Of a stretch of 64,000 nt of DNA, positions 1 through 64,000 are shown one piece after another. Below the pieces are notes generated by a model. That model saw only the letters and a list, made by a program, of their open reading frames with translations. It was not told the DNA's origin and did not search any database. Source of the stretch: a virus; UHGV virus genome UHGV-0036582, one strand, 5' to 3'. The position numbers and the translations under genes were made by a program. Numbering within the stretch: position 1 is the first letter of the stretch; every line of letters starts with the position of its first letter.

Positions 1-3000
1 GAAAACGTTGAGTGGTATAAAAATAACACTGACGCGATTAATGCTGCTGGCGACAAAGCTCGTGAGGCGGCGGCCAGTGCTGCCGCAGCAGCAGAAAGCG
101 CCAATACCGCTGGAGAAAAAGCCTCTCAAGCGTCTCAAAGTGCATCCGCTGCGGCATCTTCACAAAGTGCTGCAAGTGCGAGCGCAACTGCTGCGAAAAA
201 ATCTGAAACGAACGCACAAGCCGCAAAAGAAGCGGCAGCAGAATCAGCATCTGTAGCGTCGGCCAAAGCATCGGAGGCAGCAACATCTGCGTCCAGTGCC
301 TCTGCATCTAAGGATGCAGCCAAAGTATCAGAGACTAACGCTTCATCGAGCGCAAACGCGGCAGCATCATCGGCAACAGAAGCTGCAAATTCGTCTAAGG
401 CAGCAAAAACGTCAGAGACAAACGCAAAAGCATCTGAAACGGCCGCCGGGCAGAGTGCAAAGTCTGCAAACAGTTCGAAATCTGCGGCAGAAGCCTCAGC
501 AAGCGCAGCCTCAGCAAGCGCGGATAGTGCTTCATCAAGTGCAACAGCGGCAGGAAAATCTGCGGAAAGTGCATCGTCATCAGCGACAACAGCTACCACA
601 AAAGCGACAGAGGCGACGAGTCAGGCTACAGCTGCTAAAAATTCAGCATCGGCAGCAAAAGCCTCTGAAACAAATGCAAAGACTTCAGAAGACAATGCTG
701 CTTCCTCTAAGGCGGCAGCTGCTGAATCTGCAAGTTCTGCGTCTGCATCAGCTACCTCGGCATCCGCTTCAAAAGATGAGGCGACTAAACAGGCGTCAGC
801 AGCGAAGGGCAGTGCCACGACGGCATCCACAAAGGCAACAGAGGCGGCAGGCAGTGCGACGGCTGCATCTCAGAGCAAAACTGCTGCCGAATCTGCTGCG
901 ACCCGTGCAGAAGCAGCCGCAGATCGTGCTGAAGAGATTGCCGGTGCAGTTGCGATGGAAGACGCAACCCTTACAACTAAAGGTGTTGTGAAACTTAGTA
1001 GTGCGACAGATAGCACCAGTGAATCGCTGGCTGCAACGCCAAAGGCAGTTAAAGCAGCCAATGACAATGCGAATAGTAGGGTGCCATCTAACCGAAAAAT
1101 TAACGGGAAAGCACTGACTGCGGATATCACATTAACGCCGAAAGATATTGGCACTTTAAATTCAGTAACGATGTCTTTCTCTGGCGGGGCTGGGTGGTTC
1201 AAACTGGCTACGGTTACCATGCCACAAGCGAGTTCCATCGTTTACATTGCATTGATTGGTGGCGCTGGTTACAACGTCGGCTCCCCACAGCAGGCAGGCA
1301 TTTCAGAACTGGTTTTACGAGCAGGCAATGGAAACCCCAAAGGGATTACCGGAGCTTTGTGGAAGCGTACAGCCGTCGGATTAACGAATTTCGCCTGGAT
1401 CAACACATCCGGCGATAAATATGATATTTACGTTGAGATTGGCAATTATGCGACGAGTGTAAATATCCATTGGGACTGTACTGCAAATGCGTCAGTTTCT
1501 GTTTATACCTCGCCAACATATTCAGCGAGTAAGCCTTCCGGCGTTACCGATGGCGTTGTTTATACGGTGTATAGCTCACACCAGAAACCTACACCATCAG
1601 ATATTGGAGCACTGCCAACAACGGGAGGGACTATTTCAGGTCCGTTGGCTGTTACTGGTGGGATCACCGGAACATTAAATGGCAATGCAAGTACCGCTAC
1701 GAAATTGCAGACTGCAAGAACTATCGGCGGCGTGGCCTTCGATGGCTCTGCGAACATAAATTTGCCTGGTGTAAACACGGCAGGTAATCAGAGCACTACT
1801 GGTAATGCCGCAACCGCTACAAAACTTCAAACGGCAAGAACGATTGGTGGCGTTTCATTTAACGGAACTGCCAACATCGACTTGCCCGGAGTTAACAAAA
1901 CTGGCAACCAAAGCACCACAGGTAATGCTGCTACAGCTACTAAATTGCAGACTGCAAGAACCATCGGTGGTGTTAGCTTTGATGGCACTGCGAATATTAA
2001 TTTGCCAGGTGTAAATACGGCAGGTAATCAGAGCACTACAGGTAACGCGGCCACAGCGACCAAGTTGCAAACTGCTAGAACTATTAACGGGGTGTCGTTT
2101 AACGGCTCTGCGAATATTTCAATACCAACAATTACGTCCAGAGGACGCGTTACTGCGCTCACCGGTACAACACAAGGTGCTGCGACTGGATTGCAGATGT
2201 ACGAGGCATATAACAATGGCTACCCTTCGACTTACGGGAATGTGCTTCATCTTAAGGGCGCAACGGCCGTTGGTGAAGGTGAGTTGTTCATAGGTTGGAG
2301 CGGTACAAGTGGCGCTCATGCACCTGTACATGTACGTTCGCGACGAGATACGGATACATCCAGTTGGTCTGAATGGGCGCAAGTTTATACGTCCAAAGAC
2401 TCAATTCCAGGTGTTAATGCCACCGGTAATCAGAACACTACTGGCAACGCGGCAACCGCCACCAAATTGCAGACAGCGAGAAGAATTAACAATGTGGCTT
2501 TTGACGGCACGAAAGATATTACTCTAACGCCTGGTAATATCGGCGCTGCTGCTTCGTCTCAGGCATGGCTGAATACTGGCGATTCAGGACAATCATTATC
2601 CACATCGTCATTTATTACGCTGCTGCAAAATAACGGCGCATTCAATCAGCGTACATGGATTGCTCGCTGTTCGTGGGCTTATGCTAATAACGCCTCAATA
2701 CCGGATAGCGAAACAAAATGCGGCACTATTCCGCTTGCTGGCGCACTGATTGAAATAACCAGCTTTGGCATGACTAACTACACAATTAGGATCACCACCG
2801 CAACGACTACCAGCGTTTCCGGTGCAAAAGTAAACGCCGAATTTATTTACGTTTACAATGGGGATGGTTATTCGCCAGGCTGGCGCAGGCAGTACAATAC
2901 TAAAAACCTGCCGACGCCACTTGAGATAGGAACTTACAGCAAATCGGAGATTGACAATTTAAATAGGAATTTTCTCACATCGTCAAGACTTGAAGCTGGC

Positions 3001-3471
3001 TCGTTAGATGCAAACTTCCAGACGTTAACTTGTTATTATTTGCAAATATTCGACATTCAGACAACAACCGATAGTCCTAACATGTTCGTAAGTCCGATTG
3101 CTGGCTACAACATGGTTTTTCGTTCGACTTCATCCCGTCGATACAAGACGGATATCGAGTCTTTAGAGAACAAGTACGCGGACGAGCTGTTGAAACTTCG
3201 TCCTGTATGGTATCGCTCGACTTGTGAAAGGGACAGAAAGGACTGGGGACATTATGGCCTTATTGCAGAAGAAGTCGGAGAGATAGCACCGCAATATGTT
3301 CACTGGCGTCCTCTTACAGACGAAGATGATCCAAGTATAGCGTCTGATAATGGGATGGTTGCTGAAGGCGTGATGTATGACCGTCTGGTTGTTCCACTCA
3401 TTCACCATATTCAAAAACTGACAAAAAGGGTTGAGGAGCTTGAAGCGAAGTTAAATTCACCTGAAGAATAA
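1..3471 (+). CDS. Tail fibre protein, 5'-truncated by the window edge; Ala/Ser-rich N-terminal repeat region, internal 40-aa tandem repeats, C-terminal intramolecular-chaperone-like domain
   Basis: Frame 1 is open from base 1 to the stop at 3469-3471; the listed ORF 955..3471 is only its Met-initiated tail. N-terminal region is Ala/Ser/Thr/Lys-rich repeats. Five copies of GN(A/Q)(S/A)TATKLQTARTIGGV.F.G.ANI.LPGVN. C-terminus (YKTDIESLENKYADELLKLRPVWY...LEAKLNSPEE) resembles the self-cleaving chaperone domain of phage tail fibres and spikes. Confidence 0.8.
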   Translation, partial: ENVEWYKNNTDAINAAGDKAREAAASAAAAAESANTAGEKASQASQSASAAASSQSAASASATAAKKSETNAQAAKEAAAESASVASAKASEAATSASSASASKDAAKVSETNASSSANAAASSATEAANSSKAAKTSETNAKASETAAGQSAKSANSSKSAAEASASAASASADSASSSATAAGKSAESASSSATTATTKATEATSQATAAKNSASAAKASETNAKTSEDNAASSKAAAAESASSASASATSASASKDEATKQASAAKGSATTASTKATEAAGSATAASQSKTAAESAATRAEAAADRAEEIAGAVAMEDATLTTKGVVKLSSATDSTSESLAATPKAVKAANDNANSRVPSNRKINGKALTADITLTPKDIGTLNSVTMSFSGGAGWFKLATVTMPQASSIVYIALIGGAGYNVGSPQQAGISELVLRAGNGNPKGITGALWKRTAVGLTNFAWINTSGDKYDIYVEIGNYATSVNIHWDCTANASVSVYTSPTYSASKPSGVTDGVVYTVYSSHQKPTPSDIGALPTTGGTISGPLAVTGGITGTLNGNASTATKLQTARTIGGVAFDGSANINLPGVNTAGNQSTTGNAATATKLQTARTIGGVSFNGTANIDLPGVNKTGNQSTTGNAATATKLQTARTIGGVSFDGTANINLPGVNTAGNQSTTGNAATATKLQTARTINGVSFNGSANISIPTITSRGRVTALTGTTQGAATGLQMYEAYNNGYPSTYGNVLHLKGATAVGEGELFIGWSGTSGAHAPVHVRSRRDTDTSSWSEWAQVYTSKDSIPGVNATGNQNTTGNAATATKLQTARRINNVAFDGTKDITLTPGNIGAAASSQAWLNTGDSGQSLSTSSFITLLQNNGAFNQRTWIARCSWAYANNASIPDSETKCGTIPLAGALIEITSFGMTNYTIRITTATTTSVSGAKVNAEFIYVYNGDGYSPGWRRQYNTKNLPTPLEIGTYSKSEIDNLNRNFLTSSRLEAGSLDANFQTLTCYYLQIFDIQTTTDSPNMFVSPIAGYNMVFRSTSSRRYKTDIESLENKYADELLKLRPVWYRSTCERDRKDWGHYGLIAEEVGEIAPQYVHWRPLTDEDDPSIASDNGMVAEGVMYDRLVVPLIHHIQKLTKRVEELEAKLNSPEE
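1681..2160 (+). repeat. Four tandem 120-bp (40-codon) repeats inside the tail fibre gene, with a fifth diverged copy near 2444
   Basis: Repeat units begin at 1681, 1801, 1921 and 2041 (ggyaaygc..accgctac.aaa.tgca.actgc.agaac.at.gg.gg.gt); protein-level repeats GNQSTTGNAATATKLQTARTIGGVSF.GTANI.LPGVN. Confidence 0.85.
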
Positions 3472-3597
3472 ACAACCTCAACGAGAATTAGTTTAGAAAC
3501 AAGTTCTCATTAGTTTTTTAATATATATAGGTAAGTACACGCCTATTAATTGAGGGGTGAAATATGATATAAATCCGCCATCCCGATTTGGCTTTTC

Positions 3598-3933
3598 ATG
3601 GAGGAAAACATGTCGAACGAGATGGCGGGCGTTACAACAGAGCAAGTTGAGCGTATTGCCGCGATCGTTGCTCGGGAGGTTGTTGGCAAATTAGGTAAAG
3701 AGCTACGTGAAGAAATTGGCCAGGAGGTCAACGATCAGCTGAAAACCTACTTTGGTGATATGACCCCGGCGCAACATAGTATTCAACACTCCAACCTGGA
3801 CAAACTCCTTAACCGGTTAGATTCCATCTCAAGTGGGTTCTTTGGCGGCATTGTTTCTAAAATAACGTCGTTCATTATTACCGCACTGCTTTTGGGGTTA
3901 GCCGCGTATGGCGTAAAAAATGGACTGCAATAA
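3598..3933 (+). CDS. Small membrane protein with C-terminal TM helix, possible holin or lysis regulator
   Basis: 111 aa; hydrophilic N-terminus and one hydrophobic helix ITSFIITALLLGLAAYGV near the C-terminus; sits directly upstream of the putative endolysin and spanins. Confidence 0.35.
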   Translation: MEENMSNEMAGVTTEQVERIAAIVAREVVGKLGKELREEIGQEVNDQLKTYFGDMTPAQHSIQHSNLDKLLNRLDSISSGFFGGIVSKITSFIITALLLGLAAYGVKNGLQ

Positions 3934-3946
3934 CAGGAGATCAAGG

Positions 3947-4639
3947 ATGAAGACTCCGAGAGGCATTCGTAATAATAACCCCGGTAATCTTGATAAAGGA
4001 TCACCGTGGCAAGGTCTGGTTGCGAATCCAGACGAACCGCGCTTTTGCACGTTTAAAGACCCTGTTTGGGGGATTCGTGCACTGGCGGTGACTCTAATTA
4101 CCTACCACGACAAGCGTCGCGCAAAAGACGGCTCAAGTATCGATACCATTCGTGAAGTTATTGAACGTTGGGCACCGCCGAATGAAAACAACACTGACGC
4201 CTACATTAATGAGGTGTCTAAAGCCGTTGGTGTAACCGCAGACATGATTATCGATCTGCATGATTACGACATTCTTCGACCTTTGGTTGAGGCAATCATT
4301 CGCCATGAGAATGGGCGAGGTCCGCTAAAAACGCTGAACACCTGGTATGCGGCAGAAGTTATTGAGGAAGGTCTGCGTCGAGCTGGCGTCGTTAAGCCGG
4401 TGAAAACCGTGAAGGCTGTTCCTGTAACTAAAGAAACGGCAGGCGCAACTGTTACAGCAGGTATTGGTCTGGCGCAGCTGGCCGATGTTATGCCGCAGGT
4501 TTCCGCTGCTATGGATAAAGCACAAGGTCATATCTCTAGCGGGGATACAGTACGCATCATCTTCGGTATTGCCACTATTGTTGTGGCTGGATTTATCGCC
4601 TGGTCGCAGGTAAGAAGACACCAGAAAGGGATGGTCTAA
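3947..4639 (+). CDS. Putative endolysin or cell-wall hydrolase with C-terminal membrane anchor
   Basis: Start moved to the ATG at 3947, which has an AGGAG RBS at 3935-3939. N-terminal RNNNPGNL motif, C-terminal hydrophobic helix IIFGIATIVVAGFIAWSQV. The call rests mainly on position between the membrane protein and the spanin pair. Confidence 0.4.
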   Translation: MKTPRGIRNNNPGNLDKGSPWQGLVANPDEPRFCTFKDPVWGIRALAVTLITYHDKRRAKDGSSIDTIREVIERWAPPNENNTDAYINEVSKAVGVTADMIIDLHDYDILRPLVEAIIRHENGRGPLKTLNTWYAAEVIEEGLRRAGVVKPVKTVKAVPVTKETAGATVTAGIGLAQLADVMPQVSAAMDKAQGHISSGDTVRIIFGIATIVVAGFIAWSQVRRHQKGMV

Positions 4640-4640
4640 T

Positions 4641-4892
4641 ATGCTAGGCAGCCTGATGACAAAGCTAAAAGTTGCTTTGATTACGCTGGCTGCCGTTCTT
4701 TTCGTTCTGGTCGGCGCTTACACGATGGGCGGAAATGCGGCGCGACGAGCAATGGAAGAGAAGGCAAAACAGGAAGACAGGAAACGACTTCAAAGCACAG
4801 TGGACGTCAAAAATGAAACACTTGATGAGTTACGGCGCAAGGATGCTTCTACTGTTCATCATGAGTTGCACAATAAGTGGTTGCGTGATTAA
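4641..4892 (+). CDS. i-spanin (Rz-like): N-terminal TM helix plus periplasmic coiled coil
   Basis: 83 aa; TM helix LKVALITLAAVLFVLVGAYTM followed by a charged helical region; the o-spanin gene is nested in its 3' end in the +1 frame. Confidence 0.7.
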   Translation: MLGSLMTKLKVALITLAAVLFVLVGAYTMGGNAARRAMEEKAKQEDRKRLQSTVDVKNETLDELRRKDASTVHHELHNKWLRD

Positions 4893-5043
4893 GCCTCAAC
4901 CCGCTGGTGTGCTTTTCTGCGATGCGGCTACACCGCTATACATCAGCCGTGATGATCTCATGACCGAAGAGACTGAAAGAGAGGTGCTTTTTCACAATAT
5001 GATTGGGGAGCGATTGTGTGGATGGGGCAGAAAAGTGCCATAA
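4813..5043 (+). CDS. o-spanin (Rz1-like) outer-membrane lipoprotein, overlapping the i-spanin gene
   Basis: ATG at 4813 inside ORF 4735..5043; signal peptide MKHLMSYGARMLLLFIMSCTISGC with a lipobox Cys; Pro-rich mature part; classic overlapped Rz/Rz1 layout. Confidence 0.65.
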   Translation: MKHLMSYGARMLLLFIMSCTISGCVIKPQPAGVLFCDAATPLYISRDDLMTEETEREVLFHNMIGERLCGWGRKVP

Positions 5044-5217
5044 CAAAAGTGGCGTTTTCTAACATAAAATTTGCATATTATTAGAGCACAAGGTAGATTT
5101 GATGCATGGATGTCAAGTAAATCATACCTTGTTTTAATAAATCGACGCATACTCGTAGCCTCTAAACCGACAAGGTCGCCGCTATGACATAAAGTTATTA
5201 CCGGCTAAGGTGGAAAC

Positions 5218-5616
5218 ATGCATACTGCACTTAACGCATCTCGTTCTATTCAGACGATAAGAGACTGTACCAAGATGATCGCATCGGTTCCGTTGCGGCA
5301 TTGGAATGACTCGCTCCAAATTCGTGAAATGAACAAACCGGGTATGCTTAAGGATCAGCGTTTCATCGTTAACCTTAAAAGTGACGTTGAAGAAGGCAAG
5401 TTTACCATCAAATTGTTTGCAGAAATGATGGTGCTCAACAATCGGTTACGTTTTCTTGTTAAGCCAGAAAAACAGTTTCCCGATGTTGTGCGTTGTGAAC
5501 AGGATGCTTTCTATGAGATTGAAAGCAAAATAGCTAAATTTATCAAAGATAAATACCGCGTAGATGTTAAAATAGCGAAACTGGATTCATCTACGGATAT
5601 GCGGCTTGCTAACTAA
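5218..5616 (+). CDS. Hypothetical protein
   Basis: 132-aa ORF, no recognisable motif; stop abuts the next ORF start (TAAATG). Confidence 0.5.
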   Translation: MHTALNASRSIQTIRDCTKMIASVPLRHWNDSLQIREMNKPGMLKDQRFIVNLKSDVEEGKFTIKLFAEMMVLNNRLRFLVKPEKQFPDVVRCEQDAFYEIESKIAKFIKDKYRVDVKIAKLDSSTDMRLAN

Positions 5617-6393
5617 ATGTCACCATCATTCATAGCAGAGTATTCAAAAGTACTGTCTGGTTTCCCTGAATGTGAAGCAAGAGAGAAAATCAGAGTTGGC
5701 TACATGGTTAACTCTGATTTTTCTGTTTTACGGCTCACAGAGTGGTCCTTGATCGGGTCTAATTATGATTACTGTTTGACAGTGTCATTTGTAGGCGACC
5801 CTGATGCAGATTGGCTTCAAGAACATGCAATGGATCTTGACGAGCAGGGGTATTCAGAAGCAGAGATAGTTCATAGTGTTCGTGAATTAGTTGGTGATGA
5901 GCAAGAAGATGATGACGGCATTCAGATCGCCAGGTTCGTCTACAAACGATTCCAGTTTCGCTCACAAAAAGGCTCTCATCTTGGGGTCCAGATTAAAGGG
6001 GCATTTGTAACCCCTTCAAAGGAACAAAAGGGACTTGCTAGAAGAGTTTACAATTTCCTTCTCAATTGGCATGACCATGTGGTATGTGATGACCATCAGA
6101 CGGTTTACGGTGCCAGAATTTGGGCGGTCGGTATGCTTCTGGTCGGGCGTGTCCAAATCTATGACAATTTAAACAAAGAATTTATAGATGTCCTTGTTGA
6201 AGGTGGTATTGGGCAGAATGGCGTCAAACCGTGGGACGCGCTGCTATTGAGCAGCGAGGCCCAGTTACGTCACTGGAACCCTATGGCCGTCAGCATAGAC
6301 CCATCTAGTCAGATTCTCGCCATCATCTCCAAAGAAGACCGTCACATTGAAGTGGGCGTTACAACTTTTGACGCCAGGTCTACCAACCATTAA
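5617..6393 (+). CDS. Hypothetical protein
   Basis: 258-aa ORF translationally coupled to the preceding ORF; followed by a terminator. Confidence 0.5.
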   Translation: MSPSFIAEYSKVLSGFPECEAREKIRVGYMVNSDFSVLRLTEWSLIGSNYDYCLTVSFVGDPDADWLQEHAMDLDEQGYSEAEIVHSVRELVGDEQEDDDGIQIARFVYKRFQFRSQKGSHLGVQIKGAFVTPSKEQKGLARRVYNFLLNWHDHVVCDDHQTVYGARIWAVGMLLVGRVQIYDNLNKEFIDVLVEGGIGQNGVKPWDALLLSSEAQLRHWNPMAVSIDPSSQILAIISKEDRHIEVGVTTFDARSTNH

Positions 6394-6397
6394 TTCC

Positions 6398-6422
6398 TAA
6401 ACCCGCTTCGGCGGGTTTTTGA
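6398..6422 (+). terminator. Rho-independent terminator
   Basis: aaacccgc-ttcg-gcgggttttt: GC stem, tetraloop and T-tract directly after the stop at 6393. Confidence 0.75.
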
Positions 6423-6548
6423 TGTTTCAGTTTCTTTATCAACCTACTAATTAACCTTTACACCGCAGCCGTAGGCATTTAGGCTATATCACATATAAGA
6501 AAACAAGTTGTTTCAGACGATAATTATATACGCAAAGGGAACTCTCCA

Positions 6549-7217
6549 ATGACCAAGATCTTTGTGGTTGGCGGCACAAAGGGCGGGCCTGGCAAATCCA
6601 CCGTTGCCCAGCAAATTGCCGTTTGCCTGAAAGTCAAAAAGAAGAAGAAGGTTTATATCACTGATATAGATATTCAGCGCACGACAACAAGCTGGTGTGA
6701 AGACCGTCGACAGAACGAAGACCTTGAGCTGATTCCTTTTGCATACGTTCAGGATGACATCATTAAGCACCTAAAATCGCTTCAGGGTAGAGCTGAGTTT
6801 GTAGTGGTAGATGCTGGTGGCTTTGACTCCGAAATTCAGCGACAAGCGATGCTGATGGCCGACGTTATCATTATCCCGCTGCGTCCTAAGCGTCGTGATT
6901 TGAAATCTTTACGTGACATCGATCCTATTATCGACAATGTTCGTAATGTAAACGATAAAGTGAAGGTCCGCGCGGTCATGAACCAGTGCCCGGCTTTGCC
7001 ATCACAAGTGTCTCGCATTTTGGCGGCTAAAGAGATTGTCGAGACGTTTGGCATCGAGTCTGCGCCAGTCAATTTATATAACCGCAACGTCTATGATGAT
7101 GCGGAAGAGTCTGGTCGTTCTATCTTTGAAATGACCGGTAGCGAGCGCGACAAAAAGGCGGAAGCCGAGTTTGAAGAATTTGTAGATTATCTGTTGAGTC
7201 TGGAGGAAGAAGAATAA
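6549..7217 (+). CDS. parA: ParA/MinD-family partition ATPase
   Basis: Deviant Walker A motif KGGPGKST in MTKIFVVGGTKGGPGKSTVAQQIA; 222 aa; followed by a small overlapping ORF as in type Ib partition operons. Confidence 0.8.
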   Translation: MTKIFVVGGTKGGPGKSTVAQQIAVCLKVKKKKKVYITDIDIQRTTTSWCEDRRQNEDLELIPFAYVQDDIIKHLKSLQGRAEFVVVDAGGFDSEIQRQAMLMADVIIIPLRPKRRDLKSLRDIDPIIDNVRNVNDKVKVRAVMNQCPALPSQVSRILAAKEIVETFGIESAPVNLYNRNVYDDAEESGRSIFEMTGSERDKKAEAEFEEFVDYLLSLEEEE

Positions 7218-7576
7218 TGTCCATGAAAATGGGTGACCTAGCAAAGCGCAAAGAGTCTGATGCACCGGCTAAGAACACAACTCCTTTGCGCCAACCAGTC
7301 AGACCACAGGGACGCCCGACTCGTGGCAAAGAGAAAATTAAAAGCCGCACAATGTCACTGGAGGACGAATACTTCGAACTGCTGGAGATGATGAAGTTCA
7401 TCCCTCGCTTCGAGAAGTTCACTCGTTCTGACGTGATTCGAGCAGCCATTTTCCATCTGGCAGAGAAGTCACCGCAGGAAATCGAGGACATCGTGAAATT
7501 GAATGAGGCGATCACCGCTGCCGATGTCACGATGCGTACCGATGAAATCAAACGAGAGTTGATGAAGAAAGGTTAA
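7217..7576 (+). CDS. Small DNA-binding partition partner, ribbon-helix-helix-like (ParG-like)
   Basis: 119 aa, start overlaps the parA stop; basic N-terminus; C-terminal segment RTMSLEDEYFELLEMMK...RSDVIRAAIFHLAEK has a strand-helix-helix pattern. Confidence 0.45.
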   Translation: MSMKMGDLAKRKESDAPAKNTTPLRQPVRPQGRPTRGKEKIKSRTMSLEDEYFELLEMMKFIPRFEKFTRSDVIRAAIFHLAEKSPQEIEDIVKLNEAITAADVTMRTDEIKRELMKKG

Positions 7577-7579
7577 AAA

Positions 7580-7614
7580 TCATGCATTGGCGTAATGTAC
7601 GCGCCAATGCATGA
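7580..7614. terminator. 13-bp inverted repeat between convergent genes, possible bidirectional terminator
   Basis: tcatgcattggcg / cgccaatgcatga arms with a 9-nt loop; no clear T-tract. Confidence 0.4.
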
Positions 7615-7628
7615 GTACAATGTCAGTT

Positions 7629-8396
7629 TTATGCCGCGCTAACACTATGTTCAGTCCTAACCACTCCAACCTTCACAAAAGGGCTACCGTAGCTTGGTGG
7701 CTTCTTGATTAATTTGCCAACATACAGTTTTCTAATATGCTCATCGGCTATTCTGCCAACAAATTCATAACGTTTTGTGTCGGGGCCAAGAGCTATATCC
7801 CTTGTAAAGTACTGCTGAGAACCGGCTTTGACCCAGCATTCAATCTGATAAACTTCCATTATCAGCCCACCATATGTAGCGTAGGCATATTTGAGATTCT
7901 CGTCTCTTGGAACCTTTGCCCATACGCCACGCGTAGCTTCATATAATGCCAGAGCGGACATTCCTGACTTGTAGGTGCTGTTTAGCAGGAAGGCAAGACC
8001 GGCGTGCTCAGGAGCAATTTCAGTTTCCTCTTGCAGCACTAAGTGATGGTAGGCGTCCAGTGATATTCTGCCCATCATGGAACCACTTCCTCGTACCTTA
8101 TTCGTAAGCTCTCCGACCCCCATAAGGTCGATGCATGTCGCCTCAACAAGTTTGGCTGTGGTTTCATCCATACCATGACGAAGTATATCTATGCCTAATT
8201 TTTTATTAGCCAAAAGTTCTTTGATCCGCATGGATTTGGGAGAGTCATCGGGATACTTGATGTGATCGAGACAACGAGTCGATTTGCCTTTTCCTATGTA
8301 AAACGGTCTTTTCATCTTGTCTTCTGTATCATAGAGACAGTAAACATAGTATTTAGCCTTATCCAATGATCTCGCGTATACCGATAAATCGTCCAT
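7629..8396 (-). CDS. GIY-YIG nuclease-domain protein with an uncharacterised C-terminal domain
   Basis: N-terminus YYVYCLYDTEDKMKRPFYIGKGKSTRCLDH matches the GIY...YIG...R...H pattern; about 150 aa of unrecognised C-terminal sequence. Confidence 0.6.
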   Translation of the reverse strand: MDDLSVYARSLDKAKYYVYCLYDTEDKMKRPFYIGKGKSTRCLDHIKYPDDSPKSMRIKELLANKKLGIDILRHGMDETTAKLVEATCIDLMGVGELTNKVRGSGSMMGRISLDAYHHLVLQEETEIAPEHAGLAFLLNSTYKSGMSALALYEATRGVWAKVPRDENLKYAYATYGGLIMEVYQIECWVKAGSQQYFTRDIALGPDTKRYEFVGRIADEHIRKLYVGKLIKKPPSYGSPFVKVGVVRTEHSVSAA

Positions 8397-8504
8397 TATT
8401 GCATCTCTTAGCTACTGACTAATGCGTTCTATTTTACACATAAGTTTTTAATCAATTTAACAGGCTCAAAGTGTAGAGCTTCTGGGCGTCTAAGACGACA
8501 AGTT

Positions 8505-8562
8505 ATGCCTGCTTCTGTATATATTTAATAAGTTACTTATTATTTATATATACAGAAGCAGG
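8505..8562. repeat. Perfect 17-bp inverted repeat (cctgcttctgtatatat) around an AT-rich loop; a near-identical copy lies at 55689-55750
   Basis: Arms cctgcttctgtatatat / atatatacagaagcagg; the loop contains ataagttacttat, related to the genome-wide palindromic motif. Confidence 0.7.
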
Positions 8563-8671
8563 TCTTTTAAAAAGACACCCACCAGAACAACTCCCTTCCG
8601 TTTCCACTTCCAAAAACTGTCACCAGTCGCTATCATCCGCTCATTGTGATAAGTAAGTAACTACCTACCAG

Positions 8672-9421
8672 GTGAGCCACATGAGCCAAATCTTTTTCGA
8701 TACCATTGACAACGACCAGTACGACTTCATGACAGAGTGGAATACCGCTGTTATGGACAAGTGGGTCGCTGAAAACATTGGTTTGTCGCGCTGCAAAGAC
8801 GAGGCTGAACTCTTCGAGACGAAGTGGTTTGATTACCGCGATATGCATCCTCTCATGGCCACCTGTCTTTTTACGGAGGCATACAAACGTCAGTACTCAA
8901 ATATCATGCTGACGCACGGTCGCGAACACTTTGAAACAGCTCCGTTCACCACCGGGTTAAAACGCCTGCCTTATCAGGAGTTGTCGACTGCCAATAAAAC
9001 GTCTCTATGGAAAGCACGCCAGTTTGCTGACCGCTATTGCTGCTCATACGACTACTTTATCTCCACCGTTCTTTCCGCAGCTGCACGACGTCTGTGGGAC
9101 AAGCTGCCGCGTCCGCAGCATTTATGGCAGCCAGAACTGATTGAGATATTTGAAGAGAAATTAGCCAGACGCGCAATAACCCGTCTGGATGACTCTCTGG
9201 TTAGCTTTAAGCATATGGGAGACATGCAGTTCAACCCGATTCAGGAAAGCTATTTTGAGTGGATTCTGGAGCGTTTGCGCACCATCCCTCGCAGCAAGCG
9301 CATACGCGCAATTTTCTCCGCTATCTGGCTAATGGAAATCGTTCCAGAGCGCCTTATTTCCGCCCACTTTCCAGAAGAACTGGAAGAAGCACGGCGGTTT
9401 ATTGATCCCCTATCTAATTAA
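8672..9421 (+). CDS. Hypothetical protein upstream of the helicase gene (possible replication accessory factor)
   Basis: 249-aa ORF, no recognisable motif; position is the only basis for the suggested role. Confidence 0.45.
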   Translation: MSHMSQIFFDTIDNDQYDFMTEWNTAVMDKWVAENIGLSRCKDEAELFETKWFDYRDMHPLMATCLFTEAYKRQYSNIMLTHGREHFETAPFTTGLKRLPYQELSTANKTSLWKARQFADRYCCSYDYFISTVLSAAARRLWDKLPRPQHLWQPELIEIFEEKLARRAITRLDDSLVSFKHMGDMQFNPIQESYFEWILERLRTIPRSKRIRAIFSAIWLMEIVPERLISAHFPEELEEARRFIDPLSN

Positions 9422-9464
9422 CTAATACTAGAAAACAATTTGTTTAAAAAACAAAGGAAAGCAC

Positions 9465-10805
9465 ATGACCGAACTTTGCCATACAGGACGCGGGCTGTCC
9501 GAAGAGTTTGATGAAGATTTTCAGAACAGATTGACGGCCTATTTTTGTCGTGATCACGAGTTTCTTACTCGTGCTGGAGATCTGGTTGTACCTAGCCAAT
9601 TTGCCAATGCGGCCAATGCCATATTGGTTAATATGGTTTCGGGCTATTACCGTATGTACAAGAGCGCGCCCTCTTCATCTGCGATTCTGGATATGCTTAA
9701 GCGTGCGAAACGCGATAAGACTATCCGTGAGGAACTATTCGCCGATGTTGTTGCTGCGTTTAAGCGCATCCTTGCAGAAAAATTGTCTGATACCTCGTAC
9801 ATGGTTGACCAGGTATCAACCTTCGCAAAAAGCGTAGCGTTTGATGATGCTCTGATTAAGGCTGCTGAACTGAAAGAGAAGGGCGACTTTCAGGGGGCGA
9901 TGGCAATCATGGCCAAGGTTCAGCAGATTGGATCGAACGAAGCGACCGGAATCTATGACTACTACACCTCCGCAAGTGAGCGATTGAAAGCGCGTGAATA
10001 TGAGGCTTCAGAGGAGTATGTGCCAAACAGCATTACAACTGGACTCCCTCTGCTCGATAGGTTGCTGTACCAAAAAGGCTGGGCGAAGCGTGAAATGGTG
10101 CTCTTCATGGGGTTCGCTAAATCCGGTAAATCGACCGCAATGGGTGAGTTTTCCATAAACGCAACGCTTGCTGGCTACAATGTTCTGTATCTCTCGCTGG
10201 AGGTTCACACCAACATTTTGTCCGACCGCTTTGATGCAAGATTGTCGGAGACGGAAATGTCCAAGCTGGTGGAACGGCGCGATGAAGTTCATCGTAAGTT
10301 GGCAGAGTTGGGAGCCACTAAGGGGATTGGTAGTTTGTGGGTTGTTGAGCGTCCGTCAGGAAGTATGTCACCGGCAGATCTGGACCGTATGCTTAACAGT
10401 ATGAAAGCCAATGGCATGGTGCCTGACATGGTTGTTGTCGACTACGCAGATTTGATGCGTGCCAGTTATGACCTTCGTGATGATCGCGCCAATATTCGTA
10501 GTATCTACACCGATTTACGTGCTCTTTATGACAAGCATAACGTTGCTGGGATCACGGCATCGCAGACAAACCGTGAAGGTGGCGCGTCAGAAGTTGCCAC
10601 AATGATGCACGCCGCCGATAACATCGAAAAAGTACGTATTGCTGACCTGGTAATAACGATCAACAAAACCGAAGAAGAAGAAGCGAAAGGAGAGGCTCGT
10701 CTCTACTTTGCTGGTTCACGTAACCAGCAGGGTGGGATCAGCATTCGCGTTAAACAAAACCTCGAACAAATGCGTTTCATTGAGCGAATCTTAGACGTTA
10801 CCTAA
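9465..10805 (+). CDS. DnaB-like replicative helicase
   Basis: 446 aa; Walker A GFAKSGKST; RecA-fold C-terminal domain with the DnaB-typical VVVDYADLM segment; conserved leader aaaggaaagcacATG. Confidence 0.75.
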   Translation: MTELCHTGRGLSEEFDEDFQNRLTAYFCRDHEFLTRAGDLVVPSQFANAANAILVNMVSGYYRMYKSAPSSSAILDMLKRAKRDKTIREELFADVVAAFKRILAEKLSDTSYMVDQVSTFAKSVAFDDALIKAAELKEKGDFQGAMAIMAKVQQIGSNEATGIYDYYTSASERLKAREYEASEEYVPNSITTGLPLLDRLLYQKGWAKREMVLFMGFAKSGKSTAMGEFSINATLAGYNVLYLSLEVHTNILSDRFDARLSETEMSKLVERRDEVHRKLAELGATKGIGSLWVVERPSGSMSPADLDRMLNSMKANGMVPDMVVVDYADLMRASYDLRDDRANIRSIYTDLRALYDKHNVAGITASQTNREGGASEVATMMHAADNIEKVRIADLVITINKTEEEEAKGEARLYFAGSRNQQGGISIRVKQNLEQMRFIERILDVT

Positions 10806-10886
10806 AAAATAAGCGTGGAGAACACCTCCACGCTTGATTCATTTGTGAAACAACTTTTCTTTTGCCAAACCACAAAAGAAAAACAC

Positions 10887-12068
10887 ATGAGCCTTTATGT
10901 TATATCAACATTTAGGTTGGTCACAATATTGCCTGTTAAAAGTGGAATTATCGTGAGCGAGCTGAAAGAGCTAATTGCCGAATTAGATTTTGAACAATGG
11001 TTGGATACTGAAGGTATCGTTTATCGACGTGGAGGCGTGAGTGCTCGCGGTCGTGAAGTGAATATCAAGGAATGTCCGGTATGCGGCAGCTCCAACTGGA
11101 AGGTATATTTCAATCTGACCAGTGGCGTCGGCAAATGCTTTGCTGGTGATCATCCCGAAGAGATTCAGTTCAATAAGCTGGTCTTCCTCAAGCACTACAG
11201 CGGCAAATCACGACGACAGTTCGAGGAATATGTGCAGAACGCTCTTCTTTCCCAGGGGTGGGCACCAAAGAAAGAAGAGATAGTGCTTGCAAGCACAGTC
11301 GAGTTAGAGGGACCAGTTGCCCTCCCTCGTCATTACGAACTTCCTATAGATGGCCGTCTTCCAGACTATCTGGTTGAACGAAACATATCGCCTGAAATGG
11401 CAAAGTATTTTGACCTACGATACTGCGTCGAAGGCAAGCACGCTTATGTAGATCCGTATACAGATCAGGTAAAAGGACAGATATTCGATATGCGAATACT
11501 CATACCGGTTTACGATCTGGATGGGGTAATGAAGACATTTCAGGGACGAGACATTACCGGTACAGCAGAACGTCGCTACCTCTTTCCTATGCAGCTTCCA
11601 GCTTCAGGTAAGTTTCTCTACAACGGCCATAATGCAGTCGGCAAACAGACGGTAGTTGTCTGTGAGGGGGCGTTCGATGTTATGGGGGTCAAACGAGCTA
11701 TTTTTGACGAAGAAACATTACGTGATTACGTGGAACCAATAGGAACGTTCGGGATGCATCTATCTGGCAACACCACTCAGGATGCAGAAGATCAGCTGGG
11801 CGCGTTCCTGACGCTCAAGGCGCGTGGATTACGTAATGTGATCATGATGTGGGATAGTGAAAAGCAAGCTATACGCAACACTATGGCCGCAGCTAGGCGA
11901 CTCACAAGTATTGGCCTTAATGTCAAAGTTGCGTGTTTGGGCGAGGAAGGACTCGACCCCGGCGATGCGACACCGGGGCAGATTATCAAAGCCTACTATT
12001 GCGCAAAACCTTATTCACGACAGCTTGAACTCTTAAGCAAGGTGAAAGGCATTGCAGCACTAGTTTGA
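10887..12068 (+). CDS. DNA primase (zinc-ribbon plus Toprim)
   Basis: Start set at the ATG at 10887, preceded by aaaagaaaaacacATG; Zn-ribbon CPVCGSSNWKVY...C..DH; Toprim-like VVVCEGAFDVMG; lies directly after the helicase. Confidence 0.7.
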   Translation: MSLYVISTFRLVTILPVKSGIIVSELKELIAELDFEQWLDTEGIVYRRGGVSARGREVNIKECPVCGSSNWKVYFNLTSGVGKCFAGDHPEEIQFNKLVFLKHYSGKSRRQFEEYVQNALLSQGWAPKKEEIVLASTVELEGPVALPRHYELPIDGRLPDYLVERNISPEMAKYFDLRYCVEGKHAYVDPYTDQVKGQIFDMRILIPVYDLDGVMKTFQGRDITGTAERRYLFPMQLPASGKFLYNGHNAVGKQTVVVCEGAFDVMGVKRAIFDEETLRDYVEPIGTFGMHLSGNTTQDAEDQLGAFLTLKARGLRNVIMMWDSEKQAIRNTMAAARRLTSIGLNVKVACLGEEGLDPGDATPGQIIKAYYCAKPYSRQLELLSKVKGIAALV

Positions 12069-13097
12069 ACCAGTATTAGTCACGTAAACATTGACCGAAA
12101 ATGATTTAACTTCTGTGTTGAAGTTGTCAGTCATTACCGCGAGGTAGGCATTCTTGGTATCTCTGAATTGCTTCAGGATGATTTGAACGTTATCGGTGCA
12201 AACAAACGAGGTAGCCAGATTGCCTCCTTTCTCTGAAAAATCCTTTAGGAAAGTGCAGTCAATTTTGCCATCATTAGCGGTGAAGGTGGCATCATCACCC
12301 TGCCAGGTAAATGTTGCGTTAACGCCTTTATCAATGGATTTAGCAATAAGTCGCTGAGTGGAGGATTTTGCTTTAGATCTTGCTGCTGATGGTTGGTATT
12401 TACCGCTTTCTTTTAGTTCTGCAATGTAATCACAGCCATTTTTATCTTCTTTATCGCAAGCTGCCTGATAAAGCTCAGCTGCTTTTTTATAATCTTTTTT
12501 AACCCCTTCACCATACTCATACATAATGCCAAGATTCGCCAATGCAGATGCACTGCCTAGTTCGATTCCTTTTTTATAATACTCTATTGCCTTTTTGTAG
12601 CTTTTTGGCACGCCTGCGCCAACATAATATAACTGTCCTAAATATGACGCAGATTCAGGGTCGCCAGCCTCTACTGCAAGTTTGTGATATTTCAGGGAAA
12701 GTTTTTGGTCTTTCTTACCCGCAAGTCCTTTATGATAAATAACACCCAGATTGTGATAAGAGTTGCCTCCAGCTGCATCACCAGCTTTCTTAAAGAGTTC
12801 CTCTGCCTTTTTGAAATTTTTATCAACCCCATACCCAAGGGCATACATTATACCTAGAGCATTAAACGCTTCTTTGTTCCCCTTAGAAGTCGCCAGTTCA
12901 AGCCATTTTCTGGCTTCATCGTAGTTTTTTTCGACACCATGAATACCTTTCATATAGTCGATACCTAAAGCACTCTGTGACTCAACGTCGCCTGCTTTTG
13001 CCGCATCGATCAGCTTTTGTATTTCATAGGCATGTGCACTCCCCGAAACAAGTAATAGCGACAACATAAAGAAAGATATTGGTTTGAAATGTTTCAT
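12060..13097 (-). CDS. Secreted Sel1-like repeat protein
   Basis: Signal peptide MKHFKPISFFMLSLLLVSGSAHA; repeated units G..(A/S).(N/Y/A)LG..Y..G.GV.K(N/D/S)Y.(K/E)A..(W/L/Y) typical of Sel1/TPR-like repeats; C-terminal about 110 aa non-repeat. Confidence 0.7.
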   Translation of the reverse strand: MKHFKPISFFMLSLLLVSGSAHAYEIQKLIDAAKAGDVESQSALGIDYMKGIHGVEKNYDEARKWLELATSKGNKEAFNALGIMYALGYGVDKNFKKAEELFKKAGDAAGGNSYHNLGVIYHKGLAGKKDQKLSLKYHKLAVEAGDPESASYLGQLYYVGAGVPKSYKKAIEYYKKGIELGSASALANLGIMYEYGEGVKKDYKKAAELYQAACDKEDKNGCDYIAELKESGKYQPSAARSKAKSSTQRLIAKSIDKGVNATFTWQGDDATFTANDGKIDCTFLKDFSEKGGNLATSFVCTDNVQIILKQFRDTKNAYLAVMTDNFNTEVKSFSVNVYVTNTGSN

Positions 13098-13278
13098 TTT
13101 TGGATTTTCACAAGATGGTTAGGTGGTTGTGGCTACTCGGTGTAAGGCTTTGTAATCACCGATTGGTAAGGTTACTTCAATTTAGCTTAACTGTCAGCAT
13201 ACCCAATCGCCGAAAAGATAAGTAGATGATTACTTATTGGTGTGTAAGAATACTGCCATCTGTTAGCTAGGAGTTGGT

Positions 13279-14061
13279 ATGAAAGAAGAAATTAAGAGAT
13301 TAGCCTGCAACATCATTGATAAAACTGGTTTAGAAATCAGCGAGAGCAATCGGCTAGACATCATTGAAAAAGCCGTCAATACGGCAATGGATCATATCGC
13401 CACTCGTTTGGTCGAGATCCCGCTACCGGGGCTACCTTATCTGAAGGTTAAGTTGCGCGTATGGGGCGAACCTGCACATGCACGACGTTCTGCATTAGTT
13501 GTTTTTGTACGCAAAGAAAACTTACGAACTCTAAAAGTGCAGGTTGGGGCGTGGTTTGATGGCAGAGTCATCTATACAGATACCATTATCTGTCCTCCAG
13601 GTGACGAACATATTGAAGCCGTCATTCGAGAATCAATTCGAGCTATGCGCAGTTTAGCTTTGCTGGAAGACAAGCAAAACTTTGAAGATTACTTGCTGTC
13701 GGTAAAAGCTGAACCAACATTGTCTCTGAAAGCCGATTTCGTCACCCCGACAAATCTGTTGGAGGTTTTGATTAATAAAGGGGCTAATGATGCTGTAAAC
13801 CTAATCAGGGAAAGCGAATATTCGACTCTTTGCGACATGTGCAAAAGCCAGTTGGATCTTGTGCATATCATTGTTGATGCGGGGAAGGCGTGTGATGGCG
13901 TAATGGCGGAATTTGCTGGGAAGATGGTCAGGATTGCTAATGAATTACCGATGATAGAGCAAGAGGCCAAATCATACGCCACCAATCATGTCACAGAGCT
14001 TCTTGCCCCCTATCGCTTAGAAAGCGATCAGCGCAAGATGATTAGCTGGGGAAGTTGGTAA
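13279..14061 (+). CDS. Hypothetical protein
   Basis: 260-aa ORF, no recognisable motif. Confidence 0.45.
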   Translation: MKEEIKRLACNIIDKTGLEISESNRLDIIEKAVNTAMDHIATRLVEIPLPGLPYLKVKLRVWGEPAHARRSALVVFVRKENLRTLKVQVGAWFDGRVIYTDTIICPPGDEHIEAVIRESIRAMRSLALLEDKQNFEDYLLSVKAEPTLSLKADFVTPTNLLEVLINKGANDAVNLIRESEYSTLCDMCKSQLDLVHIIVDAGKACDGVMAEFAGKMVRIANELPMIEQEAKSYATNHVTELLAPYRLESDQRKMISWGSW

Positions 14062-14128
14062 GCTCTCTGTGTGTCGTTTTTTACGCAAATAATGATAGGT
14101 AAGCACAAGATTATTTCTGGCGGTAATT

Positions 14129-14599
14129 GTGAAAGCTGATTTGTCAAAAATCCCTTCTATTTCAGGAAATAACGGTTATTCACTTCGTTGTGAGGAAGTA
14201 AAGATAAACGGTGAGTCGGCATATTGCAGCTATTCCGTTTGCCAGCACACCATTCTTGCCTTCAAAGAAAACCGTCTTCCTCGAACTTCTTTCCAGTCGT
14301 GCGCAACCGCTATTAAAGCAGGCAAATGTAAGGCGTTAAAAATGATGGTTGAAGAGATTCGTAAAGGAGAATCTCTGTATTTCGAAGATATGACCGCACT
14401 CATTAAGGAGGTTGAAGAACGGAATAAACAAGCCAGAACTTTAAAACGAAAACGTGACAGTGTAACTATTAATAGCATGGTTAAGAAGAGCGCCACATCA
14501 CAAACATCGATCTCTGACGTGTATGCGGCATTGCTTGAAGAAACAACAAAAGAAACACATGAGCAAATCGATCAACATATGGAGGCAAAACAACAATGA
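14129..14599 (+). CDS. Hypothetical protein (start uncertain)
   Basis: 156-aa ORF ending where the ligase gene starts. Confidence 0.4.
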   Translation: MKADLSKIPSISGNNGYSLRCEEVKINGESAYCSYSVCQHTILAFKENRLPRTSFQSCATAIKAGKCKALKMMVEEIRKGESLYFEDMTALIKEVEERNKQARTLKRKRDSVTINSMVKKSATSQTSISDVYAALLEETTKETHEQIDQHMEAKQQ

Positions 14600-15918
14600 A
14601 AAAGTTGATCGCACTTAAGCATAAGCTGGACGAAATGAAAGCTATGGGAACCAATGCAAAAAAAGAGGCATTGGCCAACATGGATGACTTCGAGCAAAGC
14701 ATGGTTTCATTGATGCTCAACCCTTTCATCCGTTTTGGGGTAAAGAAATACAAAGTGGCAGAGCCGCTTAGTGAGTCCGTCCCAAGTGACGAAAAAGCCA
14801 TTGATGTACTGAATAAGCTGGCCTCTCGCGAGCTGACGGGGAACGCAGCAATAGCTGCTGTTGAGTCTATCGTGGCGTCAATGTGCGCCGATGGGCAGGA
14901 CGTGTTCCGTCGTTTCCTCTTAAAAGACCCGAAAGCGGGTGTTGGGATTAGCCTATGCAACAAGGTTTTTGAAAATCCCATTCCGAAATTCGAGGTGCAG
15001 CTGGCGTCACCGTATAAAGAAAAAGGCGACAAATACCCCTTCAAGCCAAACCCTAAAGCAAAATGGCCGATGATTGGCAGCCTTAAGCTCGATGGTTTGC
15101 GAGTAATTTGCGAGGTTATTGTTGACGAAGAAGAGGTTAACTTCCTTTCTCGTACTGGTAATCCAATCACGTCTCTCGATCACCTAAAGCCAGCCATGCT
15201 CGAATTAGGCAAACTTTCAGGCCACAAACACATCTTCTTCGATGGTGAAGGCACAGCCGGTTCATTTAACCAGTCCGTATCTGCATTGCGCAAAAAGAAC
15301 GTGCAGGCAATTGGCGCTATTTATCATGTTTTCGACTTCTTCCTACCGGAATGGCGAGCACAGGCTAAATCCAAAGAGTATGCAAAGACAGGTATGAAGC
15401 TGAAAGAGCGCCTGGCTATGCTCGTGGCGTTGTTCAAAAACGATCGCAGTGAAGGCTACGCACAAGACATTCACCTGCATCCGTTCTACATCATCCATAG
15501 CCACGAAGACTTCATCGAACGCTTCATGAAACGCCTGGACGATAACGAAGAAGGGGAGATGGGCAAAGATCCGAACTCTGTTTACGAGTTTAAACGTACC
15601 CGCAGCTGGTGGAAGTTAAAAGACGAAGATTCAGAAGATGGTGAAATTATCGATTTTGAGCCGGGCGACCCGGACTCTGGTTTTGCCAACACGCTTGGGA
15701 AAATTGTTATTCGTCTTGAAAACGGCGTCATCGTTCGTGCGAGCGGCATTAAGCATAAATATCTGGACGAGATCTGGAACAACAAAGAGAAGTACCGTGG
15801 TCGTATTGTCGAGGTTCATTGTCACGAGAAAACACCTGATGGCAGCTTACGCCACCCACGACTGAAATGGCCGCGTTGCTTACGCGATACCGAAGATCGA
15901 ATCGGAGATAAAGAATGA
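14596..15918 (+). CDS. ATP-dependent DNA ligase
   Basis: Adenylation motif I KLDGLR (SLKLDGLRVICEV); 440 aa; motif-like segments FDGEG and EGEMGKDPNSVYEFKRT. Confidence 0.75.
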   Translation: MKKLIALKHKLDEMKAMGTNAKKEALANMDDFEQSMVSLMLNPFIRFGVKKYKVAEPLSESVPSDEKAIDVLNKLASRELTGNAAIAAVESIVASMCADGQDVFRRFLLKDPKAGVGISLCNKVFENPIPKFEVQLASPYKEKGDKYPFKPNPKAKWPMIGSLKLDGLRVICEVIVDEEEVNFLSRTGNPITSLDHLKPAMLELGKLSGHKHIFFDGEGTAGSFNQSVSALRKKNVQAIGAIYHVFDFFLPEWRAQAKSKEYAKTGMKLKERLAMLVALFKNDRSEGYAQDIHLHPFYIIHSHEDFIERFMKRLDDNEEGEMGKDPNSVYEFKRTRSWWKLKDEDSEDGEIIDFEPGDPDSGFANTLGKIVIRLENGVIVRASGIKHKYLDEIWNNKEKYRGRIVEVHCHEKTPDGSLRHPRLKWPRCLRDTEDRIGDKE

Positions 15919-16130
15919 TCGTATTAAGTAAACGGGAGAAAGAAACGCTTCATGAAATAAGTAAGTGGCCGGAGTTCCCTGAGTACTGGAAGCCTAAAAC
16001 GCGAGCTAAGTTAGAGCGTTTAGGGTTGGTTGCAAACGTTTCTGAAACGTGGTGCTCGGCCAACTACCAGTTAACTGATAAAGGGAAATTATTGCTACAG
16101 CAATTAGTAGAATCAGGAGCCTTTAAATGA
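15915..16130 (+). CDS. Hypothetical small protein
   Basis: 71-aa ORF overlapping the ligase stop. Confidence 0.35.
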   Translation: MIVLSKREKETLHEISKWPEFPEYWKPKTRAKLERLGLVANVSETWCSANYQLTDKGKLLLQQLVESGAFK

Positions 16131-16275
16131 TTCCATACATCTCATTAGCTTTTATGGCTGGCTTCCTTATCGGCTTCGGCATCTGTCGTGATTTGATTAA
16201 GCAGGAACTTAAAACCAAAACACTGTGCATCGGGAAGCGTGTGTATCGGGTAGTTCATGAAACAAAGGTGAGAAA

Positions 16276-16566
16276 ATGAGTAATTTAACTTCTTGGGAAT
16301 GGTGGTTGGCAACCTATTTTATGGCAGCCGGAGTCGCATTCGCTTTTTACGTAGGGCAGTTAGTCGTAAAACTGCTGCTGATTAAATTTGCTAGCCATAA
16401 ACGTATTGATGATGGCCTGTGGCGTCTTGGTACCCTTGTGGAAACTCGCTACGGGCAACTTAATGAGAACGAAACCATTACTATCCAAGCGAAACGATTC
16501 ACTGCCACGATCACAAGAACACCTGATCGTAGAGTGGCCTTGATCAAAAAAGTCACAACCGAATAA
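16276..16566 (+). CDS. Hypothetical small membrane protein
   Basis: 96 aa with an N-terminal hydrophobic helix WWLATYFMAAGVAFAFYVGQLVV. Confidence 0.4.
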   Translation: MSNLTSWEWWLATYFMAAGVAFAFYVGQLVVKLLLIKFASHKRIDDGLWRLGTLVETRYGQLNENETITIQAKRFTATITRTPDRRVALIKKVTTE

Positions 16567-17342
16567 AAACATCTCGATAAGTATTTACTTACTTATCTTT
16601 TATGTATAAGATGACTTTGTTTTCGTTGAGACGCGACTGTTTGAACTTAAATACAAGTGCAAACGAAGAAGTCTATCTGGCAGTAGCCTAATAAGCCAAA
16701 CACCAGCGAGGTCAGTTTCCAGCCTCGTTACCGAAATGGGACACACTGAGCGAGTGTGATTGCAGAACGCAGGAGGGAACATTCATGTTCCCTCCGATGA
16801 AGTAACAGAATGGGCGGTTGGTATATTTTCAACTCCATATGACTCCCGGATTCTTAGCCACTGACCGCCCATCCTGTTACGTCATTTTGTTCAATTATGT
16901 CGTTTATACTGGGTTAAAAAGCGGCGACGTAGCCCGGCTGGTATGGTTAGCCAGCACACAACGTTGAGGCCATTACATTTTTATCAATTCTAAGGTTCTA
17001 TTCACAGAGATACCGGCGAGCGTTGATATGTAACATGTTGGGCAAACATTCAATCGGAGTAGTGGCCTCAACGTTGTGAAGACGGGATTGTTGTGTAGGT
17101 TTAACCACTGTTGCCATTGGTGCCTGTTTTCACAACAAATGATTCCATACATCACATTGTATAAATTACAAAGTAGGTGCTGTCCTCAGAAACATCATCT
17201 ACTTAAAGATTTTGCCTTCTATTGAGCGAAGTCGAAAACGTCTGGCACTAACGGAAAGTGCAAGTAGCGGTGCGTTTCCTGGCAGAAACTAACACCGCCG
17301 CGATTGGCACTGTTGAGTAATAAATACTGGCAGTGCTGAATT

Positions 17343-17417
17343 GATGGTGTAGCTCAGCGGTAGAGCAGTTGGCTGTTAACCAACTGGTCGGTGGTTCGAA
17401 TCCACCCACCATCGCCA
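17343..17417 (+). tRNA. tRNA-Asn (anticodon GTT)
   Basis: Hand-folded cloverleaf: acceptor gatggtg/caccatc, D-arm gctcagcggtagagc, anticodon stem gttgg/ccaac with loop ctGTTaa, T-arm ggtggttcgaatccacc, encoded CCA. Confidence 0.8.
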
Positions 17418-17422
17418 ATTTA

Positions 17423-17509
17423 GGGGAGTTAGTCCGTAGGGGCAGCGGGGTAGACTGTAAATCTACTGTCATTGCGACTCGGGTGGTTCGACTCCATCAC
17501 TCCCCACCA
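17423..17509 (+). tRNA. tRNA-Tyr (anticodon GTA), long variable arm
   Basis: Acceptor ggggagt/actcccc, anticodon stem gtaga/tctac with loop ctGTAaa, long variable arm, T-loop ttcgact, encoded CCA. Confidence 0.7.
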
Positions 17510-17513
17510 AATT

Positions 17514-17589
17514 GCCGGTTTAGCTCAGTTGGTAGAGCGCCTGCCTTGTAAGCAGGATGTCAGCGGTTCGAGTCCGCTAACCGGCACCA
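17514..17589 (+). tRNA. tRNA-Thr (anticodon TGT)
   Basis: Acceptor gccggtt/aaccggc, D-arm gctcagttggtagagc, anticodon stem cctgc/gcagg with loop ctTGTaa, T-arm agcggttcgagtccgct, CCA. Confidence 0.8.
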
Positions 17590-17814
17590 ATACAACGATA
17601 AGATCATTACGGTTAATCGTCGTTCATGTGCACAATGACTGGTCGAAAGGTAGTGATCTTACCGTTGTGGTGGATTCGCAGACTGATGCGATAGCTTTCT
17701 TGGATGTTAGGGAAATGCGGCCGCAAATCTTCCCTTTCGCGAGCGGTGATCGTCCGTAGTCCTAATTGGCTGCACCGTATGCCGGAGATTCAGTACCGGC
17801 CACCACAACGGCCG

Positions 17815-17901
17815 GAGAGTAGGGAGCATGGTGCTCAAGCGGTCTTGAAAACCGTCCCATTGCGCAAGCGATGATGGTTCGATTCCATTACTCTCCGCCA
17901 G
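17815..17901 (+). tRNA. tRNA-Ser (anticodon TGA), long variable arm
   Basis: Acceptor ggagagt/actctcc, anticodon loop ctTGAaa, long variable arm, T-arm gatggttcgattccatt, CCA; some stems rely on G-U pairs, so less certain. Confidence 0.6.
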
Positions 17902-18054
17902 ACACAGCGTTGAGCGGTTTGGCCTTTTAATCAACTCGATTAAGACTCCGCTAACATAAACCAGACCGCTCAACGCTGTGATAGACAATTACGGCAGACG
18001 TTCTTAACCATAGCTTGCTAACATCCTAGCAACACTTTTTTCAGCGCAAAATTC

Positions 18055-18078
18055 AAAGGGGCTTCGGCCCCTTTTTTG
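18055..18078. terminator. Bidirectional rho-independent terminator between the tRNA cluster and the convergent minus-strand gene
   Basis: aaaggggc-ttcg-gccccttttttg: GC stem with an A-tract on one side and a T-tract on the other. Confidence 0.8.
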
Positions 18079-18092
18079 TTGAACAGTGCAAT

Positions 18093-19355
18093 TTACTTTG
18101 CATAGTCGCCCAATTTTAATATTTCGCGCTTATATTCATTAACCATGCTACTGGATTCAGTATAAATTCGATTTAAAAGATTATCGTTATCTTTATTTTC
18201 ATTTATCTTAATTAGTGCTAATTTATATTCATAGTCATCAAATGCCACAATTAAATGGTGGCCTGGGATTATATCTTCGTCACTCTTAAAGTATATATCT
18301 TCAAGTATGTAATCTAGTTGATTAGATTTTCTTTTCTCGATGTAATCTTCAGCCATAGCTATTACATCATTCCTGTCATTTAACCTGTTTTTTTCGGAAG
18401 GCACATCTTCGTAATGTTGCACGATTGAACAACCAATAAGGCGTGGGATGTAAACGTCAAAATGAGTAACTCTATCATTCGCGGTTTTAAGTAGTTCCTC
18501 AAAGTAGTTTCTTACATGTAAAGGCAACTTCTCAAAGTAATCATTAATTATAGGAGAACAAGGAGTTTTATAATTCATAAGAACCGACGGTACGAGCTTT
18601 GGGTGTCGAAACATCCAGTCCCTTTTAACGTCCGATGGAACATAATAACTTTTAATGATATTATCAAAATAATTTATCATTCGAGATTTGAATATTTTGT
18701 TGAATCTAAGGTTTATGAATGTATCCAGATAAGGCATATTTGAATAAGCATCATCAAAAAATATTTCATCATTGAAAAAATCATATTTATTCAATAAACA
18801 ACACAGTTTTTCCGAATTAATATGTTCACAATAATCGATTTTTAATCCAAAGATAGCAATGATCAACTTCATCTGAGGTGGGATTTTAAAAATTAATTGT
18901 GACACATACGCTCTTTTTTCCTTGAGACATTCCCCATCAATATAAAATGAACCATCCACATACTCAAATATATTAATAATATGCTTCACATACTGTATTA
19001 CCTCATGCTGTCTTACCAATGGATAATATAGTCTATGTAACTCATCGCTGTTTAAATTAATTTTGTGTTTATCGATAATTTGTTTTGCAAGAAGACATAA
19101 CTCATCATGTTGATTTAATAAGGAATCAAACCATTGTTTAAATGCACTCTTTCGCATTTCGAACAATGATTCAGTTGTTAATTGAAGGGCTGAAAAAGCT
19201 GCTTTTGCACTTTTTCTCGCTTCGTAGGCATTCCATGCTGTTGCTATAAAAGCAAATGCTGTAGCCAATGTTCCAACAGTTTGACCATTTAAAACAACCC
19301 AATCCCAAAAAATGACGGTGAGCAGTAGTATAATAATGAAAATTAAAAAAGGCAT
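18093..19355 (-). CDS. Low-GC membrane-anchored protein of unknown function (two N-terminal TM helices, about 350-aa cytoplasmic domain)
   Basis: 420-aa ORF, visibly far more AT-rich than its neighbours; TM helices FLIFIIILLLTVIFWDWVVL and LATAFAFIATAWNAY; Asn/Tyr/Phe/Lys/Asp-rich remainder with no recognisable catalytic motif. Confidence 0.6.
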   Translation of the reverse strand: MPFLIFIIILLLTVIFWDWVVLNGQTVGTLATAFAFIATAWNAYEARKSAKAAFSALQLTTESLFEMRKSAFKQWFDSLLNQHDELCLLAKQIIDKHKINLNSDELHRLYYPLVRQHEVIQYVKHIINIFEYVDGSFYIDGECLKEKRAYVSQLIFKIPPQMKLIIAIFGLKIDYCEHINSEKLCCLLNKYDFFNDEIFFDDAYSNMPYLDTFINLRFNKIFKSRMINYFDNIIKSYYVPSDVKRDWMFRHPKLVPSVLMNYKTPCSPIINDYFEKLPLHVRNYFEELLKTANDRVTHFDVYIPRLIGCSIVQHYEDVPSEKNRLNDRNDVIAMAEDYIEKRKSNQLDYILEDIYFKSDEDIIPGHHLIVAFDDYEYKLALIKINENKDNDNLLNRIYTESSSMVNEYKREILKLGDYAK

Positions 19356-19529
19356 GTATGTATTTCACTCTACTAACTATAAAATATTAGGCTAATGTTA
19401 ACCAAACAATGCCTTAATTAATAGATTGATCGAGGCTTTAATAGCTTTATAATGCAGACTGTAAAGATAAGTATGCACATACCTATCTTCTTTGTAAGTA
19501 AAGTTGCATATCAATTCTATGAGGTAACA

Positions 19530-19775
19530 ATGACGATCACTATCTACGGACGAGATAACTGCTCATACTGCAAACGTGCGGTCGAGCTGGCGAAGCAACT
19601 AAAGGGACATGGCTACGGTGATTATGAGTACATCGACATCACCACTGCCGGTATCGACAAGGAAAAACTAAGTGAAATTGTTGGTAAACCGGTAGAGACT
19701 ATCCCCCAAGTGCTGATCGATGGCCAACCGATTGGCGGATACACAGAACTGGCTGCATACGTCAGCACCCTCTGA
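19530..19775 (+). CDS. Glutaredoxin or NrdH-like redoxin
   Basis: Start set at the ATG at 19530; MTITIYGRDNCSYCKRAVELAK with a CxxC active site (CSYC); about 81 aa; GG pair near the C-terminus. Confidence 0.7.
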   Translation: MTITIYGRDNCSYCKRAVELAKQLKGHGYGDYEYIDITTAGIDKEKLSEIVGKPVETIPQVLIDGQPIGGYTELAAYVSTL

Positions 19776-19779
19776 TTTT

Positions 19780-19805
19780 AACGGCTCACAGGAGCCGTTT
19801 TTATT
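19780..19805 (+). terminator. Rho-independent terminator
   Basis: aacggctc-acag-gagccgtt followed by tttttatt. Confidence 0.75.
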
Positions 19806-19855
19806 CCCACCAAACTCACTCCCGTTTCCCTTAAAATTCAAAAAACAACGTCAAA

Positions 19856-19886
19856 ATGATTCCATACCTACTATGTATGGAATCAT
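19856..19886. promoter_or_regulatory. Candidate tyrosine-recombinase core site: 12-bp perfect inverted repeats around a 7-bp spacer
   Basis: atgattccatac-ctactat-gtatggaatcat, about 100 bp upstream of the recombinase gene; geometry resembles lox/dif-type sites. Confidence 0.4.
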
Positions 19887-19985
19887 TGCTGAAAATGAGT
19901 TACTTTTACTCTTGATCCTATAAGAATCTATGCCTAATATACTGTTTACTTATACAGTGCATCGGCGTAACTCGGTGATTGTCAT

Positions 19986-21089
19986 ATGAAAAATAGCTTT
20001 GACAGAGCACGCGCTGCGGAGAACACCTCAAAAGAGGCGATAGAGTATCTCGAAAGAGCATCTCAAATGCAGGCCGTTATGATCTCCCAGGTCAGCAATG
20101 ACATGAGATTCTCGGACGCATTCATGTTATTCACTCGCTTATCTCTGCTGATAACCAGACGTCGGCCAGAGATCGCTGTTCATTGTATTTTGATACATGT
20201 TTTGCCGCACCTTGCCGATGTAAAAGTAAGTGACATTAATAGGTTCATGGTGAACCAACTGGTCAACCCACTAATACTGGATGGCAAAATTGTTATGGGC
20301 CGCCGCGTTTTCTCTCTGATGAAGCAGTTCCTTAGCTGGTGCGCCTTCCAGGGGATGATAGACGTGTCACCGTTAAACGATATGTCACTTAACAATGTTG
20401 CCGGTGGCGCAAAGCCCACACCTCGCGAGCGGAAGCTGACCGACGCAGAGGTATGGGTGTTCTGGAATATATGGGACTACTTCAATGTGTGCGCTGGTAC
20501 AAAATGGGCGGCCAGGCTATGTCTTGTATCCGCAAGACGACCTGACGAAGTACTGCGGGCTAAAAAAAGTGAGTTCAACCTCCAGCGTGGGGTTTGGAAT
20601 CAAGGCAAGAGAAACAAATCAGCCCGTGAGCATTCTCTGCCTTTAAGCACATTAATGCGCACATGCATTGAAGAGTTATTCGAATATGGTAAAGGCAGCC
20701 AGTGGCTTGTGCCTTCGAATAAAAAAATCGGGAATGATCTTCCGATGTCTAAAGTGGCAATAGCCCAGGCATTACGCCGTATCCTGGAACGACCAGAACT
20801 GATGGAGCTTGAGCCATTTACACCCCGAGATTTGCGTCGTACTGCGCGTAGTTACTTCCCAGCATTAGGCATAAGCCAGGAGGTATCACGCAAAATCATG
20901 AACCACAGTCTTGAGGGGATAGATCGGGTCTACGACCGGCACGATTATATGGACGAGATGCGAGACGCCTTAGAAAGTTTCTCGACGTACATCGCATCAA
21001 TCGTAGAGCAACCGGATTTAGACGAAATTGACCACAAATTCAAGGGAGATCGTCTATCAACAGAGCTTATTCGTGTAAATTTTTCATAG
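19986..21089 (+). CDS. Tyrosine recombinase (integrase or resolvase family)
   Basis: Segments consistent with the catalytic R..K..H.R..H..Y set: VSARRPDEV, PRDLRRTARS, MNHS, RVYDRHDY. Confidence 0.75.
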   Translation: MKNSFDRARAAENTSKEAIEYLERASQMQAVMISQVSNDMRFSDAFMLFTRLSLLITRRRPEIAVHCILIHVLPHLADVKVSDINRFMVNQLVNPLILDGKIVMGRRVFSLMKQFLSWCAFQGMIDVSPLNDMSLNNVAGGAKPTPRERKLTDAEVWVFWNIWDYFNVCAGTKWAARLCLVSARRPDEVLRAKKSEFNLQRGVWNQGKRNKSAREHSLPLSTLMRTCIEELFEYGKGSQWLVPSNKKIGNDLPMSKVAIAQALRRILERPELMELEPFTPRDLRRTARSYFPALGISQEVSRKIMNHSLEGIDRVYDRHDYMDEMRDALESFSTYIASIVEQPDLDEIDHKFKGDRLSTELIRVNFS

Positions 21090-21470
21090 AGACTTTATGG
21101 CCTCAACAACCTTTTGTGATGCGCCTTTCTCTTTACCGAATCGCTCGTTATATGCAGCAAGAACCTGTTTTTCGTCCTCGTTAAGAGGCGCAGTGCCTTC
21201 TTTGTATAAAAATGCTGCGAGTTCAGGTTGGCGTTCTTCCAGCACCATCATCATAAGACGACTTGGCTCAATACCCAGCGCCAGCGCCAGCGGACGAACC
21301 TTATCGATAGGCAAAGGAATTTTGCCACTTTTAATTAAAGAAAGGTTGTTGGCATTTTTATAACCAATAAGTCTAGCTATTTGGGCCTGACTCATAGGTG
21401 AGGATTCAATCAGCCCTGCGATAAAAGCAGCATAGCGACTTTCTATAAATTCAATCTTGTTGTCAGACAT
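21084..21470 (-). CDS. Helix-turn-helix DNA-binding protein, possible transcriptional regulator
   Basis: 128 aa; HTH-like segment SQAQIARLIGYKNANNLSLIKSGK; convergent with the recombinase gene. Confidence 0.5.
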   Translation of the reverse strand: MSDNKIEFIESRYAAFIAGLIESSPMSQAQIARLIGYKNANNLSLIKSGKIPLPIDKVRPLALALGIEPSRLMMMVLEERQPELAAFLYKEGTAPLNEDEKQVLAAYNERFGKEKGASQKVVEAIKSL

Positions 21471-21721
21471 TGTTACAACCTTTGCGCGTTTAATTCTCTC
21501 TGGTAAGTGCTTACCGATATTACATCAAAGGTTAGGGTTGTAAAGCTATTATCATTTTTTTCGGCAGGCACTTGTAAGACCGAGCAAAGGCCCACGCATG
21601 GAGAAAAACTAGCCCAAAATAGGTAAGAAAATTAACTTGCATCTGATATGGATGTATTCAGTATTGATATAATTTTTAGTAGTATTCCTTACCATAGTAT
21701 AAGTTAGAATGGATTGATTGA

Positions 21722-21934
21722 ATGAACACCACTATTTCCAGCCTAATCGCTCTTGAGATCGGACACGTACAAAAATTAGCTGATGAATGTGTAGCTGACA
21801 TTCTCACCGATCTACCGAATGAGCAGATTCAGGTTGGTGTGAATGACACAACTGGCTTTATATTCGAACTTAACAACAAACGCTTCACGCTTCTCAATAC
21901 CGGCTCCGGGTCTTTAGCCGTCAGAATCTGTTAA
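21722..21934 (+). CDS. Hypothetical small protein
   Basis: 70-aa ORF after an AT-rich intergenic region. Confidence 0.3.
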   Translation: MNTTISSLIALEIGHVQKLADECVADILTDLPNEQIQVGVNDTTGFIFELNNKRFTLLNTGSGSLAVRIC

Positions 21935-22032
21935 CCCCTCTTCTCCCTGCGCGAATGGCTTAGTTCCCTGTTCGCGCAGTGCTACATTAAACATACTAGT
22001 AAATAATTTGTTTTCATAACAAAGGATTAGCC

Positions 22033-24132
22033 ATGTCTAAAAAACGTTCCATCAAAGAGGTTCAGGACTTCCGTGACAGTGTAAAACGAGTAGTCGCTCT
22101 CCTTTCAGGTAAAAACATCCCTGTTGCAGAACGAGGGGACGACGCTTATGTACGCTATAACGATGATGGAGAGCCAATTCTCGTAAACATCCCATCAATC
22201 CCGGATAACGCAACACCAGCATTGATGAATGCTGTGCGCGGATTTCTCGATCATGAGGTTGCTCACATTTTGTTTACCGATATTCATGTGTCCAACAAAA
22301 TGAGAGAAAAAGGACGCGTTCCTTCCTGGTCGCTATGGAATGCCTTAGAAGACGTGTTTATCGAGCGAAAAATGGGGCAGGTCTTTAACGGAACAAGACG
22401 TAATCTGATGGCAACTCAGCGCCTTATAATCGAAAAAGTCTTTAAACCAAAGGCTTCAGAGGCTATTACTTATTGTGGCAAAGATCAGCGCGCGCTTTTT
22501 CTAAACTTCTTTCTCTGTCCGGTTGTAAGAGCCTGGGATGGCCAAGCACCGTTCGTAGATTTCATGGATGAATACTGGCCTGTCATTGAGAAACCAATTT
22601 CATTATTAAAAGAACATGGTATCGATGTGGCCGTGCGTAACATGTCTTGCACCGGGGATTGTTTAAAGGTGGCTGCGACCATCGCTAAGATCCTCAAAGA
22701 CACAGAAAGTGAAAGCAAAGGTAAGGAGTCAGCTCCGGGAAAAACTTCCGATCCTTCAGACGCTGATCACGCGGATTCCTCTGGAGAAGGCGATGAAGAT
22801 CACAAGACACCCGAATCGTTAGATAATCACATATCTATTAAAGAAAATTCAAAAGGTAAGCACAAATACGATAATAACAACAGTGATAATTCAGATAACT
22901 CTGAATCATCAGAAACAATATTCGATGATACAGAAAATGATAAAGAGGTATCAGATTCTGGTGCTTCTGATAACGCGGCGTCAGAAGCATTGACCACTGA
23001 CCACGAAAAAAGAAAATCGACAGAAGACGGCTCTTCAGACATTCCAACTCCGTCAAAAATGAGTCTGGAAGAGGCTTTAGAGGAGTTGGATAGCATGGAA
23101 GATGAAGTCGGAGGCATGACAGAAGATGCGCTATCCGAAACGATTAAAAGCGAGTTAACAGAAAGCTCGAAAAGCGAATACAGGCCATACAATCGCTCAT
23201 ACGACTTCATCGGCTCGATTGATCAGGCAGAAGCCCATATCAAACGGCTTATTAAAACATTCTCCGATATTGATTTAGGTGGATATCCAATCAGCCGTTA
23301 TCGCATCGTTCCTGAAGGCAACCAACTCTTCGACAAATATATTGAAAAGCACCTTTCGTCAGGTGTTTCGTCGACGCTGGCAAAAGACCTGGAACGTGCA
23401 ATAGCAAGCAGAAACAGAGTTCAGTTTATACCTGGCCAGCGTCGGGGGCGCATTCATGGTTCAAGTATCTACAGATTAACAATGAATGATGATCGCGTGT
23501 TTCGTAAAAAAGAAGAATCTAAAGCCGTTAACGCCTGTGTTCAACAAGTGATTGATTTATCAGGTTCAATGAGTGGTATAACGATACAATTGGCTCTTGC
23601 AAGTGCATATACCATCGCCGATGCCCTTGATCGAATAAATGTTCCCAACATTATCACCGGCTTCACTACATTTGGTAGTCATATGGCGGCAGGAGAACTT
23701 AAGGCTGTCAAGTATGAGTTCTCTCGCTTTGAATCTTTAATGCTACCTATCATCAAAAATTGGAATGAAAAGGTAAATTCTCGCGAAGTTCGCTCACGTA
23801 TGGGGTGCGTAGGCTACACATTCCCACTTCTTAATAACGTGGATGGTGAAAGCATAGCCAGCCTTGCATCGTTATTTTCCGGTCGCATGGAGGACAGGAA
23901 GATCATGCTTGTTCTGAGTGATGGCGCGCCGTGGGCTGTTGGGAGAGGTTTTGACGCTCATTTGCGTTCGGTTGCGAAGCAAATTGAAACGCAGACTGAT
24001 ATTGATTTGATGGCAATTGGCATCATGACTGACGCACCGGAGAGATTTTACTCAAATCATGCCCTGGTAACGAGCGTTGATAGTCTTGGTTCATCTGTAG
24101 TTACTGAACTATCTCGTATCATTTTAAAGTGA
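22033..24132 (+). CDS. vWA-domain protein (CobT-like) with acidic low-complexity linker
   Basis: 699 aa; MIDAS-like motif DLSGSMSG; central Asp/Glu/Ser-rich tract; followed by an AAA+ ATPase gene, the usual CobS/CobT-like pairing seen in large phages. Confidence 0.65.
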   Translation: MSKKRSIKEVQDFRDSVKRVVALLSGKNIPVAERGDDAYVRYNDDGEPILVNIPSIPDNATPALMNAVRGFLDHEVAHILFTDIHVSNKMREKGRVPSWSLWNALEDVFIERKMGQVFNGTRRNLMATQRLIIEKVFKPKASEAITYCGKDQRALFLNFFLCPVVRAWDGQAPFVDFMDEYWPVIEKPISLLKEHGIDVAVRNMSCTGDCLKVAATIAKILKDTESESKGKESAPGKTSDPSDADHADSSGEGDEDHKTPESLDNHISIKENSKGKHKYDNNNSDNSDNSESSETIFDDTENDKEVSDSGASDNAASEALTTDHEKRKSTEDGSSDIPTPSKMSLEEALEELDSMEDEVGGMTEDALSETIKSELTESSKSEYRPYNRSYDFIGSIDQAEAHIKRLIKTFSDIDLGGYPISRYRIVPEGNQLFDKYIEKHLSSGVSSTLAKDLERAIASRNRVQFIPGQRRGRIHGSSIYRLTMNDDRVFRKKEESKAVNACVQQVIDLSGSMSGITIQLALASAYTIADALDRINVPNIITGFTTFGSHMAAGELKAVKYEFSRFESLMLPIIKNWNEKVNSREVRSRMGCVGYTFPLLNNVDGESIASLASLFSGRMEDRKIMLVLSDGAPWAVGRGFDAHLRSVAKQIETQTDIDLMAIGIMTDAPERFYSNHALVTSVDSLGSSVVTELSRIILK

Positions 24133-24227
24133 ACAAAACAGCCTTAATGATAAGTAACCACTTACGATAGATAATGATATATTTATATAAGAAGTTGAAC
24201 GCTCATTAGAGAACAAAGGAAAAACGC

Positions 24228-25463
24228 ATGACGACTACTGCACTGCAAAATGAAAAAAATCCTTCTGATTACCTTGTTTGCAAGTGGTGCGGCAAATCAT
24301 TTCACTATTTTAAGTCCCATGTAGCCAATGGTAATTGCGAGGGCATTCCTGAGTCAGTAAAAGATGCCGATCCTGACACCGTACTGAAAATGTACACAAC
24401 GCAGTTTCCAGATGAACCAACGCTATCGAAAAAGGCACTTGATGCAATTCAAGCTAAACGTGCCGAGCAAAAAAGCGAAATGGCCAAATCTTCTGGCTTG
24501 ACCAGTAGCCCTGGCTACACAGGCACAGTTGAGTACAAGACAGATCTGGTCGCAGCTCACGAACTGCTAAACGTAACGGTGGAAGAACTCGGAACAAAAC
24601 GTGGGACGCCGCTCATGGTTAGCGTCAACGTCAATACGCCGTATCCAGAGTTCGTTCCCGAAGTGAAGAAAGGCTACGTATATGGCGACTTCGAACTGAT
24701 CAAAGATATTTTCATGATGCTTGAACTTGGCATACCTGGCTATTTGTGGGGTCATGCAGGAACAGGCAAATCGTCATTGCCTACACAGCTATGTGCTTTG
24801 CTCAATCGTCCGTTGATCCGTGCCCAACATACAGCATCAATGGAAGAGGCACATGTTACGGGGCAAATTCTGGCGCGTGATGGCTCTACGTATTTCGAAC
24901 CTGGCTTGCTTGCGCTCGCAATGAAGCATGGCTGGGTTTACCTCGCAGATGAATACGACTTTGCGTTTCCACAAATTCTTGGCGTGTATCAGCCAGTGCT
25001 GGAAGGTGAAGCGTTGGTCATCAAAGAGGCAACTCCAGAATGGCGTCGCATTACTCCGCATGAACGGTTTGCTTTCATTGGCACTGGCAACACGAACGGA
25101 TCTGGTGATGAAACCGGCTTGTACCAGGGTACAAACATCCAGAACGCCGCGAACTTTTCGCGTTTTGGCATCGTTTCGAATGTGAAATACATGAGCAAAG
25201 ACGCAGAGATCAACATGTTGACAAATGCAGGCATCGTGGATGAATACGCTGAAAAGATGGTTAAGTTTGCCGGTATCGTTCGCGATGGATACGAAGAACA
25301 CCTTATTAGTCAGCCAATTGGCCCTCGTGAACTTTTGTTGTCGGCCAAGATTGGAATGATGCGAGGCGACTTTGTGACAGGTATTGAGCGTTCTTTCATT
25401 AACAAACTCCCTTCAGCTTCTGCACAAGCGGCTCGTGAAGTTGTTCAAAAAATATTTGGTTAA
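24228..25463 (+). CDS. MoxR/CobS-like AAA+ ATPase with N-terminal zinc-ribbon
   Basis: Walker A GHAGTGKSS, Walker B-like WVYLADEYD; N-terminal CKWCG...GNCEG cysteine cluster. Confidence 0.7.
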   Translation: MTTTALQNEKNPSDYLVCKWCGKSFHYFKSHVANGNCEGIPESVKDADPDTVLKMYTTQFPDEPTLSKKALDAIQAKRAEQKSEMAKSSGLTSSPGYTGTVEYKTDLVAAHELLNVTVEELGTKRGTPLMVSVNVNTPYPEFVPEVKKGYVYGDFELIKDIFMMLELGIPGYLWGHAGTGKSSLPTQLCALLNRPLIRAQHTASMEEAHVTGQILARDGSTYFEPGLLALAMKHGWVYLADEYDFAFPQILGVYQPVLEGEALVIKEATPEWRRITPHERFAFIGTGNTNGSGDETGLYQGTNIQNAANFSRFGIVSNVKYMSKDAEINMLTNAGIVDEYAEKMVKFAGIVRDGYEEHLISQPIGPRELLLSAKIGMMRGDFVTGIERSFINKLPSASAQAAREVVQKIFG

Positions 25464-25465
25464 TC

Positions 25466-25669
25466 GTGCGTAAAGGATGTTTCGGCTCTCTTATCGCTGC
25501 TTCTGAAACTGGTAAGGCTTGTCTGGTGTGTCCAGACAAGCCCGATTGTCACCAATCAGCAAAAGAAGTTGCGATTTCGATGCATGGGAAGTTCGTAGGC
25601 TTCCCCAATGACAAAATCAAAAAAACCAGAAAGGTAAAAACACATGAAGGCACTGATGGTTCGAACTGA
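25466..25669 (+). CDS. Hypothetical small Cys-rich protein
   Basis: 67-aa ORF with C..C...C.C..C pattern; overlaps the dnaE start. Confidence 0.3.
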   Translation: MRKGCFGSLIAASETGKACLVCPDKPDCHQSAKEVAISMHGKFVGFPNDKIKKTRKVKTHEGTDGSN

Positions 25670-28600
25670 CTTCTCACTTGGGGAGTCGGCTCTAAAAGCA
25701 GAAAACGCGGTGAAGATTGCCAGAGAAGCTGGCTACACCGCTGTAATTTCAGCAGATAGCATGAATATTGCGAGCGTTATTCCACTACAACGTGCCGCTG
25801 GTGACGACATGGCGGTTATTTGTGGTGTGAAACTAAACATTGTTGATGATCCCACATACGAGCACCGGGCTAAACTTGCTAAAGAATCTATGAGATGTAT
25901 GGAATCATTAGAGCGGGGACGTAACTACTCGTTTACCGCTCTAATTAAAAATGAGCAAGGATATCGCGACATCTGCGAACTAATGACGGTGGCCAACACA
26001 CGAGAACAGTTCTACTTTGTACCGCGTCTCTCGCTCGAACAGTTGGTTTCTACATATGCCAAAGGCAACATCATCCTGCTCACTTCCGACATCGGTAGCG
26101 TGTTCCAACGCAACGATTTTGCAAAAATCATAAGCTCACTGATTACAGCGGGCGGGAAAGACAACTTCTATAGCGTGGTTTATCCGCACCCTACCCCATT
26201 CTACGACCAGATTAACGTCCGAGCGATGAAAGTAGCCAGCGCACTGAAAATAGAGCCAGTAGCGTTCTATCCCGCTTATTACGAATCGATCGACGATGCA
26301 GACATTAAAGACATTGCGCACATGGTTACGAACAACATAAAAATCGACCAGCCGCATCGTCTGCGTATCCCCCACCAGCGAGATAACGCCATCAATGGTC
26401 GTCGCCATCTCCTTGAGGCGCTTAAAGCCTTCTCCGTTCGCATGGATGTGCCGGTAACAGCTGCAATGGCCTCAACAACGCAGGACTCCATTATCGATGC
26501 CTGCACATGGCGCTGGCATGAATTGCCACCAGCACTGCCCAAGATGGCAGACGACGAACCTGCAACGCTGATGAAACTGGCTGTTGCAGGGCTGCGTAAA
26601 CGTCTTACCACAAAAGAGTTTGGATACACACCACCTGCTTCTGAGAACAGGGTTTATGTTGAGCGGCTAAAGTACGAAATGGACACGCTGACTCGCCTGG
26701 GATTCTGTGGTTACTTCCTGATGGTACGCGATCTGATGAATCACAGCCGTGAAACTGGCATTCCTGTCGGGCCTGGTCGTGGTTCCTCTGCCGGTTCTCT
26801 GGTGGCGTGGTGCATAGGCATAACCAACGTCGACCCAATCCGTCACGGTCTTCTGTTTGAGCGTTTCATCAACCCTGAGCGTCTCGACTTGCCGGATGCG
26901 GACTTGGACTTCAGCCAGGCACGTCGCCATGAGGTGATCGAGTATCTGAATGAACGCTACGGCGAAGATTACGTTGCAGGCATTCCGAACTTCACCTACC
27001 TGGGCGCAGCCTCTGCACTACGTGACACCGCTCGTATTTATGGTGTGGAGTCCGCAGATATGGCGGTATCAAAAGAACTGAAGAACGTCGAGGATGATAG
27101 CCTTCCATTGGAAGAGCTGCGCGAACAACTGGCAAGTCTCGACAAATACGCAACAAAATATCCTGATGCATTCAATGCAGCCTGCAAGTTACAAAGCCTT
27201 ATGCGTGGCTTTGGTAGACATGCGGCAGGGATGATCGTAGCAGGTGTTCCTCTGACAGAACGTACACCGGTTGAACGCCGTGGTGACGCGCGTTGTATCG
27301 CATTTGACAAGCGTTACTGCGAGGCTATGGGCCTAATTAAGCTGGACGTACTTGGTCTGGCAACTCTCGATTTGCTCGATAGTGCAAAACGCTACATAAA
27401 AGAGAACACAGGTGAAGATATCAATCTTGATGCCATTTCTCTTGAAGATCGCAAGGTGCTGGATGGTTTTGCTGCTGGGTACACTCAAGGTGTTTTCCAG
27501 CTTGAATCAGGCCCAATGCGCAAGCTGCTTAAAGATTTAGGTGGTGGAATTGAGCCAATGAGCTTTAAAACGGTTGTTGCTACGACTGCGCTCTTCCGGC
27601 CGGGTCCAATTCAGTCAGGCATGTTGGATGACTATGTTTCTGTAGCCAAAGGCTTTATGACGCCGGAATCATTACACCCCGTTCTTGATGAACTTACCGC
27701 AGAAACAAATGGCGTGATTCTCTATCAGGAACAGACGATGAACGCGACTCGATTGCTTGCTGGCTTCACAATGGCTGAAGCTGACGGCGTTCGTAAAGCG
27801 ATCGGCAAAAAAGACATGGAAAAAATGAAGAGCATGGGCGAGAAGTTCATCGTTCAGGCTCAAGCTGGCTGGATAGACGTTGAGCTGGAAGATGGCACTA
27901 CACAGCGCATTCACCGTGCGGAACATTTTAAATGCGAAGACGGAACTCTGAAAACTGTCGAAGAGGCACTTGAGTACGGCGCAAAACTACCTATAAACGC
28001 AGTACGCGTTACAGCGTCACATCCAGGGCTATCAGAGATGAAAGCGAAGGAGATCTGGACCGCATTCGAAAAGAATGGTGCCTACCAGTTCAACAAATCA
28101 CACTCTGTTGCTTACTCCTTAATCAGTTATCAATCTATGTGGTTGAAAACTCATTATCCCGCGGAGTTCTTCGCTGCTGCTCTCACTATTCTTGGCGAAG
28201 ATAAACACCAGGGGCTGGTTAAAGATGCGCTGACCTATGGTATTCGCGTATTGCCACCAGACGTTAACGTGTCATCTAACCGAATCGAGATCCGCACGCT
28301 TGAAGATGGCAGCCAGGTGCTGTATGCGCCCTTCTCTGCTGTGAAAGGGTGTTCTGAGAATGGCTGCCAAGCCATCATGAGAGCGCGAGAAAAAGTTGGC
28401 GGCAAATTCGAGTCACTGGCGCAATTCGAAGAAGCTGTCGAGAAACGTGCCTGTAATAGTCGAGTGCGCGAATCACTGCAAAAAGTAGGTGCGTTTGCAT
28501 CCATCGAGCCAGGTAGTCTGCCAGCAACTGATCCAGAGCGTCTCCGCGACCAGGCTGAATTGATGGGAAACCTTGTCATAGACGCAGTTAAAGCCTCACG

Positions 28601-29162
28601 TCCGTTTGAGATGAACCCCAAACGTTCGGCTGAGATTAACGTGCTCATGACACGGATGGCGGCTGAAATGGGATTAGGTGATGAACTAATCCGCCCTAGC
28701 ATTGGCATTAAGCCGAAAATCATGATCATTCTGGACAATGCGAACGGCAATGATGCTCGAACCGGTTACTTTATGGAGAACGGATACGACGACTTTAAGG
28801 CCAAGCTATTGACGGCTGGAGATTTACGCATGGGCGATCTCTATGTCACAGGCGTTTGCAAGAAGGTTAAAGACAAAGAAAAAGACTACACCAAAGACGA
28901 GATCGGCCAGTTCACCGACTTTATACGTGAAGAGATCAATCTGGTGCGTCCGACCTATGTGCTGACGTGTGGCAGCCGGGCAACGGCATTGTTTAACAAC
29001 AAAAACAAGCCATCCGATTTGGTCGGCAGGAAGGAGTACCTTCCAGACCTTGACGTTACTGTCTTTTACGGGTTTAACCCCAACATTCTTTACTTCAGAC
29101 CTGAAGAGGGAGAACGACTAGAAGCGATATTAGCCGACGTAGCAGAAACCATTAAGACGTGA
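25644..29162 (+). CDS. dnaE: DNA polymerase III alpha subunit (DnaE-type C-family polymerase)
   Basis: 1172 aa; palm region [38 protein letters not shown]...LPDADLDF closely matches bacterial DnaE; PHP-like N-terminus. Confidence 0.9.
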   Translation: [1172 protein letters not shown]

Positions 29163-29170
29163 TCCCATAA

Positions 29171-29196
29171 ACATGGCCTCTATGGCCATGTTTTCC
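29171..29196 (+). terminator. Hairpin after dnaE, probable terminator
   Basis: aacatggcc / ggccatgtt stem then ttttcc; weak T-tract. Confidence 0.5.
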
Positions 29197-29287
29197 CTTA
29201 TCCCCTCATATCCCCTATCCTCGAACTCCTTGCCTTATCATCACAATGATATAATCAATATAAAATGATAAGTAAAAAGGAAAGCAC

Positions 29288-29719
29288 ATGATCACCGATA
29301 TTTACGAGAAAATAATGTCTGATCTCGAGTTTGACCGAGACAATCTGGAGGAAGTCTGGCGTAGACAACCCCGCCTTTTAATGGAGTATGGCTCAAAACT
29401 CGCTCATGCAGAAAGAAGTGTCGCAGAGGCAAAACTTAACCTTGAAGCTGTTGAAGCAAAGCTATACGACACAGAGCGTAAGAACTTGAGTATGAACGGC
29501 ATTAAGTTCAACGAGTCTGTACTGGACGCTAAGGTTAAAACAAACCCACAGTATCTGTCTAAACGGCAGAAGTTGGATGAAGCACGGCACATCGCAGACA
29601 TATACAAACATGCTGTCGCCGCCTTTTCGCATCGCCGAGACATGATCGTTCAGGCGTCAAAGATGGCCATCGTTGAATTAGAGCGATTAGGCTCTGAACG
29701 CTTTATTACTCCCCGTTGA
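29288..29719 (+). CDS. Hypothetical protein (predicted coiled coil)
   Basis: 143 aa; conserved leader aaaaggaaagcacATG. Confidence 0.45.
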   Translation: MITDIYEKIMSDLEFDRDNLEEVWRRQPRLLMEYGSKLAHAERSVAEAKLNLEAVEAKLYDTERKNLSMNGIKFNESVLDAKVKTNPQYLSKRQKLDEARHIADIYKHAVAAFSHRRDMIVQASKMAIVELERLGSERFITPR

Positions 29720-29836
29720 TTTTTGATAGATAATAAGTAAGTACTGATCTATCATTTAACAGCTCGAAAGAGCCACGAATGAACGAAAGCCCAACGCGCA
29801 TAGCGCCATCGGCCAAATCACAACAAGGAGAAACAC

Positions 29837-30865
29837 ATGTCTAAGACATTACTTGATTTGCTTAACAAAACTCGTGAAGACATTGCCGCCAAACGTGGTA
29901 ACAACGTTGATCTGACTCGCTTAAAAGACGGCGTCAACTATATCCGCATCTTCCCGAATAAAGACGACCCAAACGGTAAGTTCTTCCAGACTTTCGGTAT
30001 GCACTACGTTAAGTATCAGAACGAGGAAGGTAAAGAAGCAACCAACGCTTATATTTGTGAGCAACATACTCACGGTCGCGCTTGTCAGCTATGCGAAATG
30101 GTGATGGAAGGTCGCGCTCGTCACAAGGGTAACAAAGCAATGGAAGAACGCATCGGTCAAATGCGTGCCACTCCTCGCTACCTGGTCAACGGCATTCTTT
30201 CTGCTCGTGAGGATTTCGCAGATGCTGAGAAATGCCAGTTAATCGAGCTGCCGTCTACTGTATTCGATGATATCTGCAAAGCAATCACCGAAGACATCGC
30301 TGATGATATCGGCAATCCACTGAGCAAAGAGGAAGGCTACGCATTCCTGATTAAACGTACTGGCTCTGGTCGCGATACCAAATATGACGTCTCGCCTAAG
30401 CGTAAAGTCTACAAAGGCGATATCGAAGATAAATTCTGGAATACCCAGCATGATCTGATCGCATACGCAAATCAGGCTGATGAAACTCGTCTTCTGTCGA
30501 CAGTTCGCACTATGGGTCGTCTGATTGGCATCGCTGCACCAACTGCCGCAGCATCTGCACCAGCAATTTCCTCAACCGCGAAAACATCGGCTGCGGCACT
30601 ACCTGGATTTGGCTCTGTCACTGGTCATACAGAAGGAGCGACGGCTGTAGCAACCGCGCACACACCGGCTTCTGAACCAACCAGTCTGGTTGATGAAGAA
30701 ATCCTCCGTGCCGTTGAAACTGAATTTAAACCAGAGGCAAGTTCCGCTGCCGTTGCTGTATCAGTCAAAGAGTCTGAAGCAGTCGCAGCGACATCTGTAG
30801 CAACCGCATCTGCGACGGAAGATGAAGGTCTGGATGACCTACTGAGAGAGCTGGACTCTCTGTAA
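29837..30865 (+). CDS. Putative single-stranded DNA-binding protein (gp32-like) with acidic C-terminal tail
   Basis: 342 aa; Cys/His cluster CEQHTHGRACQLCE suggests a Zn site; Ala/Ser/Thr-rich linker; acidic terminus EDEGLDDLLRELDSL as in SSB interaction tails; sits inside the replication block. Confidence 0.5.
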   Translation: MSKTLLDLLNKTREDIAAKRGNNVDLTRLKDGVNYIRIFPNKDDPNGKFFQTFGMHYVKYQNEEGKEATNAYICEQHTHGRACQLCEMVMEGRARHKGNKAMEERIGQMRATPRYLVNGILSAREDFADAEKCQLIELPSTVFDDICKAITEDIADDIGNPLSKEEGYAFLIKRTGSGRDTKYDVSPKRKVYKGDIEDKFWNTQHDLIAYANQADETRLLSTVRTMGRLIGIAAPTAAASAPAISSTAKTSAAALPGFGSVTGHTEGATAVATAHTPASEPTSLVDEEILRAVETEFKPEASSAAVAVSVKESEAVAATSVATASATEDEGLDDLLRELDSL

Positions 30866-30881
30866 TCCCATTACGTGACCA

Positions 30882-30910
30882 GTAAGGCGTCTACGGACGC
30901 CTTACTTTTT
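30882..30910 (+). terminator. Rho-independent terminator
   Basis: gtaaggcgtc-tacg-gacgccttac then ttttt. Confidence 0.75.
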
Positions 30911-30925
30911 GGAAGGAATGTACCG

Positions 30926-31870
30926 GTGAATTATCTCTTCGTAGATGGCAATAGCCTGGGTTATTACCACCAACAATCTGACAAATTGCACAACGGCGAA
31001 ATGGAAGTACAGGCTGCTTTCGGCTTTGTTAAGAACGTCCGTCGTTATGCCTCCATCCTCCATGCCCGACCTATGATTCTTTGGGATGGATTTAGTGACA
31101 AGCGTCGCGACTTTTACCCGGACTACAAAGCAAATCGCGACGACGATCCTGATATGAAAAAGATGAAGGAAGGCTTTGCTATCCAGAAGCCATACATCCT
31201 CAAAATGATGACCGCGCTTGGTGTTAACCAAATCATTGCAAAAGATGCAGAAGCGGATGATCTGGCCGGGCTGCTGGTATCCCGCATGGCACCGCAGCCA
31301 ACCGTTGAACACATCTATCTGTTAACAGGCGATAGCGACTGGCTTCAGTTAGTTCGCGAAAACGTAAGCTGGGTAAGCCTGCGTGAAGACGCCAAAAACA
31401 AGCAGGTTAATTTTGAGCAATTTGCGGAGCTGACAGGATTCGCCACGCCTCGCGCATTTTTGGAAGCAAAAGCATTACAAGGCGATAACTCGGACAACAT
31501 TAGCGGTGTTGGTGGCATTGGTGCTGGCGGTGCGAAAGAGCTGCTGCATGAATGGGGAAGTGTCGCAACGATGGTACGCGGCATCAACGACGGCTCAATC
31601 GTGGTTAATAAAGGGCGTCATAAGACCGCCTTCAACAAACTAGCGAAGAATGCCTTCAACGAGAAAACAGGCTGTCGAATGCTCGAAGCGTTCAAGAGAA
31701 ACATCACCCTAATGAACCTGATTGAGACGAAGTTTCCGCCTACCGAAATCGAAACAATCAAAGGCAATCGTGACGTGAAAGCATTCGAGCAACTGTGCTA
31801 CGAGCTGAATTTCCGTTCGTTCCTTGAAGACCTTGAAGTGTTTGTTCTTCCATTCGAAAGGTATTGCTAA
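30926..31870 (+). CDS. 5'-3' exonuclease / flap endonuclease (RNase H-like, FEN family)
   Basis: Start set at the GTG at 30926 (GGAAGG RBS at 30911-30916) because the ATG at 30875 lies inside the upstream terminator hairpin. Motifs LFVDGNSLGYY and helix-hairpin-helix GDNSDNISGVGGIGAGGAKELL. Confidence 0.8.
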   Translation: MNYLFVDGNSLGYYHQQSDKLHNGEMEVQAAFGFVKNVRRYASILHARPMILWDGFSDKRRDFYPDYKANRDDDPDMKKMKEGFAIQKPYILKMMTALGVNQIIAKDAEADDLAGLLVSRMAPQPTVEHIYLLTGDSDWLQLVRENVSWVSLREDAKNKQVNFEQFAELTGFATPRAFLEAKALQGDNSDNISGVGGIGAGGAKELLHEWGSVATMVRGINDGSIVVNKGRHKTAFNKLAKNAFNEKTGCRMLEAFKRNITLMNLIETKFPPTEIETIKGNRDVKAFEQLCYELNFRSFLEDLEVFVLPFERYC

Positions 31871-32136
31871 TGCTTAAATCGATTATCAATGGCGCTACAA
31901 CCACCCCTGCCCAACTGGCAAAAGAGATTGTCTTTTATCACGGTGAGTACGCTGTCATCGCACTGCCGTCAATTCTAGGCGCTGCCGGAATGAAAGCGAC
32001 AGATCGCGAGTTTGGATTAGTCAGCGAGCAGGTCGTAAAAATCCTCGCTCGTGTATCCAGACTCCTTAACCACGATGCGATTGTATTCGACGAATCCGCC
32101 GCTTTAAAACGAATCAACGAAACAAAAGGAGCCTGA
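31864..32136 (+). CDS. Hypothetical protein
   Basis: 90-aa ORF between the exonuclease and recombinase genes. Confidence 0.4.
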   Translation: MLMLKSIINGATTTPAQLAKEIVFYHGEYAVIALPSILGAAGMKATDREFGLVSEQVVKILARVSRLLNHDAIVFDESAALKRINETKGA

Positions 32137-32138
32137 TC

Positions 32139-33212
32139 ATGGCAAAAGGAAAATCCGCACTGGCACTTGCTCTGAAAAAGAAAATCGGTAGCAACGACGA
32201 AATTCAGAAAGTAACTCATTGGATTGATACAGGCTTTCCACCGTTAAACAAAGCTATTTCTGGTCGTTACGATGGCGGCTTCCCATGTGGTCGTATCGTC
32301 GAAGTATTCGGTCCTCCAAGTGCAGGGAAAACGTTCCTTGCAACAGCAGCGATGATCTCCGCTCAAAAACAAGATGGTCTGGCGGTATTCCTCGATCATG
32401 AAAACAGTTTTGACGTTGGCCTGGCTGTAGCCAATGGCCTGAACGCAGATGAGGATGACGGTCAGTGGGTATACAAGCAGCCTGATACCTTCGAAGACTC
32501 TGTAGAGTTGATCGGCACAATTCTTAAATTGGTACGTGATGAAGAGCTTATTCCTGAATCAGCACCTATCTGTATCGTGGCTGACTCACTTGCGTCTATG
32601 GTTCCGAACTCCAAAGCCGAGAAGTTCGAAAAGATGGCTGAAGGCACTGCCAAAGACAAAGATCAGCTAAACATGAACGACAATACGGCACTGGCTCGTG
32701 CGACAAGTGCGAACTTCCCTACTCTGGCTTTGTGGGCACGCAAATACAACGCCTGCATCATCTTCTTGAATCAGGTTCGCACAAAAATCGGTGTAATGTT
32801 TGGCGACCCTACTACGTCGCCAGGTGGAGATTCACCGAAGTTCTACGCTTCTGTACGTATCCGTCTTGGTGCATCGGTGATGAAGGATGGTAAAGAGAAG
32901 ATCGGCCAGGACGTAGGCGCAGAATGCATCAAAAACAAAGTTGCACCACCGTATGGTAAATGCACCTGGAAATTCTACTTCGATCCTACTCGTGGCCTCG
33001 ACGTTATCGAATCGCTCGTCGAGTACATGCTGGAAGAAGGATACCTGCCAAAGAACGCCAGCGGGCGAGTTGAAATTGGTGACAAGAAATACACCAAATC
33101 GCAGATCGTCGAGATGTATCGGGAGAAGCCACTGGCTGAAATCATTGCGGCTTTGCAGGCAATCGACGACCGAAGAGCAAAAGACAACCCCACCGAGTCA
33201 GTAGAAGAGTAA
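32139..33212 (+). CDS. RecA/UvsX-like recombinase
   Basis: RecA-type P-loop GRIVEVFGPPSAGKTFLA; 357 aa. Confidence 0.8.
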   Translation: MAKGKSALALALKKKIGSNDEIQKVTHWIDTGFPPLNKAISGRYDGGFPCGRIVEVFGPPSAGKTFLATAAMISAQKQDGLAVFLDHENSFDVGLAVANGLNADEDDGQWVYKQPDTFEDSVELIGTILKLVRDEELIPESAPICIVADSLASMVPNSKAEKFEKMAEGTAKDKDQLNMNDNTALARATSANFPTLALWARKYNACIIFLNQVRTKIGVMFGDPTTSPGGDSPKFYASVRIRLGASVMKDGKEKIGQDVGAECIKNKVAPPYGKCTWKFYFDPTRGLDVIESLVEYMLEEGYLPKNASGRVEIGDKKYTKSQIVEMYREKPLAEIIAALQAIDDRRAKDNPTESVEE

Positions 33213-33216
33213 ACAC

Positions 33217-33242
33217 AAGGCGTCCACAGGACGCCTTTTTTA
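33217..33242 (+). terminator. Rho-independent terminator
   Basis: aaggcgtcc-aca-ggacgcctt then tttttt. Confidence 0.8.
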
Positions 33243-33304
33243 TCTCTTGAAAATATATAAGTACTTACTTATTATTTTCGCATAACAACCACATAGGAAA
33301 ACAC

Positions 33305-33505
33305 ATGATCAAAATCTATCTATTGGCAGTAGCCACAGGCCTTTCAGTGGCTCTCATCTACGGTTTACTGGTTCCGTCGCTGATTTCTACCAAGAGTGAT
33401 TTAGCCGTCATGTTTGGAGTTATCGTTGGTTTTGGTGCTCCTGTAATCGGTCTTATTGCTGGTCGTAAGTTTATCAACTCATTAATCAAAGCAAAGGGGA
33501 AATAA
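33305..33505 (+). CDS. Small two-TM membrane protein
   Basis: 66 aa; helices IYLLAVATGLSVALIYGLLV and VMFGVIVGFGAPVIGLIAG; immediately upstream of the SPFH lipoprotein gene. Confidence 0.5.
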   Translation: MIKIYLLAVATGLSVALIYGLLVPSLISTKSDLAVMFGVIVGFGAPVIGLIAGRKFINSLIKAKGK

Positions 33506-33508
33506 GTA

Positions 33509-34339
33509 ATGAAGAAAGGTTTACTTGCAGTTGCTCTGGCGGCTATTTGCACAATGGGTCTTACTGGCTGTGATCGCGTGGAGCCTGGATACGTTGGCAT
33601 CAAAGTAAACAAATTAGGTGAAGACAAAGGGATCGGTGAAGTGGTTGGCGTTGGTCGCCAATGGACAGGTCTTAACACCGAACTTTACGTATTCCCGACC
33701 TTCAAACAAATGAAGACCTACGACGAGCCGTTCACATTCCAGATGAGTGACGGTACTGCTATTGGTCACAAAATTGGCGTTGCGTATCTGGTTAATCGTG
33801 ACAAGGTAACGACGGTGTTCCAGACCTATCGCAAAGGCGTAGACGATATCACCGAATCAGATCTGCGTCAGAAAATTGCCGACTCTCTAAACCGTTTGGC
33901 CAGCCGTATGACCACTGACTCATTTATCGACGGTGGTAAGGCGCAATTGCTGGACAACGCACTGAAAGATATTCAGAAAGAGATGTCTCCGGTTGGTATT
34001 GAGGTACTGAGCCTGTCATGGGTTGGAAAGCCTGATTACCCAAAAACCGTCATTGAATCTATCAACGCCAAAGTAACGGCTAACCAGCGTACTCTGCAAC
34101 GTCAGCAGGAAGTTGAACAGCGTAAAGCTGAGGCGAATATGCTACGTGAACAGGCTAATGGTGAAGCTGATGCTATCCGTGCTCGTGCGCAAGCAGAAGC
34201 CGACGCCATTCGTCTGCGCGGTGAAGCTCTGCGTCAAAACCCGAACGTTATGGAGCTGGAAGCCATCAATAAATGGAATGGCCAGTTACCGCAGTACATG
34301 ACTCAAGGGGCTAACACTCCTTTCATTACAGTGAAATAA
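33509..34339 (+). CDS. SPFH/band-7-like lipoprotein
   Basis: Lipoprotein signal MKKGLLAVALAAICTMGLTGC; central domain followed by a coiled-coil Ala/Glu/Arg/Gln-rich region typical of SPFH proteins. Confidence 0.55.
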   Translation: MKKGLLAVALAAICTMGLTGCDRVEPGYVGIKVNKLGEDKGIGEVVGVGRQWTGLNTELYVFPTFKQMKTYDEPFTFQMSDGTAIGHKIGVAYLVNRDKVTTVFQTYRKGVDDITESDLRQKIADSLNRLASRMTTDSFIDGGKAQLLDNALKDIQKEMSPVGIEVLSLSWVGKPDYPKTVIESINAKVTANQRTLQRQQEVEQRKAEANMLREQANGEADAIRARAQAEADAIRLRGEALRQNPNVMELEAINKWNGQLPQYMTQGANTPFITVK

Positions 34340-34357
34340 CTCTCATTAAGAAGATCA

Positions 34358-34383
34358 GGCGTCCAGTTGGACGCCGTTTTATT
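34358..34383 (+). terminator. Rho-independent terminator
   Basis: ggcgtcc-agtt-ggacgcc then gttttatt. Confidence 0.75.
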
Positions 34384-34434
34384 CTCGTTATTATCACACA
34401 CAAGAAAACAATTTGTTAAAAGGTTAAGTTAATT

Positions 34435-35259
34435 ATGCCCAACCACATTACAAACGAAATCCGAGTCATAGGTGGTACAAATAAACAACGCTTAGATTTC
34501 ATACGTGCCATAACTAACAAAAAAGGTCTAATTGACTTTAATACCATTTGCAGACGTCCGAAAAGTATAGAAATGGAAGAAAACAATCATATCAGGCGCA
34601 TGGCCTCTGCAATGGCGGGCGAAACAGTTTACGACCACATGTTCGGTGAATTAAAGACTCCAGAACAGGTCGAATTAGCTATGCGTGAATCAGGAATGAC
34701 ACGCAAGGAAATTCGCAAAATCAAAGAGCAGGCTCTTATGCGGCTTGAGAATTATCGTCGCTATGGCTATTACTCATGGTTTGACTGGTCGCGAGCTAAT
34801 TGGGGAACAAAATGGAATGCCTACAACATCGAAATGCCCGTAAAACGTATCCCTACACGTATTAAGTACGGCCATAATTTCCGCCATACACACGTTCGAG
34901 CATATGCAAAACGAATCTATAAAAAACGTCTTGCAAGACATGCCGCAACTGGTGGTGAGTTGGTGATTCGCTTTGAAACAGCCTGGTCTATGCCAAAACC
35001 AATTTATCAAGCGATGGCTAGAAAGTTCCCGCACCTTGAGTTTGTAATACGTTATGCAGACGAAGACTTCGGCAATAACTGCGGATTCATTTTACTTCGC
35101 AACGGCAAATGGGAATATGACTACATTGCACCGGCGAATAACAAACAATCGTCAGAAGAAAAAATCAAATGGCGCAAGTTCGCCTTTGAGTTATGTTGTC
35201 CTGGTATCACTCCACAAGAATACGGTCTAAATGAAGAATACGAATACGCCGGATATTAA
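34435..35259 (+). CDS. Hypothetical protein (Trp-rich motif SWFDWSRANWGTKWNA)
   Basis: 274-aa ORF in a slightly AT-richer accessory block; no recognisable motif. Confidence 0.45.
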   Translation: MPNHITNEIRVIGGTNKQRLDFIRAITNKKGLIDFNTICRRPKSIEMEENNHIRRMASAMAGETVYDHMFGELKTPEQVELAMRESGMTRKEIRKIKEQALMRLENYRRYGYYSWFDWSRANWGTKWNAYNIEMPVKRIPTRIKYGHNFRHTHVRAYAKRIYKKRLARHAATGGELVIRFETAWSMPKPIYQAMARKFPHLEFVIRYADEDFGNNCGFILLRNGKWEYDYIAPANNKQSSEEKIKWRKFAFELCCPGITPQEYGLNEEYEYAGY

Positions 35260-35306
35260 AAAAAATTGTCATTTAGCTTTACGCATGAAGCATAGAGGTT
35301 AATAAG

Positions 35307-36047
35307 ATGAAAAGAAAAATTGAAGAACCAAAAACGACTCTTAATAAACATGGGGAAAAAATTCAAACACATCCAGCGTTCGGTCTTGTGAAAACAAGCC
35401 GTGTTAGCACAACTGGCATTCGCCTATTTGATTCAGAACTGGAACATAGAGACTATATTGAAATAGGCGTTTACGAGGCGGAACTGTCCTTAGACAATGA
35501 ACGAACCCGCCCACAAAGAAGTTGCAATAGACGGCCTTTAGTTGAAATTAGACTTAGCCAGGCACAATGGGCTGCTATGGTTAGCAGTTTTGGAGTGGGC
35601 GAAGGTGTGCCATGCACTATTTCATATAAAACCATTGGAGACTCAATTAGAGTTCATGATATTGCCGAGCAAAAAAGTATTCGGCAAAAATTCAACGATC
35701 AAATAAAGGCCGCTACGAATAGTGAGATTGATCGACTTAATCAGCAAGTTTCAGAGCTAGGTGAACTTGTGAAAAAAGGAAGAGCTGGAAAACGTGACCT
35801 TGAAGAACTATATAGAAAACTAGCATCTGCTGTAGCTAACCTTCCTGAAAATCTGTGCTTTGCTACCGAATTAATGCAGGAACAAATGGATGAAATTGTC
35901 TCTTCTGGAAAGGCGGAGATTGAGGCGTATGTTGCGGGCACGGTTATGCGTAAAGGGTTAGCAGCATTAGGCACAGAATCATGCATTAACGATGATCCTA
36001 CTGTCTCTATCACCAAAATGGAAAGCGGTAAAGAATTACTGCCATAA
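35307..36047 (+). CDS. Hypothetical protein
   Basis: 246-aa ORF. Confidence 0.45.
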   Translation: MKRKIEEPKTTLNKHGEKIQTHPAFGLVKTSRVSTTGIRLFDSELEHRDYIEIGVYEAELSLDNERTRPQRSCNRRPLVEIRLSQAQWAAMVSSFGVGEGVPCTISYKTIGDSIRVHDIAEQKSIRQKFNDQIKAATNSEIDRLNQQVSELGELVKKGRAGKRDLEELYRKLASAVANLPENLCFATELMQEQMDEIVSSGKAEIEAYVAGTVMRKGLAALGTESCINDDPTVSITKMESGKELLP

Positions 36048-36114
36048 ATGCATCTGAGGTACTGACAATGCTTTTAATTCAACCTGGGTTCGGTTTAAAG
36101 ATAAAAAAGGGCAT

Positions 36115-36456
36115 ATGTTTGGTGAGCGAGATTCCAAACGAAAAATTCTGTCTATTCGATTACCATTTATCACCATTCATTGGTTAAACAGAGAGTCAAC
36201 CGATTATTGGTATAAATGCGCAAGAGCAGCATTTAACGACCCTGACTGGTTTGTAGAAAATCACCACGCGGTTCGTCAGGCAAAAAGAAAGGCTAATACG
36301 ACATATATGAAGGCATATCAGGATGCCTGGGAAGAACATCGTGGCCGATACCAAAAAAACATTGAAAAACTTGAATCAGAAAATATGGACCTAAGAAGAA
36401 AACTCGGTGAAGCACGTCGAGACATCGAAGCATATAAACGTCTTGTATCGGAGTGA
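36115..36456 (+). CDS. Hypothetical protein with C-terminal coiled coil
   Basis: 113-aa ORF. Confidence 0.4.
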   Translation: MFGERDSKRKILSIRLPFITIHWLNRESTDYWYKCARAAFNDPDWFVENHHAVRQAKRKANTTYMKAYQDAWEEHRGRYQKNIEKLESENMDLRRKLGEARRDIEAYKRLVSE

Positions 36457-36517
36457 ATATATCTTTGCTTTATTTTTTCAAAGGTGATTATTTTCCTATT
36501 TATAAGGAGAAGTAAAC

Positions 36518-36943
36518 ATGGCAGCAATTAAGAAACTCTACGATGCCGCAAACGCGGCTCTGGATGTTATTGATGATGAAGTATCAAAAGGCTTTCCTGA
36601 ACCTGATTGGGCGCATCAGCTACGAAACGCTATCGCAGAAATGACCCCATCAGATCCACCCCCCGACGAGACAAACTGGCAGCGATTCATCCGTATGTAC
36701 GCTCAGGAAATAGGTCCAACGCCAACGGCAGAGCAGGCAATGCTGCTGAAATACTTCAAAGAGGCGGGAGAGGATTTACCAATTGATGACTCAGCATATT
36801 GGTTCCACTGCGCATGGCGTAAGTATGACGTGATATTCACACAAGGCATGGGAAGCAAAGATATGGTTGTGTGGCATCTACTCCATATAGACACAGCCGT
36901 TGACAGAGTTATTGAACAGTTTTTCCCTAACCAAGAAGATTGA
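36518..36943 (+). CDS. Hypothetical protein
   Basis: 141-aa ORF with an RBS-like AAGGAGAAG leader. Confidence 0.45.
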   Translation: MAAIKKLYDAANAALDVIDDEVSKGFPEPDWAHQLRNAIAEMTPSDPPPDETNWQRFIRMYAQEIGPTPTAEQAMLLKYFKEAGEDLPIDDSAYWFHCAWRKYDVIFTQGMGSKDMVVWHLLHIDTAVDRVIEQFFPNQED

Positions 36944-36998
36944 TCGCCTATTCATAACTAACAAAATAAGTAAACACTAACCACAAAAGGAAAAACAC

Positions 36999-37274
36999 AT
37001 GAGAGTTTTAGTTCGAATCGTTACCAGCACTGTCTATGACGTGTTTCCGCTTTTTATGGTCAAAGTCGATGGCCTTAACGATGAAGAAACTGACGCGCTG
37101 ATCCAGCGTATTCTCGTTGAATATACAGGTCATGACGCTGATTCAGTGATGGTTGATGATGATGGTGTTTGTTGGCATAACGGCAACTGTTGGTACGTAG
37201 AAGAGACTCAACAAATCAGTGATGAAGATGCCGCACATCTTGAGCGTATTTTAAGCATCAGCACTTTTGAGTGA
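36999..37274 (+). CDS. Hypothetical protein
   Basis: 91-aa ORF with conserved leader aaaggaaaaacacATG. Confidence 0.45.
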   Translation: MRVLVRIVTSTVYDVFPLFMVKVDGLNDEETDALIQRILVEYTGHDADSVMVDDDGVCWHNGNCWYVEETQQISDEDAAHLERILSISTFE

Positions 37275-37313
37275 GTTTACAGTAAAATTTATATAAGTTA
37301 GTATCTACCTATC

Positions 37314-37493
37314 ATGAAGATTTTTATTGAATACTTGTTACTCATCGTTTCAATAGCTTTTGTCATCGACTGCATTTTCACCGGTGTCATTCGTAAAGTC
37401 TTTTCCCCGGTGAACGACGTAGTCATAAACGCTTTGGCTATCGTGCTCGTATTTAATTCAGCATTTGATGTAATCAAAGAGGTGGCAGCATGA
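37314..37493 (+). CDS. Small hydrophobic (two-TM) protein
   Basis: 59-aa ORF MKIFIEYLLLIVSIAFVIDCIFTGV...; its stop overlaps the next start (ATGA). Confidence 0.3.
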   Translation: MKIFIEYLLLIVSIAFVIDCIFTGVIRKVFSPVNDVVINALAIVLVFNSAFDVIKEVAA

Positions 37494-37825
37494 AGGCCAT
37501 CCCATTCGCGCTGTTGTTCCTTTCTTCGATTGTTGTGGCCGACACCACTGTTTATCAGTGTGAAATGTCTGTAGCCGACGTTAAGAATGGCGCTCTTACC
37601 GACGTCATAAAAGCACCATATGGAGCGATGGTCGTAGACAGCGGCGACCAGTTCTATGTTGTGCGTGACGATCGAGTGTTGTCATCCCCATATCTCACAA
37701 ATCGTAATGGCAAATTAACCGGCGTCGGAGAAGACCACTTCGTATACAACAAATACAAGGGCTTCTATGGCGTTCACGCTTCTCAGCAAAGCTACCTTTT
37801 CGATGACTGCAAGGAGGTTGGGTAA
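37490..37825 (+). CDS. Secreted protein of unknown function
   Basis: Signal peptide MKAIPFALLFLSSIVVA; 111 aa; two Cys in the mature part. Confidence 0.45.
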   Translation: MKAIPFALLFLSSIVVADTTVYQCEMSVADVKNGALTDVIKAPYGAMVVDSGDQFYVVRDDRVLSSPYLTNRNGKLTGVGEDHFVYNKYKGFYGVHASQQSYLFDDCKEVG

Positions 37826-38037
37826 TGGCATTAACACTGGCAGGTCTGGAAATCGAGAAAACAAGCGGCTACTGGCGTGCTAAGGGTTTCAAGCAGCCTG
37901 GCATTCTTGAGCGTCTGGAACGTGAAGATGGGTATATCGTCCACCAGCGGCGTGAATGGCGTATGTACGATCCAGAAACAGGAAAACTGACTACAAAAGC
38001 CGGAACACTTTGGGGTCTGTTGAAGAAAATACACTAA
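37825..38037 (+). CDS. Hypothetical small protein
   Basis: 70-aa ORF overlapping the previous stop. Confidence 0.4.
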   Translation: MALTLAGLEIEKTSGYWRAKGFKQPGILERLEREDGYIVHQRREWRMYDPETGKLTTKAGTLWGLLKKIH

Positions 38038-38083
38038 ATGCAAACTGACTGCGGCTCGTTCCGCAGTCATATTTCATAGTCGT

Positions 38084-38618
38084 CACCGCTGACAGCATAC
38101 ACAATCAACTACCGCTGATAGCATATCGAGAGTCTATCTCACCGCTCACAGCATACTTTACTCGATTTTTTACCGCTGACAGCATACTTAAGAAATTGCA
38201 TGAATAATGTGTCCCGGTATGGGTATAACCAGAACAAAATTACCGCTGGCAGCATACGAATGTCTGACATATACCATTAATTACCGCTGATAGCATATCC
38301 AAACAAAAATTCCTCAATAAAACACCGCTGACAGCATACGTTCTATCAGGGAGTAGCAGGCAATAAATGCCTTTCACTACAAGCAATCAGCGCAATAGCA
38401 ATAGAATGTTAGTGAGCGCAAACCTATATGGAATGCACTCTTCGAGGTTAGTAACCACTGGGGAGGTATGACAGAGCATTGAGTGGTGATAGATGATTTA
38501 CCGCTCACAGCATACGTTCATCTCACTATACCGCTGGTAGCATATCTTTAACCGTTCACAGCATACTTTTCAGAAAAATAGCCGCTGATAGCATACATTT
38601 CACCGCTGACAGCATATC
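38084..38618 (+). repeat. Iteron array: about 12 direct copies of a 16-bp repeat (consensus ACCGCTGACAGCATAC) downstream of rep
   Basis: Copies at about 38085, 38111, 38141, 38172, 38242, 38283, 38324, 38490, 38530, 38551, 38581 and 38602, all in one orientation with irregular spacing, plus an approximately 150-bp repeat-free spacer at 38340-38489. Confidence 0.85.
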
Positions 38619-39711
38619 AAAGCAGTTTGAGACTATTGGAAAGGATCTCAATCATCTTGATATTTTCAGGCGTCAAATTCTGCGAAAGTTCGGTTATCTT
38701 GTTGATAATGTTCTGTTTGGCATCAATTTCCCCAGCTTTCTCATCTGGTTTTTTGGGTTCGATGTCTTCAGGTTTTGGCGGTGCGACTTTGAGTTTTGGA
38801 TTGCGGCTGTGAATCTGGATATAGATCGACCGCCCACGCTTAATCTCGCTGTATTCGAGATAGCCCAAATCTTGGAGAGCTTTTAAGCCGTTACGTATAG
38901 TCTGATTCTGCGAGCTGACATTCCTGCTACTCAAATTGAGTCGCGCACGCAATCGAGCAAGCGATACCGGCGCAGGCTTGGTTGGAAGACTTTCGATGAA
39001 GGTGTACAGAGCCTGTGCTGTTTCTTTGCGTGGTAGCTTATTGATAACCTTTAACTGCAAAAGAACCTTATGGTCAAAGCGATATAGTTCGGCCAGCTTC
39101 GGTTCTGCATAGAACACCACCGTATCTTTCTGCTCGTTGTAGTCCACGCTATTGATGAGGTGCACCATCAGAAGCGAGATCTTGTTAGAGCCGTCGACGT
39201 TCTTTTCTTCATACGTTCTCTGGAAAGACAGAGTTGTACGCATGATCTTCAAAAGACTGTTTGTAAGCCGGTCGCGGAGTGTTTTGCGGATCTGTGACGA
39301 TGGATAGCCACAAAACTTAGCAAATTTCGTGATGCTTAACTCGACACGACCGTTAGGTTCGCCGTATTCTGCCAGCGAACGCACAACGCCCACCCACGTT
39401 TTGAAATCATGATCCATGTCGAGACGAGGACCGGTTATCTTGATATCGGAATAGCCTTCAGAACGGGCTACTTCGAGCTGGACAAGCTCCTTTGAAGCAT
39501 CGATCTCATTTGGCTTGTTACGTTTACTGTATTTTGTTCCCTTAAGCGTGGGGACGAACAACCCCAGTCGCATCAACGCAATTGGTTGGACTGTATTGTT
39601 GCTATTAGGGACAAGTTCCCCTGTGTACAATTCAAGGGAACCTTCTTCAAAGTTGTCGATGTTATCTTCTACTTCTTTGTTATTTTTACCTTTTTTATTT
39701 TTTGTGGACAT
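38617..39711 (-). CDS. repA: Plasmid-type replication initiator (Rep) flanked by iterons
   Basis: Start set at the ATG at 39711 (MSTKNKKGKNNK...) because longer starts would run through the upstream iterons; 364 aa; iteron clusters on both sides. Function inferred from this architecture, not from recognised motifs. Confidence 0.6.
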   Translation of the reverse strand: MSTKNKKGKNNKEVEDNIDNFEEGSLELYTGELVPNSNNTVQPIALMRLGLFVPTLKGTKYSKRNKPNEIDASKELVQLEVARSEGYSDIKITGPRLDMDHDFKTWVGVVRSLAEYGEPNGRVELSITKFAKFCGYPSSQIRKTLRDRLTNSLLKIMRTTLSFQRTYEEKNVDGSNKISLLMVHLINSVDYNEQKDTVVFYAEPKLAELYRFDHKVLLQLKVINKLPRKETAQALYTFIESLPTKPAPVSLARLRARLNLSSRNVSSQNQTIRNGLKALQDLGYLEYSEIKRGRSIYIQIHSRNPKLKVAPPKPEDIEPKKPDEKAGEIDAKQNIINKITELSQNLTPENIKMIEILSNSLKLL

Positions 39712-39731
39712 GTGGACACCTTTGTCATTCA

Positions 39732-39833
39732 ACCGCTGACAGCATACTTGATTTGCCGCTGACAGAATACCAAAAACAGTTGGCAGCATACGGTGAACCG
39801 CTGACAGACTATCAATTACCGCTGACAGCATAC
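39732..39833 (+). repeat. Second iteron cluster (4-5 copies) immediately upstream of rep, probable promoter/operator and origin
   Basis: accgctgacagcatac at 39732 and 39818; variants gccgctgacagaatac at 39755, accgctgacagactat at 39797; a partial copy tggcagcatac at 39781. Confidence 0.8.
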
Positions 39834-40032
39834 ATGAACATGACTTCAGACCAGTCGTGGCGCGGCTTACAGCGATCGGGGATCTTATTTGATCTATATA
39901 AGGATCTATCTATGGATCTCTTTATTAGGATCTATCCTGTGGATATGTGAATAATTAAAACAGGCATTTACTACCTTCGGCGCACCTGGTGGGTTATCGT
40001 TGCCTCGGCTAACAATCACAGAAAAATGACAT

Positions 40033-40677
40033 ATGGATCTAAAACGCACGCGCTGGGTTCGTCGTCTTGAAGACGGCTCCTACACTATCGAATCAAATTC
40101 CAACCTGAATAAGCAGAAGTTGCTTTGTGACATCTGCGGTATAGCGGCGAAGTGCCCGATCTACGAAACCAGAATTAAACTTGATAAGGCTGGTGTGAAT
40201 TTTCATTTAAACAGTTGCATCAGGTACGTTCCATTACTCGCATTTCGTAAACCGATCATCGGATTGGATGCTCCCTACTTCAACACACTCCGTTCAGGTG
40301 TGACGTGGCGAGATCGTTTATCACCAGACAAGCTGATTTGCCTCGTATCCGCAGACACAGGGAAAATCATCCGTTTTGGGAAAGTAGACAAGGTTTACTC
40401 AGGCCCAGTAGACGAAATGTTGCGGAAACACAGCCGGTTTAATCATCTCTGTATGGGTGGTGAGAAAATCGAGAAGGTAGAAGAAGTGATCCGCAAATCC
40501 TACGGACACTTTCTGACCAAAGATAGCCTGCTCACCGCAATCTACATCAGACATGTAAAACGTGAGTTCGACCTCGAATACCACAGCGAAGAAGAGCTTA
40601 ACCTTGTTGACCCACGTCCAAAAGCTGGCGTCATAAGCATAAACGCAGCGCGTAAAAAGCCCACTGACGCGCTGTAA
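40033..40677 (+). CDS. Hypothetical protein
   Basis: 214-aa ORF between rep and sbcD. Confidence 0.45.
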   Translation: MDLKRTRWVRRLEDGSYTIESNSNLNKQKLLCDICGIAAKCPIYETRIKLDKAGVNFHLNSCIRYVPLLAFRKPIIGLDAPYFNTLRSGVTWRDRLSPDKLICLVSADTGKIIRFGKVDKVYSGPVDEMLRKHSRFNHLCMGGEKIEKVEEVIRKSYGHFLTKDSLLTAIYIRHVKREFDLEYHSEEELNLVDPRPKAGVISINAARKKPTDAL

Positions 40678-40931
40678 CCCTCCAGATCGTATATTGGCGT
40701 AGATAGAATCTACGCCTCCTCAAAATAGCTCTCATAGCGTTCTACAGTGATCCTGTCTTATTTTTAGTCATACAGACAAGCAAAGTTGCGCCACAATAAA
40801 TAGGTATATACTTACTTATAAATTTTGTATATTAAGATGCTCGTTTCATTCCTAACATACCGTTATGCATAGTTGTTTACCTTCTCATTGCTCTTAAAAT
40901 TTGTATCAAAATAACCACAAAGGAAAAACAC

Positions 40932-42017
40932 ATGACTTTGCCATACGGCGTCATTTCTGACTGCCACTACCACAAATGGGATGCGTTCTCCACGACGAAC
41001 GCAGAGGGGCTTAACTCCAGACTTGAAATACAGTTGGAAGCAACGAAAGAAGCAGCCATCGCCATGAAGAAGGCCGGTTGTAAGTACATGTTGGTTGCCG
41101 GTGATACATTTCACGTCCGAGGAACTGTGTCCCCTTCTGTTTTGCATTACGTAACTGAAACGTACAAGTGGATTATCAACGAGCTTGATCTGACAGTAGT
41201 AATGCTGGCCGGTAATCACGATCTTGAAACCAACGATTCAGTATATAGCGCCAACGCAGCAGCATCGCTGAGTTCTATCGGCGTGGTAATCGTATGTGGC
41301 AAACGCCCACACTCAATAAAAATTGGTGATGTGACTGTCCACCTGATTAGCTGGCGTAACAATCATGCGGAGCTTATCAGCGATCTGAAAGCATTACGTA
41401 AGAGCGTAGAAGGTGATAATCATGACGTTGTTATCCATACATCCATTAACAAAGCCATTCCAACAATGCCTGACGTCGGTATCGATGCGCAGGAGTTAAA
41501 GGATATCGGCTTTCGTCTCGTGCTTAGTGGGCATTACCACAACCACAAAGAGGTCATTCCTGGAGTTATCAGTGTCGGTGCGCTGACCCATCAAAATTGG
41601 GGAGATGTTGGATCTCTGGCTGGTTACATGATCGTAAACCCGGACGGCAGTTTCAGTCACTACGAAACCAGTGCGCCTAAATTCATTAACCTGGAAGATT
41701 ATGTTGCCGATGACCAAATTCGCGGCAACTACGTGCGTTTCCGCGCCGTAATTGAGAACGATGAAGAAGGCATTAAGTACCAGAACATCCTCAAAACAAT
41801 GGGTGCAAAAGGTGTCGTGTGCAACTTCATCCGTAAGTCATCAATGATGGAAGGGACAGCAAGCGCAACGGAAACCAGCAAAATCGATAGCCTGGGAGAG
41901 TCGGTATCTGCTTATTGCAAGATTGTCCACGATACTGACGGCGGATTTGATCTGAGCAAGTTGGATATTTTGTGTCAGGAAATCCTCACCGAAGCGGAGA
42001 GTTCGGAGGCTGTGTGA
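40932..42017 (+). CDS. sbcD: SbcD/Mre11-like nuclease (calcineurin-like metallophosphatase)
   Basis: Metallophosphatase motifs GDTFHVRG, LAGNHD and GHYH; directly precedes the SbcC-like ATPase gene. Confidence 0.75.
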   Translation: MTLPYGVISDCHYHKWDAFSTTNAEGLNSRLEIQLEATKEAAIAMKKAGCKYMLVAGDTFHVRGTVSPSVLHYVTETYKWIINELDLTVVMLAGNHDLETNDSVYSANAAASLSSIGVVIVCGKRPHSIKIGDVTVHLISWRNNHAELISDLKALRKSVEGDNHDVVIHTSINKAIPTMPDVGIDAQELKDIGFRLVLSGHYHNHKEVIPGVISVGALTHQNWGDVGSLAGYMIVNPDGSFSHYETSAPKFINLEDYVADDQIRGNYVRFRAVIENDEEGIKYQNILKTMGAKGVVCNFIRKSSMMEGTASATETSKIDSLGESVSAYCKIVHDTDGGFDLSKLDILCQEILTEAESSEAV

Positions 42018-42246
42018 GGCAAAGTCGTTATGGGAGCTTTCGAGACTTTGCCATCACGATGAAAAGACTTGAACGAGGCCAGACGGTGATGTTTCACAAG
42101 CCCTACCCGCCACAAGGAAATCCCGTAGCGTTTTATCTTGGAAGGTTAACCAGAAAAGGCGTATTGAGGCGCAGATCCTTCCCGGCGCATACGGAGTTCA
42201 GATTGAAAGAAGGTCAAAAGCTAACACACGGTATCAAAGGTGTTAT

Positions 42247-44163
42247 ATGAAGTTTTTAAAGCTCCAGGTTGAGAATTTTATGGCTATCGCCAGCGCGGAG
42301 GTCGAGTTAGATCAGCGTGGTTTAGTGCTCATTCAGGGTGTTAATAGTGATGATAGTTCCGCATCAAGTAATGGCTCTGGAAAGTCAACGCTAATGAATA
42401 GCCTGATGTGGTGTCTTTATGGCGAAACAGCTCATGGTGTGAAGGGTGACGATGTGTTGTCTACCGACCATGAAAAGAACTGTCGTGTTGCAGTAACCAT
42501 CGAGGATGAAGGCAAGAGATATGCGATCATTCGTCACCGTAAACACAAAGAGTTCAAAAATCGGCTTATCGTTCGTGGTGAAGACGGCGATATGACGAAA
42601 GGCAAAGATGCGCTGACGCAAGAGTTCGTCGAGCGTCTGATCGGTGCATCTAAAGAGGTTTTCATGGCTTCCATCTATGCGAGCCAAGAAGCTATGCCAG
42701 ATTTACCTGGAATGTCCGACAAAAACCTCAAAACCATCGTAGAAGAAGCCGCTGGCGTTGACAGACTGACACGCGCCTACGCTATTGCTCGTGAGCGAGC
42801 TAATGCAGCTGCCGCACGTATGGATGTGGTTAAAACCAAATTGGAGTCGACAATCTCGACCATTGAGGCAACACAGTCAGAAATTGAGTCAGCGAAAGCC
42901 TCCTCTGAATCATGGGAGCAAGAGCGTTCTAAACGTTATGACGATGCCCTGGCTGGGCTGGCCAGTGCCGAAGTTGAGTTAACGGAAGTTGAACTTGAGA
43001 TCCGCACTCTTCCCGAACAGATCCGTGATACCGAGAAGGCAATCGAAAGTGAGCGCAAAAAGTTAGCCTCAAAAGAAGAACATGACGCCAAGTTGCTCAA
43101 AGTTCGTGGTGCGATAACTGATATTCGGGCAAGCATCAAAGCTACAGAAAATAGTCAGGCTGATGCAATGAACCGCGCGCGTAATTTTAAGACCAAAGCA
43201 GAAGAGGTTGGTACTAAAGTGGGATCACCATGCCCTACTTGTGGCAAAGCCTACTGCGAAGAAGATCTATCAACGGTGAAGGAGAATTTCATTGAACAAG
43301 CACGTCAGGAAATTGGTCAGGCGAAGACACTTGCAGAGGCAATGGCTAAACACAAAACGAATCTTGAGAAAGCGTTAAGCATTGAGTCTGCCCTTGTTAA
43401 AACGACACCTGATGTAACGGCTATCATTGCCCGGATTGAAGAGCTTACGAAACAACTCTCATCTTTGCGTCATCGTGAGAAGGAGGTTGTTGCTATTGAG
43501 TCTCTTGTGACTCGTGCTCGTACTGAGGTCGATCGTATATCAAAAGAGATTAATCCGTTTATTGCTCTTATCGCCAGACACGAAGATAACCTGGTATCCA
43601 GTAAGTCTACCTTCAAGTCCTTAAAAGATGAGTTGAAGGCTATTCAGGAACAAACGTTGCTATTGGAAAAAGCTCGTCAGGTCTACTCTCCTGCCGGGGT
43701 GCGTTCTCATATTTTGACGTCTGTTACGCCTTTCCTGAATACACGCACTGCCGAGTATCTCAATACGTTGTCTGACGGGAATATTACTGCTGAGTGGTCG
43801 ACGATGGATGTCACTAAAAAAGGTGAGTATCGCGACAAATTCAACATTAGTGTGCAGAAGAAAGGTTCAAGTAAGTCGTTCCAGACCCTCTCTGGTGGTG
43901 AGAAGCGGAAGGTTCGCATTGCGTGTTCTTTGGCATTGCAGGATCTGGTTAGTAACCGGGCGAGTAAAAACATCGATTTGTTTATCGGCGACGAAATTGA
44001 CGATGCACTCGATACAGCCGGTCTTGAACGCCTCATGGGTATTTTGGAGTCCAAAGCTCGCGAGCGAGGTACTGTGCTGATTATCTCCCATAAAGAGATG
44101 AAGTCATGGTTCCGGGAAACTATTACGCTGGAAGTTAAAGAGGGGCGCAGCTATGTCGTTTAA
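42247..44163 (+). CDS. sbcC: SbcC/Rad50-like SMC ATPase
   Basis: N-terminal Walker A GSGKST (NGSGKSTLMNSL); long coiled-coil middle; C-terminal signature LSGGEKRKVRIACSLAL and Walker B-like DLFIGDEIDDALD. Confidence 0.8.
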   Translation: MKFLKLQVENFMAIASAEVELDQRGLVLIQGVNSDDSSASSNGSGKSTLMNSLMWCLYGETAHGVKGDDVLSTDHEKNCRVAVTIEDEGKRYAIIRHRKHKEFKNRLIVRGEDGDMTKGKDALTQEFVERLIGASKEVFMASIYASQEAMPDLPGMSDKNLKTIVEEAAGVDRLTRAYAIARERANAAAARMDVVKTKLESTISTIEATQSEIESAKASSESWEQERSKRYDDALAGLASAEVELTEVELEIRTLPEQIRDTEKAIESERKKLASKEEHDAKLLKVRGAITDIRASIKATENSQADAMNRARNFKTKAEEVGTKVGSPCPTCGKAYCEEDLSTVKENFIEQARQEIGQAKTLAEAMAKHKTNLEKALSIESALVKTTPDVTAIIARIEELTKQLSSLRHREKEVVAIESLVTRARTEVDRISKEINPFIALIARHEDNLVSSKSTFKSLKDELKAIQEQTLLLEKARQVYSPAGVRSHILTSVTPFLNTRTAEYLNTLSDGNITAEWSTMDVTKKGEYRDKFNISVQKKGSSKSFQTLSGGEKRKVRIACSLALQDLVSNRASKNIDLFIGDEIDDALDTAGLERLMGILESKARERGTVLIISHKEMKSWFRETITLEVKEGRSYVV

Positions 44164-44911
44164 ATTAAGCCGCTCGCAGTTTTTGCAGGTATTTGCAGTG
44201 ATGCAGTCGATAAAACTGATCAATGGGCATACTTCCAATGGTGCGGCTCCACGTATTCTGTGGGGCAGCAACAATATTGACGGAGTACAATTCGCCGCGT
44301 TGCTTGGTCTAATATCCGAGACGCCATTGATGCAAAGTTTGAAATCACTACCACCTGGATGTATTGCGCCGATCCTGATTAATCCTTTTGTTGAGGGGGG
44401 ATATCTTCCCAACGTCGGGCCTGGGTTTATTGCATCCCATGAAACTGAAGATCTTAACATTAATAGCGAAGGGTTCTTTGGGGGAATGGGTGCGCATCAC
44501 TGTATGGCTTTCACGAACCTTATTCGACTTGCCAATAAGCGGGTGGATAGTTTGGCATCGCCAGGTGATGCTTTTACTGGTTTCCTTATCCAAAGGAGGG
44601 ATAAAAAGTACAGTGCGGACAAACTACAGTTTGTTGGTAAGTATGGAGAAATGGTAGAAATCGAACTTCAGCTCCCTCATGTTTTAGCAAACGATAGTGC
44701 AGACAGTCGGAGGCTGTTGGGCATCATGCGTCATTTCATAGCAAGTGGTGTTAAACATGCCGCAGATAAACATGCCGTAGATAAACGTGTCACGCAGGAA
44801 AATGAGTATTCAGACTTTGCAAACTCTCCCCAACCAACGTTGCAAACGGCAATAGTAACCAATTCGTTGGAGGCGAGATTATTGGAAAACCCTATATGGG
44901 GAACATGGTAA
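44153..44911 (+). CDS. Hypothetical protein
   Basis: 252-aa ORF overlapping the sbcC stop. Confidence 0.45.
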   Translation: MSFKLSRSQFLQVFAVMQSIKLINGHTSNGAAPRILWGSNNIDGVQFAALLGLISETPLMQSLKSLPPGCIAPILINPFVEGGYLPNVGPGFIASHETEDLNINSEGFFGGMGAHHCMAFTNLIRLANKRVDSLASPGDAFTGFLIQRRDKKYSADKLQFVGKYGEMVEIELQLPHVLANDSADSRRLLGIMRHFIASGVKHAADKHAVDKRVTQENEYSDFANSPQPTLQTAIVTNSLEARLLENPIWGTW

Positions 44912-44920
44912 GGAGACTAT

Positions 44921-45490
44921 ATGAGTAAAAAAATCAGCGTAGTTGGTGTTGATCCCTCAATGAGCAACTTTGGGCTTGCTGTGGGCACTTTAGACCTTGA
45001 GACGGACGAACTTGAGATTCACGGCCTTACTCTTGTTGAGACTAAAGCGGGGAGTAACAAAAAGACCGTTCGTGTGAACAGTGACGATCTGCGCCGAGCC
45101 AGTGAAATATGGCGTGTTGCGAAGCCAATCATTGATAAGGCAAATATGGTTTTTTGTGAGCTACCGGTTGGGAGCCAAAACTCTCGTTCGCAGACGTCTT
45201 ACGGTATTTGTATCGGTGTACTTGCGTGTGTGGATAAGCCATTGATCCAGGTTACTCCAAACGAAATCAAGCATTTTGTCGGCAATAAACTTACTACATC
45301 GAAAGAAGAGATTATCCAGTGGGCTACGAAAAAACACCCTAAAGCACCGTGGCTGCGTCGTAAGCAATCTGGACAGGATGTTCTCGTGAACAAAAACGAA
45401 CATTTGGCTGATGCGGTGGCTGCCATCCATACCGGTATGCAAACAGATCAGTTCCGCCAGGTGCGCGATGTTCTTAAGTCTCTCATTTGA
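44921..45490 (+). CDS. RuvC-like Holliday-junction resolvase
   Basis: N-terminal VVGVDPSMSNFGLAV and C-terminal HLADAVAAIHTG match the RuvC-fold pattern. Confidence 0.55.
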   Translation: MSKKISVVGVDPSMSNFGLAVGTLDLETDELEIHGLTLVETKAGSNKKTVRVNSDDLRRASEIWRVAKPIIDKANMVFCELPVGSQNSRSQTSYGICIGVLACVDKPLIQVTPNEIKHFVGNKLTTSKEEIIQWATKKHPKAPWLRRKQSGQDVLVNKNEHLADAVAAIHTGMQTDQFRQVRDVLKSLI

Positions 45491-45524
45491 TTTCATTGAT
45501 AGGTAAGTGCTTATCTATTAACAT

Positions 45525-45556
45525 GGGCCACTATATTTAGTGGCCCTCTTTATTTG
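45525..45556 (+). terminator. Rho-independent terminator
   Basis: gggccact-atattt-agtggccc then tctttattt. Confidence 0.7.
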
Positions 45557-45563
45557 GTGATAC

Positions 45564-47879
45564 ATGATAAGCATCGTAAAACGTAACGGCCAAACAGAGC
45601 CGTTATCCGAAGAAAAATACAACCGCGTCGTAATGTATGGCGTAGAAGGCATTCGTGGTGTAAGCGCATCCGCTGTAGCAATGGGAGCTGCGGCCAGCAT
45701 TTTTGATGGGATGACCACCAGCCAGTTGCATGAGGCTTTGGTTAAATCTGCCGCTGATTTGATCTCACCAGAAGCACCAAATTACTCACAGGTGGCTGCC
45801 CGCCTGAACATTTTTAAAATCCGCAAAGATGCCTTCGGTCGTTACGACTATCCGAACTTCTACCAACACATTGTCAAGAACGTTAACAAGGGCGTTTATG
45901 ACAAGGATTTGCTGACACATTATTCGTTTGAAGAGATCGAAGAACTCGGCAATTACATTAAGCCGAAACGTGACGATCTTTTTGGCTATGCAGCTACGGT
46001 GCAGTTGCAAAGCAAATACCTCGTTCAAAACCGTGTTACTGGTGAGATTCATGAGGGGCCGCAACATATCTATATGCTGGTAGGCATGTGTCTGTTCCAG
46101 AATTGGGAAGACGACTGCGCTGGCAAAACACGTATGGAGATGGTCAAAGGTTTCTATGACGTTACAAGTACGTTCAAACTGTCTCTGCCCACACCAATCA
46201 TGGCCGGCGTCCGTACTCCAACCCGTCAGTTCTCCAGTTGTGTGCTGATTGAGTCTGGCGATAGTCTGAAAGGGATTAGTGCAGCTTCAGCCGCAATTAT
46301 CGACTACGTTTCACGTCGTGCTGGAATTGGTATTGGTTTTGGCCGTATCCGTGCGCTGGGCAGCGAGATCCGCAATGGTGAAGCCACCCATACTGGAGTT
46401 ATTCCATTCCTGAAGCATTTCCAGACGGCTGTTAAATCTTGTTCGCAAGGTGGTGTTCGTGGTGGCGCAGCAACAGCGTTTTACCCGATCTGGCATCTTG
46501 AAGTTGAAAGTCTGCTGGTGGTGAAAAATAACCGTGGTATTGATGAAAACCGCGTTCGCCATCTTGATTACGGCGTCATGAGTAACCGTCTAATGTACCG
46601 TCGACTCGTCAGAAGCGAGAACATCACTCTGTTCAGCCCGCATGATGTGCCTGATATGTACGAAGCCTTCTTCACAGACCAGGAGCTGTTTGAAAAGCTG
46701 TACCATAAATACGAAGCCGATGATTCAATTCGCAAGAAGTCAGTACCTGCCATTGAGCTGTTCTCATCTCTGATGCAGGAACGAGCGTCCACGGGCCGAA
46801 TTTATATTGCGAACGTCGATCATATTAATGAGCATGGCGCTTTCATTCCTGCTCTTGCACCTGTTCGCCAGTCAAACCTGTGTATGGAGATCACCCTACC
46901 CACCCGTCCACTGGCATTTACCGACGACCCGAACGGTGAGATCGCGCTATGCACTTTATCCGCTTTTAACCTCGGAGCCATCCGTTCACTGGAGTCTCTT
47001 AAAGAGGTGGCGTTCTATGCCGTTGCTGCACTGGATTCGTTACTGGATTATCAAGACTATCCGATGGAGGCAGCCGAAGTGCCTGCCAAAGCTCGTCGTA
47101 GCTTGGGAATTGGTGTAACCAACTTTGCTTATTACCTGGCAAAGAATGGCGTTCGTTATTCTGATACCGCTGGCAATAAACTGGTGCATGAAACGTTCGA
47201 AGCTATCCAGTATTACCTTCTTGATGCCAGCTGCCGACTTGCTGAAGCAAAAGGTGAGTGTGACTGGTTTGAGCAGACCAAATACGCAATTGGTCAGTTG
47301 CCGATCGACCATTACCGTTCTTCATTAGACGAAAGTGGCGAAACCAACTTTGAGTTAAAGATGCCGTGGGAAGAACTGCGTGAACGTATTGCAAAATACG
47401 GCCTTCGCAACTCCACACTGACGGCACAAATGCCATGCGAGACTTCCAGCCAGATCACTAATTCCACCAACGGCATCGAACCGCCTCGTGGCCCGGTGTC
47501 AGTGAAATCTTCTAAGGACGGCATCGTCAAGATGGTCGTGCCTGAGTTTGAAAAACTGAAGGAACAGTATGAATACCTGTGGGATATGCCGGACAACCGC
47601 GGCTATCTGACAAAGGTGGCGATCATCCAGAAGTTCTTTGACCAGGCTATTTCAGCCAATACCAACTATGACCCTTCTCGCTTTGAAGGCGATAAAGTCC
47701 CAATGATGACGCTACTGTCAGATTTGCTTCTCGCCTACAAGATGGGAGTTAAAACGCTTTACTACCACAACACCAGAGATGGGGCAGGAAAGCGTGATGA
47801 CGACGAACCGCAGAATCCACTGACGCAAGCTGTAGCCGTCGAGCCAGAAGATGAGTGCGACGGAGCCTGCAAAATCTGA
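45564..47879 (+). CDS. nrdA: Ribonucleoside-diphosphate reductase large subunit (class Ia)
   Basis: 771 aa; N-terminal ATP-cone (IVKRNGQTEPL); catalytic region FSSCVLIESGDSL and NLCMEITLP; C-terminal Cys pair. Confidence 0.9.
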   Translation: MISIVKRNGQTEPLSEEKYNRVVMYGVEGIRGVSASAVAMGAAASIFDGMTTSQLHEALVKSAADLISPEAPNYSQVAARLNIFKIRKDAFGRYDYPNFYQHIVKNVNKGVYDKDLLTHYSFEEIEELGNYIKPKRDDLFGYAATVQLQSKYLVQNRVTGEIHEGPQHIYMLVGMCLFQNWEDDCAGKTRMEMVKGFYDVTSTFKLSLPTPIMAGVRTPTRQFSSCVLIESGDSLKGISAASAAIIDYVSRRAGIGIGFGRIRALGSEIRNGEATHTGVIPFLKHFQTAVKSCSQGGVRGGAATAFYPIWHLEVESLLVVKNNRGIDENRVRHLDYGVMSNRLMYRRLVRSENITLFSPHDVPDMYEAFFTDQELFEKLYHKYEADDSIRKKSVPAIELFSSLMQERASTGRIYIANVDHINEHGAFIPALAPVRQSNLCMEITLPTRPLAFTDDPNGEIALCTLSAFNLGAIRSLESLKEVAFYAVAALDSLLDYQDYPMEAAEVPAKARRSLGIGVTNFAYYLAKNGVRYSDTAGNKLVHETFEAIQYYLLDASCRLAEAKGECDWFEQTKYAIGQLPIDHYRSSLDESGETNFELKMPWEELRERIAKYGLRNSTLTAQMPCETSSQITNSTNGIEPPRGPVSVKSSKDGIVKMVVPEFEKLKEQYEYLWDMPDNRGYLTKVAIIQKFFDQAISANTNYDPSRFEGDKVPMMTLLSDLLLAYKMGVKTLYYHNTRDGAGKRDDDEPQNPLTQAVAVEPEDECDGACKI

Positions 47880-47986
47880 CATATGGTGGGGGATATCCCC
47901 ACCTTCTCTTTGATTTGTAAGCCTTGTTTAAACACATAAGATAACAACTTGTTTAAACGCACCAAAAAAAGAAAAAGGAAAAACAC

Positions 47987-49129
47987 ATGTCATATTCAAC
48001 GTTCCGTTTGGGTGCTAATGATGCAACCAAAGAGCCTATGTTCCTCGGACAATCTGTCAACGTGGCACGTTACGATCAGCAAAAATACCGTGATTTTGAA
48101 AAGTTGATTGAACGTCAATTGTCTTTCTTCTGGCGGCCGGAAGAAGTTGATATTTCGAGCGATCGTATCGACTTCAACACGAAGCTGCGGGACCACGAAC
48201 GTCACATTTTTCTGAGCAATCTCCGTTATCAAACGTTACTCGATTCAGTTCAGGGACGTAGCCCAAATGCAACGCTGCTGCCGCTTATCTCTATTCCTGA
48301 ACTGGAAACGTGGGTTGAAACGTGGTCTTTCTCTGAGACTATCCATAGCCGTAGCTACACCCACATTATTCGTGGCATGGTGGACGATCCGAGTATTGTT
48401 TTTGACGGTATTGTTACGGATGAAGAAATCATCAACCGAGCGATCAGTATCTCTGCTGAATATGACAGGCTTTATGGGATGACATGCGAGCGCCAGTCGT
48501 TAGGTGAGAAGGAGTTTGAACGTCTGTACGTAAATGAATATGGCTGGGAGCCATACCCTTTGCATCGTCAGCTTTTCCGCACGTTGGTGTCCATTAATGC
48601 GCTTGAGGCGATCCGTTTCTATGTAAGTTTTGCATGTACGTTTGCCTTTGGCGAACGGAAGTTGCTTGAGGGTAACACCAAAATTATGCGCTTTATTGCC
48701 CGTGATGAAGCTCTGCATTGCGAAGGAACTGAACGCATGATCCGCTTCATGCGTACCGGTCGCGAAGGTTTATTGTGGAAAGAGATTGCTGCTGATGAAG
48801 AAAACGTCATTTACGACACCATGAAATCAGTCGCCGAACAAGAAATGAACTGGGCAGACTATCTCTTCAAAGACGGTTCGATGATTGGTTTAAACGCGGA
48901 TATTCTGAAGACCTATGTAAAATACCGCACCAATCTGGCTATGAATCGTCTTGGCCTGAAGGCTTTATTTCCAGAAGTTACCACAGATCCGCTGGTCTGG
49001 ATGAACAAGTGGTTGTTAACCGACACACTGCAAATTGCACCACAAGAGGCAGAGCAAAGCACATATCTGGTAGGTCAGATCGATTCTACCGTGGATAAGG
49101 CTTCTCTAAGCCAGTTTGCAGACCTGTAA
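47987..49129 (+). CDS. nrdB: Ribonucleoside-diphosphate reductase small subunit (class Ia)
   Basis: 380 aa; di-iron/radical-site region [19 protein letters not shown] and IARDEALH. Confidence 0.9.
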
Positions 49130-49206
49130 ACCGATACAAAGCATTATGTGGCCTGGCAACGCTGGGCCACAATGGATCACAAGAATTAAGAAGGAACAAA
49201 ACTAGC

Positions 49207-50076
49207 ATGAACTTTACCAAACTGACTGACCACCTGAAACTTGCCACCGATCGTCTCATTGGATTTAAGCCAGAACCATATGAGTTGCATGAAGGTCATG
49301 GTGTAGCTACTGAAAGTATTTACAAGATGGTCGATCAGTTTCATGAACTCTTCCAGCATCCGAGACGCGTTATGCCGACACCAGAGCTGCTTCGTCTCCG
49401 TGCAAGCCTGATTCATGAAGAAGCTGTAGTGGAAGGTATTCCAGCCGCAATGAATGGGGATATTGAGCAACTGCTGGATGCAATGGCCGACTTTTTATAC
49501 GTTGGTGTTGGTACGATGGTCGCCATCAAAGGTGGTATTTCTACCGGCATGACCTATTACACGCAGGAACAGAGCATTGATCGCTTTATGCAGACAATTT
49601 TTGTGCCCGGTAACACTGTTTTCGATGATATGGCAATGCCATTTCAGGAAGCTCGTGAGGCGTCATATATGCTCGAAGAGCTGGCAGATAAACTTGAGAA
49701 CAAGACTGTTAAGGATTCTGAGCTGATTCAGGAACTGCGCCGTGTCATGAACAAAATCTATGTGGCGTGCATGATGACCTATCGACTGGCTGATTTCCTC
49801 GGTATCAATGTAGTCGAGCTGGTTGGCGAAATTCATCGGTCTAACATGACAAAATTATGGCCTGCTGATGTCGAGGAACGTCGCCAGGCTGTGGCCAACT
49901 GCAAATACGACTCTTCAGACCTGGGATTTCGCCATGCTGATGGTACCGATAAGATGATCGGTTTTCGAATTTCCGATGGAAAGATTCTGAAGTCTCCAAC
50001 CTATAGTGATGTCGATTTATCCTCCTTTGTTGAGCAAGCTAAAGCCTCAGCAATGTACGGAATGATCAAAAAATAA
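49207..50076 (+). CDS. Possible MazG-like all-alpha nucleotide pyrophosphohydrolase
   Basis: 289 aa; acidic helical segments EEAVVEG...DIEQLLDAMADFLYV loosely resemble the MazG/HisE EExxE...D motif; tentative. Confidence 0.3.
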   Translation: MNFTKLTDHLKLATDRLIGFKPEPYELHEGHGVATESIYKMVDQFHELFQHPRRVMPTPELLRLRASLIHEEAVVEGIPAAMNGDIEQLLDAMADFLYVGVGTMVAIKGGISTGMTYYTQEQSIDRFMQTIFVPGNTVFDDMAMPFQEAREASYMLEELADKLENKTVKDSELIQELRRVMNKIYVACMMTYRLADFLGINVVELVGEIHRSNMTKLWPADVEERRQAVANCKYDSSDLGFRHADGTDKMIGFRISDGKILKSPTYSDVDLSSFVEQAKASAMYGMIKK

Positions 50077-50144
50077 TTGTAGGTAGTTATCTATCTATGT
50101 ATATTGTGTTAGCGCGTTAAATTCCTGAAACAACTATTCGTTTT

Positions 50145-50169
50145 GGTGGCCTATGGCCACCATTTTTTT
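50145..50169 (+). terminator. Rho-independent terminator
   Basis: ggtggcc-tat-ggccacc then attttttt. Confidence 0.8.
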
Positions 50170-50219
50170 ATCTATCTGGCCTTGTTCCCTCAATAAATGT
50201 AAACTCACGCAATGAATAA

Positions 50220-51350
50220 GTGATTACTTATCTTTGTGAGGTTTTTGTGTCACTCCTTTTGAATCGTGAGCATACGAACGGTCAGGTAACAAACGCATCG
50301 TATGCAAAAGTTATTGAGACGGTGCTTAAAAGCGGCGTGCAGGCTGATGATCGCACAGGCACTGGTACTTTAAGCACCTGCTACGTTCCCTCTTACTACA
50401 TGCTTACTGGTGGGACTGTGCCGCTTATTTCTGGAAAGGCGGTAAATCTTAAGCCACTGCTTGTCGAACTTGAGTGGTATCTGAAAGGCACGGGCAACAT
50501 CCAATTTCTCAAGGATAACGGCGTTAAGATTTGGGATGCATGGGCCGATGAGAATGGCGATTTGGGGCCGGTTTACGGTAAGCAGTGGCGTCGATGGGAA
50601 GATACCCGCATCGTGAGCCATAGTGAATATCTGAGCAAGATCGCTACTTTCCGTGAACGCGGGTACAAAGTCGAGGGATACCTGGGTATCAGTGAAGATC
50701 GCGTAGTGCTGTCCCGTGAAATCGATCAGCTACAGCGTATTGTCGATACACTGCGCACGAACCCTACCGATCGTCGCATCATGCTTAACGCATGGAACGT
50801 AGGCGAGCTTGAGGATATGAAACTGCCACCTTGCCACTTTGTCTTCTCTTTGTGGAGTCGTGAACTGGATTTTGAAACCCGTTTAACGATGGCAACTGAC
50901 ATTGGTCTACAACACAGTCGCCTCGGTTATGAGTCTATCTACACCAAGATGCTATACGATCTGGAGATGGACGGCAGTGTTACTGAAACTGAACTGGATG
51001 AACTTGGAATCCCCAAACGCATCCTCAACTCCTGCCTCGTACAGCGTAGCGTAGACACTTTTGTTGGTATGCCATTCAATATTGCTGGCTATGGCATTCT
51101 CACTCATTTTCTCGCGAAGATTACGGGTCACATGGCCGGTGCATTTGTGCATTTTGGCTTTGACGTGCATTTGTACAACAACCACATGGAAGGTGTGTGT
51201 GAGCTAATGCAACGACAGGCTCCAGAGCATTCAGATCCGGTCGTTATATTCCCTAATGAATGGTCTGAGCTGGATGATTTCAAATGGGACGAGATTCTTA
51301 TTCTTGGCTATGCCCCTCTACCGTGGATCAAGGTTCCAGTGGCGGTGTGA
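50220..51350 (+). CDS. thyA: Thymidylate synthase homologue with insertions (start codon uncertain)
   Basis: DRTGTGTLS, WADENGDLGPVYGKQWRRWE, NAWNVGELEDMKLPPCH and MPFNIAGYG match ThyA blocks; two insertions of about 30 and 45 aa relative to E. coli ThyA as recalled. Confidence 0.8.
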   Translation: MITYLCEVFVSLLLNREHTNGQVTNASYAKVIETVLKSGVQADDRTGTGTLSTCYVPSYYMLTGGTVPLISGKAVNLKPLLVELEWYLKGTGNIQFLKDNGVKIWDAWADENGDLGPVYGKQWRRWEDTRIVSHSEYLSKIATFRERGYKVEGYLGISEDRVVLSREIDQLQRIVDTLRTNPTDRRIMLNAWNVGELEDMKLPPCHFVFSLWSRELDFETRLTMATDIGLQHSRLGYESIYTKMLYDLEMDGSVTETELDELGIPKRILNSCLVQRSVDTFVGMPFNIAGYGILTHFLAKITGHMAGAFVHFGFDVHLYNNHMEGVCELMQRQAPEHSDPVVIFPNEWSELDDFKWDEILILGYAPLPWIKVPVAV

Positions 51351-51351
51351 T

Positions 51352-51765
51352 ATGGCAAGAGGTATGTATGTCTTATGCGAAATTGAAGGTGTGCTGGCAA
51401 ATACCAGCCATCGTAAATCTGTATCTGACTCGGATGCAGGCCAATTCATTGCCGGTGATGAACTCATTTTCCCCACCAGCCGTATGTTGCGTGGTTTTGC
51501 TCGCTCAGGGGCTGAAGTGGTGCTTATCAGTAGCCGCTCTGAAACTCTTGAAGCGCCCACTAAACGATGGCTGAAAGATTTTGGTGTTGATTACGACTGG
51601 CTTCACCTCGTACCGAATAGCACTAGTTATGAGAAGCATATTAAGCGCACATTAGCGGAGCATAAAGGCGATCTGCTTATCGCTGCGCTGGTGCACGATC
51701 CTCGACTCCGTGCCGCTTTAGCTGACTCACATCATAGACCGGTCATCTATGAGGTGAGCAAATGA
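51352..51765 (+). CDS. Hypothetical protein between thyA and the DHFR gene
   Basis: Start set at the ATG at 51352, just after the thyA stop; the listed start at 51256 would overlap thyA by about 95 nt; 137 aa. Confidence 0.45.
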   Translation: MARGMYVLCEIEGVLANTSHRKSVSDSDAGQFIAGDELIFPTSRMLRGFARSGAEVVLISSRSETLEAPTKRWLKDFGVDYDWLHLVPNSTSYEKHIKRTLAEHKGDLLIAALVHDPRLRAALADSHHRPVIYEVSK

Positions 51766-52238
51766 AGATGATAGCTGCTGTTGGCCGTAACTATGAGATC
51801 GGCATAGCGAACGAACTGCCCTGGCGTTGTTCTACCGATCTGAAGCTATTTAAGAGACTCACCAAAAACGCCACTGTCGTTATGGGGCGTAAAACGATGG
51901 AAAGTCTCAAACGCCCTCTTCCAGAGCGTCATAACCTCGTTTTGACGCGCTCTCATGGCTTTGTACCAAATGGATTCTACCCTGCTGGTGTGGATGATGT
52001 GTTGCGATTACCAGAGCCTGTGTGGGTGATTGGCGGGGAACAAATTTACTCGCTATTCATGCCGCATGTTGAAGAGATTTGGCTCTCCCACATCGGCGTT
52101 GATGTGCCAAACGCCGATGCATTCTTCCCGGCAAGCATGATGCGTAATTTAGGCTTTGTGCCTGTTGAAACAGCTTATACCCAACGAGCCAGCGAGGAAG
52201 AGCCTGGCTTTTCGCAGATCGTATACAGAAGGTCGTAA
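51762..52238 (+). CDS. folA: Dihydrofolate reductase
   Basis: N-terminus MKMIAAVGRNYEIGIANELPWR..DLKLFKRLT and VVMGRKT match the DHFR signature; 158 aa; adjacent to thyA. Confidence 0.85.
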   Translation: MKMIAAVGRNYEIGIANELPWRCSTDLKLFKRLTKNATVVMGRKTMESLKRPLPERHNLVLTRSHGFVPNGFYPAGVDDVLRLPEPVWVIGGEQIYSLFMPHVEEIWLSHIGVDVPNADAFFPASMMRNLGFVPVETAYTQRASEEEPGFSQIVYRRS

Positions 52239-52882
52239 TGGATTACCGGATTGGGATCACTGGTGCTCAGGGCAGTGGGAAAACAACCCTGGCTAAATAT
52301 ATCGACAAACATTACGGAATCCCTTACGTGGATGCTGGTGTCGGAAGTTTGATGAGCCGCCTCGGTGTTCGAGTAGGTGATTCTATGCCTCTATATGAGC
52401 GGCTTCAGATTCAAATGGAAATAGCAAAGCATATAGAGCTACTTACGCGTGGTGCTGAAGGCTTTGTTATCGATCGCACACCTGCTGATGTTATGGCCTA
52501 CACGTTGGATTTGGTCGGCCATACAAATGAAGATCGGTGTATTGAGTTAGCCCTCGATATCGAAAAGTTTTGCCACAAAACTGCTATTTCAAACTTTAAC
52601 GCCATTGCTGGCCTACGCCCGGGGGTCGCTCTCTCAGAGCGAGATTACTTGCGGTCACAACGAGCATCATTAGACCGTCTGTATGTCGCTCGTATTGATG
52701 CGTTGATGTGCGGGGAACTGACAAAAATTCACCTGCATCCGCAAAGGGGAGATCTGCAAACCTTCGTCGTTTCCAACCGGTATCGCACAGTTGAAGCAAG
52801 AGCCAGATCAGTGATGAGAATGCTAGATAACGCGGTAGAAAAGATAGAAAACCGGTTCTGTGGCCGAGTGACCGTTCATTAG
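52238..52882 (+). CDS. P-loop nucleotide kinase (deoxynucleoside monophosphate kinase-like)
   Basis: Walker A GITGAQGSGKTT at the N-terminus; 214 aa; lies in the nucleotide-metabolism block. Confidence 0.5.
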   Translation: MDYRIGITGAQGSGKTTLAKYIDKHYGIPYVDAGVGSLMSRLGVRVGDSMPLYERLQIQMEIAKHIELLTRGAEGFVIDRTPADVMAYTLDLVGHTNEDRCIELALDIEKFCHKTAISNFNAIAGLRPGVALSERDYLRSQRASLDRLYVARIDALMCGELTKIHLHPQRGDLQTFVVSNRYRTVEARARSVMRMLDNAVEKIENRFCGRVTVH

Positions 52883-52943
52883 AAATTGTTCGCCTCTTCG
52901 ACATTGCGACAATAAAACTCTCAAAATGGGTTAAGGATAAAAA

Positions 52944-53363
52944 ATGTTTAGTGAAATGTTGCTTGAAGATGAACTGGATCGGAAAACAACAGAGGCTTTG
53001 ATTCGTGTAGCGGACGAACATTCCCGGTCGCTTATGAGCGATCGAGAGGCTCGTCTGGCTATTCGTGCCATATTCGAAACTGCGCAGGGGCTTGTTGGTA
53101 CACAAGTGGGTGAAGCCATTAACATCGCCATGTCTCAGTTCAGTGAAGGCAGTAAAAAGTCTCTGTTTCCTATGCATTTGATGCTGGCTGGTGGCACGGT
53201 GCTTTATATCTCTGTTTGTCTGGATAGCAACCAAATCAATATTCTCAACACTGTGTCAGGTAAGTGGAAAGATCCGATTGTCTGTGAAACCAGTGAAGAA
53301 ACTTTGAAAAAAGCGGCTCAATTTGTACGTAGCGCACTACTTAAGGGCGCTAAGAAGTTGTAA
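52944..53363 (+). CDS. Hypothetical protein
   Basis: 139-aa ORF. Confidence 0.45.
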   Translation: MFSEMLLEDELDRKTTEALIRVADEHSRSLMSDREARLAIRAIFETAQGLVGTQVGEAINIAMSQFSEGSKKSLFPMHLMLAGGTVLYISVCLDSNQINILNTVSGKWKDPIVCETSEETLKKAAQFVRSALLKGAKKL

Positions 53364-53372
53364 GGAGTTCTG

Positions 53373-53930
53373 ATGACAACGATTGTTGCAGGCATCGATA
53401 TCGAGTCTACGGGACTGGATTTCCTTGCTGGTCATAAAATTATTGAAATCGCAATTACCCGCTATGAACTGGAGACACAGAGACATATTGATAGTCTGGA
53501 GATGCGTTTTAACCCTCGCAGAAACATAGATCCGAAAGCTCAAGCCGTTCATGGCATTTCATTGGAACAGCTCGCAGCTGAACCTTTGTTGTCAAATCAT
53601 GCCAGCGAAATTGGCGCTTATATGGGGGCATGTAGTGTGTGGGTTGCTCATAACGGCGAAGCATTTGATATACCATTTATTCGACACGAGTTTTCAGGGT
53701 ATGGAGTAAGACTGCCAGAAGTTCCTGTTATAGATACTATGTTATCGGGATTGTGGGCCACAGAAGACGGTAAACGTCCCCGCCTTGAAGAGTTGGCCTT
53801 CTCTCTTGGCTATATATACGATCATGCCAAAGCACATAGTGCCTTATATGACACAAACTTAATGATGCAATGCTTCTTTAAGGCACGTAATAAGTACGGA
53901 TTTTTTAAATTACCCTCTGAAATTGTGTAA
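53373..53930 (+). CDS. DnaQ-like 3'-5' exonuclease (DEDDh family), candidate proofreading subunit
   Basis: Exo I GIDIESTGL, Exo II WVAHNGEAFDIPF, Exo III HSALYD. Confidence 0.75.
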   Translation: MTTIVAGIDIESTGLDFLAGHKIIEIAITRYELETQRHIDSLEMRFNPRRNIDPKAQAVHGISLEQLAAEPLLSNHASEIGAYMGACSVWVAHNGEAFDIPFIRHEFSGYGVRLPEVPVIDTMLSGLWATEDGKRPRLEELAFSLGYIYDHAKAHSALYDTNLMMQCFFKARNKYGFFKLPSEIV

Positions 53931-53934
53931 AACA

Positions 53935-53972
53935 AAAGCCTACTTTAAAAAGTTTAAAGTAGGCTTTCTTTT
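53935..53972 (+). terminator. Rho-independent terminator
   Basis: aaagcctactttaaa-aag-tttaaagtaggcttt then ctttt. Confidence 0.7.
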
Positions 53973-54088
53973 AAAGAACAGTCGCCTTTCAATCATTTCC
54001 TGCCTGTATTTAATACTTTTCCGCCTGATAGGTTTAGTCAAAATGCAGCCATCGAAACGCAAATGTAACCAAACAGAAGGAGACTTAC

Positions 54089-54898
54089 ATGAGTTCGGTT
54101 GAAAATGTAATGACAAATGATGATCTGGACGAGCTGACAGCCATGTTGCAATCACTTGATGAACCAGTAAAAAAAGCTGCACAGGTTGAAAATACTGATG
54201 ATATTGACGATCTGCTGCTCGGCCTAGATGCTGGCGTAGCCATGAGTTCTGATGATGTTGCCGAAGAACTGTTCAATGAAGAAAAAGCAGGTGATTTCAG
54301 CTCTGCTTTAAATGAGTTGGAGTTAGCGCATGAGCCTATAAACGTAATTAACGCTGAAAGTGTTGAAGCTGCCGAAAACGAGCCAGAACAATTGGGATTT
54401 ATTGAGGTTGAAGAGTGTGTTGAGGTTAATGATGAATTAAAAGTTCAACAGTCAAATGATAGCAATACAAATAAAAAAGCTCGTACTGCAAGAGGTCCTC
54501 GTTTTACTTTAAGTGATAAAGATGATTCGTTTTTCAATAAAGCGGGCTTAGAAAAAGATATTTTCTTAGACGCTTACGATAACGCGCCTGTCAAAGCAAA
54601 GGATAAGATATTAAACCTTCTTAATTGGTTTAGCGGAGGTCCAGATATTAGTGTTTACACGGTAATTTCCATGAGACACCTTCTCACAGAAAAGAAGGCT
54701 ACAAGTAATAGTATTAAGATTGCTTTAATGAGCAATCCAGAAAAACCGTATCCGCTTAATACTGCGTCAACTCAGGCTGGGCAAATGATGGCTGTATTTC
54801 CAGCGACAGGAATTGCCGTTAGAGACGGTGGAAATCTAACATTGAACGAAGAATCACCGATCGTTAAGAAGTTTGTCGCGGAGTACACTATTGGATGA
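54089..54898 (+). CDS. Highly acidic protein of unknown function
   Basis: 269 aa; N-terminal half dominated by Asp/Glu (DDLDELTAMLQSLDE...DDIDDLLLGLD...); lies upstream of the Dam-like methyltransferase. Confidence 0.5.
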   Translation: MSSVENVMTNDDLDELTAMLQSLDEPVKKAAQVENTDDIDDLLLGLDAGVAMSSDDVAEELFNEEKAGDFSSALNELELAHEPINVINAESVEAAENEPEQLGFIEVEECVEVNDELKVQQSNDSNTNKKARTARGPRFTLSDKDDSFFNKAGLEKDIFLDAYDNAPVKAKDKILNLLNWFSGGPDISVYTVISMRHLLTEKKATSNSIKIALMSNPEKPYPLNTASTQAGQMMAVFPATGIAVRDGGNLTLNEESPIVKKFVAEYTIG

Positions 54899-55081
54899 CG
54901 TTCCCCTACTTAAAATAAAGCCCATAGAGAGCTTTATAGTACTGGGTAAGCCAATCACATACCCAGCACTACAAAAACGCGCCAGAGAGCTTCTCGTTTG
55001 CATTTCTGGCGCGTTTTATTTGATTGCCAGACATAAAATCAAATGCAAAAATAGGTATATACTTACCTATCGAGAAAGAAG

Positions 55082-55675
55082 ATGATTGCAGCCGAAAAAA
55101 TCAAACAGCGAAAGCGCGACAACTCTCTTCGTGACCTCTGGAGAACACCTGACTGGCTGTTTTCTGCCATTCAACGTTATCTTGGAGTGACATTTGATGT
55201 TGACGTTGCCTGCAACAAGGACAATGCAAAGCTGCCTAATTTCATAGGCGTTGAGCGTGATGCTTTGAAATCTGAATGGGGACAGCCAGGTACAATTGCC
55301 TTCCTAAATCCACCCTACTCCAAAATCTCCCCCTGGATTGATGCGGCTATACGTGAGCAGGCTCGCGGAGTTACAACAGTGATGCTAATTCCTCAATCCC
55401 TAGATACAAAGTGGTATGAGCGTGCAACAGAGTGTGCGAATGAGACGATTATTCTGTCTGGTGGCCGCGTAGCGTTTGTCGAGCCTGACGTAAATCTGGG
55501 TCAGGTAGAAGTAAACATCAACCCAGGTGGCAGTATGCTCGTTGTTTTTCGAGGATTCTGTCAGGACGCTGGGCACTCTATAAGCAAGATCCCTTTGGAC
55601 GTCATGAAAAGTCTGGGAGGGTATGATCCTGCGAATGTGATCAGGAAAAAAAGACCATCAAAGAAGGCTGCTTAG
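55082..55675 (+). CDS. Phage Dam-type DNA N6-adenine methyltransferase
   Basis: Catalytic motif NPPY in IAFLNPPYSKISPWIDAAIRE; 197 aa. Confidence 0.7.
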   Translation: MIAAEKIKQRKRDNSLRDLWRTPDWLFSAIQRYLGVTFDVDVACNKDNAKLPNFIGVERDALKSEWGQPGTIAFLNPPYSKISPWIDAAIREQARGVTTVMLIPQSLDTKWYERATECANETIILSGGRVAFVEPDVNLGQVEVNINPGGSMLVVFRGFCQDAGHSISKIPLDVMKSLGGYDPANVIRKKRPSKKAA

Positions 55676-55688
55676 TTTGTTCTGGCGT

Positions 55689-55750
55689 CTGTAATTAGCC
55701 TGCTTCTGTATATATAAATAACTACATATTAATTATTAATATACGGAAGC
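55689..55750. repeat. Second copy of the 17-bp-arm inverted repeat (agcctgcttctgtatat / atatacggaagcaggct)
   Basis: Arms share the core cctgcttctgtatat with the element at 8505-8562; one arm mismatch; AT-rich loop. Confidence 0.65.
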
Positions 55751-55836
55751 AGGCTGTTTTGTATCAGAGACTCCAGACCTGAACATCACTACAGAATCCA
55801 CTAGAACCCCTTCCCAGACGCTTTAAAATCGATTTT

Positions 55837-56091
55837 ATGAACCACTTTAAGGAAACCAACATGTCATACCCGACTAATGTCGTTGCGCTCGTAGAGAGCG
55901 ATTTTCTGGCCCAGGCTCGTGAAATGATGAAAGATCGTGAGCAGGCTTTCAACTTGTACGAATGGGCAATTAAGTGCTTGCATCTTGGCGAGCATCGCGA
56001 ACTTGTTGAACAGCTTTTAGGTGAGTTGATCAATGAGGTGTTTGCCTTGAATGTTCAACTACATGGTAGAGAAAATAATCAATCACAATGA
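55837..56091 (+). CDS. Hypothetical small protein
   Basis: 84-aa ORF. Confidence 0.4.
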   Translation: MNHFKETNMSYPTNVVALVESDFLAQAREMMKDREQAFNLYEWAIKCLHLGEHRELVEQLLGELINEVFALNVQLHGRENNQSQ

Positions 56092-56675
56092 TAGATAAGT
56101 ACAAACTATTCATAAAGTGAATTGTAAGTGCTAAGATCTGATAGTTTCCAGTCGTAGACTGGAGACTCGACCTGATGGGTGGGGGTAAGCGTCACTGGCG
56201 TCAGGTTTAAAAAAGCTCACTACCAGCGTAGAACTGGTGCCGTTTAGGTGTCGGGGAAGGGGGGAACCAAAGTGAGCAGAGACAAGGGTCACTTTATGAT
56301 TGTCGAGTCTGGGGTGTTTCGAGAGGTTGAATCCAGTACTCCCCTTCATAAAGTGTGGGAAGATCTCGGTTCTGGGGTGCTGTCATCCATAACTTCCCAA
56401 GTCTAAGCTGGCAGTAGACTTAGACCATAACTTTTCAGGTTATGAAACGACCAGGTTGGTGAGAGATTTTTATACTCACCTCCCTGGGAGAGTATTACCT
56501 GAAAAGACAACCTCTCACTTCGTTCGAGGTGAACTTCACTCACTTCGTTCGTTCAGTTCAGGTTTATAAAAACCTGTTCTGGGAAGTAATTTGTTTATTT
56601 TAATAATTATTAACACGCACGCGTGTGCGCACGCGCGAGGAAAAATCGGCGCGGCGCTTGATTCAGGAGTTTATA

Positions 56676-57265
56676 TGACGACGAAGACACCAGCCCGATC
56701 GCAAGCAAAAACTCGCAAAAAAGCCAAAAACAAAAATTCCCCCCGCACCAATCCCACAACGCCTGTCGTAGAGTTCAATCCCCAGCTTAAAACCGTGAAA
56801 ATCTTTAGTGATGGCTCTTGCCTTAAAAATCCGGGTGGCCCGGGCGGTTACGGTATCGTTCTCCAGTATCGTGGTGAGGAACGCGAGTTCTCAGATGGTT
56901 TTCATAGCACCACCAATAACCGCATGGAGATGATGGGGGCACTTATCGGGCTGGAGCGTTTGAAATATCCATGCAACGTTATTTTGCACTCTGATAGCCA
57001 GTATCTGAAAAACGGCATGACACAGTGGATGAAATGGTGGAAACGCAATGGATGGATGACTTCTGACAAAAAACCGGTAAAGAATGTTGATCTGTGGAAG
57101 CGTCTGGATGAGGCCGCAAGTCGACATAATGTTCGCTGGAAGTGGGTTAAAGGCCACGCCGGGCATCGTGAAAATGAAATATGCGATCGACTCGCGAAGA
57201 TCGCAGCTTTTTCAGCAGCAGATATGCCTCACAAGAAAGATATTGGTTTTGTTTATAATAAGTAG
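56676..57265 (+). CDS. rnhA: Ribonuclease HI
   Basis: Start set at the ATG at 56676; [26 protein letters not shown] and [20 protein letters not shown] match RNase H catalytic blocks. Confidence 0.85.
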
Positions 57266-57413
57266 TAAGTAAGTGTTTACCTATCATTTTAAATCATGTA
57301 TCTTATCGGCGTCAGGATGACAATGTGTCGGTAAGACACAGTTCCAGGATGGAACGAGAAAGGCGGCTGGCAATCGCCAGCCGCAACTCTTTCTGACACT
57401 GGATGGGGTCCAC

Positions 57414-57908
57414 ATGGCACGTCAAACCTATTTCACTTCTGCAACTAAACGTCCTCGTTCTTTACGTCAAATTTTGGCCGAATTATTTAGCGGTCGTGTT
57501 ATGTCACGTCTTGATGAACTAGAGACTACCGTTCGGTTGCTGAATGAACGTTTAGATAATCAAGCGTCAGTTGTTGCGAACGTGGGGGCGATTGTTGCCT
57601 CTGGTTCTTCACGCGAAGCGAAAAGTACACGGCCTTTAGTGAAGGAGAAAAACAACAAGGACAGTTCGAATGGAAAATTTTCAAAGAAAGAGGCTGAAAC
57701 CAATGGCCTACGTTCTCATTATAGTTTCACTGGCGACGGTAGCCGTTCCAGCCGGCCAGAGCCTTTTGATGCCGGATTCATCCATCACCACACCTTCGTC
57801 GACGACAATTACCACCACTCCAGTGGAGCGTCCTGTCACTCTGGATGGGATGGCGGTGGATGCGATACCTCAAGTTCATCCAGTTACTCAGGATCATGCT
57901 GTGACTAA
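57414..57908 (+). CDS. Hypothetical protein; C-terminal half may be a non-coding read-through
   Basis: 164-aa ORF; N-terminal 80 aa look protein-like, C-terminus is a Ser/Gly/Cys/His low-complexity tail; an overlapping ORF in another frame (57670..57921) encodes a signal-peptide-like protein. Confidence 0.3.
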   Translation: MARQTYFTSATKRPRSLRQILAELFSGRVMSRLDELETTVRLLNERLDNQASVVANVGAIVASGSSREAKSTRPLVKEKNNKDSSNGKFSKKEAETNGLRSHYSFTGDGSRSSRPEPFDAGFIHHHTFVDDNYHHSSGASCHSGWDGGGCDTSSSSSYSGSCCD

Positions 57909-57917
57909 GGCGGTTGT

Positions 57918-58106
57918 ATGAACTGGTTTTCAAATCACTTTGGAAAAATTTGGCTGGCAATTCTTGCCCTTATGGTCGCCGGTTGGGTATCGAACATTAT
58001 AAAACTTGTTTGCTCTGGCGATCTCCAGTTTCAGGCTGGCATGACCTTGGCTCGTGTAGTTGGGATTTTTATTTTTCCAGTCGGTTCGGTACTTGGTTAT
58101 TTCTGA
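57918..58106 (+). CDS. Small membrane protein
   Basis: 62 aa; two hydrophobic helices (IWLAILALMVAGWV and VVGIFIFPVGSVLGYF); ATGA overlap with the upstream frame. Confidence 0.4.
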   Translation: MNWFSNHFGKIWLAILALMVAGWVSNIIKLVCSGDLQFQAGMTLARVVGIFIFPVGSVLGYF

Positions 58107-58199
58107 CGGTTGTTAGTGCATATGCATTGACCGTCTCTGCGTAAGCAATTTATGTAACCAGAAAACAATTTGTTTTGACAAATAGCAAAAGGAAAACAC

Positions 58200-58625
58200 A
58201 TGTTAGGTTTCTTCAAAAAGAAAACTCGTAAAGCTGTTATCGAAGTCAAAAAAATGGAGAACCGTGATGCGGTTGAGGCCACCGTGTGGGGCGCGTACAT
58301 GATCTCCTATGCCGACGGCACATGTGACGCAAAAGAAATTGCCATTCTTGAGAAGACAATTGCAGCTCTGCCTGCGTTTTCTCCGTTTGCTGGTGAAATT
58401 GCCCAAATGAGCGCCAATATCCGTGCTCGTTACGAAGCGTCCCCTCGTTCTGCTAATGCACAGGCTATTCGTGAGCTGTCTGATATTGCGGGTACTCCAG
58501 AGGCGGTCGATGTTCTGTGTCTGTGCCTTGATATTGCCGATCAGGACGGCATTGGTGAACAAGAAGAGCAGGCACTGAAAAAGATCGCCCAGGCGCTTCA
58601 GTTGTCACTGGATGCTTATCTCTAA
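58200..58625 (+). CDS. TerB-like domain protein
   Basis: 141 aa; helical protein with paired acidic motifs (SYADGTCDAKE and DIADQDGIGEQEE) resembling the TerB fold; conserved leader aaaaggaaaacacATG. Confidence 0.4.
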   Translation: MLGFFKKKTRKAVIEVKKMENRDAVEATVWGAYMISYADGTCDAKEIAILEKTIAALPAFSPFAGEIAQMSANIRARYEASPRSANAQAIRELSDIAGTPEAVDVLCLCLDIADQDGIGEQEEQALKKIAQALQLSLDAYL

Positions 58626-58783
58626 TGCTTGAGAGATTCCGGCTTGTGATCGTCATTGCTCTTCTGGTGATGGCGGTGTTGGTGGATTTTACGGGAAAGA
58701 TGATGTCTGTCATTTCTGATGGCGTCCTCATTGGTTTGGCGATCTACTTCGCTTATCCGTTAGTTCGTAAAGCAAAGTGTTAA
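58625..58783 (+). CDS. Small two-TM membrane protein translationally coupled to the TerB-like gene
   Basis: 52-aa ORF below the ORF-track cutoff; start overlaps the upstream stop (TAATG); MLERFRLVIVIALLVMAVLVDF...VLIGLAIYFAYPLV. Confidence 0.35.
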   Translation: MLERFRLVIVIALLVMAVLVDFTGKMMSVISDGVLIGLAIYFAYPLVRKAKC

Positions 58784-58785
58784 TG

Positions 58786-58812
58786 ACAAGGGCCAAATGG
58801 CCCTTGTGTTTC
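58786..58812 (+). terminator. Rho-independent terminator
   Basis: acaagggcc-aaat-ggcccttgt then gtttcg. Confidence 0.65.
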
Positions 58813-58922
58813 GTTGACCGAAATAGAGAGTTTGCACCTTTACGTTTAGCTTGCTCCCCTTTTATGCCACATCACAATAAAGCCAATAAGAAAACAACTT
58901 GTTTAAGCATTAGGAAAAACAC

Positions 58923-59492
58923 ATGTGCAAGAAATGCAAAGCGATAGCTGATGAACAAAACGCCTTATTCGAAGAAATGGATGCTAATGAACTGGTCAAA
59001 ATGTTAGCCATTCTTCGAGGAATAGAAGACGTTTCCATATTTGAGAGAGTGGTTACAGCACTTAATTTTGAGTCCACCTTTGAAGAGCCAACTCAGGTTG
59101 TAGCTTTAGCACATCATTTCGGTGTTCATTATCTTGCTGAAAAAGAGCGCGCTGATAAGTTGCAGGCGACTTTGGATATGGTGAGCGAGACTCAACGAAC
59201 TGATGACACTAACAAGAGTGAGGCGATTATTGCCAGCAAAGATCGTGAAATTGCTGGGCTTAAATCCTCTCTAACGATGTTGATGTCTGCGTTCAATCTT
59301 ATGTCTTCTCAGGCGGGTTATAAAATGCCATCACTAAACAGCGATGATCCGATGGCCGTTCGTCAGCTTTTGGGAGCAATGGCCGACCAACTCGACGACA
59401 CAAAGAGTCGGCTTGAAGACATGATGCGTGAGTTAAGCCATCGACATAACCTCGCAACACAGCCACACAAAGCCTTTCAAAGCTCTAATTGA
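58923..59492 (+). CDS. Hypothetical protein
   Basis: 189-aa ORF with leader ggaaaaacacATG. Confidence 0.45.
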   Translation: MCKKCKAIADEQNALFEEMDANELVKMLAILRGIEDVSIFERVVTALNFESTFEEPTQVVALAHHFGVHYLAEKERADKLQATLDMVSETQRTDDTNKSEAIIASKDREIAGLKSSLTMLMSAFNLMSSQAGYKMPSLNSDDPMAVRQLLGAMADQLDDTKSRLEDMMRELSHRHNLATQPHKAFQSSN

Positions 59493-59547
59493 TCTGATAT
59501 GGCCGCATGATCGGCCATATTGTGTTGATAAAAAACAAGGATGAAAA

Positions 59548-59829
59548 ATGGCATACGGTACAGGGATTTACAACAATAAAGGAATTAACGTTACTGGCTT
59601 CCTTACTCCTATTTTTTTTCTTGATCGATTTACGGCGTCATCAGGCTCTAAGACGTACTCCAATCCGCCACCGGGTAAATCGCTACATGCCGTGTGGTCA
59701 TTGATGCCTCTTAACAACGACAACTACATTAATTTACCTGTTCCAACAGTTACTATTAATGGAAATACGGTTAGTTGGTCAAATTTATATACGGGGCTTG
59801 GTTCTTACATATACACATACTGGGGATAA
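59548..59829 (+). CDS. Hypothetical Asn/Tyr/Gly-rich protein (AT-rich gene)
   Basis: 93-aa ORF; lower GC than the surrounding genes. Confidence 0.4.
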   Translation: MAYGTGIYNNKGINVTGFLTPIFFLDRFTASSGSKTYSNPPPGKSLHAVWSLMPLNNDNYINLPVPTVTINGNTVSWSNLYTGLGSYIYTYWG

Positions 59830-59831
59830 TT

Positions 59832-60446
59832 ATGTTCGGGATGTCAATTACTCAATCAGATGGAAGTTTGTGGATGAGTCCAGAATTTACTCCGCAAAAT
59901 CTGATTAATAAAGGGACAATGTCTACATCTAAAGGTTCTGTTTTTCAAACATCAATCCCATCAAACAAATCATGCTTTTTCTTCATAAAAAGCAGTAATA
60001 AGGCGAACATGATGTTTATTCATGAGCATAGTAACGGATACAATGCTCTCAGATTGCATCAGGTAAATGGTAGCCCCGGAACAATAACAGTTTATGCTTT
60101 TTCTGATATGGTGTTACCACATTCTGGCTATGGCATTGCCATGTATAACAGCGCAGGCGCAATGGTGTATCACGGTGAGATGATGCCCCTTGATGCGAAA
60201 CTTATCACTATTTCGGACCCTCAATTTACCATAGATGTGGGGTATCCGTGTGCGGTAATGCCTGCTATGGTTGGGGTTTATAACTATAGACGAACCGATT
60301 ACGACAGACCTGTCTATGTAACTATGACCGGTGCAACTGGAAACCAAGTATATAACGGTCAATGGTATTCCGGTAATGTCACATGGGATATTAAGAAGAT
60401 TTATACAAACAAAATCCTGGTTATAAATACCTCAAAGTATGATTAG
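59832..60446 (+). CDS. Hypothetical protein (AT-rich gene)
   Basis: Start set at the ATG at 59832, directly after the previous stop; 204 aa. Confidence 0.4.
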   Translation: MFGMSITQSDGSLWMSPEFTPQNLINKGTMSTSKGSVFQTSIPSNKSCFFFIKSSNKANMMFIHEHSNGYNALRLHQVNGSPGTITVYAFSDMVLPHSGYGIAMYNSAGAMVYHGEMMPLDAKLITISDPQFTIDVGYPCAVMPAMVGVYNYRRTDYDRPVYVTMTGATGNQVYNGQWYSGNVTWDIKKIYTNKILVINTSKYD

Positions 60447-60508
60447 CAAATACCTTTATTTAAAGGATTGCCTGTTAATTTCTATTTAGCACCTTTTCAT
60501 TTTTGAAA

Positions 60509-60550
60509 TAATTGCACCATTAAACAAATCTTTTCTTAATGGTGCAATTA
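60509..60550 (+). promoter_or_regulatory. Perfect 15-bp-stem hairpin covering the translation-initiation region of the methyltransferase gene
   Basis: taattgcaccattaa ... ttaatggtgcaatta; the right arm ends at the A of the ATG at 60550. Confidence 0.5.
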
Positions 60551-62235
60551 TGAATACAGCTCTTTCCATCATCGACGATGCCAACTCAAACACTGCTATC
60601 GATTATCGTCAGGAAATGAACGTCATCCACGAAATTGTGGCCGAGTGCGAGAAGGAGATCGCCTTCATGTATCAGGTTCACGACTTCGTTTATGGAGACG
60701 AACGCCACAACATGATTAATCGCCTGCTGCAACTGAACCACCGACCAGATGAAGAACGCTCACGTTTGAATCGAGCTTGGCTGGATAAAGTCGATCTGGA
60801 ATGGGTGAAACAGAATATTTGGGCCGAGTACTGGAGGAAGGTCACGGATATGACTAACGTTCTGCTGATCATGCCAGCTTCCCGTCGCGACGAGTGGCGT
60901 GAGCAGTTTATCGAGGGTAAGCAGGAAGTCATCAAAACTGACAGAACCGGCTATCAGATGAAGGTAAAAGAGTTCGTTGGTGTACCGGAGTTCAAAGCAG
61001 AAACGGTCATACCCACGATGCTTAATTTGCTGAATGACAGGCACAAATATCTCTCTGAGCGCGTGTATGGCTTGTTTAAGGCGCTGAGTCCTGCGCACAA
61101 GACAAATAAGACAAACGGTTTCAGCGAACGTCTGATAATCGCTGACTGCATTTCTGATTTCTGGCGGGACAGCGTTAGTGTGAACTATCGCAAAGAGGAC
61201 TATATCGACGATCTGCGTGTCTTGCTTCATTTCTTCGCGCACAAAGAATTTATTACCATCAACCGCACTGCTGAGGTGCTATCAGCTGCGTATCGGGCAA
61301 ACGACTGCCAGACCGGTGACTGGATGAACGTCGATGGAAATCTGATGCGCGTGAAGATGTTCAAGAACGGCAACGTTCACTTTGAAATACATCCTGACGT
61401 GGCCTGGAAGTTGAATGAGGTGCTGGCTTACAGTATGCCTGCTGCAATCCCCGCGCCATGTCGCACCGCGCCAAAAACACGGGCACCAAAGCAGTTCGGG
61501 TTAATCCAGAAGACGATCTCCGTGCCGGTTCGCACTGCGCTTCGTGACGGGCGATTGAGCAAAGACAAAGGCGTATGGTACTTCTCTGATTCAGCTCTCC
61601 AGAAGTCGCAGGTGGAAGAGCTTGAGCGCACACTGAGCTTCATTGGCGGCGTGCAGGAGAAAAAGCACTGGCAGTTCCCGTATGACATCGTCCATACGCT
61701 AAATACGATTGTGGCTACCGGTTTAATACCGGATACAAAATCACACCAGTTCTACCCTACCCCACGCTTGATTGCTGAGTACGTTGCCAGAGCCACTGAA
61801 TTGAAGTCTGGTGAGAAGCTGCTGGAGCCTCAAGCCGGACGTGGGGATCTTCTGGCCTATATTAACGCCGATCTGGAAGATGTTACCTGCATAGAAATCG
61901 CACCTCTCTTCGCTGATATCCTGCGTGGAAAAGGGTATACGAACACGATTTGCTGCGACTTCATAAAGTGGTCTGAGGACAACGTAGGTTATCAGTTCGA
62001 CAAAATCGTTATGAACCCGCCGTATTCGCTTGGTCGTCATAGAGAGCACACGCTGGCTGCGCTGGGGCATCTGAAAGTCGGCGGGCGTCTTGTAGCAGTA
62101 TTGCCGGGCACTGCGCCAATACTGGACTGGATGACGATGGATAATTACGTTTATGCCAGAGGGAAGTCGTTTACCAACGAGTTTGAAGACACAGGGATCA
62201 CAGTCAGCGTATACGTTTTCAAACGCGTTAAATGA
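60550..62235 (+). CDS. Orphan DNA methyltransferase (N6-adenine type) fused to a large N-terminal domain of unknown function
   Basis: C-terminal 150 aa carry QFYPTPRLIAEYV, SAM-binding LLEPQAGRGDLL and catalytic IVMNPPY; the N-terminal 400 aa or so have no recognisable motif. Confidence 0.7.
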   Translation: MNTALSIIDDANSNTAIDYRQEMNVIHEIVAECEKEIAFMYQVHDFVYGDERHNMINRLLQLNHRPDEERSRLNRAWLDKVDLEWVKQNIWAEYWRKVTDMTNVLLIMPASRRDEWREQFIEGKQEVIKTDRTGYQMKVKEFVGVPEFKAETVIPTMLNLLNDRHKYLSERVYGLFKALSPAHKTNKTNGFSERLIIADCISDFWRDSVSVNYRKEDYIDDLRVLLHFFAHKEFITINRTAEVLSAAYRANDCQTGDWMNVDGNLMRVKMFKNGNVHFEIHPDVAWKLNEVLAYSMPAAIPAPCRTAPKTRAPKQFGLIQKTISVPVRTALRDGRLSKDKGVWYFSDSALQKSQVEELERTLSFIGGVQEKKHWQFPYDIVHTLNTIVATGLIPDTKSHQFYPTPRLIAEYVARATELKSGEKLLEPQAGRGDLLAYINADLEDVTCIEIAPLFADILRGKGYTNTICCDFIKWSEDNVGYQFDKIVMNPPYSLGRHREHTLAALGHLKVGGRLVAVLPGTAPILDWMTMDNYVYARGKSFTNEFEDTGITVSVYVFKRVK

Positions 62236-62296
62236 TAGGTAAATACTTACCTAATTTGTGTAAGAATGTAGTTACTAAACGATAAGAGAAAAACAC

Positions 62297-63001
62297 ATGA
62301 ACAACCTCCAGTTAGAGCATTTTAACGTCACAGGCCATTCTGATTTTCCTTTCAAGTTTACATTGAAAGGTTATGCAGAGGATGCGGTAGGCCAGATCAT
62401 TATTGATAAAGGCATCGTTAAGTTTGAGGGGGATTTTGATGAATCCGCGAAAACATTCATAGACTTCGTTGCCAAACGTTGGAGCGAGCAATGGAAAAAC
62501 CTGGAAAAGCGCGCCAATGAGTTTGATCGGTTCATGGATGCAATGGATACAGCAAAAGAGGCTCTTGATGCCGGGACTCCGTTAGATCTGGAGTCACTTT
62601 TCAACGGCGAAGTGGCCTCTGCGATGTTTGCCACCATGTTCGCGGGTGAGTTCGTCCGCAGCGGTGCCAAAAACTACCTTGAGCTGGATTACAACGTCCC
62701 TGCAATTGGCGATTTCGTCGTTACCATCCAACGCAAAGAAGGTAAGACGCCAGGTGAACGCGTCGCAGAGCTTGAGGCCGTTGTGGATCAGCGTAACGGA
62801 GAGTGTGACCGTTTGATCAACGAGCTTCATGCACTTCGGGAAGAAAGAATATGTGCGGGTAGCAATACACGTAATGCAGCGGATATCTACTTCCAGTTAG
62901 TTGAGGAATGCCAGATTCCACCAGGTGGCTCTCTTGTCGATTACGTCAGACATTTAATGGCGGAAGTTAACTCCAGCCATAAAGATGGTGAGGTGCGCTG
63001 A
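62297..63001 (+). CDS. Hypothetical protein
   Basis: 234-aa ORF with leader gagaaaaacacATG. Confidence 0.45.
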   Translation: MNNLQLEHFNVTGHSDFPFKFTLKGYAEDAVGQIIIDKGIVKFEGDFDESAKTFIDFVAKRWSEQWKNLEKRANEFDRFMDAMDTAKEALDAGTPLDLESLFNGEVASAMFATMFAGEFVRSGAKNYLELDYNVPAIGDFVVTIQRKEGKTPGERVAELEAVVDQRNGECDRLINELHALREERICAGSNTRNAADIYFQLVEECQIPPGGSLVDYVRHLMAEVNSSHKDGEVR

Positions 63002-63381
63002 TGTTTGGCATTGACGCACAGCGTATAGCCGCTTTTGCAAAAAGCCCTCTTGATAATCCCTTGTCTCGTAGTGAGCAAATGGAGCTGGCAAGGCTTTTTC
63101 TTCACATTCAAAAACAGGCAGACATTTTCAATAACATGCCTAATCAACCTATTCTGGATGGTCACATCCAGATGGTCATTAACAGTCATGAGAAAGGCTG
63201 GGCTGCAATCGTCCCCTGCACAATTACATACAAGTTGGCGAAAGAGGTTCAAGAGTTTCGAAAAGCCAGTGTCGAATCGGAGTCTACCAAAGCCGCAATA
63301 AACACTCTTATTCGCATGGGGTTCACATGGACCGGTGGAGCCTACTGGCAAGCACCTCACCCCATTTTATCCGGCAATTAG
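63001..63381 (+). CDS. Hypothetical protein
   Basis: 126-aa ORF overlapping the previous stop. Confidence 0.45.
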   Translation: MFGIDAQRIAAFAKSPLDNPLSRSEQMELARLFLHIQKQADIFNNMPNQPILDGHIQMVINSHEKGWAAIVPCTITYKLAKEVQEFRKASVESESTKAAINTLIRMGFTWTGGAYWQAPHPILSGN

Positions 63382-63500
63382 ACGCTACAAATCCTTCGGC
63401 ATGAATAAATAAAGGCCATAAGTTGTGGCCTTAAATAAATTGTTTTCTACCTTTTCTTATTTGTGAAAATAACCACAACTAGAAAACAACGGAGTTAAGA

Positions 63501-64000
63501 ATGTCTAGTATTTCCGAAGCTCATATGTTCGCCGCTGGCGCTCATGGTGGCGTTGGTCAGAAAAGAAAATATACCGGCGAAGACTACATCAACCACCCGG
63601 TTGCTGTCCGAGAGATTGTTGCATTGCATGACGGAACCGTGGAGATGCAAATCGCGGCGCTTCTGCATGATGTGGTCGAAGACACCCATGTAACCATAGA
63701 GATGGTTCGTGATCACTTCGGTGAGCGCGTAGCTGAAATGGTTCAGGCTCTGACCAACATTGCAAGGCCAGAAGACGGCAATCGAATACAGCGTTTCATC
63801 ATCAATGTCCGGGAGCTGGAGCAAAATCTCGACATGCAGACGCGCATGATCAAGCTGGCTGACCTGCTCGACAATACCTCTTCTATCGTGAGTCGCGATC
63901 CCGAGTTTTCAGCTGTCTACCTCGCAGAGAAAGAACTGATGCTGGACGTACTCTTTCACGGCAAAGAGATTGGTGCCAATGCTGATGTTGTCGAGTACAT
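63501..64000 (+). CDS. HD-domain hydrolase of the RelA/SpoT type (small alarmone hydrolase-like), 3'-truncated by the window edge
   Basis: Not in the ORF track because it runs off the window. ATG at 63501; translation MSSISEAHMFAAGAHGGVGQKRKYTGEDYINHPVAVREIVALHDGTVEMQIAALLHDVVEDT...KLADLLDN matches the HD pyrophosphohydrolase signature. Confidence 0.6.
   Translation, partial: MSSISEAHMFAAGAHGGVGQKRKYTGEDYINHPVAVREIVALHDGTVEMQIAALLHDVVEDTHVTIEMVRDHFGERVAEMVQALTNIARPEDGNRIQRFIINVRELEQNLDMQTRMIKLADLLDNTSSIVSRDPEFSAVYLAEKELMLDVLFHGKEIGANADVVEY

Follow-up and report, generated by a model that had tools for sequence, protein, structure and literature searches.

The window, by which we mean the whole 64-kb stretch of viral DNA analysed, contains a minus-strand gene for a replication initiator (rep, 38617-39711; 364 amino acids) flanked by arrays of short direct repeats, or iterons. 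We searched both strands of the window for ACCGCTGACAGCATAC with at most three mismatches, revealing 18 sites, of which 17 lie at 38085-39833, all on the plus strand; 100 dinucleotide-preserving shuffles gave a mean of 0.41 sites and a maximum of 2. The eighteenth site (17552, minus strand, three mismatches) falls within a tRNA gene and is a chance match. The same repeat family was recovered by an independent repeat search of the window, and its unit, read in the sense of rep (minus strand), is GTATGCTGTCAGCGGT. An earlier reading made from the sequence alone had described about 17 direct copies of a 16-bp repeat, in two clusters on either side of a 364-aa minus-strand ORF. The copies, the ORF and the flanking arrangement all proved real, but the repeats fall into three blocks rather than two clusters, with seven, five and five copies in a single orientation, 12 of them downstream of rep and five upstream.

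The block most distant from rep (block A, 38085-38339, plus strand) comprises seven direct copies of the putative control iterons, starting at 38085, 38111, 38141, 38172, 38242, 38283 and 38324 (spacings of 26, 30, 31, 70, 41 and 41 bp). Proximal to the gene, block B (38500-38617, plus strand) holds five further direct copies, which start at 38500, 38530, 38551, 38581 and 38602 (spacings of 30, 21, 30 and 21 bp) and were found by the same ACCGCTGACAGCATAC search. Blocks A and B are 160 bp apart; a conserved element within this gap was considered and rejected, as the window and the Klebsiella plasmid pJN2-26 match there only at the iterons. On the other side of rep, the five direct copies of block C (39732-39833, plus strand; start-to-start spacings of 23, 21, 21 and 21 bp) form the candidate origin iterons, which are incC-like, and end 20 bp upstream of the rep ATG. 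Iteron spacings are mostly close to whole helical turns, as in phage P1.

The rep gene starts at an ATG at 39711 that is preceded by a Shine-Dalgarno sequence (AAGGTG). The longest ORF in this frame encodes 404 amino acids and is the one annotated in RefSeq (as 'RepB family plasmid replication initiator protein'), its extra length reading through the upstream iterons. Rep is 46% identical to P1 RepA over P1 residues 20-284 of 286 (BLASTP, E = 3e-86; 43.5% and E = 2e-64 by tblastn) and 47.9% identical to SSU5 RepA, and its 477 homologues are named RepA, RepFIB or RepB-family initiators, with many of those at 50-55% identity bearing the name RepFIB RepA, that of the RepFIB replicons of F-family plasmids. 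Pfam placed a Rep3_N (WH1) domain at residues 118-239 (E = 3.9e-9; a score of 37.5 bits, where the cut-off is 22.4), while a scan against NCBIfam returned no matching model. We also predicted the structure of Rep, for which the sequence-only reading had proposed a check for winged-helix domains. The AlphaFold model was of moderate confidence (mean pLDDT, 68.9; 75-90 in the core), and its fold indeed matched known initiators in the PDB by Foldseek, with best matches to domains 2-3 of RctB from Vibrio chromosome II (E = 3.5e-8) and RepE of F (3.9e-5), followed by a WH1 domain (6h24; 8.5e-4), pi of R6K (5.7e-3) and TrfA (3.4e-2). RepE, pi and RctB share the WH1-WH2 fold with the model and no detectable sequence similarity with Rep, and searches of PDB sequences with Rep alone or with a 16-sequence profile gave chance matches only, revealing no sequence relative of solved structure. 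Judging from the model, kinship to the solved initiators is visible at the level of the fold only. Homology and predicted fold together indicate that Rep is a WH1-WH2 winged-helix iteron initiator of the RepA type and, by fold, one of the Rep_3 initiators, among them RepE, pi, RctB and the RepA of pPS10.

Beyond the upstream iterons lies a conserved origin core (39834-39954), which falls outside the end of the region delimited previously (39833). It begins with a GC-rich spacer (39834-39873) containing, in the sense of rep, GCCGCGCCACGnCTGG, the columns of which are invariant in an alignment with P1 oriR and pJN2-26. The spacer leads to a cluster of six GATC (Dam) sites (39874-39932; at 39874, 39881, 39891, 39903, 39915 and 39929), which are set in (A/T)AGATCC-type repeats that the repeat search recovered as well. 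At six sites in 70 bp, this cluster is the densest in the window, the densest stretch elsewhere having three, and in the alignment it falls opposite the five Dam sites annotated for P1 oriR. Strand opening and methylation/SeqA control presumably take place here. Two tandem DnaA boxes follow on the minus strand (39938-39954; TGTGGATAT and TGTGAATAA on the plus strand), each matching TTATCCACA at eight of nine positions and aligning with the tandem DnaA site marked in the P1 annotation. The core as a whole aligns base by base with P1 oriR and with pJN2-26, and recurs in 1,626 plasmid records, some of them from Yersinia pestis. At the opposite end, a terminator-like hairpin readable on both strands (38046-38069) marks the left edge of the replicon cassette, near the point at which similarity to SSU5 and pLF82 breaks off (about 38037).

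Scans of the rep strand for a sigma-70 consensus promoter in the origin iterons or their vicinity (standard and relaxed, at least 8/12 matches) found none, and the same scans of the rep strand of pJN2-26 revealed nothing at 8/12 or above. The P1 repA promoter, PrepA (TTGCTA, 18 nt, TAGGAT), likewise fits the consensus poorly. One would expect the rep promoter among the origin iterons; as the scans found no consensus promoter, the case for autoregulation by Rep, which would operate there, is one of analogy. An Rfam scan of the whole window identified three tRNAs (17343-17586) and nothing else; with no RNA family in the replicon, there is no sign of antisense-RNA copy control.

The layout is that of the P1 plasmid replicon (AF234172), which has the same order of tandem DnaA boxes, Dam sites, spacer, five iterons, repA and downstream iterons. 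The five copies of P1 incC are spaced at 22, 21, 21 and 21 bp, compared with 23, 21, 21 and 21 here, and the last copy of block B touches the rep stop codon just as incA copy 9 touches that of P1 repA. By this analogy, the origin iterons would be only the five upstream copies, and the 12 downstream of rep would most likely serve, like incA, in negative copy control. The departures from P1 are minor. The iteron here (GTATGCTGTCAGCGGT) differs from that of P1 (GATGTGTGCTGGAGGGAAA), which leads us to expect that the two replicons differ in specificity and incompatibility. The 12 control iterons stand in two blocks and are all direct, whereas P1 has nine (six inverted and three direct), and the geometry of iteron pairing may therefore differ. 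There are six GATC sites rather than five, and compared with P1 RepA, Rep is extended by ~30 aa at the N terminus and by a two-helix segment of ~55 aa at the C terminus.

Among relatives, the downstream array varies in copy number (8, 9 or 12), compared with a fixed five upstream. The replicon of pECOH89 and p09EL50, designated 'IncFIB' by typing tools, is the same sequence, with nothing of substance different. The replicon of pJN2-26 encodes a Rep 85% identical to ours and has the same iteron, the same spacing of the five upstream copies and eight downstream copies; the sequence of block A outside the iterons is not conserved in it. In SSU5 and pLF82 (Cyrano), the replicon occupies the same slot, between a cra-like gene and a PHROG 2105 gene, with iterons on both sides of rep and with flanks and a DnaA/GATC module that are 76-77% identical. 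Because Rep is only 48% identical in these elements and their iteron is different (AACCACTGTAGAGAGTA), the cassette at 38038-39873 looks like an exchanged specificity module. In SSU5, additionally, the origin module is duplicated and the iterons downstream of rep point in both directions.

Arrays of this kind could be artifacts of assembly, but that explanation is ruled out because the same 671-bp downstream array, identical in length, recurs in 120 plasmid records that include closed circular plasmids, and because p09EL50 has all 17 iterons at the same spacing as the window. The constancy of array length across these records also led us to reject wide variation of iteron number in the population. 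There is one exception, the phage PhiR41_1, which lacks 87 bp of block A carrying three iteron copies, as much as would be lost if the two exact copies that start at 38085 and 38172 had recombined.

At 99.8% identity, the window is nearly the same in sequence as p09EL50 (NC_018651), a circular plasmid of 109,274 bp that gives a PFGE band of about 110 kb. Matches extend to pECOH89 and to about 120 further plasmid records. pECOH89 (NC_023916) carries the same region, with 99.3% identity over the control array, and its RepA has been reported to be identical to that of p09EL50 (PMC3999498). Near-identical elements are thus circular plasmids of about 109 kb, and the pECOH89/p09EL50 family, relatives of SSU5, is recognised as a group of E. 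coli phage-plasmids. Its sister Cyrano/pLF82 exists as an episome, with about 5.5 copies for each chromosome, from which ciprofloxacin induces virions, and the phage record PhiR41_1, which matches the window, lists tail genes together with ParA, primase, Pol III alpha and RNR. The element is therefore an SSU5-supergroup phage-plasmid of the pECOH89/p09EL50 type. Two proposals of the sequence-only reading agree well with these data: that the element is maintained as an extrachromosomal plasmid prophage, as its circular relatives are, one of them visible by PFGE; and that it has a theta replicon under iteron control that encodes an initiator of its own, which is supported by the homology to P1 RepA, the initiator fold and the oriR/incC-repA-incA layout. 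The replicon is already known in kind, being the ordinary plasmid-maintenance replicon of a known phage-plasmid family; our literature search found no paper on the iteron and origin anatomy of the pECOH89/p09EL50 allele.

Genes for partition lie 31 kb from the replicon, whereas in P1 they are adjacent to it. The proposed ParA-type ATPase (6549-7217, plus strand, 222 aa) was recognised by Pfam (MipZ, AAA_31, CbiA and ParA) and by PHROG 164 (ParA-like partition protein; E = 4e-51). Its partner (7217-7576, plus strand, 119 aa; PHROG 5111, function unknown) is presumably a centromere-binding protein. No Pfam family was detected for the partner, either with the single sequence or with 12 members, nor was a PDB match by Foldseek or profile search, and the AlphaFold monomer was of low confidence (pLDDT, 64). 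In a type Ib partition system, a small ParA works with a centromere-binding protein of ribbon-helix-helix (RHH) fold; the searches did not confirm the RHH fold that the sequence-only reading had proposed for the partner. The helices in the model span residues 48-60 and 70-84 and come after a conserved segment, SRTMS, and the conserved pattern SRTMSLEDEYFELL...FTRSDVIRAAI looks RHH-like. A search around parA found no centromere-like repeats and only two short perfect palindromes (7580-7614 and 8508-8562).

The phage-type replication gene set described earlier is likewise present, with Pfam identifying a DnaB-like helicase, a primase, Pol III alpha, an epsilon-like exonuclease, a ligase and a 5'-3' exonuclease; the element also encodes RecA and a Dam methylase (55082-55675). 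Two coexisting replication modes, as in P1, are plausible. A more intimate arrangement, in which, during lysogeny, Rep would load the helicase, primase and Pol III alpha that the element encodes, and in which the element's Dam would set the methylation of the origin, seems improbable to us, although if true it would make the prophage plasmid partly independent of the host replisome and host Dam. The sole observation in favor of such coupling is that the genes occur together.

We consider it very probable that the locus is a plasmid-maintenance ('R-type') replicon homologous to P1 oriR-repA-incA, and because of this homology its mechanism can be modeled on that of P1. Rep monomers would bind the five phased iterons at 39732-39833 and, together with host DnaA at the tandem boxes (39938-39954), open the GATC-rich region (39874-39932), where the host helicase would be loaded for theta replication. 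The GATC sites would tie initiation to Dam methylation, with sequestration of the origin, probably by SeqA, when it is hemimethylated. Rep on the origin iterons would cover its own promoter and so repress it, while the 12 downstream iterons (38085-38617) would titrate Rep and pair with the origin iterons ('handcuffing'), holding copy number low and setting incompatibility. A replicon of the P1 type would replicate autonomously at low copy number, with incompatibility mediated by its iterons and a dependence on DnaA, Dam and DnaK/DnaJ/GrpE; the PFGE band of p09EL50 and the copy number of Cyrano support this indirectly. ParA and its partner would segregate the plasmid copies, and induction would switch the element to a separate phage program with its own helicase, primase and Pol III alpha.

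Other roles for the repeats fit the data less well. A role of the downstream iterons as positive elements of the origin, such as a second origin or an enhancer, would agree with the direct orientation and helical phasing of all copies, with the origin-like tight 21/30-bp spacing of block B and with the duplicated module of SSU5. Neither block A nor block B, however, contains DnaA boxes or a GATC cluster, the array begins at the rep stop codon, which is the position of P1 incA, and its copies vary in number among relatives whose upstream set is fixed; on balance, a positive role is unlikely. It is scarcely credible that the repeats serve as a centromere for partition, or as attachment sites of the phage, instead of binding the initiator, despite the lack of centromere repeats next to parA and the labeling of two iterons as attL and attR in the pJN2-26 record. 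Those labels resemble the automatic output of a prophage finder, the repeats bracket rep with parA 31 kb away, their layout and phasing are those of the RepA-binding iterons of P1, and the element is a circular plasmid rather than an integrated prophage.

The unusually complete set of replication genes also raises the question of whether the replicon is a relic, with lysogenic maintenance provided by the phage-type DnaB-like helicase, primase and Pol III alpha at another origin. Against this stand the intact and conserved rep and iterons, the array of the same 671-bp length in 120 records, the upstream phasing kept in pJN2-26 at 85% Rep identity, and the intact rep cassette that relatives retain in this slot, including those with an exchanged specificity module, making a relic very unlikely. 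A negative copy-control role for the downstream iterons within a working maintenance replicon remains the reading we prefer.

This replicon leaves knowledge of iteron replicons in general unchanged. Its anatomy does correct existing annotation, including the rep start codon, iterons called att sites and a RepA called 'replication helicase', and should be useful for building mini-replicons and for reading copy-number mutants. The incompatibility type assigned by typing tools is set by the iterons together with the Rep allele. Phage-plasmids of a widespread E. coli and Shigella family, some of which carry CTX-M-15 and other resistance genes, owe their maintenance in the cell to this replicon.

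A pattern search of the whole 64-kb window for ACCGCTGACAGCATAC, allowing no more than three mismatches, returned 18 matches, far above the chance expectation from shuffled sequence (mean, 0.41; maximum, 2), showing that the iteron repeats are real. All but one (17/18) fall within 38085–39833, every one on the plus strand; the remaining site, at 17552 on the minus strand with 3 mismatches, lies inside a tRNA gene and is a chance match. A second, independent repeat search also recovered the family, which has the invariant core CCG.T..(A/G)..AG.ATA(C/T) and A/T-rich flanks. The sequence-only reading had described about 17 direct copies around a minus-strand gene, which holds, but in two clusters, where we find three blocks. 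Block A, distal and downstream of rep, has seven copies (38085–38339; start-to-start spacing 26, 30, 31, 70, 41 and 41); block B has five (38500–38617; 30, 21, 30 and 21), the final copy touching the rep stop codon; and block C has five (39732–39833; 23, 21, 21 and 21), 20 bp upstream of the rep ATG. The majority of spacings approximate whole helical turns (21, 30–31 and 41 bp), as is likewise the case in P1. An assembly artefact is ruled out because the 671-bp control array has equal length in 120 records and because the Escherichia coli phage-plasmid p09EL50 carries 17/17 copies with spacing identical to the window.

The gene between blocks B and C (38617–39711, minus strand) encodes a 364-aa protein whose ATG at 39711 is preceded by the Shine–Dalgarno sequence AAGGTG, a start also used by the record of the phage PhiR41_1 and several homologues. 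The longest open reading frame (38617–39831; 404 aa) is the RefSeq annotation (WP_001348683) and runs on through block C. This version starts inside the outermost origin iteron, and its first 40 residues derive from translation of iterons. The proposed identity of the product as an initiator was borne out by several lines of evidence. Rep contains the WH1 domain of Rep_3 initiators (Pfam Rep3_N, E = 3.9e-9) and is 46% identical to P1 RepA over P1 residues 20–284 of 286 (BLASTP with the query from the annotated P1 record, E = 3e-86). A database search returned 477 homologues at E ≤0.001, named at source as RepA, RepFIB replication protein A or 'RepB family plasmid replication initiator protein'. 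An AlphaFold model built with 16 homologues (mean pLDDT, 68.9; 75–90 over approximately residues 70–305) matched, among solved structures in Foldseek, RctB domains 2–3 (E = 3.5e-8) and RepE of F (3.9e-5), followed by a WH1 domain (8.5e-4), pi of R6K (5.7e-3) and TrfA. The best of these matches are all iteron-binding initiators, so a non-initiator fold was not what we found.

Compared with P1 RepA, Rep has a lysine-rich N-terminal extension of ~30 aa and a C-terminal extension of ~55 aa (residues ~310–364; window 38617–38780) that is absent from the P1 protein. The latter contains two predicted helices (328–342 and 348–363; pLDDT ~82), and its sequence is conserved in close, SSU5-type homologues; a C-terminal tail is found in RepFIB-like proteins too. 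PHROG 775, and then the RefSeq phage records of P1, P7 and SSU5, label P1-type RepA 'replication helicase', a label contradicted by the Pfam WH1 domain and the Foldseek initiator matches; the protein belongs with the winged-helix initiators and is not a helicase.

The iteron origin envisaged around rep is thus supported in substance but not in extent, with further parts lying just beyond the end proposed for it: a GC-rich spacer of ~40 bp (39834–39873), six GATC sites in 59 bp (39874–39932) and two tandem DnaA boxes (39938–39954), each matching the consensus at 8/9 positions. The GATC cluster is the densest in the window, the next densest being three in 70 bp. We compared this layout with the annotated P1 record (GenBank AF234172), in which the parts occur in the same order: tandem DnaA boxes, five Dam sites, a spacer of ~40 bp, five origin iterons spaced 22, 21, 21 and 21 that contain the repA promoter, repA itself and nine incA iterons ending at the repA stop codon, against twelve ending at the rep stop codon here. 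The DnaA/GATC/spacer core could be aligned nucleotide for nucleotide with both P1 oriR and the Klebsiella phage-plasmid pJN2-26, with GCCGCGCCACGnCTGG invariant; between P1 oriR and the window only the iterons differ (GATGTGTGCTGGAGGGAAA in P1, GTATGCTGTCAGCGGT in the window). Because the core aligns at the nucleotide level, the sequences argue that the correspondence with P1 is more than analogy. Across Enterobacterales, 1,626 plasmid records contain the core module, those of Yersinia pestis plasmids among them.

In P1, initiation, Dam-site timing, autorepression and copy control by incA are established. By homology, Rep bound as monomers to the five origin iterons and DnaA on its tandem boxes would open the GATC-rich segment for theta replication, while GATC methylation, and sequestration during hemimethylation, would time re-initiation. 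Rep bound at the origin iterons would also repress its own promoter. The twelve downstream copies, most likely control elements rather than origin, would bind Rep and pair with the origin, lowering copy number and causing incompatibility. The promoter is the weakest link of this mechanism: standard and relaxed scans found no sigma-70-like site on the rep strand of the window or pJN2-26, and the annotated P1 repA promoter is also a poor match to consensus. Autoregulation, as suggested by P1, is unproven.

The view that the element is an extrachromosomal plasmid prophage was upheld by its relatives. The replicon region is 99.8–99.9% identical to many ~109-kb E. coli and Shigella plasmids, and 188 plasmid records matched (90 at ≥99% identity; 181 typed as non-mobilizable). 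Among them is the 109,274-bp circular plasmid p09EL50 from E. coli O104:H4 2009EL-2050, seen as a ~110 kb band on PFGE (PMC3486847). The control array is also found at 99.3% identity in pECOH89, whose RepA has been reported to match that of p09EL50 exactly and to share 48% identity with the pLF82 protein (PMC3999498). The region further matches the deposited phage genomes PhiR41_1 and CMS-2020a, and the literature counts such elements among the SSU5-supergroup phage-plasmids. Cyrano/pLF82, a sister element, exists as an episome at ~5.5 copies per chromosome and yields virions upon ciprofloxacin induction (PMC9928086).

ParA was confirmed at 6549–7217. Its 119-aa partner received no family assignment or structural match in family and structure searches; a conserved SRTMSLEDEYFELL...FTRSDVIRAAI segment looks RHH-like, the RHH fold itself being unproven. 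A repeat search found no centromere-type array near parA. Immediately after the operon come two perfect palindromes (7580–7614, arms 13 nt, gap 9 nt; 8508–8562, arms 17 nt, gap 21 nt), which could be terminators or candidate centromere/operator sites. The phage-type replication set is likewise present, comprising a DnaB-like helicase (9465–10805), primase (10815–12068), ATP-dependent ligase (14596–15918), Pol III alpha (25644–29162), 5'–3' exonuclease (30875–31870), RecA (32139–33212) and epsilon-like exonuclease (53373–53930); RNR, thymidylate synthase, DHFR and RNase H appear as well in the annotation of the matching phage, PhiR41_1. Because P1 has separate plasmid and lytic origins, it is reasonable to infer that two replication modes may coexist here.

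Other genes in the window include three adjacent tRNA genes (17343–17586, +), one holding the lone chance iteron match, and CobT-like (VWA) and CobS-like proteins amid the replication genes (22033–25463, +), a pair that recurs in SSU5-type elements. A tyrosine recombinase (Phage_integrase family; 19986–21089, +) on this plasmid-maintained element may be either an integrase or, like P1 Cre, an enzyme of dimer resolution. Immediately left of the replicon lies a cra-like gene (37825–38037), whose counterparts in the records of SSU5 and pJN2-26 are named 'Cre-associated protein'. A predicted phage-type Dam N6-adenine methyltransferase (55082–55675, +; PF05869, E = 2.5e-38) is encoded on the same element whose plasmid origin has six GATC sites.

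We also compared iteron arrangement among relatives. The window and p09EL50 share five upstream and twelve downstream copies (7 + 5), all direct. Klebsiella pJN2-26 (Rep ~85%) has the same iteron, five upstream copies in the same phasing and eight downstream (4 + 4). Two iterons flanking its rep (MZ779062, 1378–1397 and 2648–2667) are labelled 'phage attachment site attR/attL', most likely an automatic prophage-finder artefact in which direct repeats were taken for att sites. P1 has five upstream copies and nine downstream, six of them inverted. SSU5 (Rep 47.9%) carries the iteron AACCACTGTAGAGAGTA. Its DnaA-box/GATC module and iteron set are tandemly duplicated upstream (780–823 versus 1155–1198, within 780–1400), and its downstream iterons (2500–3105) occur in both orientations. 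Against SSU5, the flanks and DnaA/GATC module align at 76–77%, with similarity breaking off at 39873 and picking up again at 38035, whereas the iteron-plus-rep cassette between them (38038–39873) has diverged in SSU5/pLF82 (Rep 48%, different iteron). For around 50 E. coli plasmids, the left-flank query matched over its first 48 bp alone, a stretch corresponding to the end of the left-flank gene. These comparisons suggest that the specificity module can be swapped within a slot that is itself conserved. Such an exchange would resemble the alternation of IncY and p0111 replicases that has been described in P1-like elements (PMC7969092).

Overall, the original observation is confirmed and its interpretation supported, with corrections. 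The replicon is of a known type and belongs to a widespread phage-plasmid family that is itself known; it has already been annotated and serves in typing, SSU5-type 'IncFIB' rep genes being included in plasmid typing tools according to the literature. Our literature search found no paper setting out the fine anatomy of this rep allele, which is what P1 homology predicts. PhiR41_1 (Rep 99.7%, same iteron, five upstream copies) retains only nine downstream copies, having lost three from block A through an 87-bp deletion (window 38085–38171), the size that would result from recombination between the two exact copies at 38085 and 38172. This variant is rare, since the array is complete in 120 plasmid records, and it would offer a natural test of iteron dosage against copy number.

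Follow-up and report, generated by a model that had tools for sequence, protein, structure and literature searches.

Thymidylate synthase (TS, ThyA) is an obligate homodimer that turns dUMP and 5,10-methylene-THF into dTMP and dihydrofolate. In these enzymes, the active site is closed for hydride transfer by the C-terminal tail together with W83 and L143 (E. coli numbering), while in the related hydroxymethylases an Asp three residues before the catalytic Cys (Cys-3) activates water (PMC6400193). From the ternary complex of T4 dCMP hydroxymethylase, the signature of the latter enzymes was proposed to be Asp/Glu at Cys-3, a polar residue by the Tyr and no C-terminal tail (PMC6400193). Specificity for dUMP is set by N177 (PMC8670742). 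For the SSU5-like elements, the SSU5 orthologue of the dihydrofolate reductase (DHFR) described below is dfrA51, whose expression makes E. coli resistant to trimethoprim (PMC12217456).

The window, i.e., the whole stretch of 64,000 nucleotides that was analyzed, is an SSU5-like phage-plasmid that shares 98–99% identity with the Escherichia phages CMS-2020a and Cyrano. With a probability of roughly 0.93, its thyA gene encodes a catalytically competent, folate-dependent ThyA (EC 2.1.1.45). This reading is based on homology, conservation of the catalytic and ligand residues, the predicted fold, the operon context and purifying selection, from which we infer the activity itself. The features of the locus are as follows.

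49207–50076, + strand: gene for a MazG/PRA-PH-like nucleoside triphosphate pyrophosphohydrolase, upstream of thyA (PF01503, 7e-9; phrog_671)
50144–50172, + strand: intrinsic-terminator-like hairpin and T-run separating the MazG-like gene from thyA (8-bp stem with 6 G-C pairs, then TTTTTTT)
50238–50241, + strand: Shine-Dalgarno-like GAGG, 5 nt 5' of the GTG start, read from the sequence
50247–51350, + strand: thyA, thymidylate synthase of 367 aa plus TGA stop (homology, annotated relatives, structure model)
50604–50705, + strand: insertion 1, +34 aa (about aa 120–153), between E. coli W98 and I110 (alignment, AF2)
50832–50837, + strand: codons of the catalytic Cys196-His197 (E. coli C146-H147) within K-L-P-P-C-H (alignment, residue table)
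50859–51017, + strand: insertion 2, +51 aa (about aa 205–257), in the beta-hairpin at about E. coli 152–161 (alignment, AF2)
51352–51765, + strand: gene for a HAD-superfamily phosphatase (PNKP-phosphatase-like, 137 aa), its ATG 1 nt past the thyA stop
51762–52238, + strand: gene for dihydrofolate reductase (PF00186, 1.6e-34), its start overlapping the HAD stop
52238–52882, + strand: gene for a P-loop nucleotide/nucleoside kinase-like protein (AAA_28, 3e-10), its start abutting the DHFR stop

In the ORF listing, the maximal reading frame on the + strand runs from 50220 to 51350, 50220 being its upstream end. The real start of thyA is most likely the GTG at 50247, with the GAGG upstream of it. 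The resulting 367-aa call agrees with the annotated CDSs in PhiR41_1, SSU5 and pJN2-26, and its length agrees with that of 367-aa database homologues. The original prediction of a ThyA homologue at 50220–51350 proved to be real, with a match to Pfam PF00303 at E 2.8e-78 (263 bits; cut-off, 24.3), a TIGR03284 score of 219 bits that places the protein in the family (cut-off, 108.35) and a BLASTP E-value of 4e-63 against E. coli ThyA, corresponding to 117 identities in 262 aligned core positions (approximately 45%). As the insertions break up the alignment, the protein fell under the high cut-offs of the more narrowly defined NF0024xx equivalog models. Moreover, it scored 320 bits on the ThyA PHROG versus 63 bits on that of the SPO1 gp29 dUMP hydroxymethylase. 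The AF2 model reached a pLDDT of 94.7 and, in Foldseek, covered all 264 residues of E. coli TS with a TMt of 0.94. No second TS-fold gene was found in the 64-kb window.

The residues of the active site were tabulated in E. coli numbering for the window protein and 31 SSU5-clade homologues. R21, K48, E58, I79, W80, W83, Y94, R126, R127, L143, C146, H147, Q165, R166, S167, D169, F176, N177, D205, H207, Y209, V262 and A263 were kept by the window protein and by every one of the homologues (31/31). The catalytic and phosphate-binding set is therein represented by Cys146 (window C196), His147 (H197), Arg21 (R36), Arg166 (R267), Arg126'/127' (R176/177), Glu58 (E74), Tyr94 (Y110), Asp169 (D270), His207 (H308) and Tyr209 (Y310), and the hydride-transfer set by Trp80 (W96), Trp83 (W99), Leu143 (L193) and Phe176 (F277), all of which are present. 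The dUMP specificity residue Asn177 corresponds to N278 and is invariant (31/31). The published hydroxymethylase signature is absent from the window protein: Cys-3 is Leu193, which is the TS state, the residue beside the catalytic Tyr is Val109 within G-P-V-Y-G as in E. coli, and the C-terminus, KVPVAV, carries the full P-V-A-V tail of the TS form P-V-A-[IV]-COOH.

An altered active-site neighbourhood had been proposed from the string PPCHFVFSLW at the catalytic Cys. The string is present, but PPCH itself is an ordinary ThyA form, as T4 Td reads LPPCH and Pro occupies E. coli position 144 in 62 of 84 non-SSU5 matches; only the stretch at E. coli 148–153 is unusual (FVFSLW instead of AFFQFY). 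Within it, Q151S, F152L and Y153W are on the beta-strand that leads from the active site into insertion 2, away from any substrate-contacting residue. The proposal was thus overstated, as all catalytic, dUMP-contacting and pterin/PABA-contacting residues of the window protein and of 31/31 homologues show the ThyA state. Among the ligand-site positions, deviations were confined to the folate glutamate-tail loop, where the SSU5 clade shows R49A, H51N and S54P, and to L172V; E82A, Q151S, F152L, Y153W and Y164V are the further changes of the clade. Because of this divergence at the folate-tail loop and other positions, the kinetics or folate-polyglutamate preference of the SSU5-clade ThyA could differ from the usual.

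The terminator-like hairpin 5' of thyA suggests that thyA is the first gene of a separate transcription unit. A simple scan of the + strand gave no convincing sigma-70 promoter. The stop and start codons of thyA and the HAD, DHFR and kinase genes touch or overlap, and thyA is translationally coupled to these three genes. For the HAD gene, the listed ORF at 51256–51765 was rejected as a longest-ORF artefact, as phrog_5387 aligns from residue 33. The P-loop kinase-like protein showed weak PHROG matches to (d)CMP kinase and thymidylate kinase. The module is conserved in SSU5, in Klebsiella pJN2-26 and in a Photobacterium element, and the window thyA was found in 230 of 5,426 complete E. coli genomes. 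The neighbouring DHFR had been taken to speak for a genuine ThyA, and this argument was borne out: the DHFR is coupled, and its SSU5 orthologue is active (PMC12217456). In the proposed pathway, ThyA would methylate dUMP to dTMP with 5,10-methylene-THF as the carbon and hydride donor, and the released dihydrofolate would be re-reduced by the co-transcribed and translationally coupled DHFR. Together with the phage NrdAB, the MazG-like pyrophosphohydrolase and the P-loop kinase, both enzymes would form a thymidylate-supply module that serves phage or plasmid DNA replication.

The original prediction had also raised a pyrimidine hydroxymethylase as an alternative. In one form, the window protein would be a dUMP hydroxymethylase feeding 5-hmdU, possibly hypermodified, into virion DNA, and the MazG-like, HAD and kinase proteins would clear dTTP/dTMP and phosphorylate hmdUMP. 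The SPO1, ViI and M6-type phages indeed use ThyA-fold enzymes with similar accessory activities (PMC8989533), the pyrophosphohydrolase, phosphatase and P-loop kinase neighbours superficially resemble the auxiliaries of 5-hmdU phages, and SPO1 gp29 is also long (383 aa). However, BLASTP against gp29 returned E 0.025 compared with 4e-63 against E. coli ThyA, and on the gp29 PHROG (phrog_5131) the window protein scored 62.7 bits, less than E. coli ThyA (95.6), while gp29 scored 455.7. The known 5-hmdU phages (ViI-like and M6-like) have gp29-type enzymes (phrog_5131/3676), and the window protein lies outside this family. On alignment with the ThyA and hydroxymethylase families, it was in the TS state at every discriminating position, with Leu at Cys-3 and with W83, H147, F176, D205 and the P-V-A-V tail kept. 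A coupled functional DHFR is required only where dihydrofolate is made, and 230 sequenced E. coli genomes carry the element as a plasmid. Gene clusters for thymidine hypermodification have aGPT-Pplase, a 5-hmU DNA kinase (5-HMUDK) and accessory genes close to the TS homologue. Neither aGPT-Pplase nor any other thymidine-hypermodification gene was found by Pfam, PHROG and PADLOC in the 27 ORFs scanned of the 60 window ORFs of at least 130 aa; these 27 took in the genes around thyA and the majority of the large ORFs for replication, repair and other functions. They encode standard replication, repair and methyltransferase functions, and the DNA-modifying enzymes among them were Dam and a second methyltransferase only. 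A literature search returned nothing on DNA modification in SSU5-like phages. A dUMP hydroxymethylase is very improbable. In the other form, the protein would be a dCMP hydroxymethylase or methylase, giving 5-hmC or 5-mC DNA, for which the common fold and the phage precedent of T4 gp42, grouped with ThyA in phrog_160, can be cited. Against it, the residue at E. coli position 177 is Asn (window Asn278) in the window protein and all 31 clade members and Asp in dCMP enzymes (PMC8670742), His197 is kept at position 147, the other discriminating position in MetaGPA (PMC8670742), and BLASTP to gp42 gave only 6e-5 over 75 residues, which leaves this form with a vanishingly small probability. Thus, a switch of the window ThyA to hydroxymethylation is essentially excluded.

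A degenerate, non-catalytic ThyA fold, kept for a structural or regulatory role of the insertions, was also weighed. Two large insertions and the clade-specific changes in the post-Cys strand and folate-tail loop are compatible with such a protein, but the catalytic residues are all invariant although the clade has diverged to approximately 47% identity, and they are unchanged where synonymous sites are saturated even between the closest relatives compared. As the core model also superimposes on E. coli TS at TM 0.94 and a DHFR is coupled to the gene, loss of activity was considered highly improbable, and the active ThyA is preferred.

The two insertions of about 30 and 45 aa in the original prediction were likewise recovered and amount to +34 and +51 aa with E. 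coli ThyA as the reference. Alignment to the solved ThyA chains falls into three blocks (27–128, 166–213 and 270–376 in 376-aa numbering), and therefore two insertions are present. Insertion 1 replaces the short loop at E. coli 99–109 (RAWPTPDGRH) and was modelled as a small alpha/beta unit (strand 117–124, helices 125–130 and 132–137, strands 141–146 and 152–159); throughout the long-form family described below it carries the motif W-x-D-T-R-[IV]-V ... R-G-[YF] ... R-x-I-D-Q. NCBIfam NF010393 (323 aa) aligns in one stretch through this region. Insertion 2 was modelled as three helices (209–225, 231–242 and 247–253), with conserved anchors at its start, [ST]-R-E-L-x3-[ET]-R, and end, [LM]-D-x2-x-[IV]-P-[KR]-R, and a middle that is hypervariable in sequence and length (0 to approximately 74 extra aa). 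Both are predicted to be confidently folded (pLDDT 94.7), and no solved TS structure covered them in Foldseek. In the SSU5 group, per-segment comparisons gave dN of 0.04–0.29 with saturated dS for the insertions, and for insertion 1 between the window and SSU5 dN was 0.04 and dS 0.95; as synonymous sites were saturated in most comparisons, these values are read only qualitatively as dN << dS, and they indicate purifying selection on both insertions.

When the two insertions alone were scanned with Pfam at E up to 10, insertion 2 matched nothing, and the only hit was a chance-level Sedlin_N (E 0.095). An exhaustive phmmer search with insertion 2 (60 aa) as the query, over 1.84 billion cluster representatives, returned its own cluster and two marginal matches (approximately 3–5e-4), with no sign of a mobile or independent domain; a single-sequence search of this kind is too insensitive to follow insertion 2 into jumbo-phage ThyAs. 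An intein or intron origin was discarded, as the insertions keep the reading frame, show no intein splice motifs, fold together with the rest of the protein and are conserved at the protein level. Going by what is generally known of the TS fold, we take insertion 1 to lie on the small-domain side and insertion 2 to form the tip of the hairpin whose first strand begins with the catalytic Cys, presumably at the far end of the interface sheet, away from the active sites. The insertions are thus predicted to be folded surface modules grafted on loops of the ThyA core, which probably leave the chemistry unchanged. Given this presumed place of insertion 2, they may extend the dimer interface, or they may offer a docking surface for other phage nucleotide-metabolism proteins.

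Whether the insertions do anything specific was judged from the same data. They could be neutral loop expansions with no specific role, as opposed to modules for interaction or dimerization, an explanation that we hold only tentatively: insertion 2 has a hypervariable middle (length and sequence), no domain match was obtained, and either insertion may be missing from related ThyAs, 10 matches having insertion 1 only and 3 insertion 2 only. On the other hand, both are confidently folded in the model, their anchor motifs are conserved in very distant phages, and selection on both is purifying within the SSU5 group. A specific interaction surface, which would turn this ThyA into a scaffold within a phage dNTP-supply complex instead of a free-standing enzyme, is rather unlikely; it might consist of an enlarged dimer interface or of a docking site for phage nucleotide-metabolism enzymes or host factors.

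Both insertions occurred in 67 of the 115 listed homologues. They are present in SPN3US and recur in many metagenomic phage contigs. The model of the window ThyA matched those of 201phi2-1 and related jumbo-phage ThyAs with a TMq of 0.83–0.86, compared with 0.68 for the core alone. Almost certainly a genuine ThyA, the window protein belongs with these proteins to what appears to be an undescribed "long-form" viral subfamily defined by the two insertions. The long form is common to SSU5-like phage-plasmids and to nucleus-forming and other jumbo phages, and so far it was found only in phage-like contexts. In the contexts of five long-form homologues on large contigs, no chromosomal housekeeping copy was seen; four contigs looked like large phages, and the fifth, a Photobacterium chromosome record, had the SSU5-like module. 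The literature search found no experiment on the window ThyA or any long-form ThyA, nor on jumbo-phage TS insertions.

With respect to base modification, the result is mostly negative: the sequence, as far as the 27 scanned ORFs cover it, gives no reason to suspect hypermodified thymidine in SSU5-like phage-plasmids, which are common in clinical Enterobacterales. The thyA gene forms a pair with a DHFR gene that is already known for trimethoprim resistance (dfrA50/dfrA51). Because of this pairing, a functional plasmid-borne ThyA would bear on antifolate tolerance, and it would also bear on the rescue of thymine-auxotrophic hosts. For enzymologists, a long-form ThyA with two folded insertions seen in no solved TS poses a modest structural question.

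Compared with the hydroxymethylases, the window protein shares with SPO1 gp29 and T4 gp42 the superfamily fold, the catalytic Cys and Glu58, Tyr94, Arg166 and Asp169. Both hydroxymethylases have Asp at Cys-3 and lack W83, L143, H147, F176, D205 and the sealing C-terminal tail; moreover, T4 gp42 has a polar Ser/Thr by the catalytic Tyr (S94-x-Y96), where the window protein reads G-P-V-Y-G, and Asp at position 177 instead of Asn278. E. coli ThyA (PDB 1TYS, 2TSC and others) has the same fold, catalytic, dUMP-binding and pterin-binding residues and C-terminal tail. It lacks the +34 and +51 aa insertions, and the window protein has an N-terminus that is 15 aa longer and the substitutions R49A, H51N, S54P, E82A, Q151S, F152L, Y153W, Y164V and L172V.

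The long forms of SPN3US (gp037, 338 aa), Erwinia jumbo phages and 201phi2-1 (457 aa) are expanded at the same two sites and share the anchor motifs of these insertions, and all are annotated as thymidylate synthase, none being characterized. They differ from the window ThyA in showing only 37–41% identity, in the middle of insertion 2, which is unrelated in sequence, and in gene context, as DHFR is not always adjacent in the lytic jumbo phages. The SPN3US core is far more E. coli-like and keeps A-P-C-H-A-F-F-Q-F-Y. T4 Td is likewise a phage ThyA whose surface carries insertions specific to its lineage, and a DHFR gene lies next to it (frd-td). However, its insertions are smaller and lie elsewhere, with +8 aa after E. 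coli W83 and +12 aa near E. coli 226–244, whereas the two sites expanded in the window ThyA carry none in T4 Td.

An ORF for a ThyA homologue had been proposed at 50220-51350, and both the ORF and the family assignment were borne out. Translation likely starts at GTG 50247, with GAGG five bases before it, giving a protein of 367 aa; the same length is annotated in PhiR41_1, SSU5, and pJN2-26 and is also seen in database homologues. The homology was unambiguous, as the protein matched PF00303 (E 2.8e-78), TIGR03284 (219 bits; cut-off 108), phrog_160 (320 bits), and E. coli ThyA (BLASTP, 4e-63), and its alignment with solved ThyA chains split into three blocks. Judged from its sequence, the protein is a ThyA family member by every defining feature that could be tested. 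The gene has already been recorded as thymidylate synthase (TS) in hundreds of entries. In the Cyrano record OV696614 (72630-73730), it is named 'ThyX Thymidylate synthase', which is a mis-annotation; the product is ThyA (PF00303), not the flavin-dependent ThyX.

To describe the active site, 49 positions in E. coli numbering were tabulated for five reference proteins, namely, E. coli ThyA, T4 thymidylate synthase (Td), the window protein, T4 dCMP hydroxymethylase (gp42), and SPO1 dUMP hydroxymethylase (gp29), and for two homologue sets, 31 SSU5-clade homologues and 84 other hits. In the window protein, the known dUMP-contacting, pterin/PABA-contacting, and catalytic residues all showed the ThyA state, and they were invariant in the SSU5 clade. 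The residues in the ThyA state were as follows:

R21, K48, E58, I79, W80, W83, Y94, R126, R127, L143, C146, H147
Q165, R166, S167, D169, F176, N177, D205, H207, Y209, V262, A263

The C-terminus ended in P-V-A-V. The original prediction had pointed to the string PPCHFVFSLW as a sign of an altered active-site neighbourhood. The string was found, and 'PPCH' is the commoner form among ThyAs. The unusual positions were 148-153, FVFSLW for the usual AFFQFY, and Y164V, which sit on the two strands entering and leaving the second insertion, together with R49A, H51N, and S54P in the folate glutamate-tail loop, E82A, and L172V. Only the glutamate-tail loop and L172V are substrate-contacting; thus, the alteration had been overstated, because most of the unusual positions contact no substrate. 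A C-terminal Lys (…PVAK) in place of the usual Val/Ile was observed in 13 of the 31 SSU5-clade members (handles P0020-P0036; Providencia, Morganella, Xenorhabdus, and relatives) and in 1 of the 84 other hits. As the terminal carboxylate touches the cofactor in E. coli TS, this side-chain change may be tolerated, unusual though it is.

A pyrimidine hydroxymethylase had been raised as the alternative identity. The ternary complex of T4 dCMP hydroxymethylase gives the features dividing hydroxymethylation from methylation (PMC6400193): hydroxymethylases carry Asp/Glu three residues before Cys, which activates water, and a polar Ser/Thr beside the catalytic Tyr, have Trp83 and Leu143 replaced, and lack the C-terminal tail, which in TS closes off the site for hydride transfer. 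In the residue table, gp42 and gp29 had Asp at Cys-3 and lacked H147, W83, F176, D205, and the tail. Unlike them, the window protein had Leu193 and Val109 at the two diagnostic positions and kept all TS features. Asn at position 177 selects dUMP over dCMP (PMC8670742), and the equivalent residue was Asn278. Moreover, gp29 defines phrog_5131 (456 bits), and the phages with relatives of gp29 are precisely those known for 5-hmdU, the ViI-like and M6-like ones; the window protein scored 63 bits against this family, lower than E. coli ThyA (96 bits). BLASTP gave E 0.025 with gp29 and 6e-5 with gp42. Alignment against both families thus found the ThyA features and none of those tested for a hydroxymethylase, whether residues, tail, or the gp29 family model, and the alternative is very unlikely.

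The gene lies on an SSU5-type element. The 4.5 kb around thyA showed 98-99% identity with the Escherichia phages CMS-2020a, Cyrano (the pLF82 phage-plasmid), and PhiR41_1, and approximately 75% nucleotide identity with Salmonella phage SSU5. A search of 5,426 complete E. coli genomes found this thyA in 230, at 234 places, of which 232 lie on ~110-kb plasmids; the copies there carry the annotation thymidylate synthase. In the window, the genes for replication and nucleotide metabolism make up a module of typical SSU5 type: DnaB helicase, primase, and ligase; the CobT/AAA_5 pair, Pol III alpha, gp32-like SSB, FEN, and RecA; Rep3 plasmid initiator and SbcCD; NrdA, NrdB, MazG-like, ThyA, HAD phosphatase, DHFR, P-loop kinase, and DnaQ-like exonuclease, in this order; and Dam with a second methyltransferase. 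The located features were as follows:

7629-8396 (-), 255-aa ORF matching PADLOC model PD-T4-3 (E 1.3e-23) and phrog_5356, a candidate anti-phage defence gene on the phage-plasmid by sequence
18000-21100, low-GC island (GC 0.34 vs ~0.46 elsewhere) that looks like an acquired accessory cassette
18093-19355 (-), 420-aa ORF in the island, phrog_18168 (unknown function), without Pfam or PADLOC match
19986-21089, tyrosine recombinase/integrase-like gene adjoining the 420-aa ORF
22033-25463, 699-aa CobT-like VWA protein and AAA_5 (CobS/MoxR-like) ATPase, just upstream of the Pol III alpha gene
50247-51350 (+), thyA
51352-51765, HAD phosphatase similar to the phosphatase domain of PNKP (PF25109; phrog_415/505 'polynucleotide kinase')
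52238-52882, P-loop kinase
55082-55675, Dam-family DNA methyltransferase gene (PF05869)
60550-62235, DNA methyltransferase gene, 561-aa protein in phrog_6263

A terminator-like hairpin was found upstream of thyA, whose stop is one base from the HAD phosphatase start; next, the phosphatase gene runs into the start of the DHFR gene, whose own stop directly adjoins the start of the kinase gene. The phosphatase and kinase, which flank DHFR in this translationally coupled operon, look like a T4-PNKP-like pair split in two, or they may instead be a nucleotidase and a dNMP kinase. Superficially, the MazG, HAD, and kinase neighbours are like the auxiliary enzymes of 5-hmdU phages; roles in supplying dUMP from dUTP and in phosphorylating dTMP would suit them equally well. 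The window has 60 ORFs of at least 130 aa; a scan of 27 of them, roughly half, turned up neither an aGPT-Pplase-type gene nor any DNA-modifying function beyond the two methyltransferases, and the window contained no TS-fold gene other than thyA. A hydroxymethylase releases THF and has no need of DHFR, whereas TS releases DHF (PMC6400193); dfrA51, the SSU5 orthologue of the window DHFR, is enzymatically functional and gives resistance to trimethoprim (PMC12217456). From the fully conserved catalytic apparatus, the fold, and this context, we infer TS chemistry: the enzyme would convert dUMP and CH2-THF to dTMP and DHF, and DHFR would recycle the DHF.

The two insertions relative to E. coli ThyA were close to the ~30 and ~45 aa first estimated; the family alignment placed 34 extra residues between W98 and I110 and 51 in the 152-161 hairpin. 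An AlphaFold2 model from 77 homologues was very confident (pLDDT 94.7, pTM 0.93); in it, insertion 1 (residues 117-159) folds into a strand, a pair of short helices, and a beta-hairpin, and insertion 2 into three helices (209-225, 231-242, and 247-253). The model superposed on the whole E. coli TS (TMt 0.94) with a TMq of only 0.68, and no solved TS structure, whether bacterial, human, mouse, Cryptococcus, or bifunctional TS-DHFR, covered the extra parts. Among predicted viral structures, the ThyA of Pseudomonas phage 201phi2-1 (457 aa) and related jumbo-phage ThyAs reached TMq 0.83-0.86; therefore, the extra architecture is shared at least in part.

By sequence, both insertions occurred in SSU5-like elements of Escherichia, Salmonella, Klebsiella, Raoultella, Enterobacter, Providencia, Morganella, Xenorhabdus, and Photobacterium, in SPN3US-like and Erwinia jumbo phages and Cronobacter phage CR5, and in many metagenomic contigs (100-350 kb) whose gene content is phage-like. 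Both were present in 67 of the 115 homologues listed, the first only in 10, and the second only in 3. A Pfam search of both insertions gave no domain match, and insertion 2 had no detectable relatives beyond its own cluster among 1.84 billion representatives. We could not find this long-form architecture or its distribution described in the literature searched; it appears to be a minor structural elaboration, restricted to phage-like contexts in the sequences examined. The long-form ThyA of Salmonella phage SPN3US (handle L014, 6046-7062) has a strikingly E. coli/Salmonella-like core (e.g., LAPCHAFFQFY and KLIIKRKPESIFDYKFEDFEI) and yet carries both insertions, which suggests that it either recombined recently with host thyA or is a host-derived gene that gained the insertions. 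The 323-aa bacterial ThyA equivalog model NF010393 (NCBIfam) aligned without a break over the region of insertion 1, with protein residues 27-223 on profile positions 3-210; therefore, some cellular ThyAs may have a segment like insertion 1.

Insertion 1 carries the conserved motif W-x-D-T-R-[IV]-V ... R-G-[YF] ... I-D-Q. Insertion 2 is anchored by [ST]-R-E-L-x3-[ET]-R and [LM]-D-x3-[IV]-P-[KR]-R, between which the middle varies from nothing to >70 residues. In the comparison of the window, SSU5, and pJN2-26, dN was 0.04-0.29 in both insertions and synonymous sites were at or beyond saturation; thus, both are maintained as protein. In the TS fold, the strand that begins at the catalytic Cys belongs to the dimer-interface sheet and leads away from the active site. 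The tip of the insertion 2 hairpin should, we assume, sit at the far end of the dimer interface, possibly beside the copy of the other subunit, and insertion 1 presumably replaces a short small-domain surface loop, where eukaryotic TSs have an 8-residue insert. The favoured reading is that the insertions would be surface modules extending the dimer interface or acting as docking sites, with neutral expansion being about as likely. A proposal similar to that of surface modules was reportedly made by Finer-Moore et al. in 1994 for the insertions of T4 Td, which differ from those of the window protein.

Follow-up and report, generated by a model that had tools for sequence, protein, structure and literature searches.

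The question raised by this locus is what is encoded within the ORF-poor gap that precedes the rnhA gene, for which a non-coding RNA, a replication or packaging site and a regulatory region had all been considered in an initial annotation. In the window, by which we mean the entire 64-kb stretch of DNA that was analysed and which is an SSU5/pHCM2-like phage-plasmid with E. coli as its host, this gap extends from 56092 to 56674. Its length of 583 bp agrees with the earlier description of a non-coding gap of about 570 bp upstream of rnhA. The left edge of the gap is the stop of the upstream ORF at 56091 and its right edge is the ATG of rnhA at 56675, with a Shine-Dalgarno sequence AGGAG at 56665–56669. 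The results of our analyses indicate that the gap very probably holds, on the plus strand, the gene for a non-coding RNA of about 450 nt that is specific for the SSU5/pHCM2-type phage-plasmids of Enterobacteriaceae. In existing annotation the interval of this RNA is either blank or assigned to a hypothetical protein, and the initial annotation likewise overlooked the presence in the gap of about 450 nt of densely base-paired and extremely conserved sequence.

The locus is part of an operon for replication and nucleotide metabolism (nrdAB, thyA, dhfr, epsilon exonuclease, and dam). The gene upstream of the gap (orf77; 55861–56091, plus strand) codes for a protein of 76 aa, or of 84 aa if its start is at 55837, and it is the only gene that constantly adjoins the RNA in the related elements. 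It belongs to the phrog_5343 family, all 40 clusters of which come from SSU5-like phage-plasmids. The AF2 model of the orf77 protein consists of three helices (pLDDT 82), for which a fold search of the PDB gave no match (best E = 4.6). As the net charge of this protein, counted from its sequence, is negative, it is unlikely to bind RNA, and a Rop-like or RNA-binding role for this acidic protein, with its three-helix model lacking a PDB match, was dropped. On the other side, rnhA (56675–57265, plus strand) encodes an RNase HI of 196 aa whose N-terminal tail is basic (Pfam RNase_H, E = 9.8e-45); it is a neighbour of the element and lies outside of it. The gene at this downstream position differs among lineages, being rnhA, a Tad2-like gene or one whose function is unassigned, and in the lineages L003, L004, L093, L096, and L101 the place of rnhA is taken by other genes. 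Because several lineages carry other downstream genes, the RNA element is independent of rnhA. The tRNAs of the window are located at 17343–17900, 39 kb away from the RNA, and a scan of the gap for tRNA and tmRNA detected none.

In the SSU5/pHCM2-type phage-plasmids, the predicted RNA is the best-conserved sequence of its neighbourhood. Its core is 91–95% identical between the window and the copies from SSU5, Klebsiella, Enterobacter, Salmonella, and Cronobacter, and in the same comparison the identity of the neighbouring genes was 75–76% for dam, 75–80% for orf77 and 77–81% for rnhA. These alignments show that nearly all nucleotides of the putative RNA have been under purifying selection exceeding that on the adjacent protein genes. 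The longest ORFs within the gap are of 30–72 aa; none of them is conserved in the relatives, where each candidate ORF is frameshifted or interrupted by a stop in several lineages, and no 3-nt codon periodicity was observed at the variable sites (70/146, 65/144, 79/142). The comparison with relatives across genera has thus upheld the earlier statement that no convincing ORF is present in the gap.

The plus strand of the gap is predicted to fold with unusual stability (z = -7.9). Analysis of 22 copies by RNAalifold gave a structure of 99 pairs, 31 of them compensatory, and with 17 copies from at least five lineages it gave 102 pairs in 17 helices, of which 51 were compensatory. Among the 102 pairs, 96.9% of the cells are paired, compared with 86.5% in shuffled alignments and 32–49% when the partners are slid, and double changes are seen in 52 pairs, compared with 30.4 ± 2.4 in the shuffles (none of 500 reached 52) and only 7–17 pairs in the slid-partner controls; the structure was predicted on the very alignment that was later used for these counts, and the covariation counts draw on about five or six lineages. 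The covariation score of the pairs was 0.42 vs. 0.22. The alignments show that at least 16 predicted helices have been maintained by compensatory mutation. The same cells also provide information regarding the strand, as G-U combinations occur in 241 of them and A-C combinations in nine, which indicates that the RNA is read from the plus strand; the helices are 96.9% paired when read on this strand and 83.3% when read on the minus strand. One apparently divergent copy (L102) was discarded, as its assembly derives from bisulfite-converted reads and shows C to T changes throughout.

We infer that transcription starts at about 56143/56144 from a conserved, extended -10 promoter of the sigma-70 type predicted at 56109–56137 on the plus strand (-35 TTCATA at 56109–56114, TG at 56129–56130, and -10 TAAGAT at 56132–56137). 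The TGnTAnnAT of this promoter is invariant in our alignment (A1), and the homologous promoter of SSU5 was found independently in a consensus scan (TTTAAA-17-TAAAAT with TG; 9 of 12 consensus positions matched, where 0.3 such sites were expected). The structured RNA gene would accordingly extend from about 56143 to about 56590 on the plus strand, its 5′ end being deduced from the promoter and its 3′ end lying somewhere within about 56589–56660. Between the RNA and rnhA no canonical intrinsic terminator, consisting of a hairpin and a U-tract, was called.

The predicted RNA begins with a 5′-terminal clamp hairpin (H1, 56143–56167; AGUUUCCAGUC-GUA-GACUGGAGACU), whose stem is retained even though its sequence differs in nearly all lineages, with double changes in four of the five pairs that were counted. 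It is followed by a long hairpin (H2, 56169–56207; GACCUGAUGGGUGGGG / CGUCACUGGCGUCAGGUU) having a G-rich 5′ arm, in which seven of the 14 pairs are compensatory, 98.3% of the cells are paired and several G-U pairs are invariant. The central domain, which comprises the helices H3–H14 (56216–56506) with covariation assessed for each helix, includes the near-invariant junction GGAAGAUCUCGGUUCUGGGG...CCAUAACUUCC of H10/H11 (56356–56399), the hairpin H12 (56401–56425) and the extended hairpin H14 (56451–56487). Within this domain, the local helix H13 (56426–56432 with 56438–56444) and a long-range helix (56431–56440 with 56497–56506) exclude each other; in the main, L099, JZ38, L096, and L098 lineages both of them have been preserved, either by compensatory changes or by paired indels. 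The central domain is followed by the twin hairpins H15 and H16 (56511–56560), which bear the same loop motif UCACUUCGUUC(G) and contain a direct repeat of the 13-mer CTCACTTCGTTCG (56514–56526 and 56539–56551, 25 bp apart). Compensatory changes are found in three of the six pairs of H16, and a YUUCGY core is present in the H15/H16 loops of every lineage. The interval 56559–56589 is likely the 3′ region of the RNA; it consists of an AU-rich hairpin (CAGGUUU-AUAA-AAACCUG, 56559–56576), the stem sequence of which varies, and a conserved 3′ block (UUCUGGGAAGUAA, 56577–56589), where UCUGGG is invariant and the neighbouring A nearly so. All of these parts are on the plus strand. Next to them is an AT-rich spacer (56590–56612) that varies in sequence and also in length, from 20 to 60 nt among the relatives.

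The alternating purine-pyrimidine tract to which the initial annotation gave much of its weight is a real feature, and it is the sole alternating run of at least 18 nt in the window, where shuffles led to an expectation of 0.19 and none of 100 shuffles matched the observed count. Its position, given earlier as 56623–56646, was about 9 nt too far to the right, as the string acgcacgcgtgtgcgcacgcgcg is found at 56615–56637. The alternation is perfect over 25 nt (56613–56637), and with the conserved box CGCGAGG, in which it ends, the feature spans 56613–56640. The tract was found in all type-1 lineages (i.e., those carrying the RNA described here), including those that lack rnhA, with a length that varies from 8 to 28 nt; it is situated downstream of the RNA, outside the RNA gene, and it is not the part of the gap that forms the RNA. 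Since the sequence past the tract differs between lineages, the tract represents the border of the conserved block toward the variable cargo genes. Elsewhere in the sequence the box ACGCGCGAGG showed no repetition above chance, and the idea that it serves as a repeated operator was dropped for this reason.

The RNA was located in 687 plasmids of PLSDB and in 12 phage records, and among 5426 complete E. coli genomes it was present in 232 (about 4%). A search of the 64-kb window with the 4227 models of Rfam 15 at the gathering threshold gave only three tRNAs, so that the Rfam scan proposed earlier has matched no family to the gap; at E ≤ 10 the gap gave only chance-level miRNA and HCV models far under their thresholds. 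Literature searches by topic and with exact strings of the sequence gave no description of the RNA. A protein scan of genome contigs for further homologues yielded two close loci, and pattern scans of viral and metagenomic sequences with the main clade set aside recovered only copies of the JZ38 clade. As these scans for distant homologues gave little that was new, the RNA family is a narrow one. In sister Klebsiella phage-plasmids, the same slot is occupied by a putative second RNA (type 2) that shows no detectable sequence similarity to the first and for whose loci Rfam also gave no match. The type-2 element lacks both the AT-rich spacer and the alternating tract, and the gene next to it can lie on the opposite strand.

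Evidence for expression is available from the RNA-seq study of E. coli LF82 carrying the phage Cyrano, where the interval of the RNA is annotated as the protein CYRAN_81 (PMC9928086), a 135-nt ORF call of 44 codons within the RNA. The log2(fpkm+5) values reported were 6.8–10.35 for CYRAN_81, 3.1–5.8 for CYRAN_80 and 2.6–5.0 for rnhA (PMC9928086, Table 1, S1 Table). CYRAN_81 was thus 8–40 times above both of its neighbours in 10 of 10 samples, in counts that comprise reads over the 135-nt interval from possibly either strand, and it rose about tenfold in macrophages, with a peak at 6 h (PMC9928086). These published counts show that in the lysogen the RNA interval is much more abundant than either adjacent gene; it may be that a stable fragment processed from the operon mRNA, or a leader that was terminated, accounts for this abundance. 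Another transcript of LF82, CYRAN_43 (723× over background), was considered as a second RNA and dropped, as it corresponds to an ORF of 184 aa on the minus strand. Of the possibilities that had been listed for the gap, that of a non-coding RNA is therefore strongly supported by the covariation, the strand bias of the G-U pairs, the conserved promoter and the published RNA-seq data.

How such an RNA might act can be considered on the basis of its structure and of analogies. We tentatively favour, at somewhat less than even chances, the reading that it is a trans-acting RNA of the lysogenic state whose function depends upon its fold and probably upon the binding of protein. The transcript would be stabilised by the 5′ clamp hairpin at its start, and it would end or be processed before rnhA. 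Made in the plasmid-prophage state, it would serve as a scaffold or decoy to which protein binds, acting in trans by means of its three-dimensional fold and engaging a conserved factor of the host or the phage; the contact sites would be the repeated exposed motifs, viz. both UCACUUCGUUC loops and the three UCUGGG blocks. Its job might be the sequestering of a host or phage protein so as to maintain lysogeny or copy number, the neutralising of a host defence, or catalysis. Neither antisense pairing inside the phage genome nor a role as dedicated leader of rnhA appears to be its mode of action. In the whole genome of the phage-plasmid we counted 117 complementary 10-mers, compared with 114 ± 20 for shuffled RNA, and near-matches to the loop motif in the window numbered nine where 5.5 were expected, a difference that is non-significant. 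The single strong duplex, at 37647, was rejected as an antisense target, as the segment of the RNA that it uses is not conserved in SSU5.

Since H13 and the long-range helix are mutually exclusive and both covary, a switch acting in cis fits this part of the structure at least as well as a scaffold acting in trans. The RNA could then be the 5′ leader of the cargo operon (rnhA, the Tad2-like gene or others), with the two folds setting the read-through of polymerase and the abundant species of the lysogen being the terminated leader. We regard this explanation as unlikely, although several observations are consistent with it: the RNA and the genes downstream of it have the same direction, no strong separate promoter is visible for rnhA, the level of the RNA relative to rnhA (8–40×) is the pattern of an attenuator that is switched off, and the 3′ block UGGGAAGU is a second copy of the 5′ strand of H10, with complementarity to the 3′ strand of that helix in three lineages. 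This last complementarity, however, is without covariation in the JZ38 and L096 lineages, and the RNA is not followed by a terminator hairpin with a U-tract. Further, a length of 450 nt with 17 helices is several-fold above that of known riboswitches and attenuators, no aptamer or leader family in Rfam was matched, and the downstream gene is not conserved, the next gene of type-2 loci being sometimes on the opposite strand. A small protein, CYRAN_81 or one similar to it, or a type I toxin mRNA, as the cause of both the conservation and the transcript, is very improbable and already largely refuted. Plasmid type I toxin mRNAs are also about 400 nt long and highly structured, the Cyrano annotation contains the 44-codon ORF, and ORFs of 30–72 aa are present in the copy of the window; however, an intact ORF of the CYRAN_81 type is found in only 13 of the 22 non-redundant copies, indels of 1–2 nt causing a frameshift in others, and no other ORF is better kept or displays codon periodicity. 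The peptide predicted from it is hydrophilic, unlike toxins, and no match to a Hok/Sok-type RNA was found.

It is also improbable, in our view, that the locus is a lytic origin which a structured, G-rich RNA opens or primes in the R-loop manner of ColE1, T4 oriF, and T7, with RNase HI processing the primer and the origin itself being formed by the twin hairpins together with the AT-rich spacer and the Z-DNA-prone tract. The order of the elements (promoter, ORF-free RNA of about 450 nt, two 13-mers, AT-rich sequence, GC-rich alternating tract, and rnhA) and the location within a replication/nucleotide-metabolism operon are as would be expected of it. In addition, an unrelated metagenomic phage has an exact 27-nt copy of H15, with AT-rich sequence and an alternating tract of 13 nt beside it, within the repeat-rich linker of a replication-initiator gene, in a position like that of the lambda ori. 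Against this, the cumulative GC skew rises monotonically across the locus with no inflection (co-directional transcription could mask an origin), and high levels of the RNA are seen in the lysogen, a state in which a lytic origin would be expected to be inactive. The element is retained in lineages that lack rnhA beside it, the length of the tract is unstable, and the type-2 sister has neither spacer nor tract. An iteron array is absent, the 13-nt repeat occurring just twice and each time within a covarying RNA hairpin; the 241 G-U pairs and the covariation across 450 nt point to a folded RNA rather than to a DNA site. The searches revealed no antisense partner resembling RNA I, and the lone promoter-like site on the minus strand (56150–56121) points away and by eye is lost in SSU5. 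The proposal of a replication or packaging site has thus gained no positive evidence, the terminase and portal genes also being located elsewhere, away from the gap.

If the trans-acting, fold-dependent reading is correct, this RNA may be the first member of a new class of RNAs that are large and structured and are encoded by clinically widespread phage-plasmids, and it may be a plasmid-prophage effector induced inside macrophages, with a fold-borne job that is new for an RNA of temperate phages; we consider this possible, with the balance of probability somewhat against it. Among the non-coding RNAs of bacteria and phages, few are longer than 400 nt and at the same time so densely filled with conserved structure, and to our knowledge every one with a solved function (RNase P, tmRNA, 6S, omega, and bridge RNAs) has a distinctive biochemical role. 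If true, the presence of the type-2 RNA in the same slot would make this slot a conserved "RNA cassette" position. The carriers of the RNA are widespread, being present in about 4% of the complete genomes of E. coli and among hundreds of plasmids of Klebsiella, Enterobacter, and Salmonella, and phage-plasmids of the SSU5/pHCM2 type are known to carry resistance genes. Infective phages exist (SSU5, PhiR41_1, and Cyrano), with E. coli K-12 and Salmonella LT2 among the hosts, which makes the role of the RNA directly testable.

The RNA is unrelated to the RNA families that have been described, but large orphan phage RNAs as a kind have precedents in GOLLD and ROOL. Like these, it is several hundred nt long, has many covarying helices, is free of ORFs, occurs in temperate phages and is of no known function; however, it did not match their Rfam models even at E ≤ 10. 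GOLLD and ROOL are usually found beside tRNA genes and mostly in Firmicutes and their relatives, whereas here the tRNA cluster is 39 kb off and the hosts are Enterobacteriaceae. With c4 of P1/P7, CB of N15 and CI of P4 it shares that these are non-coding RNAs of phage-plasmids which belong to the lysogenic state and are co-directional with the downstream genes. Those immunity RNAs are about 70–80 nt in length, are processed by RNase P and pair with sites in their own operon; in contrast, the RNA described here is about 450 nt long, does not match the C4 model of Rfam, and has no enrichment of complementary sites in the genome. It resembles RNA II of ColE1 in being promoter-driven, ORF-free, structured, about 500 nt long with G-rich segments, and connected to RNase H, but the antisense RNA I model (RF00106) was not matched on either strand, the replicon of these phage-plasmids is of the Rep-protein type (typed as IncFIB or rep_cluster), and the RNA persists without rnhA. 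The mRNAs of the hok/sok type are likewise plasmid-borne, about 400 nt long, heavily structured and expressed during carriage, but they differ in that the RNA has no conserved toxin ORF and no Sok-like match. For its function, the analogy that we favour is with 6S RNA and CsrB/CsrC. Although the RNA lacks both the architecture of 6S RNA and GGA-loop arrays and has no Rfam match, it would be comparable to these in being abundant and stable, in displaying repeated motifs in its loops, and in acting in trans on a conserved protein of the host.

The DNA in the window is that of an SSU5/pHCM2-type phage-plasmid, since a 1-kb stretch around the gap is 99.6% identical to CMS-2020a ("Escherichia phage CMS-2020a") and ~83% identical to Salmonella phage SSU5. 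The gap is part of a long co-directional operon for replication and nucleotide metabolism, in the order nrdAB, thymidylate synthase, DHFR, 3'-5' exonuclease, Dam methylase, a 76-aa protein (orf77), the gap and RNase HI (rnhA). As the stop codon of the 76-aa ORF is found at 56091 and the ATG of rnhA, with AGGAG before it, at 56675, the gap extends from 56092 to 56674 (583 bp). The non-coding gap described in the initial annotation is thus real, the ORFs within it being only 30-72 aa long. The alternating string quoted there is also present, at 56615-56637 rather than 56623-56646, and apart from this 9-nt slip the observation was correct; what it missed is the main feature, very probably a gene for a structured non-coding RNA of ~450 nt (~56143 to 56590, + strand). 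Elsewhere in the window, a 17-nt inverted repeat (AGCCTGCTTCTGTATAT / ATATACGGAAGCAGGCT, 94% complementary) with an AT-rich 25-nt centre is present in the dam-orf77 intergenic region (55697-55755), where Rfam gives weak miRNA-like noise only, a strong hairpin (GCGGCTGGC-AATC-GCCAGCCGC; 57363-57384) that resembles a bidirectional terminator separates rnhA from the next gene, and a cluster of four tRNAs (Asn-GTT, Tyr-GTA, Thr-TGT, Ser-TGA), of which Ser is missed by Rfam at the gathering threshold, is located at 17343-17900.

Copies of the gap sequence occur in 687 PLSDB plasmids from Klebsiella, Escherichia, Enterobacter, Salmonella, Citrobacter, Cronobacter, and Shigella, as well as 12 phage records and 232 of the 5426 complete E. 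coli genomes, and the only annotation within it is CYRAN_81, a hypothetical-protein ORF call in phage Cyrano. Between 56168 and 56590, the E. coli copy is 91-95% identical to those from SSU5, Klebsiella, Enterobacter, Salmonella, and Cronobacter, whereas in the same comparison the identity is 75-76% for dam, 75-80% for the 76-aa gene and 77-81% for rnhA. Judged by these identities, the "spacer" evolves three to four times slower than the adjacent genes, which indicates that it is selected in its own right.

For comparative analyses, copies were gathered by means of a conserved 23-mer in IMG/VR, from annotated plasmids and GTDB genomes, and from contigs encoding distant 76-aa homologues; the alignment covers at least five lineages (L096, L098, L099, the JZ38 clade and the main clade), down to ~50% nucleotide identity. 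In one Logan contig (L102, SRR8137545), the locus shows C-to-T conversion throughout, apparently because bisulfite-treated reads went into the assembly; it resembles a divergent homologue only for this reason and is best left out of such analyses. Relative to shuffled sequences, the + strand folds with z = -7.9 and the - strand more weakly (z = -5.9). RNAalifold yielded 99 pairs for 22 non-redundant copies, 31 of them with compensatory double changes, and 102 pairs in 17 helices (H1-H17), 51 compensatory, for 17 copies across all lineages. The paired cells amounted to 96.9% of 1705, compared with 86.5% when the 3' partners were shuffled and 32-49% when they were slid by 1-3 columns. Counted on the same alignment that yielded the structure, and with few lineages, the double-change pairs numbered 52 versus 30.4 +/- 2.4 in the shuffled controls (reached in 0 of 500) and 7-17 in the slid ones, and the covariation score was 0.42 versus 0.22. 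All of the helices except H17 (16/17) include one or more pairs with a compensatory double change. Given the outcome of the slid control and the magnitude of the effect, a chance origin of this covariation is very unlikely. The paired cells include 241 G-U as against 9 A-C, and the same helices would reach only 83.3% pairing on the - strand; hence, the folded molecule is the + strand.

The predicted promoter (+ strand) consists of TG (56129-56130), TAAGAT (56132-56137) and TTCATA 17 bp further up, with TGnTAnnAT invariant, and the homologous promoter of SSU5 (TTTAAA-17-TAAAAT with TG) was called independently by a consensus scan in which 0.3 were expected. The predicted start, ~7 nt downstream of the promoter, is the base of H1. 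Only in the E. coli lineage does the predicted -10, TAAGATCT (56132-56139), overlap a GATC directly downstream of the phage dam; in other lineages it reads TAAAAT or TAACAT, without GATC. On the + strand, the hairpin H1 (56143-56167), whose stem is kept while its sequence differs in almost every lineage, has the character of a typical RNA-stabilising 5' clamp. It is followed by H2 with its G-rich arm (56169-56207), a multi-helix central domain with near-invariant junctions, such as GGAAGAUCUCGGUUCUGGGG...CCAUAACUUCC in H10/H11, the twin hairpins H15/H16 (56511-56560), which carry the same loop UCACUUCGUUC, and a 3' region comprising a variable AU-rich hairpin and then the block UUCUGGGAAGUAA (56577-56589), in which UCUGGG is invariant. 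Within 56426-56506, two pairings are mutually exclusive, the local H13 (56426-56432/56438-56444) and a long-range helix (56431-56440/56497-56506). Since compensatory changes preserve both helices in five lineages, and both survive in L099 with a paired single-base-pair deletion, the RNA may switch conformation.

The RNA is followed by an AT-rich spacer of variable sequence and then by the alternating tract. Perfect purine/pyrimidine alternation extends from 56613 to 56637, the sole such run of at least 18 nt in the window (0.19 expected); the tract terminates in CGCGAGG and is found in all lineages with the window-type RNA, with a length of 8-28 nt. The sequence past it differs among lineages, and the tract, a real but secondary feature, marks where the conserved RNA gives way to variable cargo. 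Its end was also considered as a repeated operator, but it is not repeated above chance. In SSU5, the tract is followed by a GC hairpin (L002:4973-4985, about 56645-56660 in the window) and then a - strand T-run (TCGCGCGCCGCGA CGATTTTTTT), resembling a terminator of leftward transcription; no leftward gene is nearby. After the RNA, the main clade and L098 have rnhA, L093 and L095 a gene for an uncharacterised 200-aa protein, JZ38, L096, and L101 a Tad2-like gene (PF11195, anti-Thoeris sponge family), and KpT877 something else. The presence of the Tad2-like gene directly after the RNA where rnhA is missing (L003:3529-3840, L096:3598-3912, L101:3431-3742) shows that the region 3' of the RNA acts like a slot for exchangeable cargo or anti-defence genes, and the RNA element is not tied to rnhA. 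Its only constant neighbour is the 76-aa gene, whose protein family is restricted to SSU5-type phage-plasmids. This protein has three predicted helices and no structural relative, and, being acidic, it is not an obvious RNA partner.

In sister Klebsiella phage-plasmids and one metagenomic contig, whose 76-aa homologue is only ~50% identical, the slot between this gene and rnhA or a reverse gene contains a different ~480-nt non-coding sequence (L112:2726-3306, L114-L117, L100:2726-3437), to which neither the window RNA nor any Rfam family shows detectable similarity. This element is present in 30 PLSDB plasmids (Klebsiella), folds with z = -5.4 and has a covarying 5' hairpin, and 24 of its 149 pairs are compensatory in only six sequences. 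A second such element in the same position suggests that the slot is conserved as a place where a large RNA is encoded, the evidence for this second family being thinner than that for the first. On a Moellerella wisconsensis plasmid (L113:2726-4148), which encodes the 76-aa homologue of lowest identity (45%), the gene is separated by only 112 nt from a 113-aa ORF, after which comes a 970-nt gap. Neither of these two gaps matches the RNA, which suggests that it is absent or unrecognisable outside the Enterobacteriaceae.

Evidence for expression comes from the RNA-seq re-analysis of E. coli LF82 and the phage-plasmid Cyrano (Misson et al., PLoS Pathog 2023, PMC9928086), the latter being 97-98% identical to the window at the RNA locus. 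In overnight LB culture, "CYRAN_81, hypothetical protein" was transcribed 12-fold over the prophage background, and a putative repressor in the same list 10-fold (PMC9928086). In the S1 Table of that work (log2(fpkm+5), two replicates per condition), the values for CYRAN_81 are 6.82/6.92 for LB overnight, 9.34/9.02 and 6.94/6.89 for 1 and 6 h culture, and 8.97/8.23 and 10.35/10.30 for 1 and 6 h in macrophages, those for the upstream gene and rnhA in the same samples being 3.1-5.8 and 2.6-5.0 (PMC9928086). By these counts, which may not be strand-resolved, the CYRAN_81 interval exceeds both neighbours 8-40-fold in abundance in all samples; it therefore represents a transcript of its own or else a processed one that is very stable and ends before rnhA.

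A small protein or type I toxin as the product is essentially excluded: no reading frame is conserved across relatives, since indels of 1-2 nt or stop codons disrupt every ORF of the region in several lineages, and the variable sites are evenly distributed across the three codon phases. CYRAN_81 (44 codons), considered as a protein gene, has an intact frame in just 13 of the 22 copies. The tool results and published data establish a folded + strand sequence that is under strong selection, non-coding and abundant in the lysogen; of the roles initially suggested for the gap, a non-coding RNA is strongly supported by covariation, strand bias, the conserved promoter and expression. The near-total sequence conservation atop the pairing is suggestive of tertiary structure or several macromolecular contacts, and the repeated exposed motifs suggest candidate binding sites. 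Complementary sites across the whole phage-plasmid genome are not enriched (117 seeds versus 114 +/- 20 shuffled), and neither are loop-motif matches. On account of this conservation, the exposed motifs and the lack of enriched complementary sites, we tentatively favour, at somewhat less than an even chance, a trans-acting RNA that would be made in the plasmid-prophage state and act as a protein-binding scaffold or decoy.

A leader controlling read-through into the downstream genes would account for an RNA far more abundant than rnhA and for the covariation of both competing helices, but the size of the element, its changing cargo and the lack of a terminator make it unlikely. Somewhat less probable still is an origin-associated R-loop transcript, suggested by an arrangement in which a promoter, the RNA, repeats, an AT-rich stretch and a GC tract lie next to RNase H. 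It is also suggested by an exact 27-nt copy of H15 (ACAACCTCTCACTACGTTCGAGGTTGT) in an otherwise unrelated IMG/VR metagenomic phage (L026:6280-6370; identical in L017 and L053), where the copy is bordered by AT-rich sequence and an alternating tract of 13 nt (ACGTGCGCGCACG) within an ori-like CAGTGAG-repeat linker of a 442-aa replication-initiator gene; this copy is too long for chance and could reflect an ori-like module or horizontal exchange. However, no GC-skew signal for an origin, one of the roles initially proposed, was found at the locus, expression is high in lysogens, Rfam gave no RNA I match, the element persists in lineages without an adjacent rnhA, and covariation with G-U pairs spans its whole length.

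No family in Rfam 15 matches the RNA, and a literature search by topic and exact sequence found no description of it. A new family of large structured RNA, expressed and confined to SSU5-type phage-plasmids, is strongly supported, and its function is directly testable in E. coli and Salmonella. It belongs to none of the known systems that it resembles. GOLLD and ROOL are likewise large orphan phage RNAs, but their models do not match here and their genomic context and hosts differ. The c4/CB/CI immunity RNAs (P1, N15, P4) are likewise made in lysogeny by phage-plasmids or plasmid-capable prophages, but they are ~75 nt long and antisense. ColE1 RNA II is similar in size and in its link to RNase H; however, it has an RNA I, whereas for the SSU5-type RNA none was found and the replicons are of the Rep-protein kind. 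Lastly, although their architecture does not match that of the SSU5-type RNA, the 6S/CsrB-type sponges provide the preferred functional analogy.
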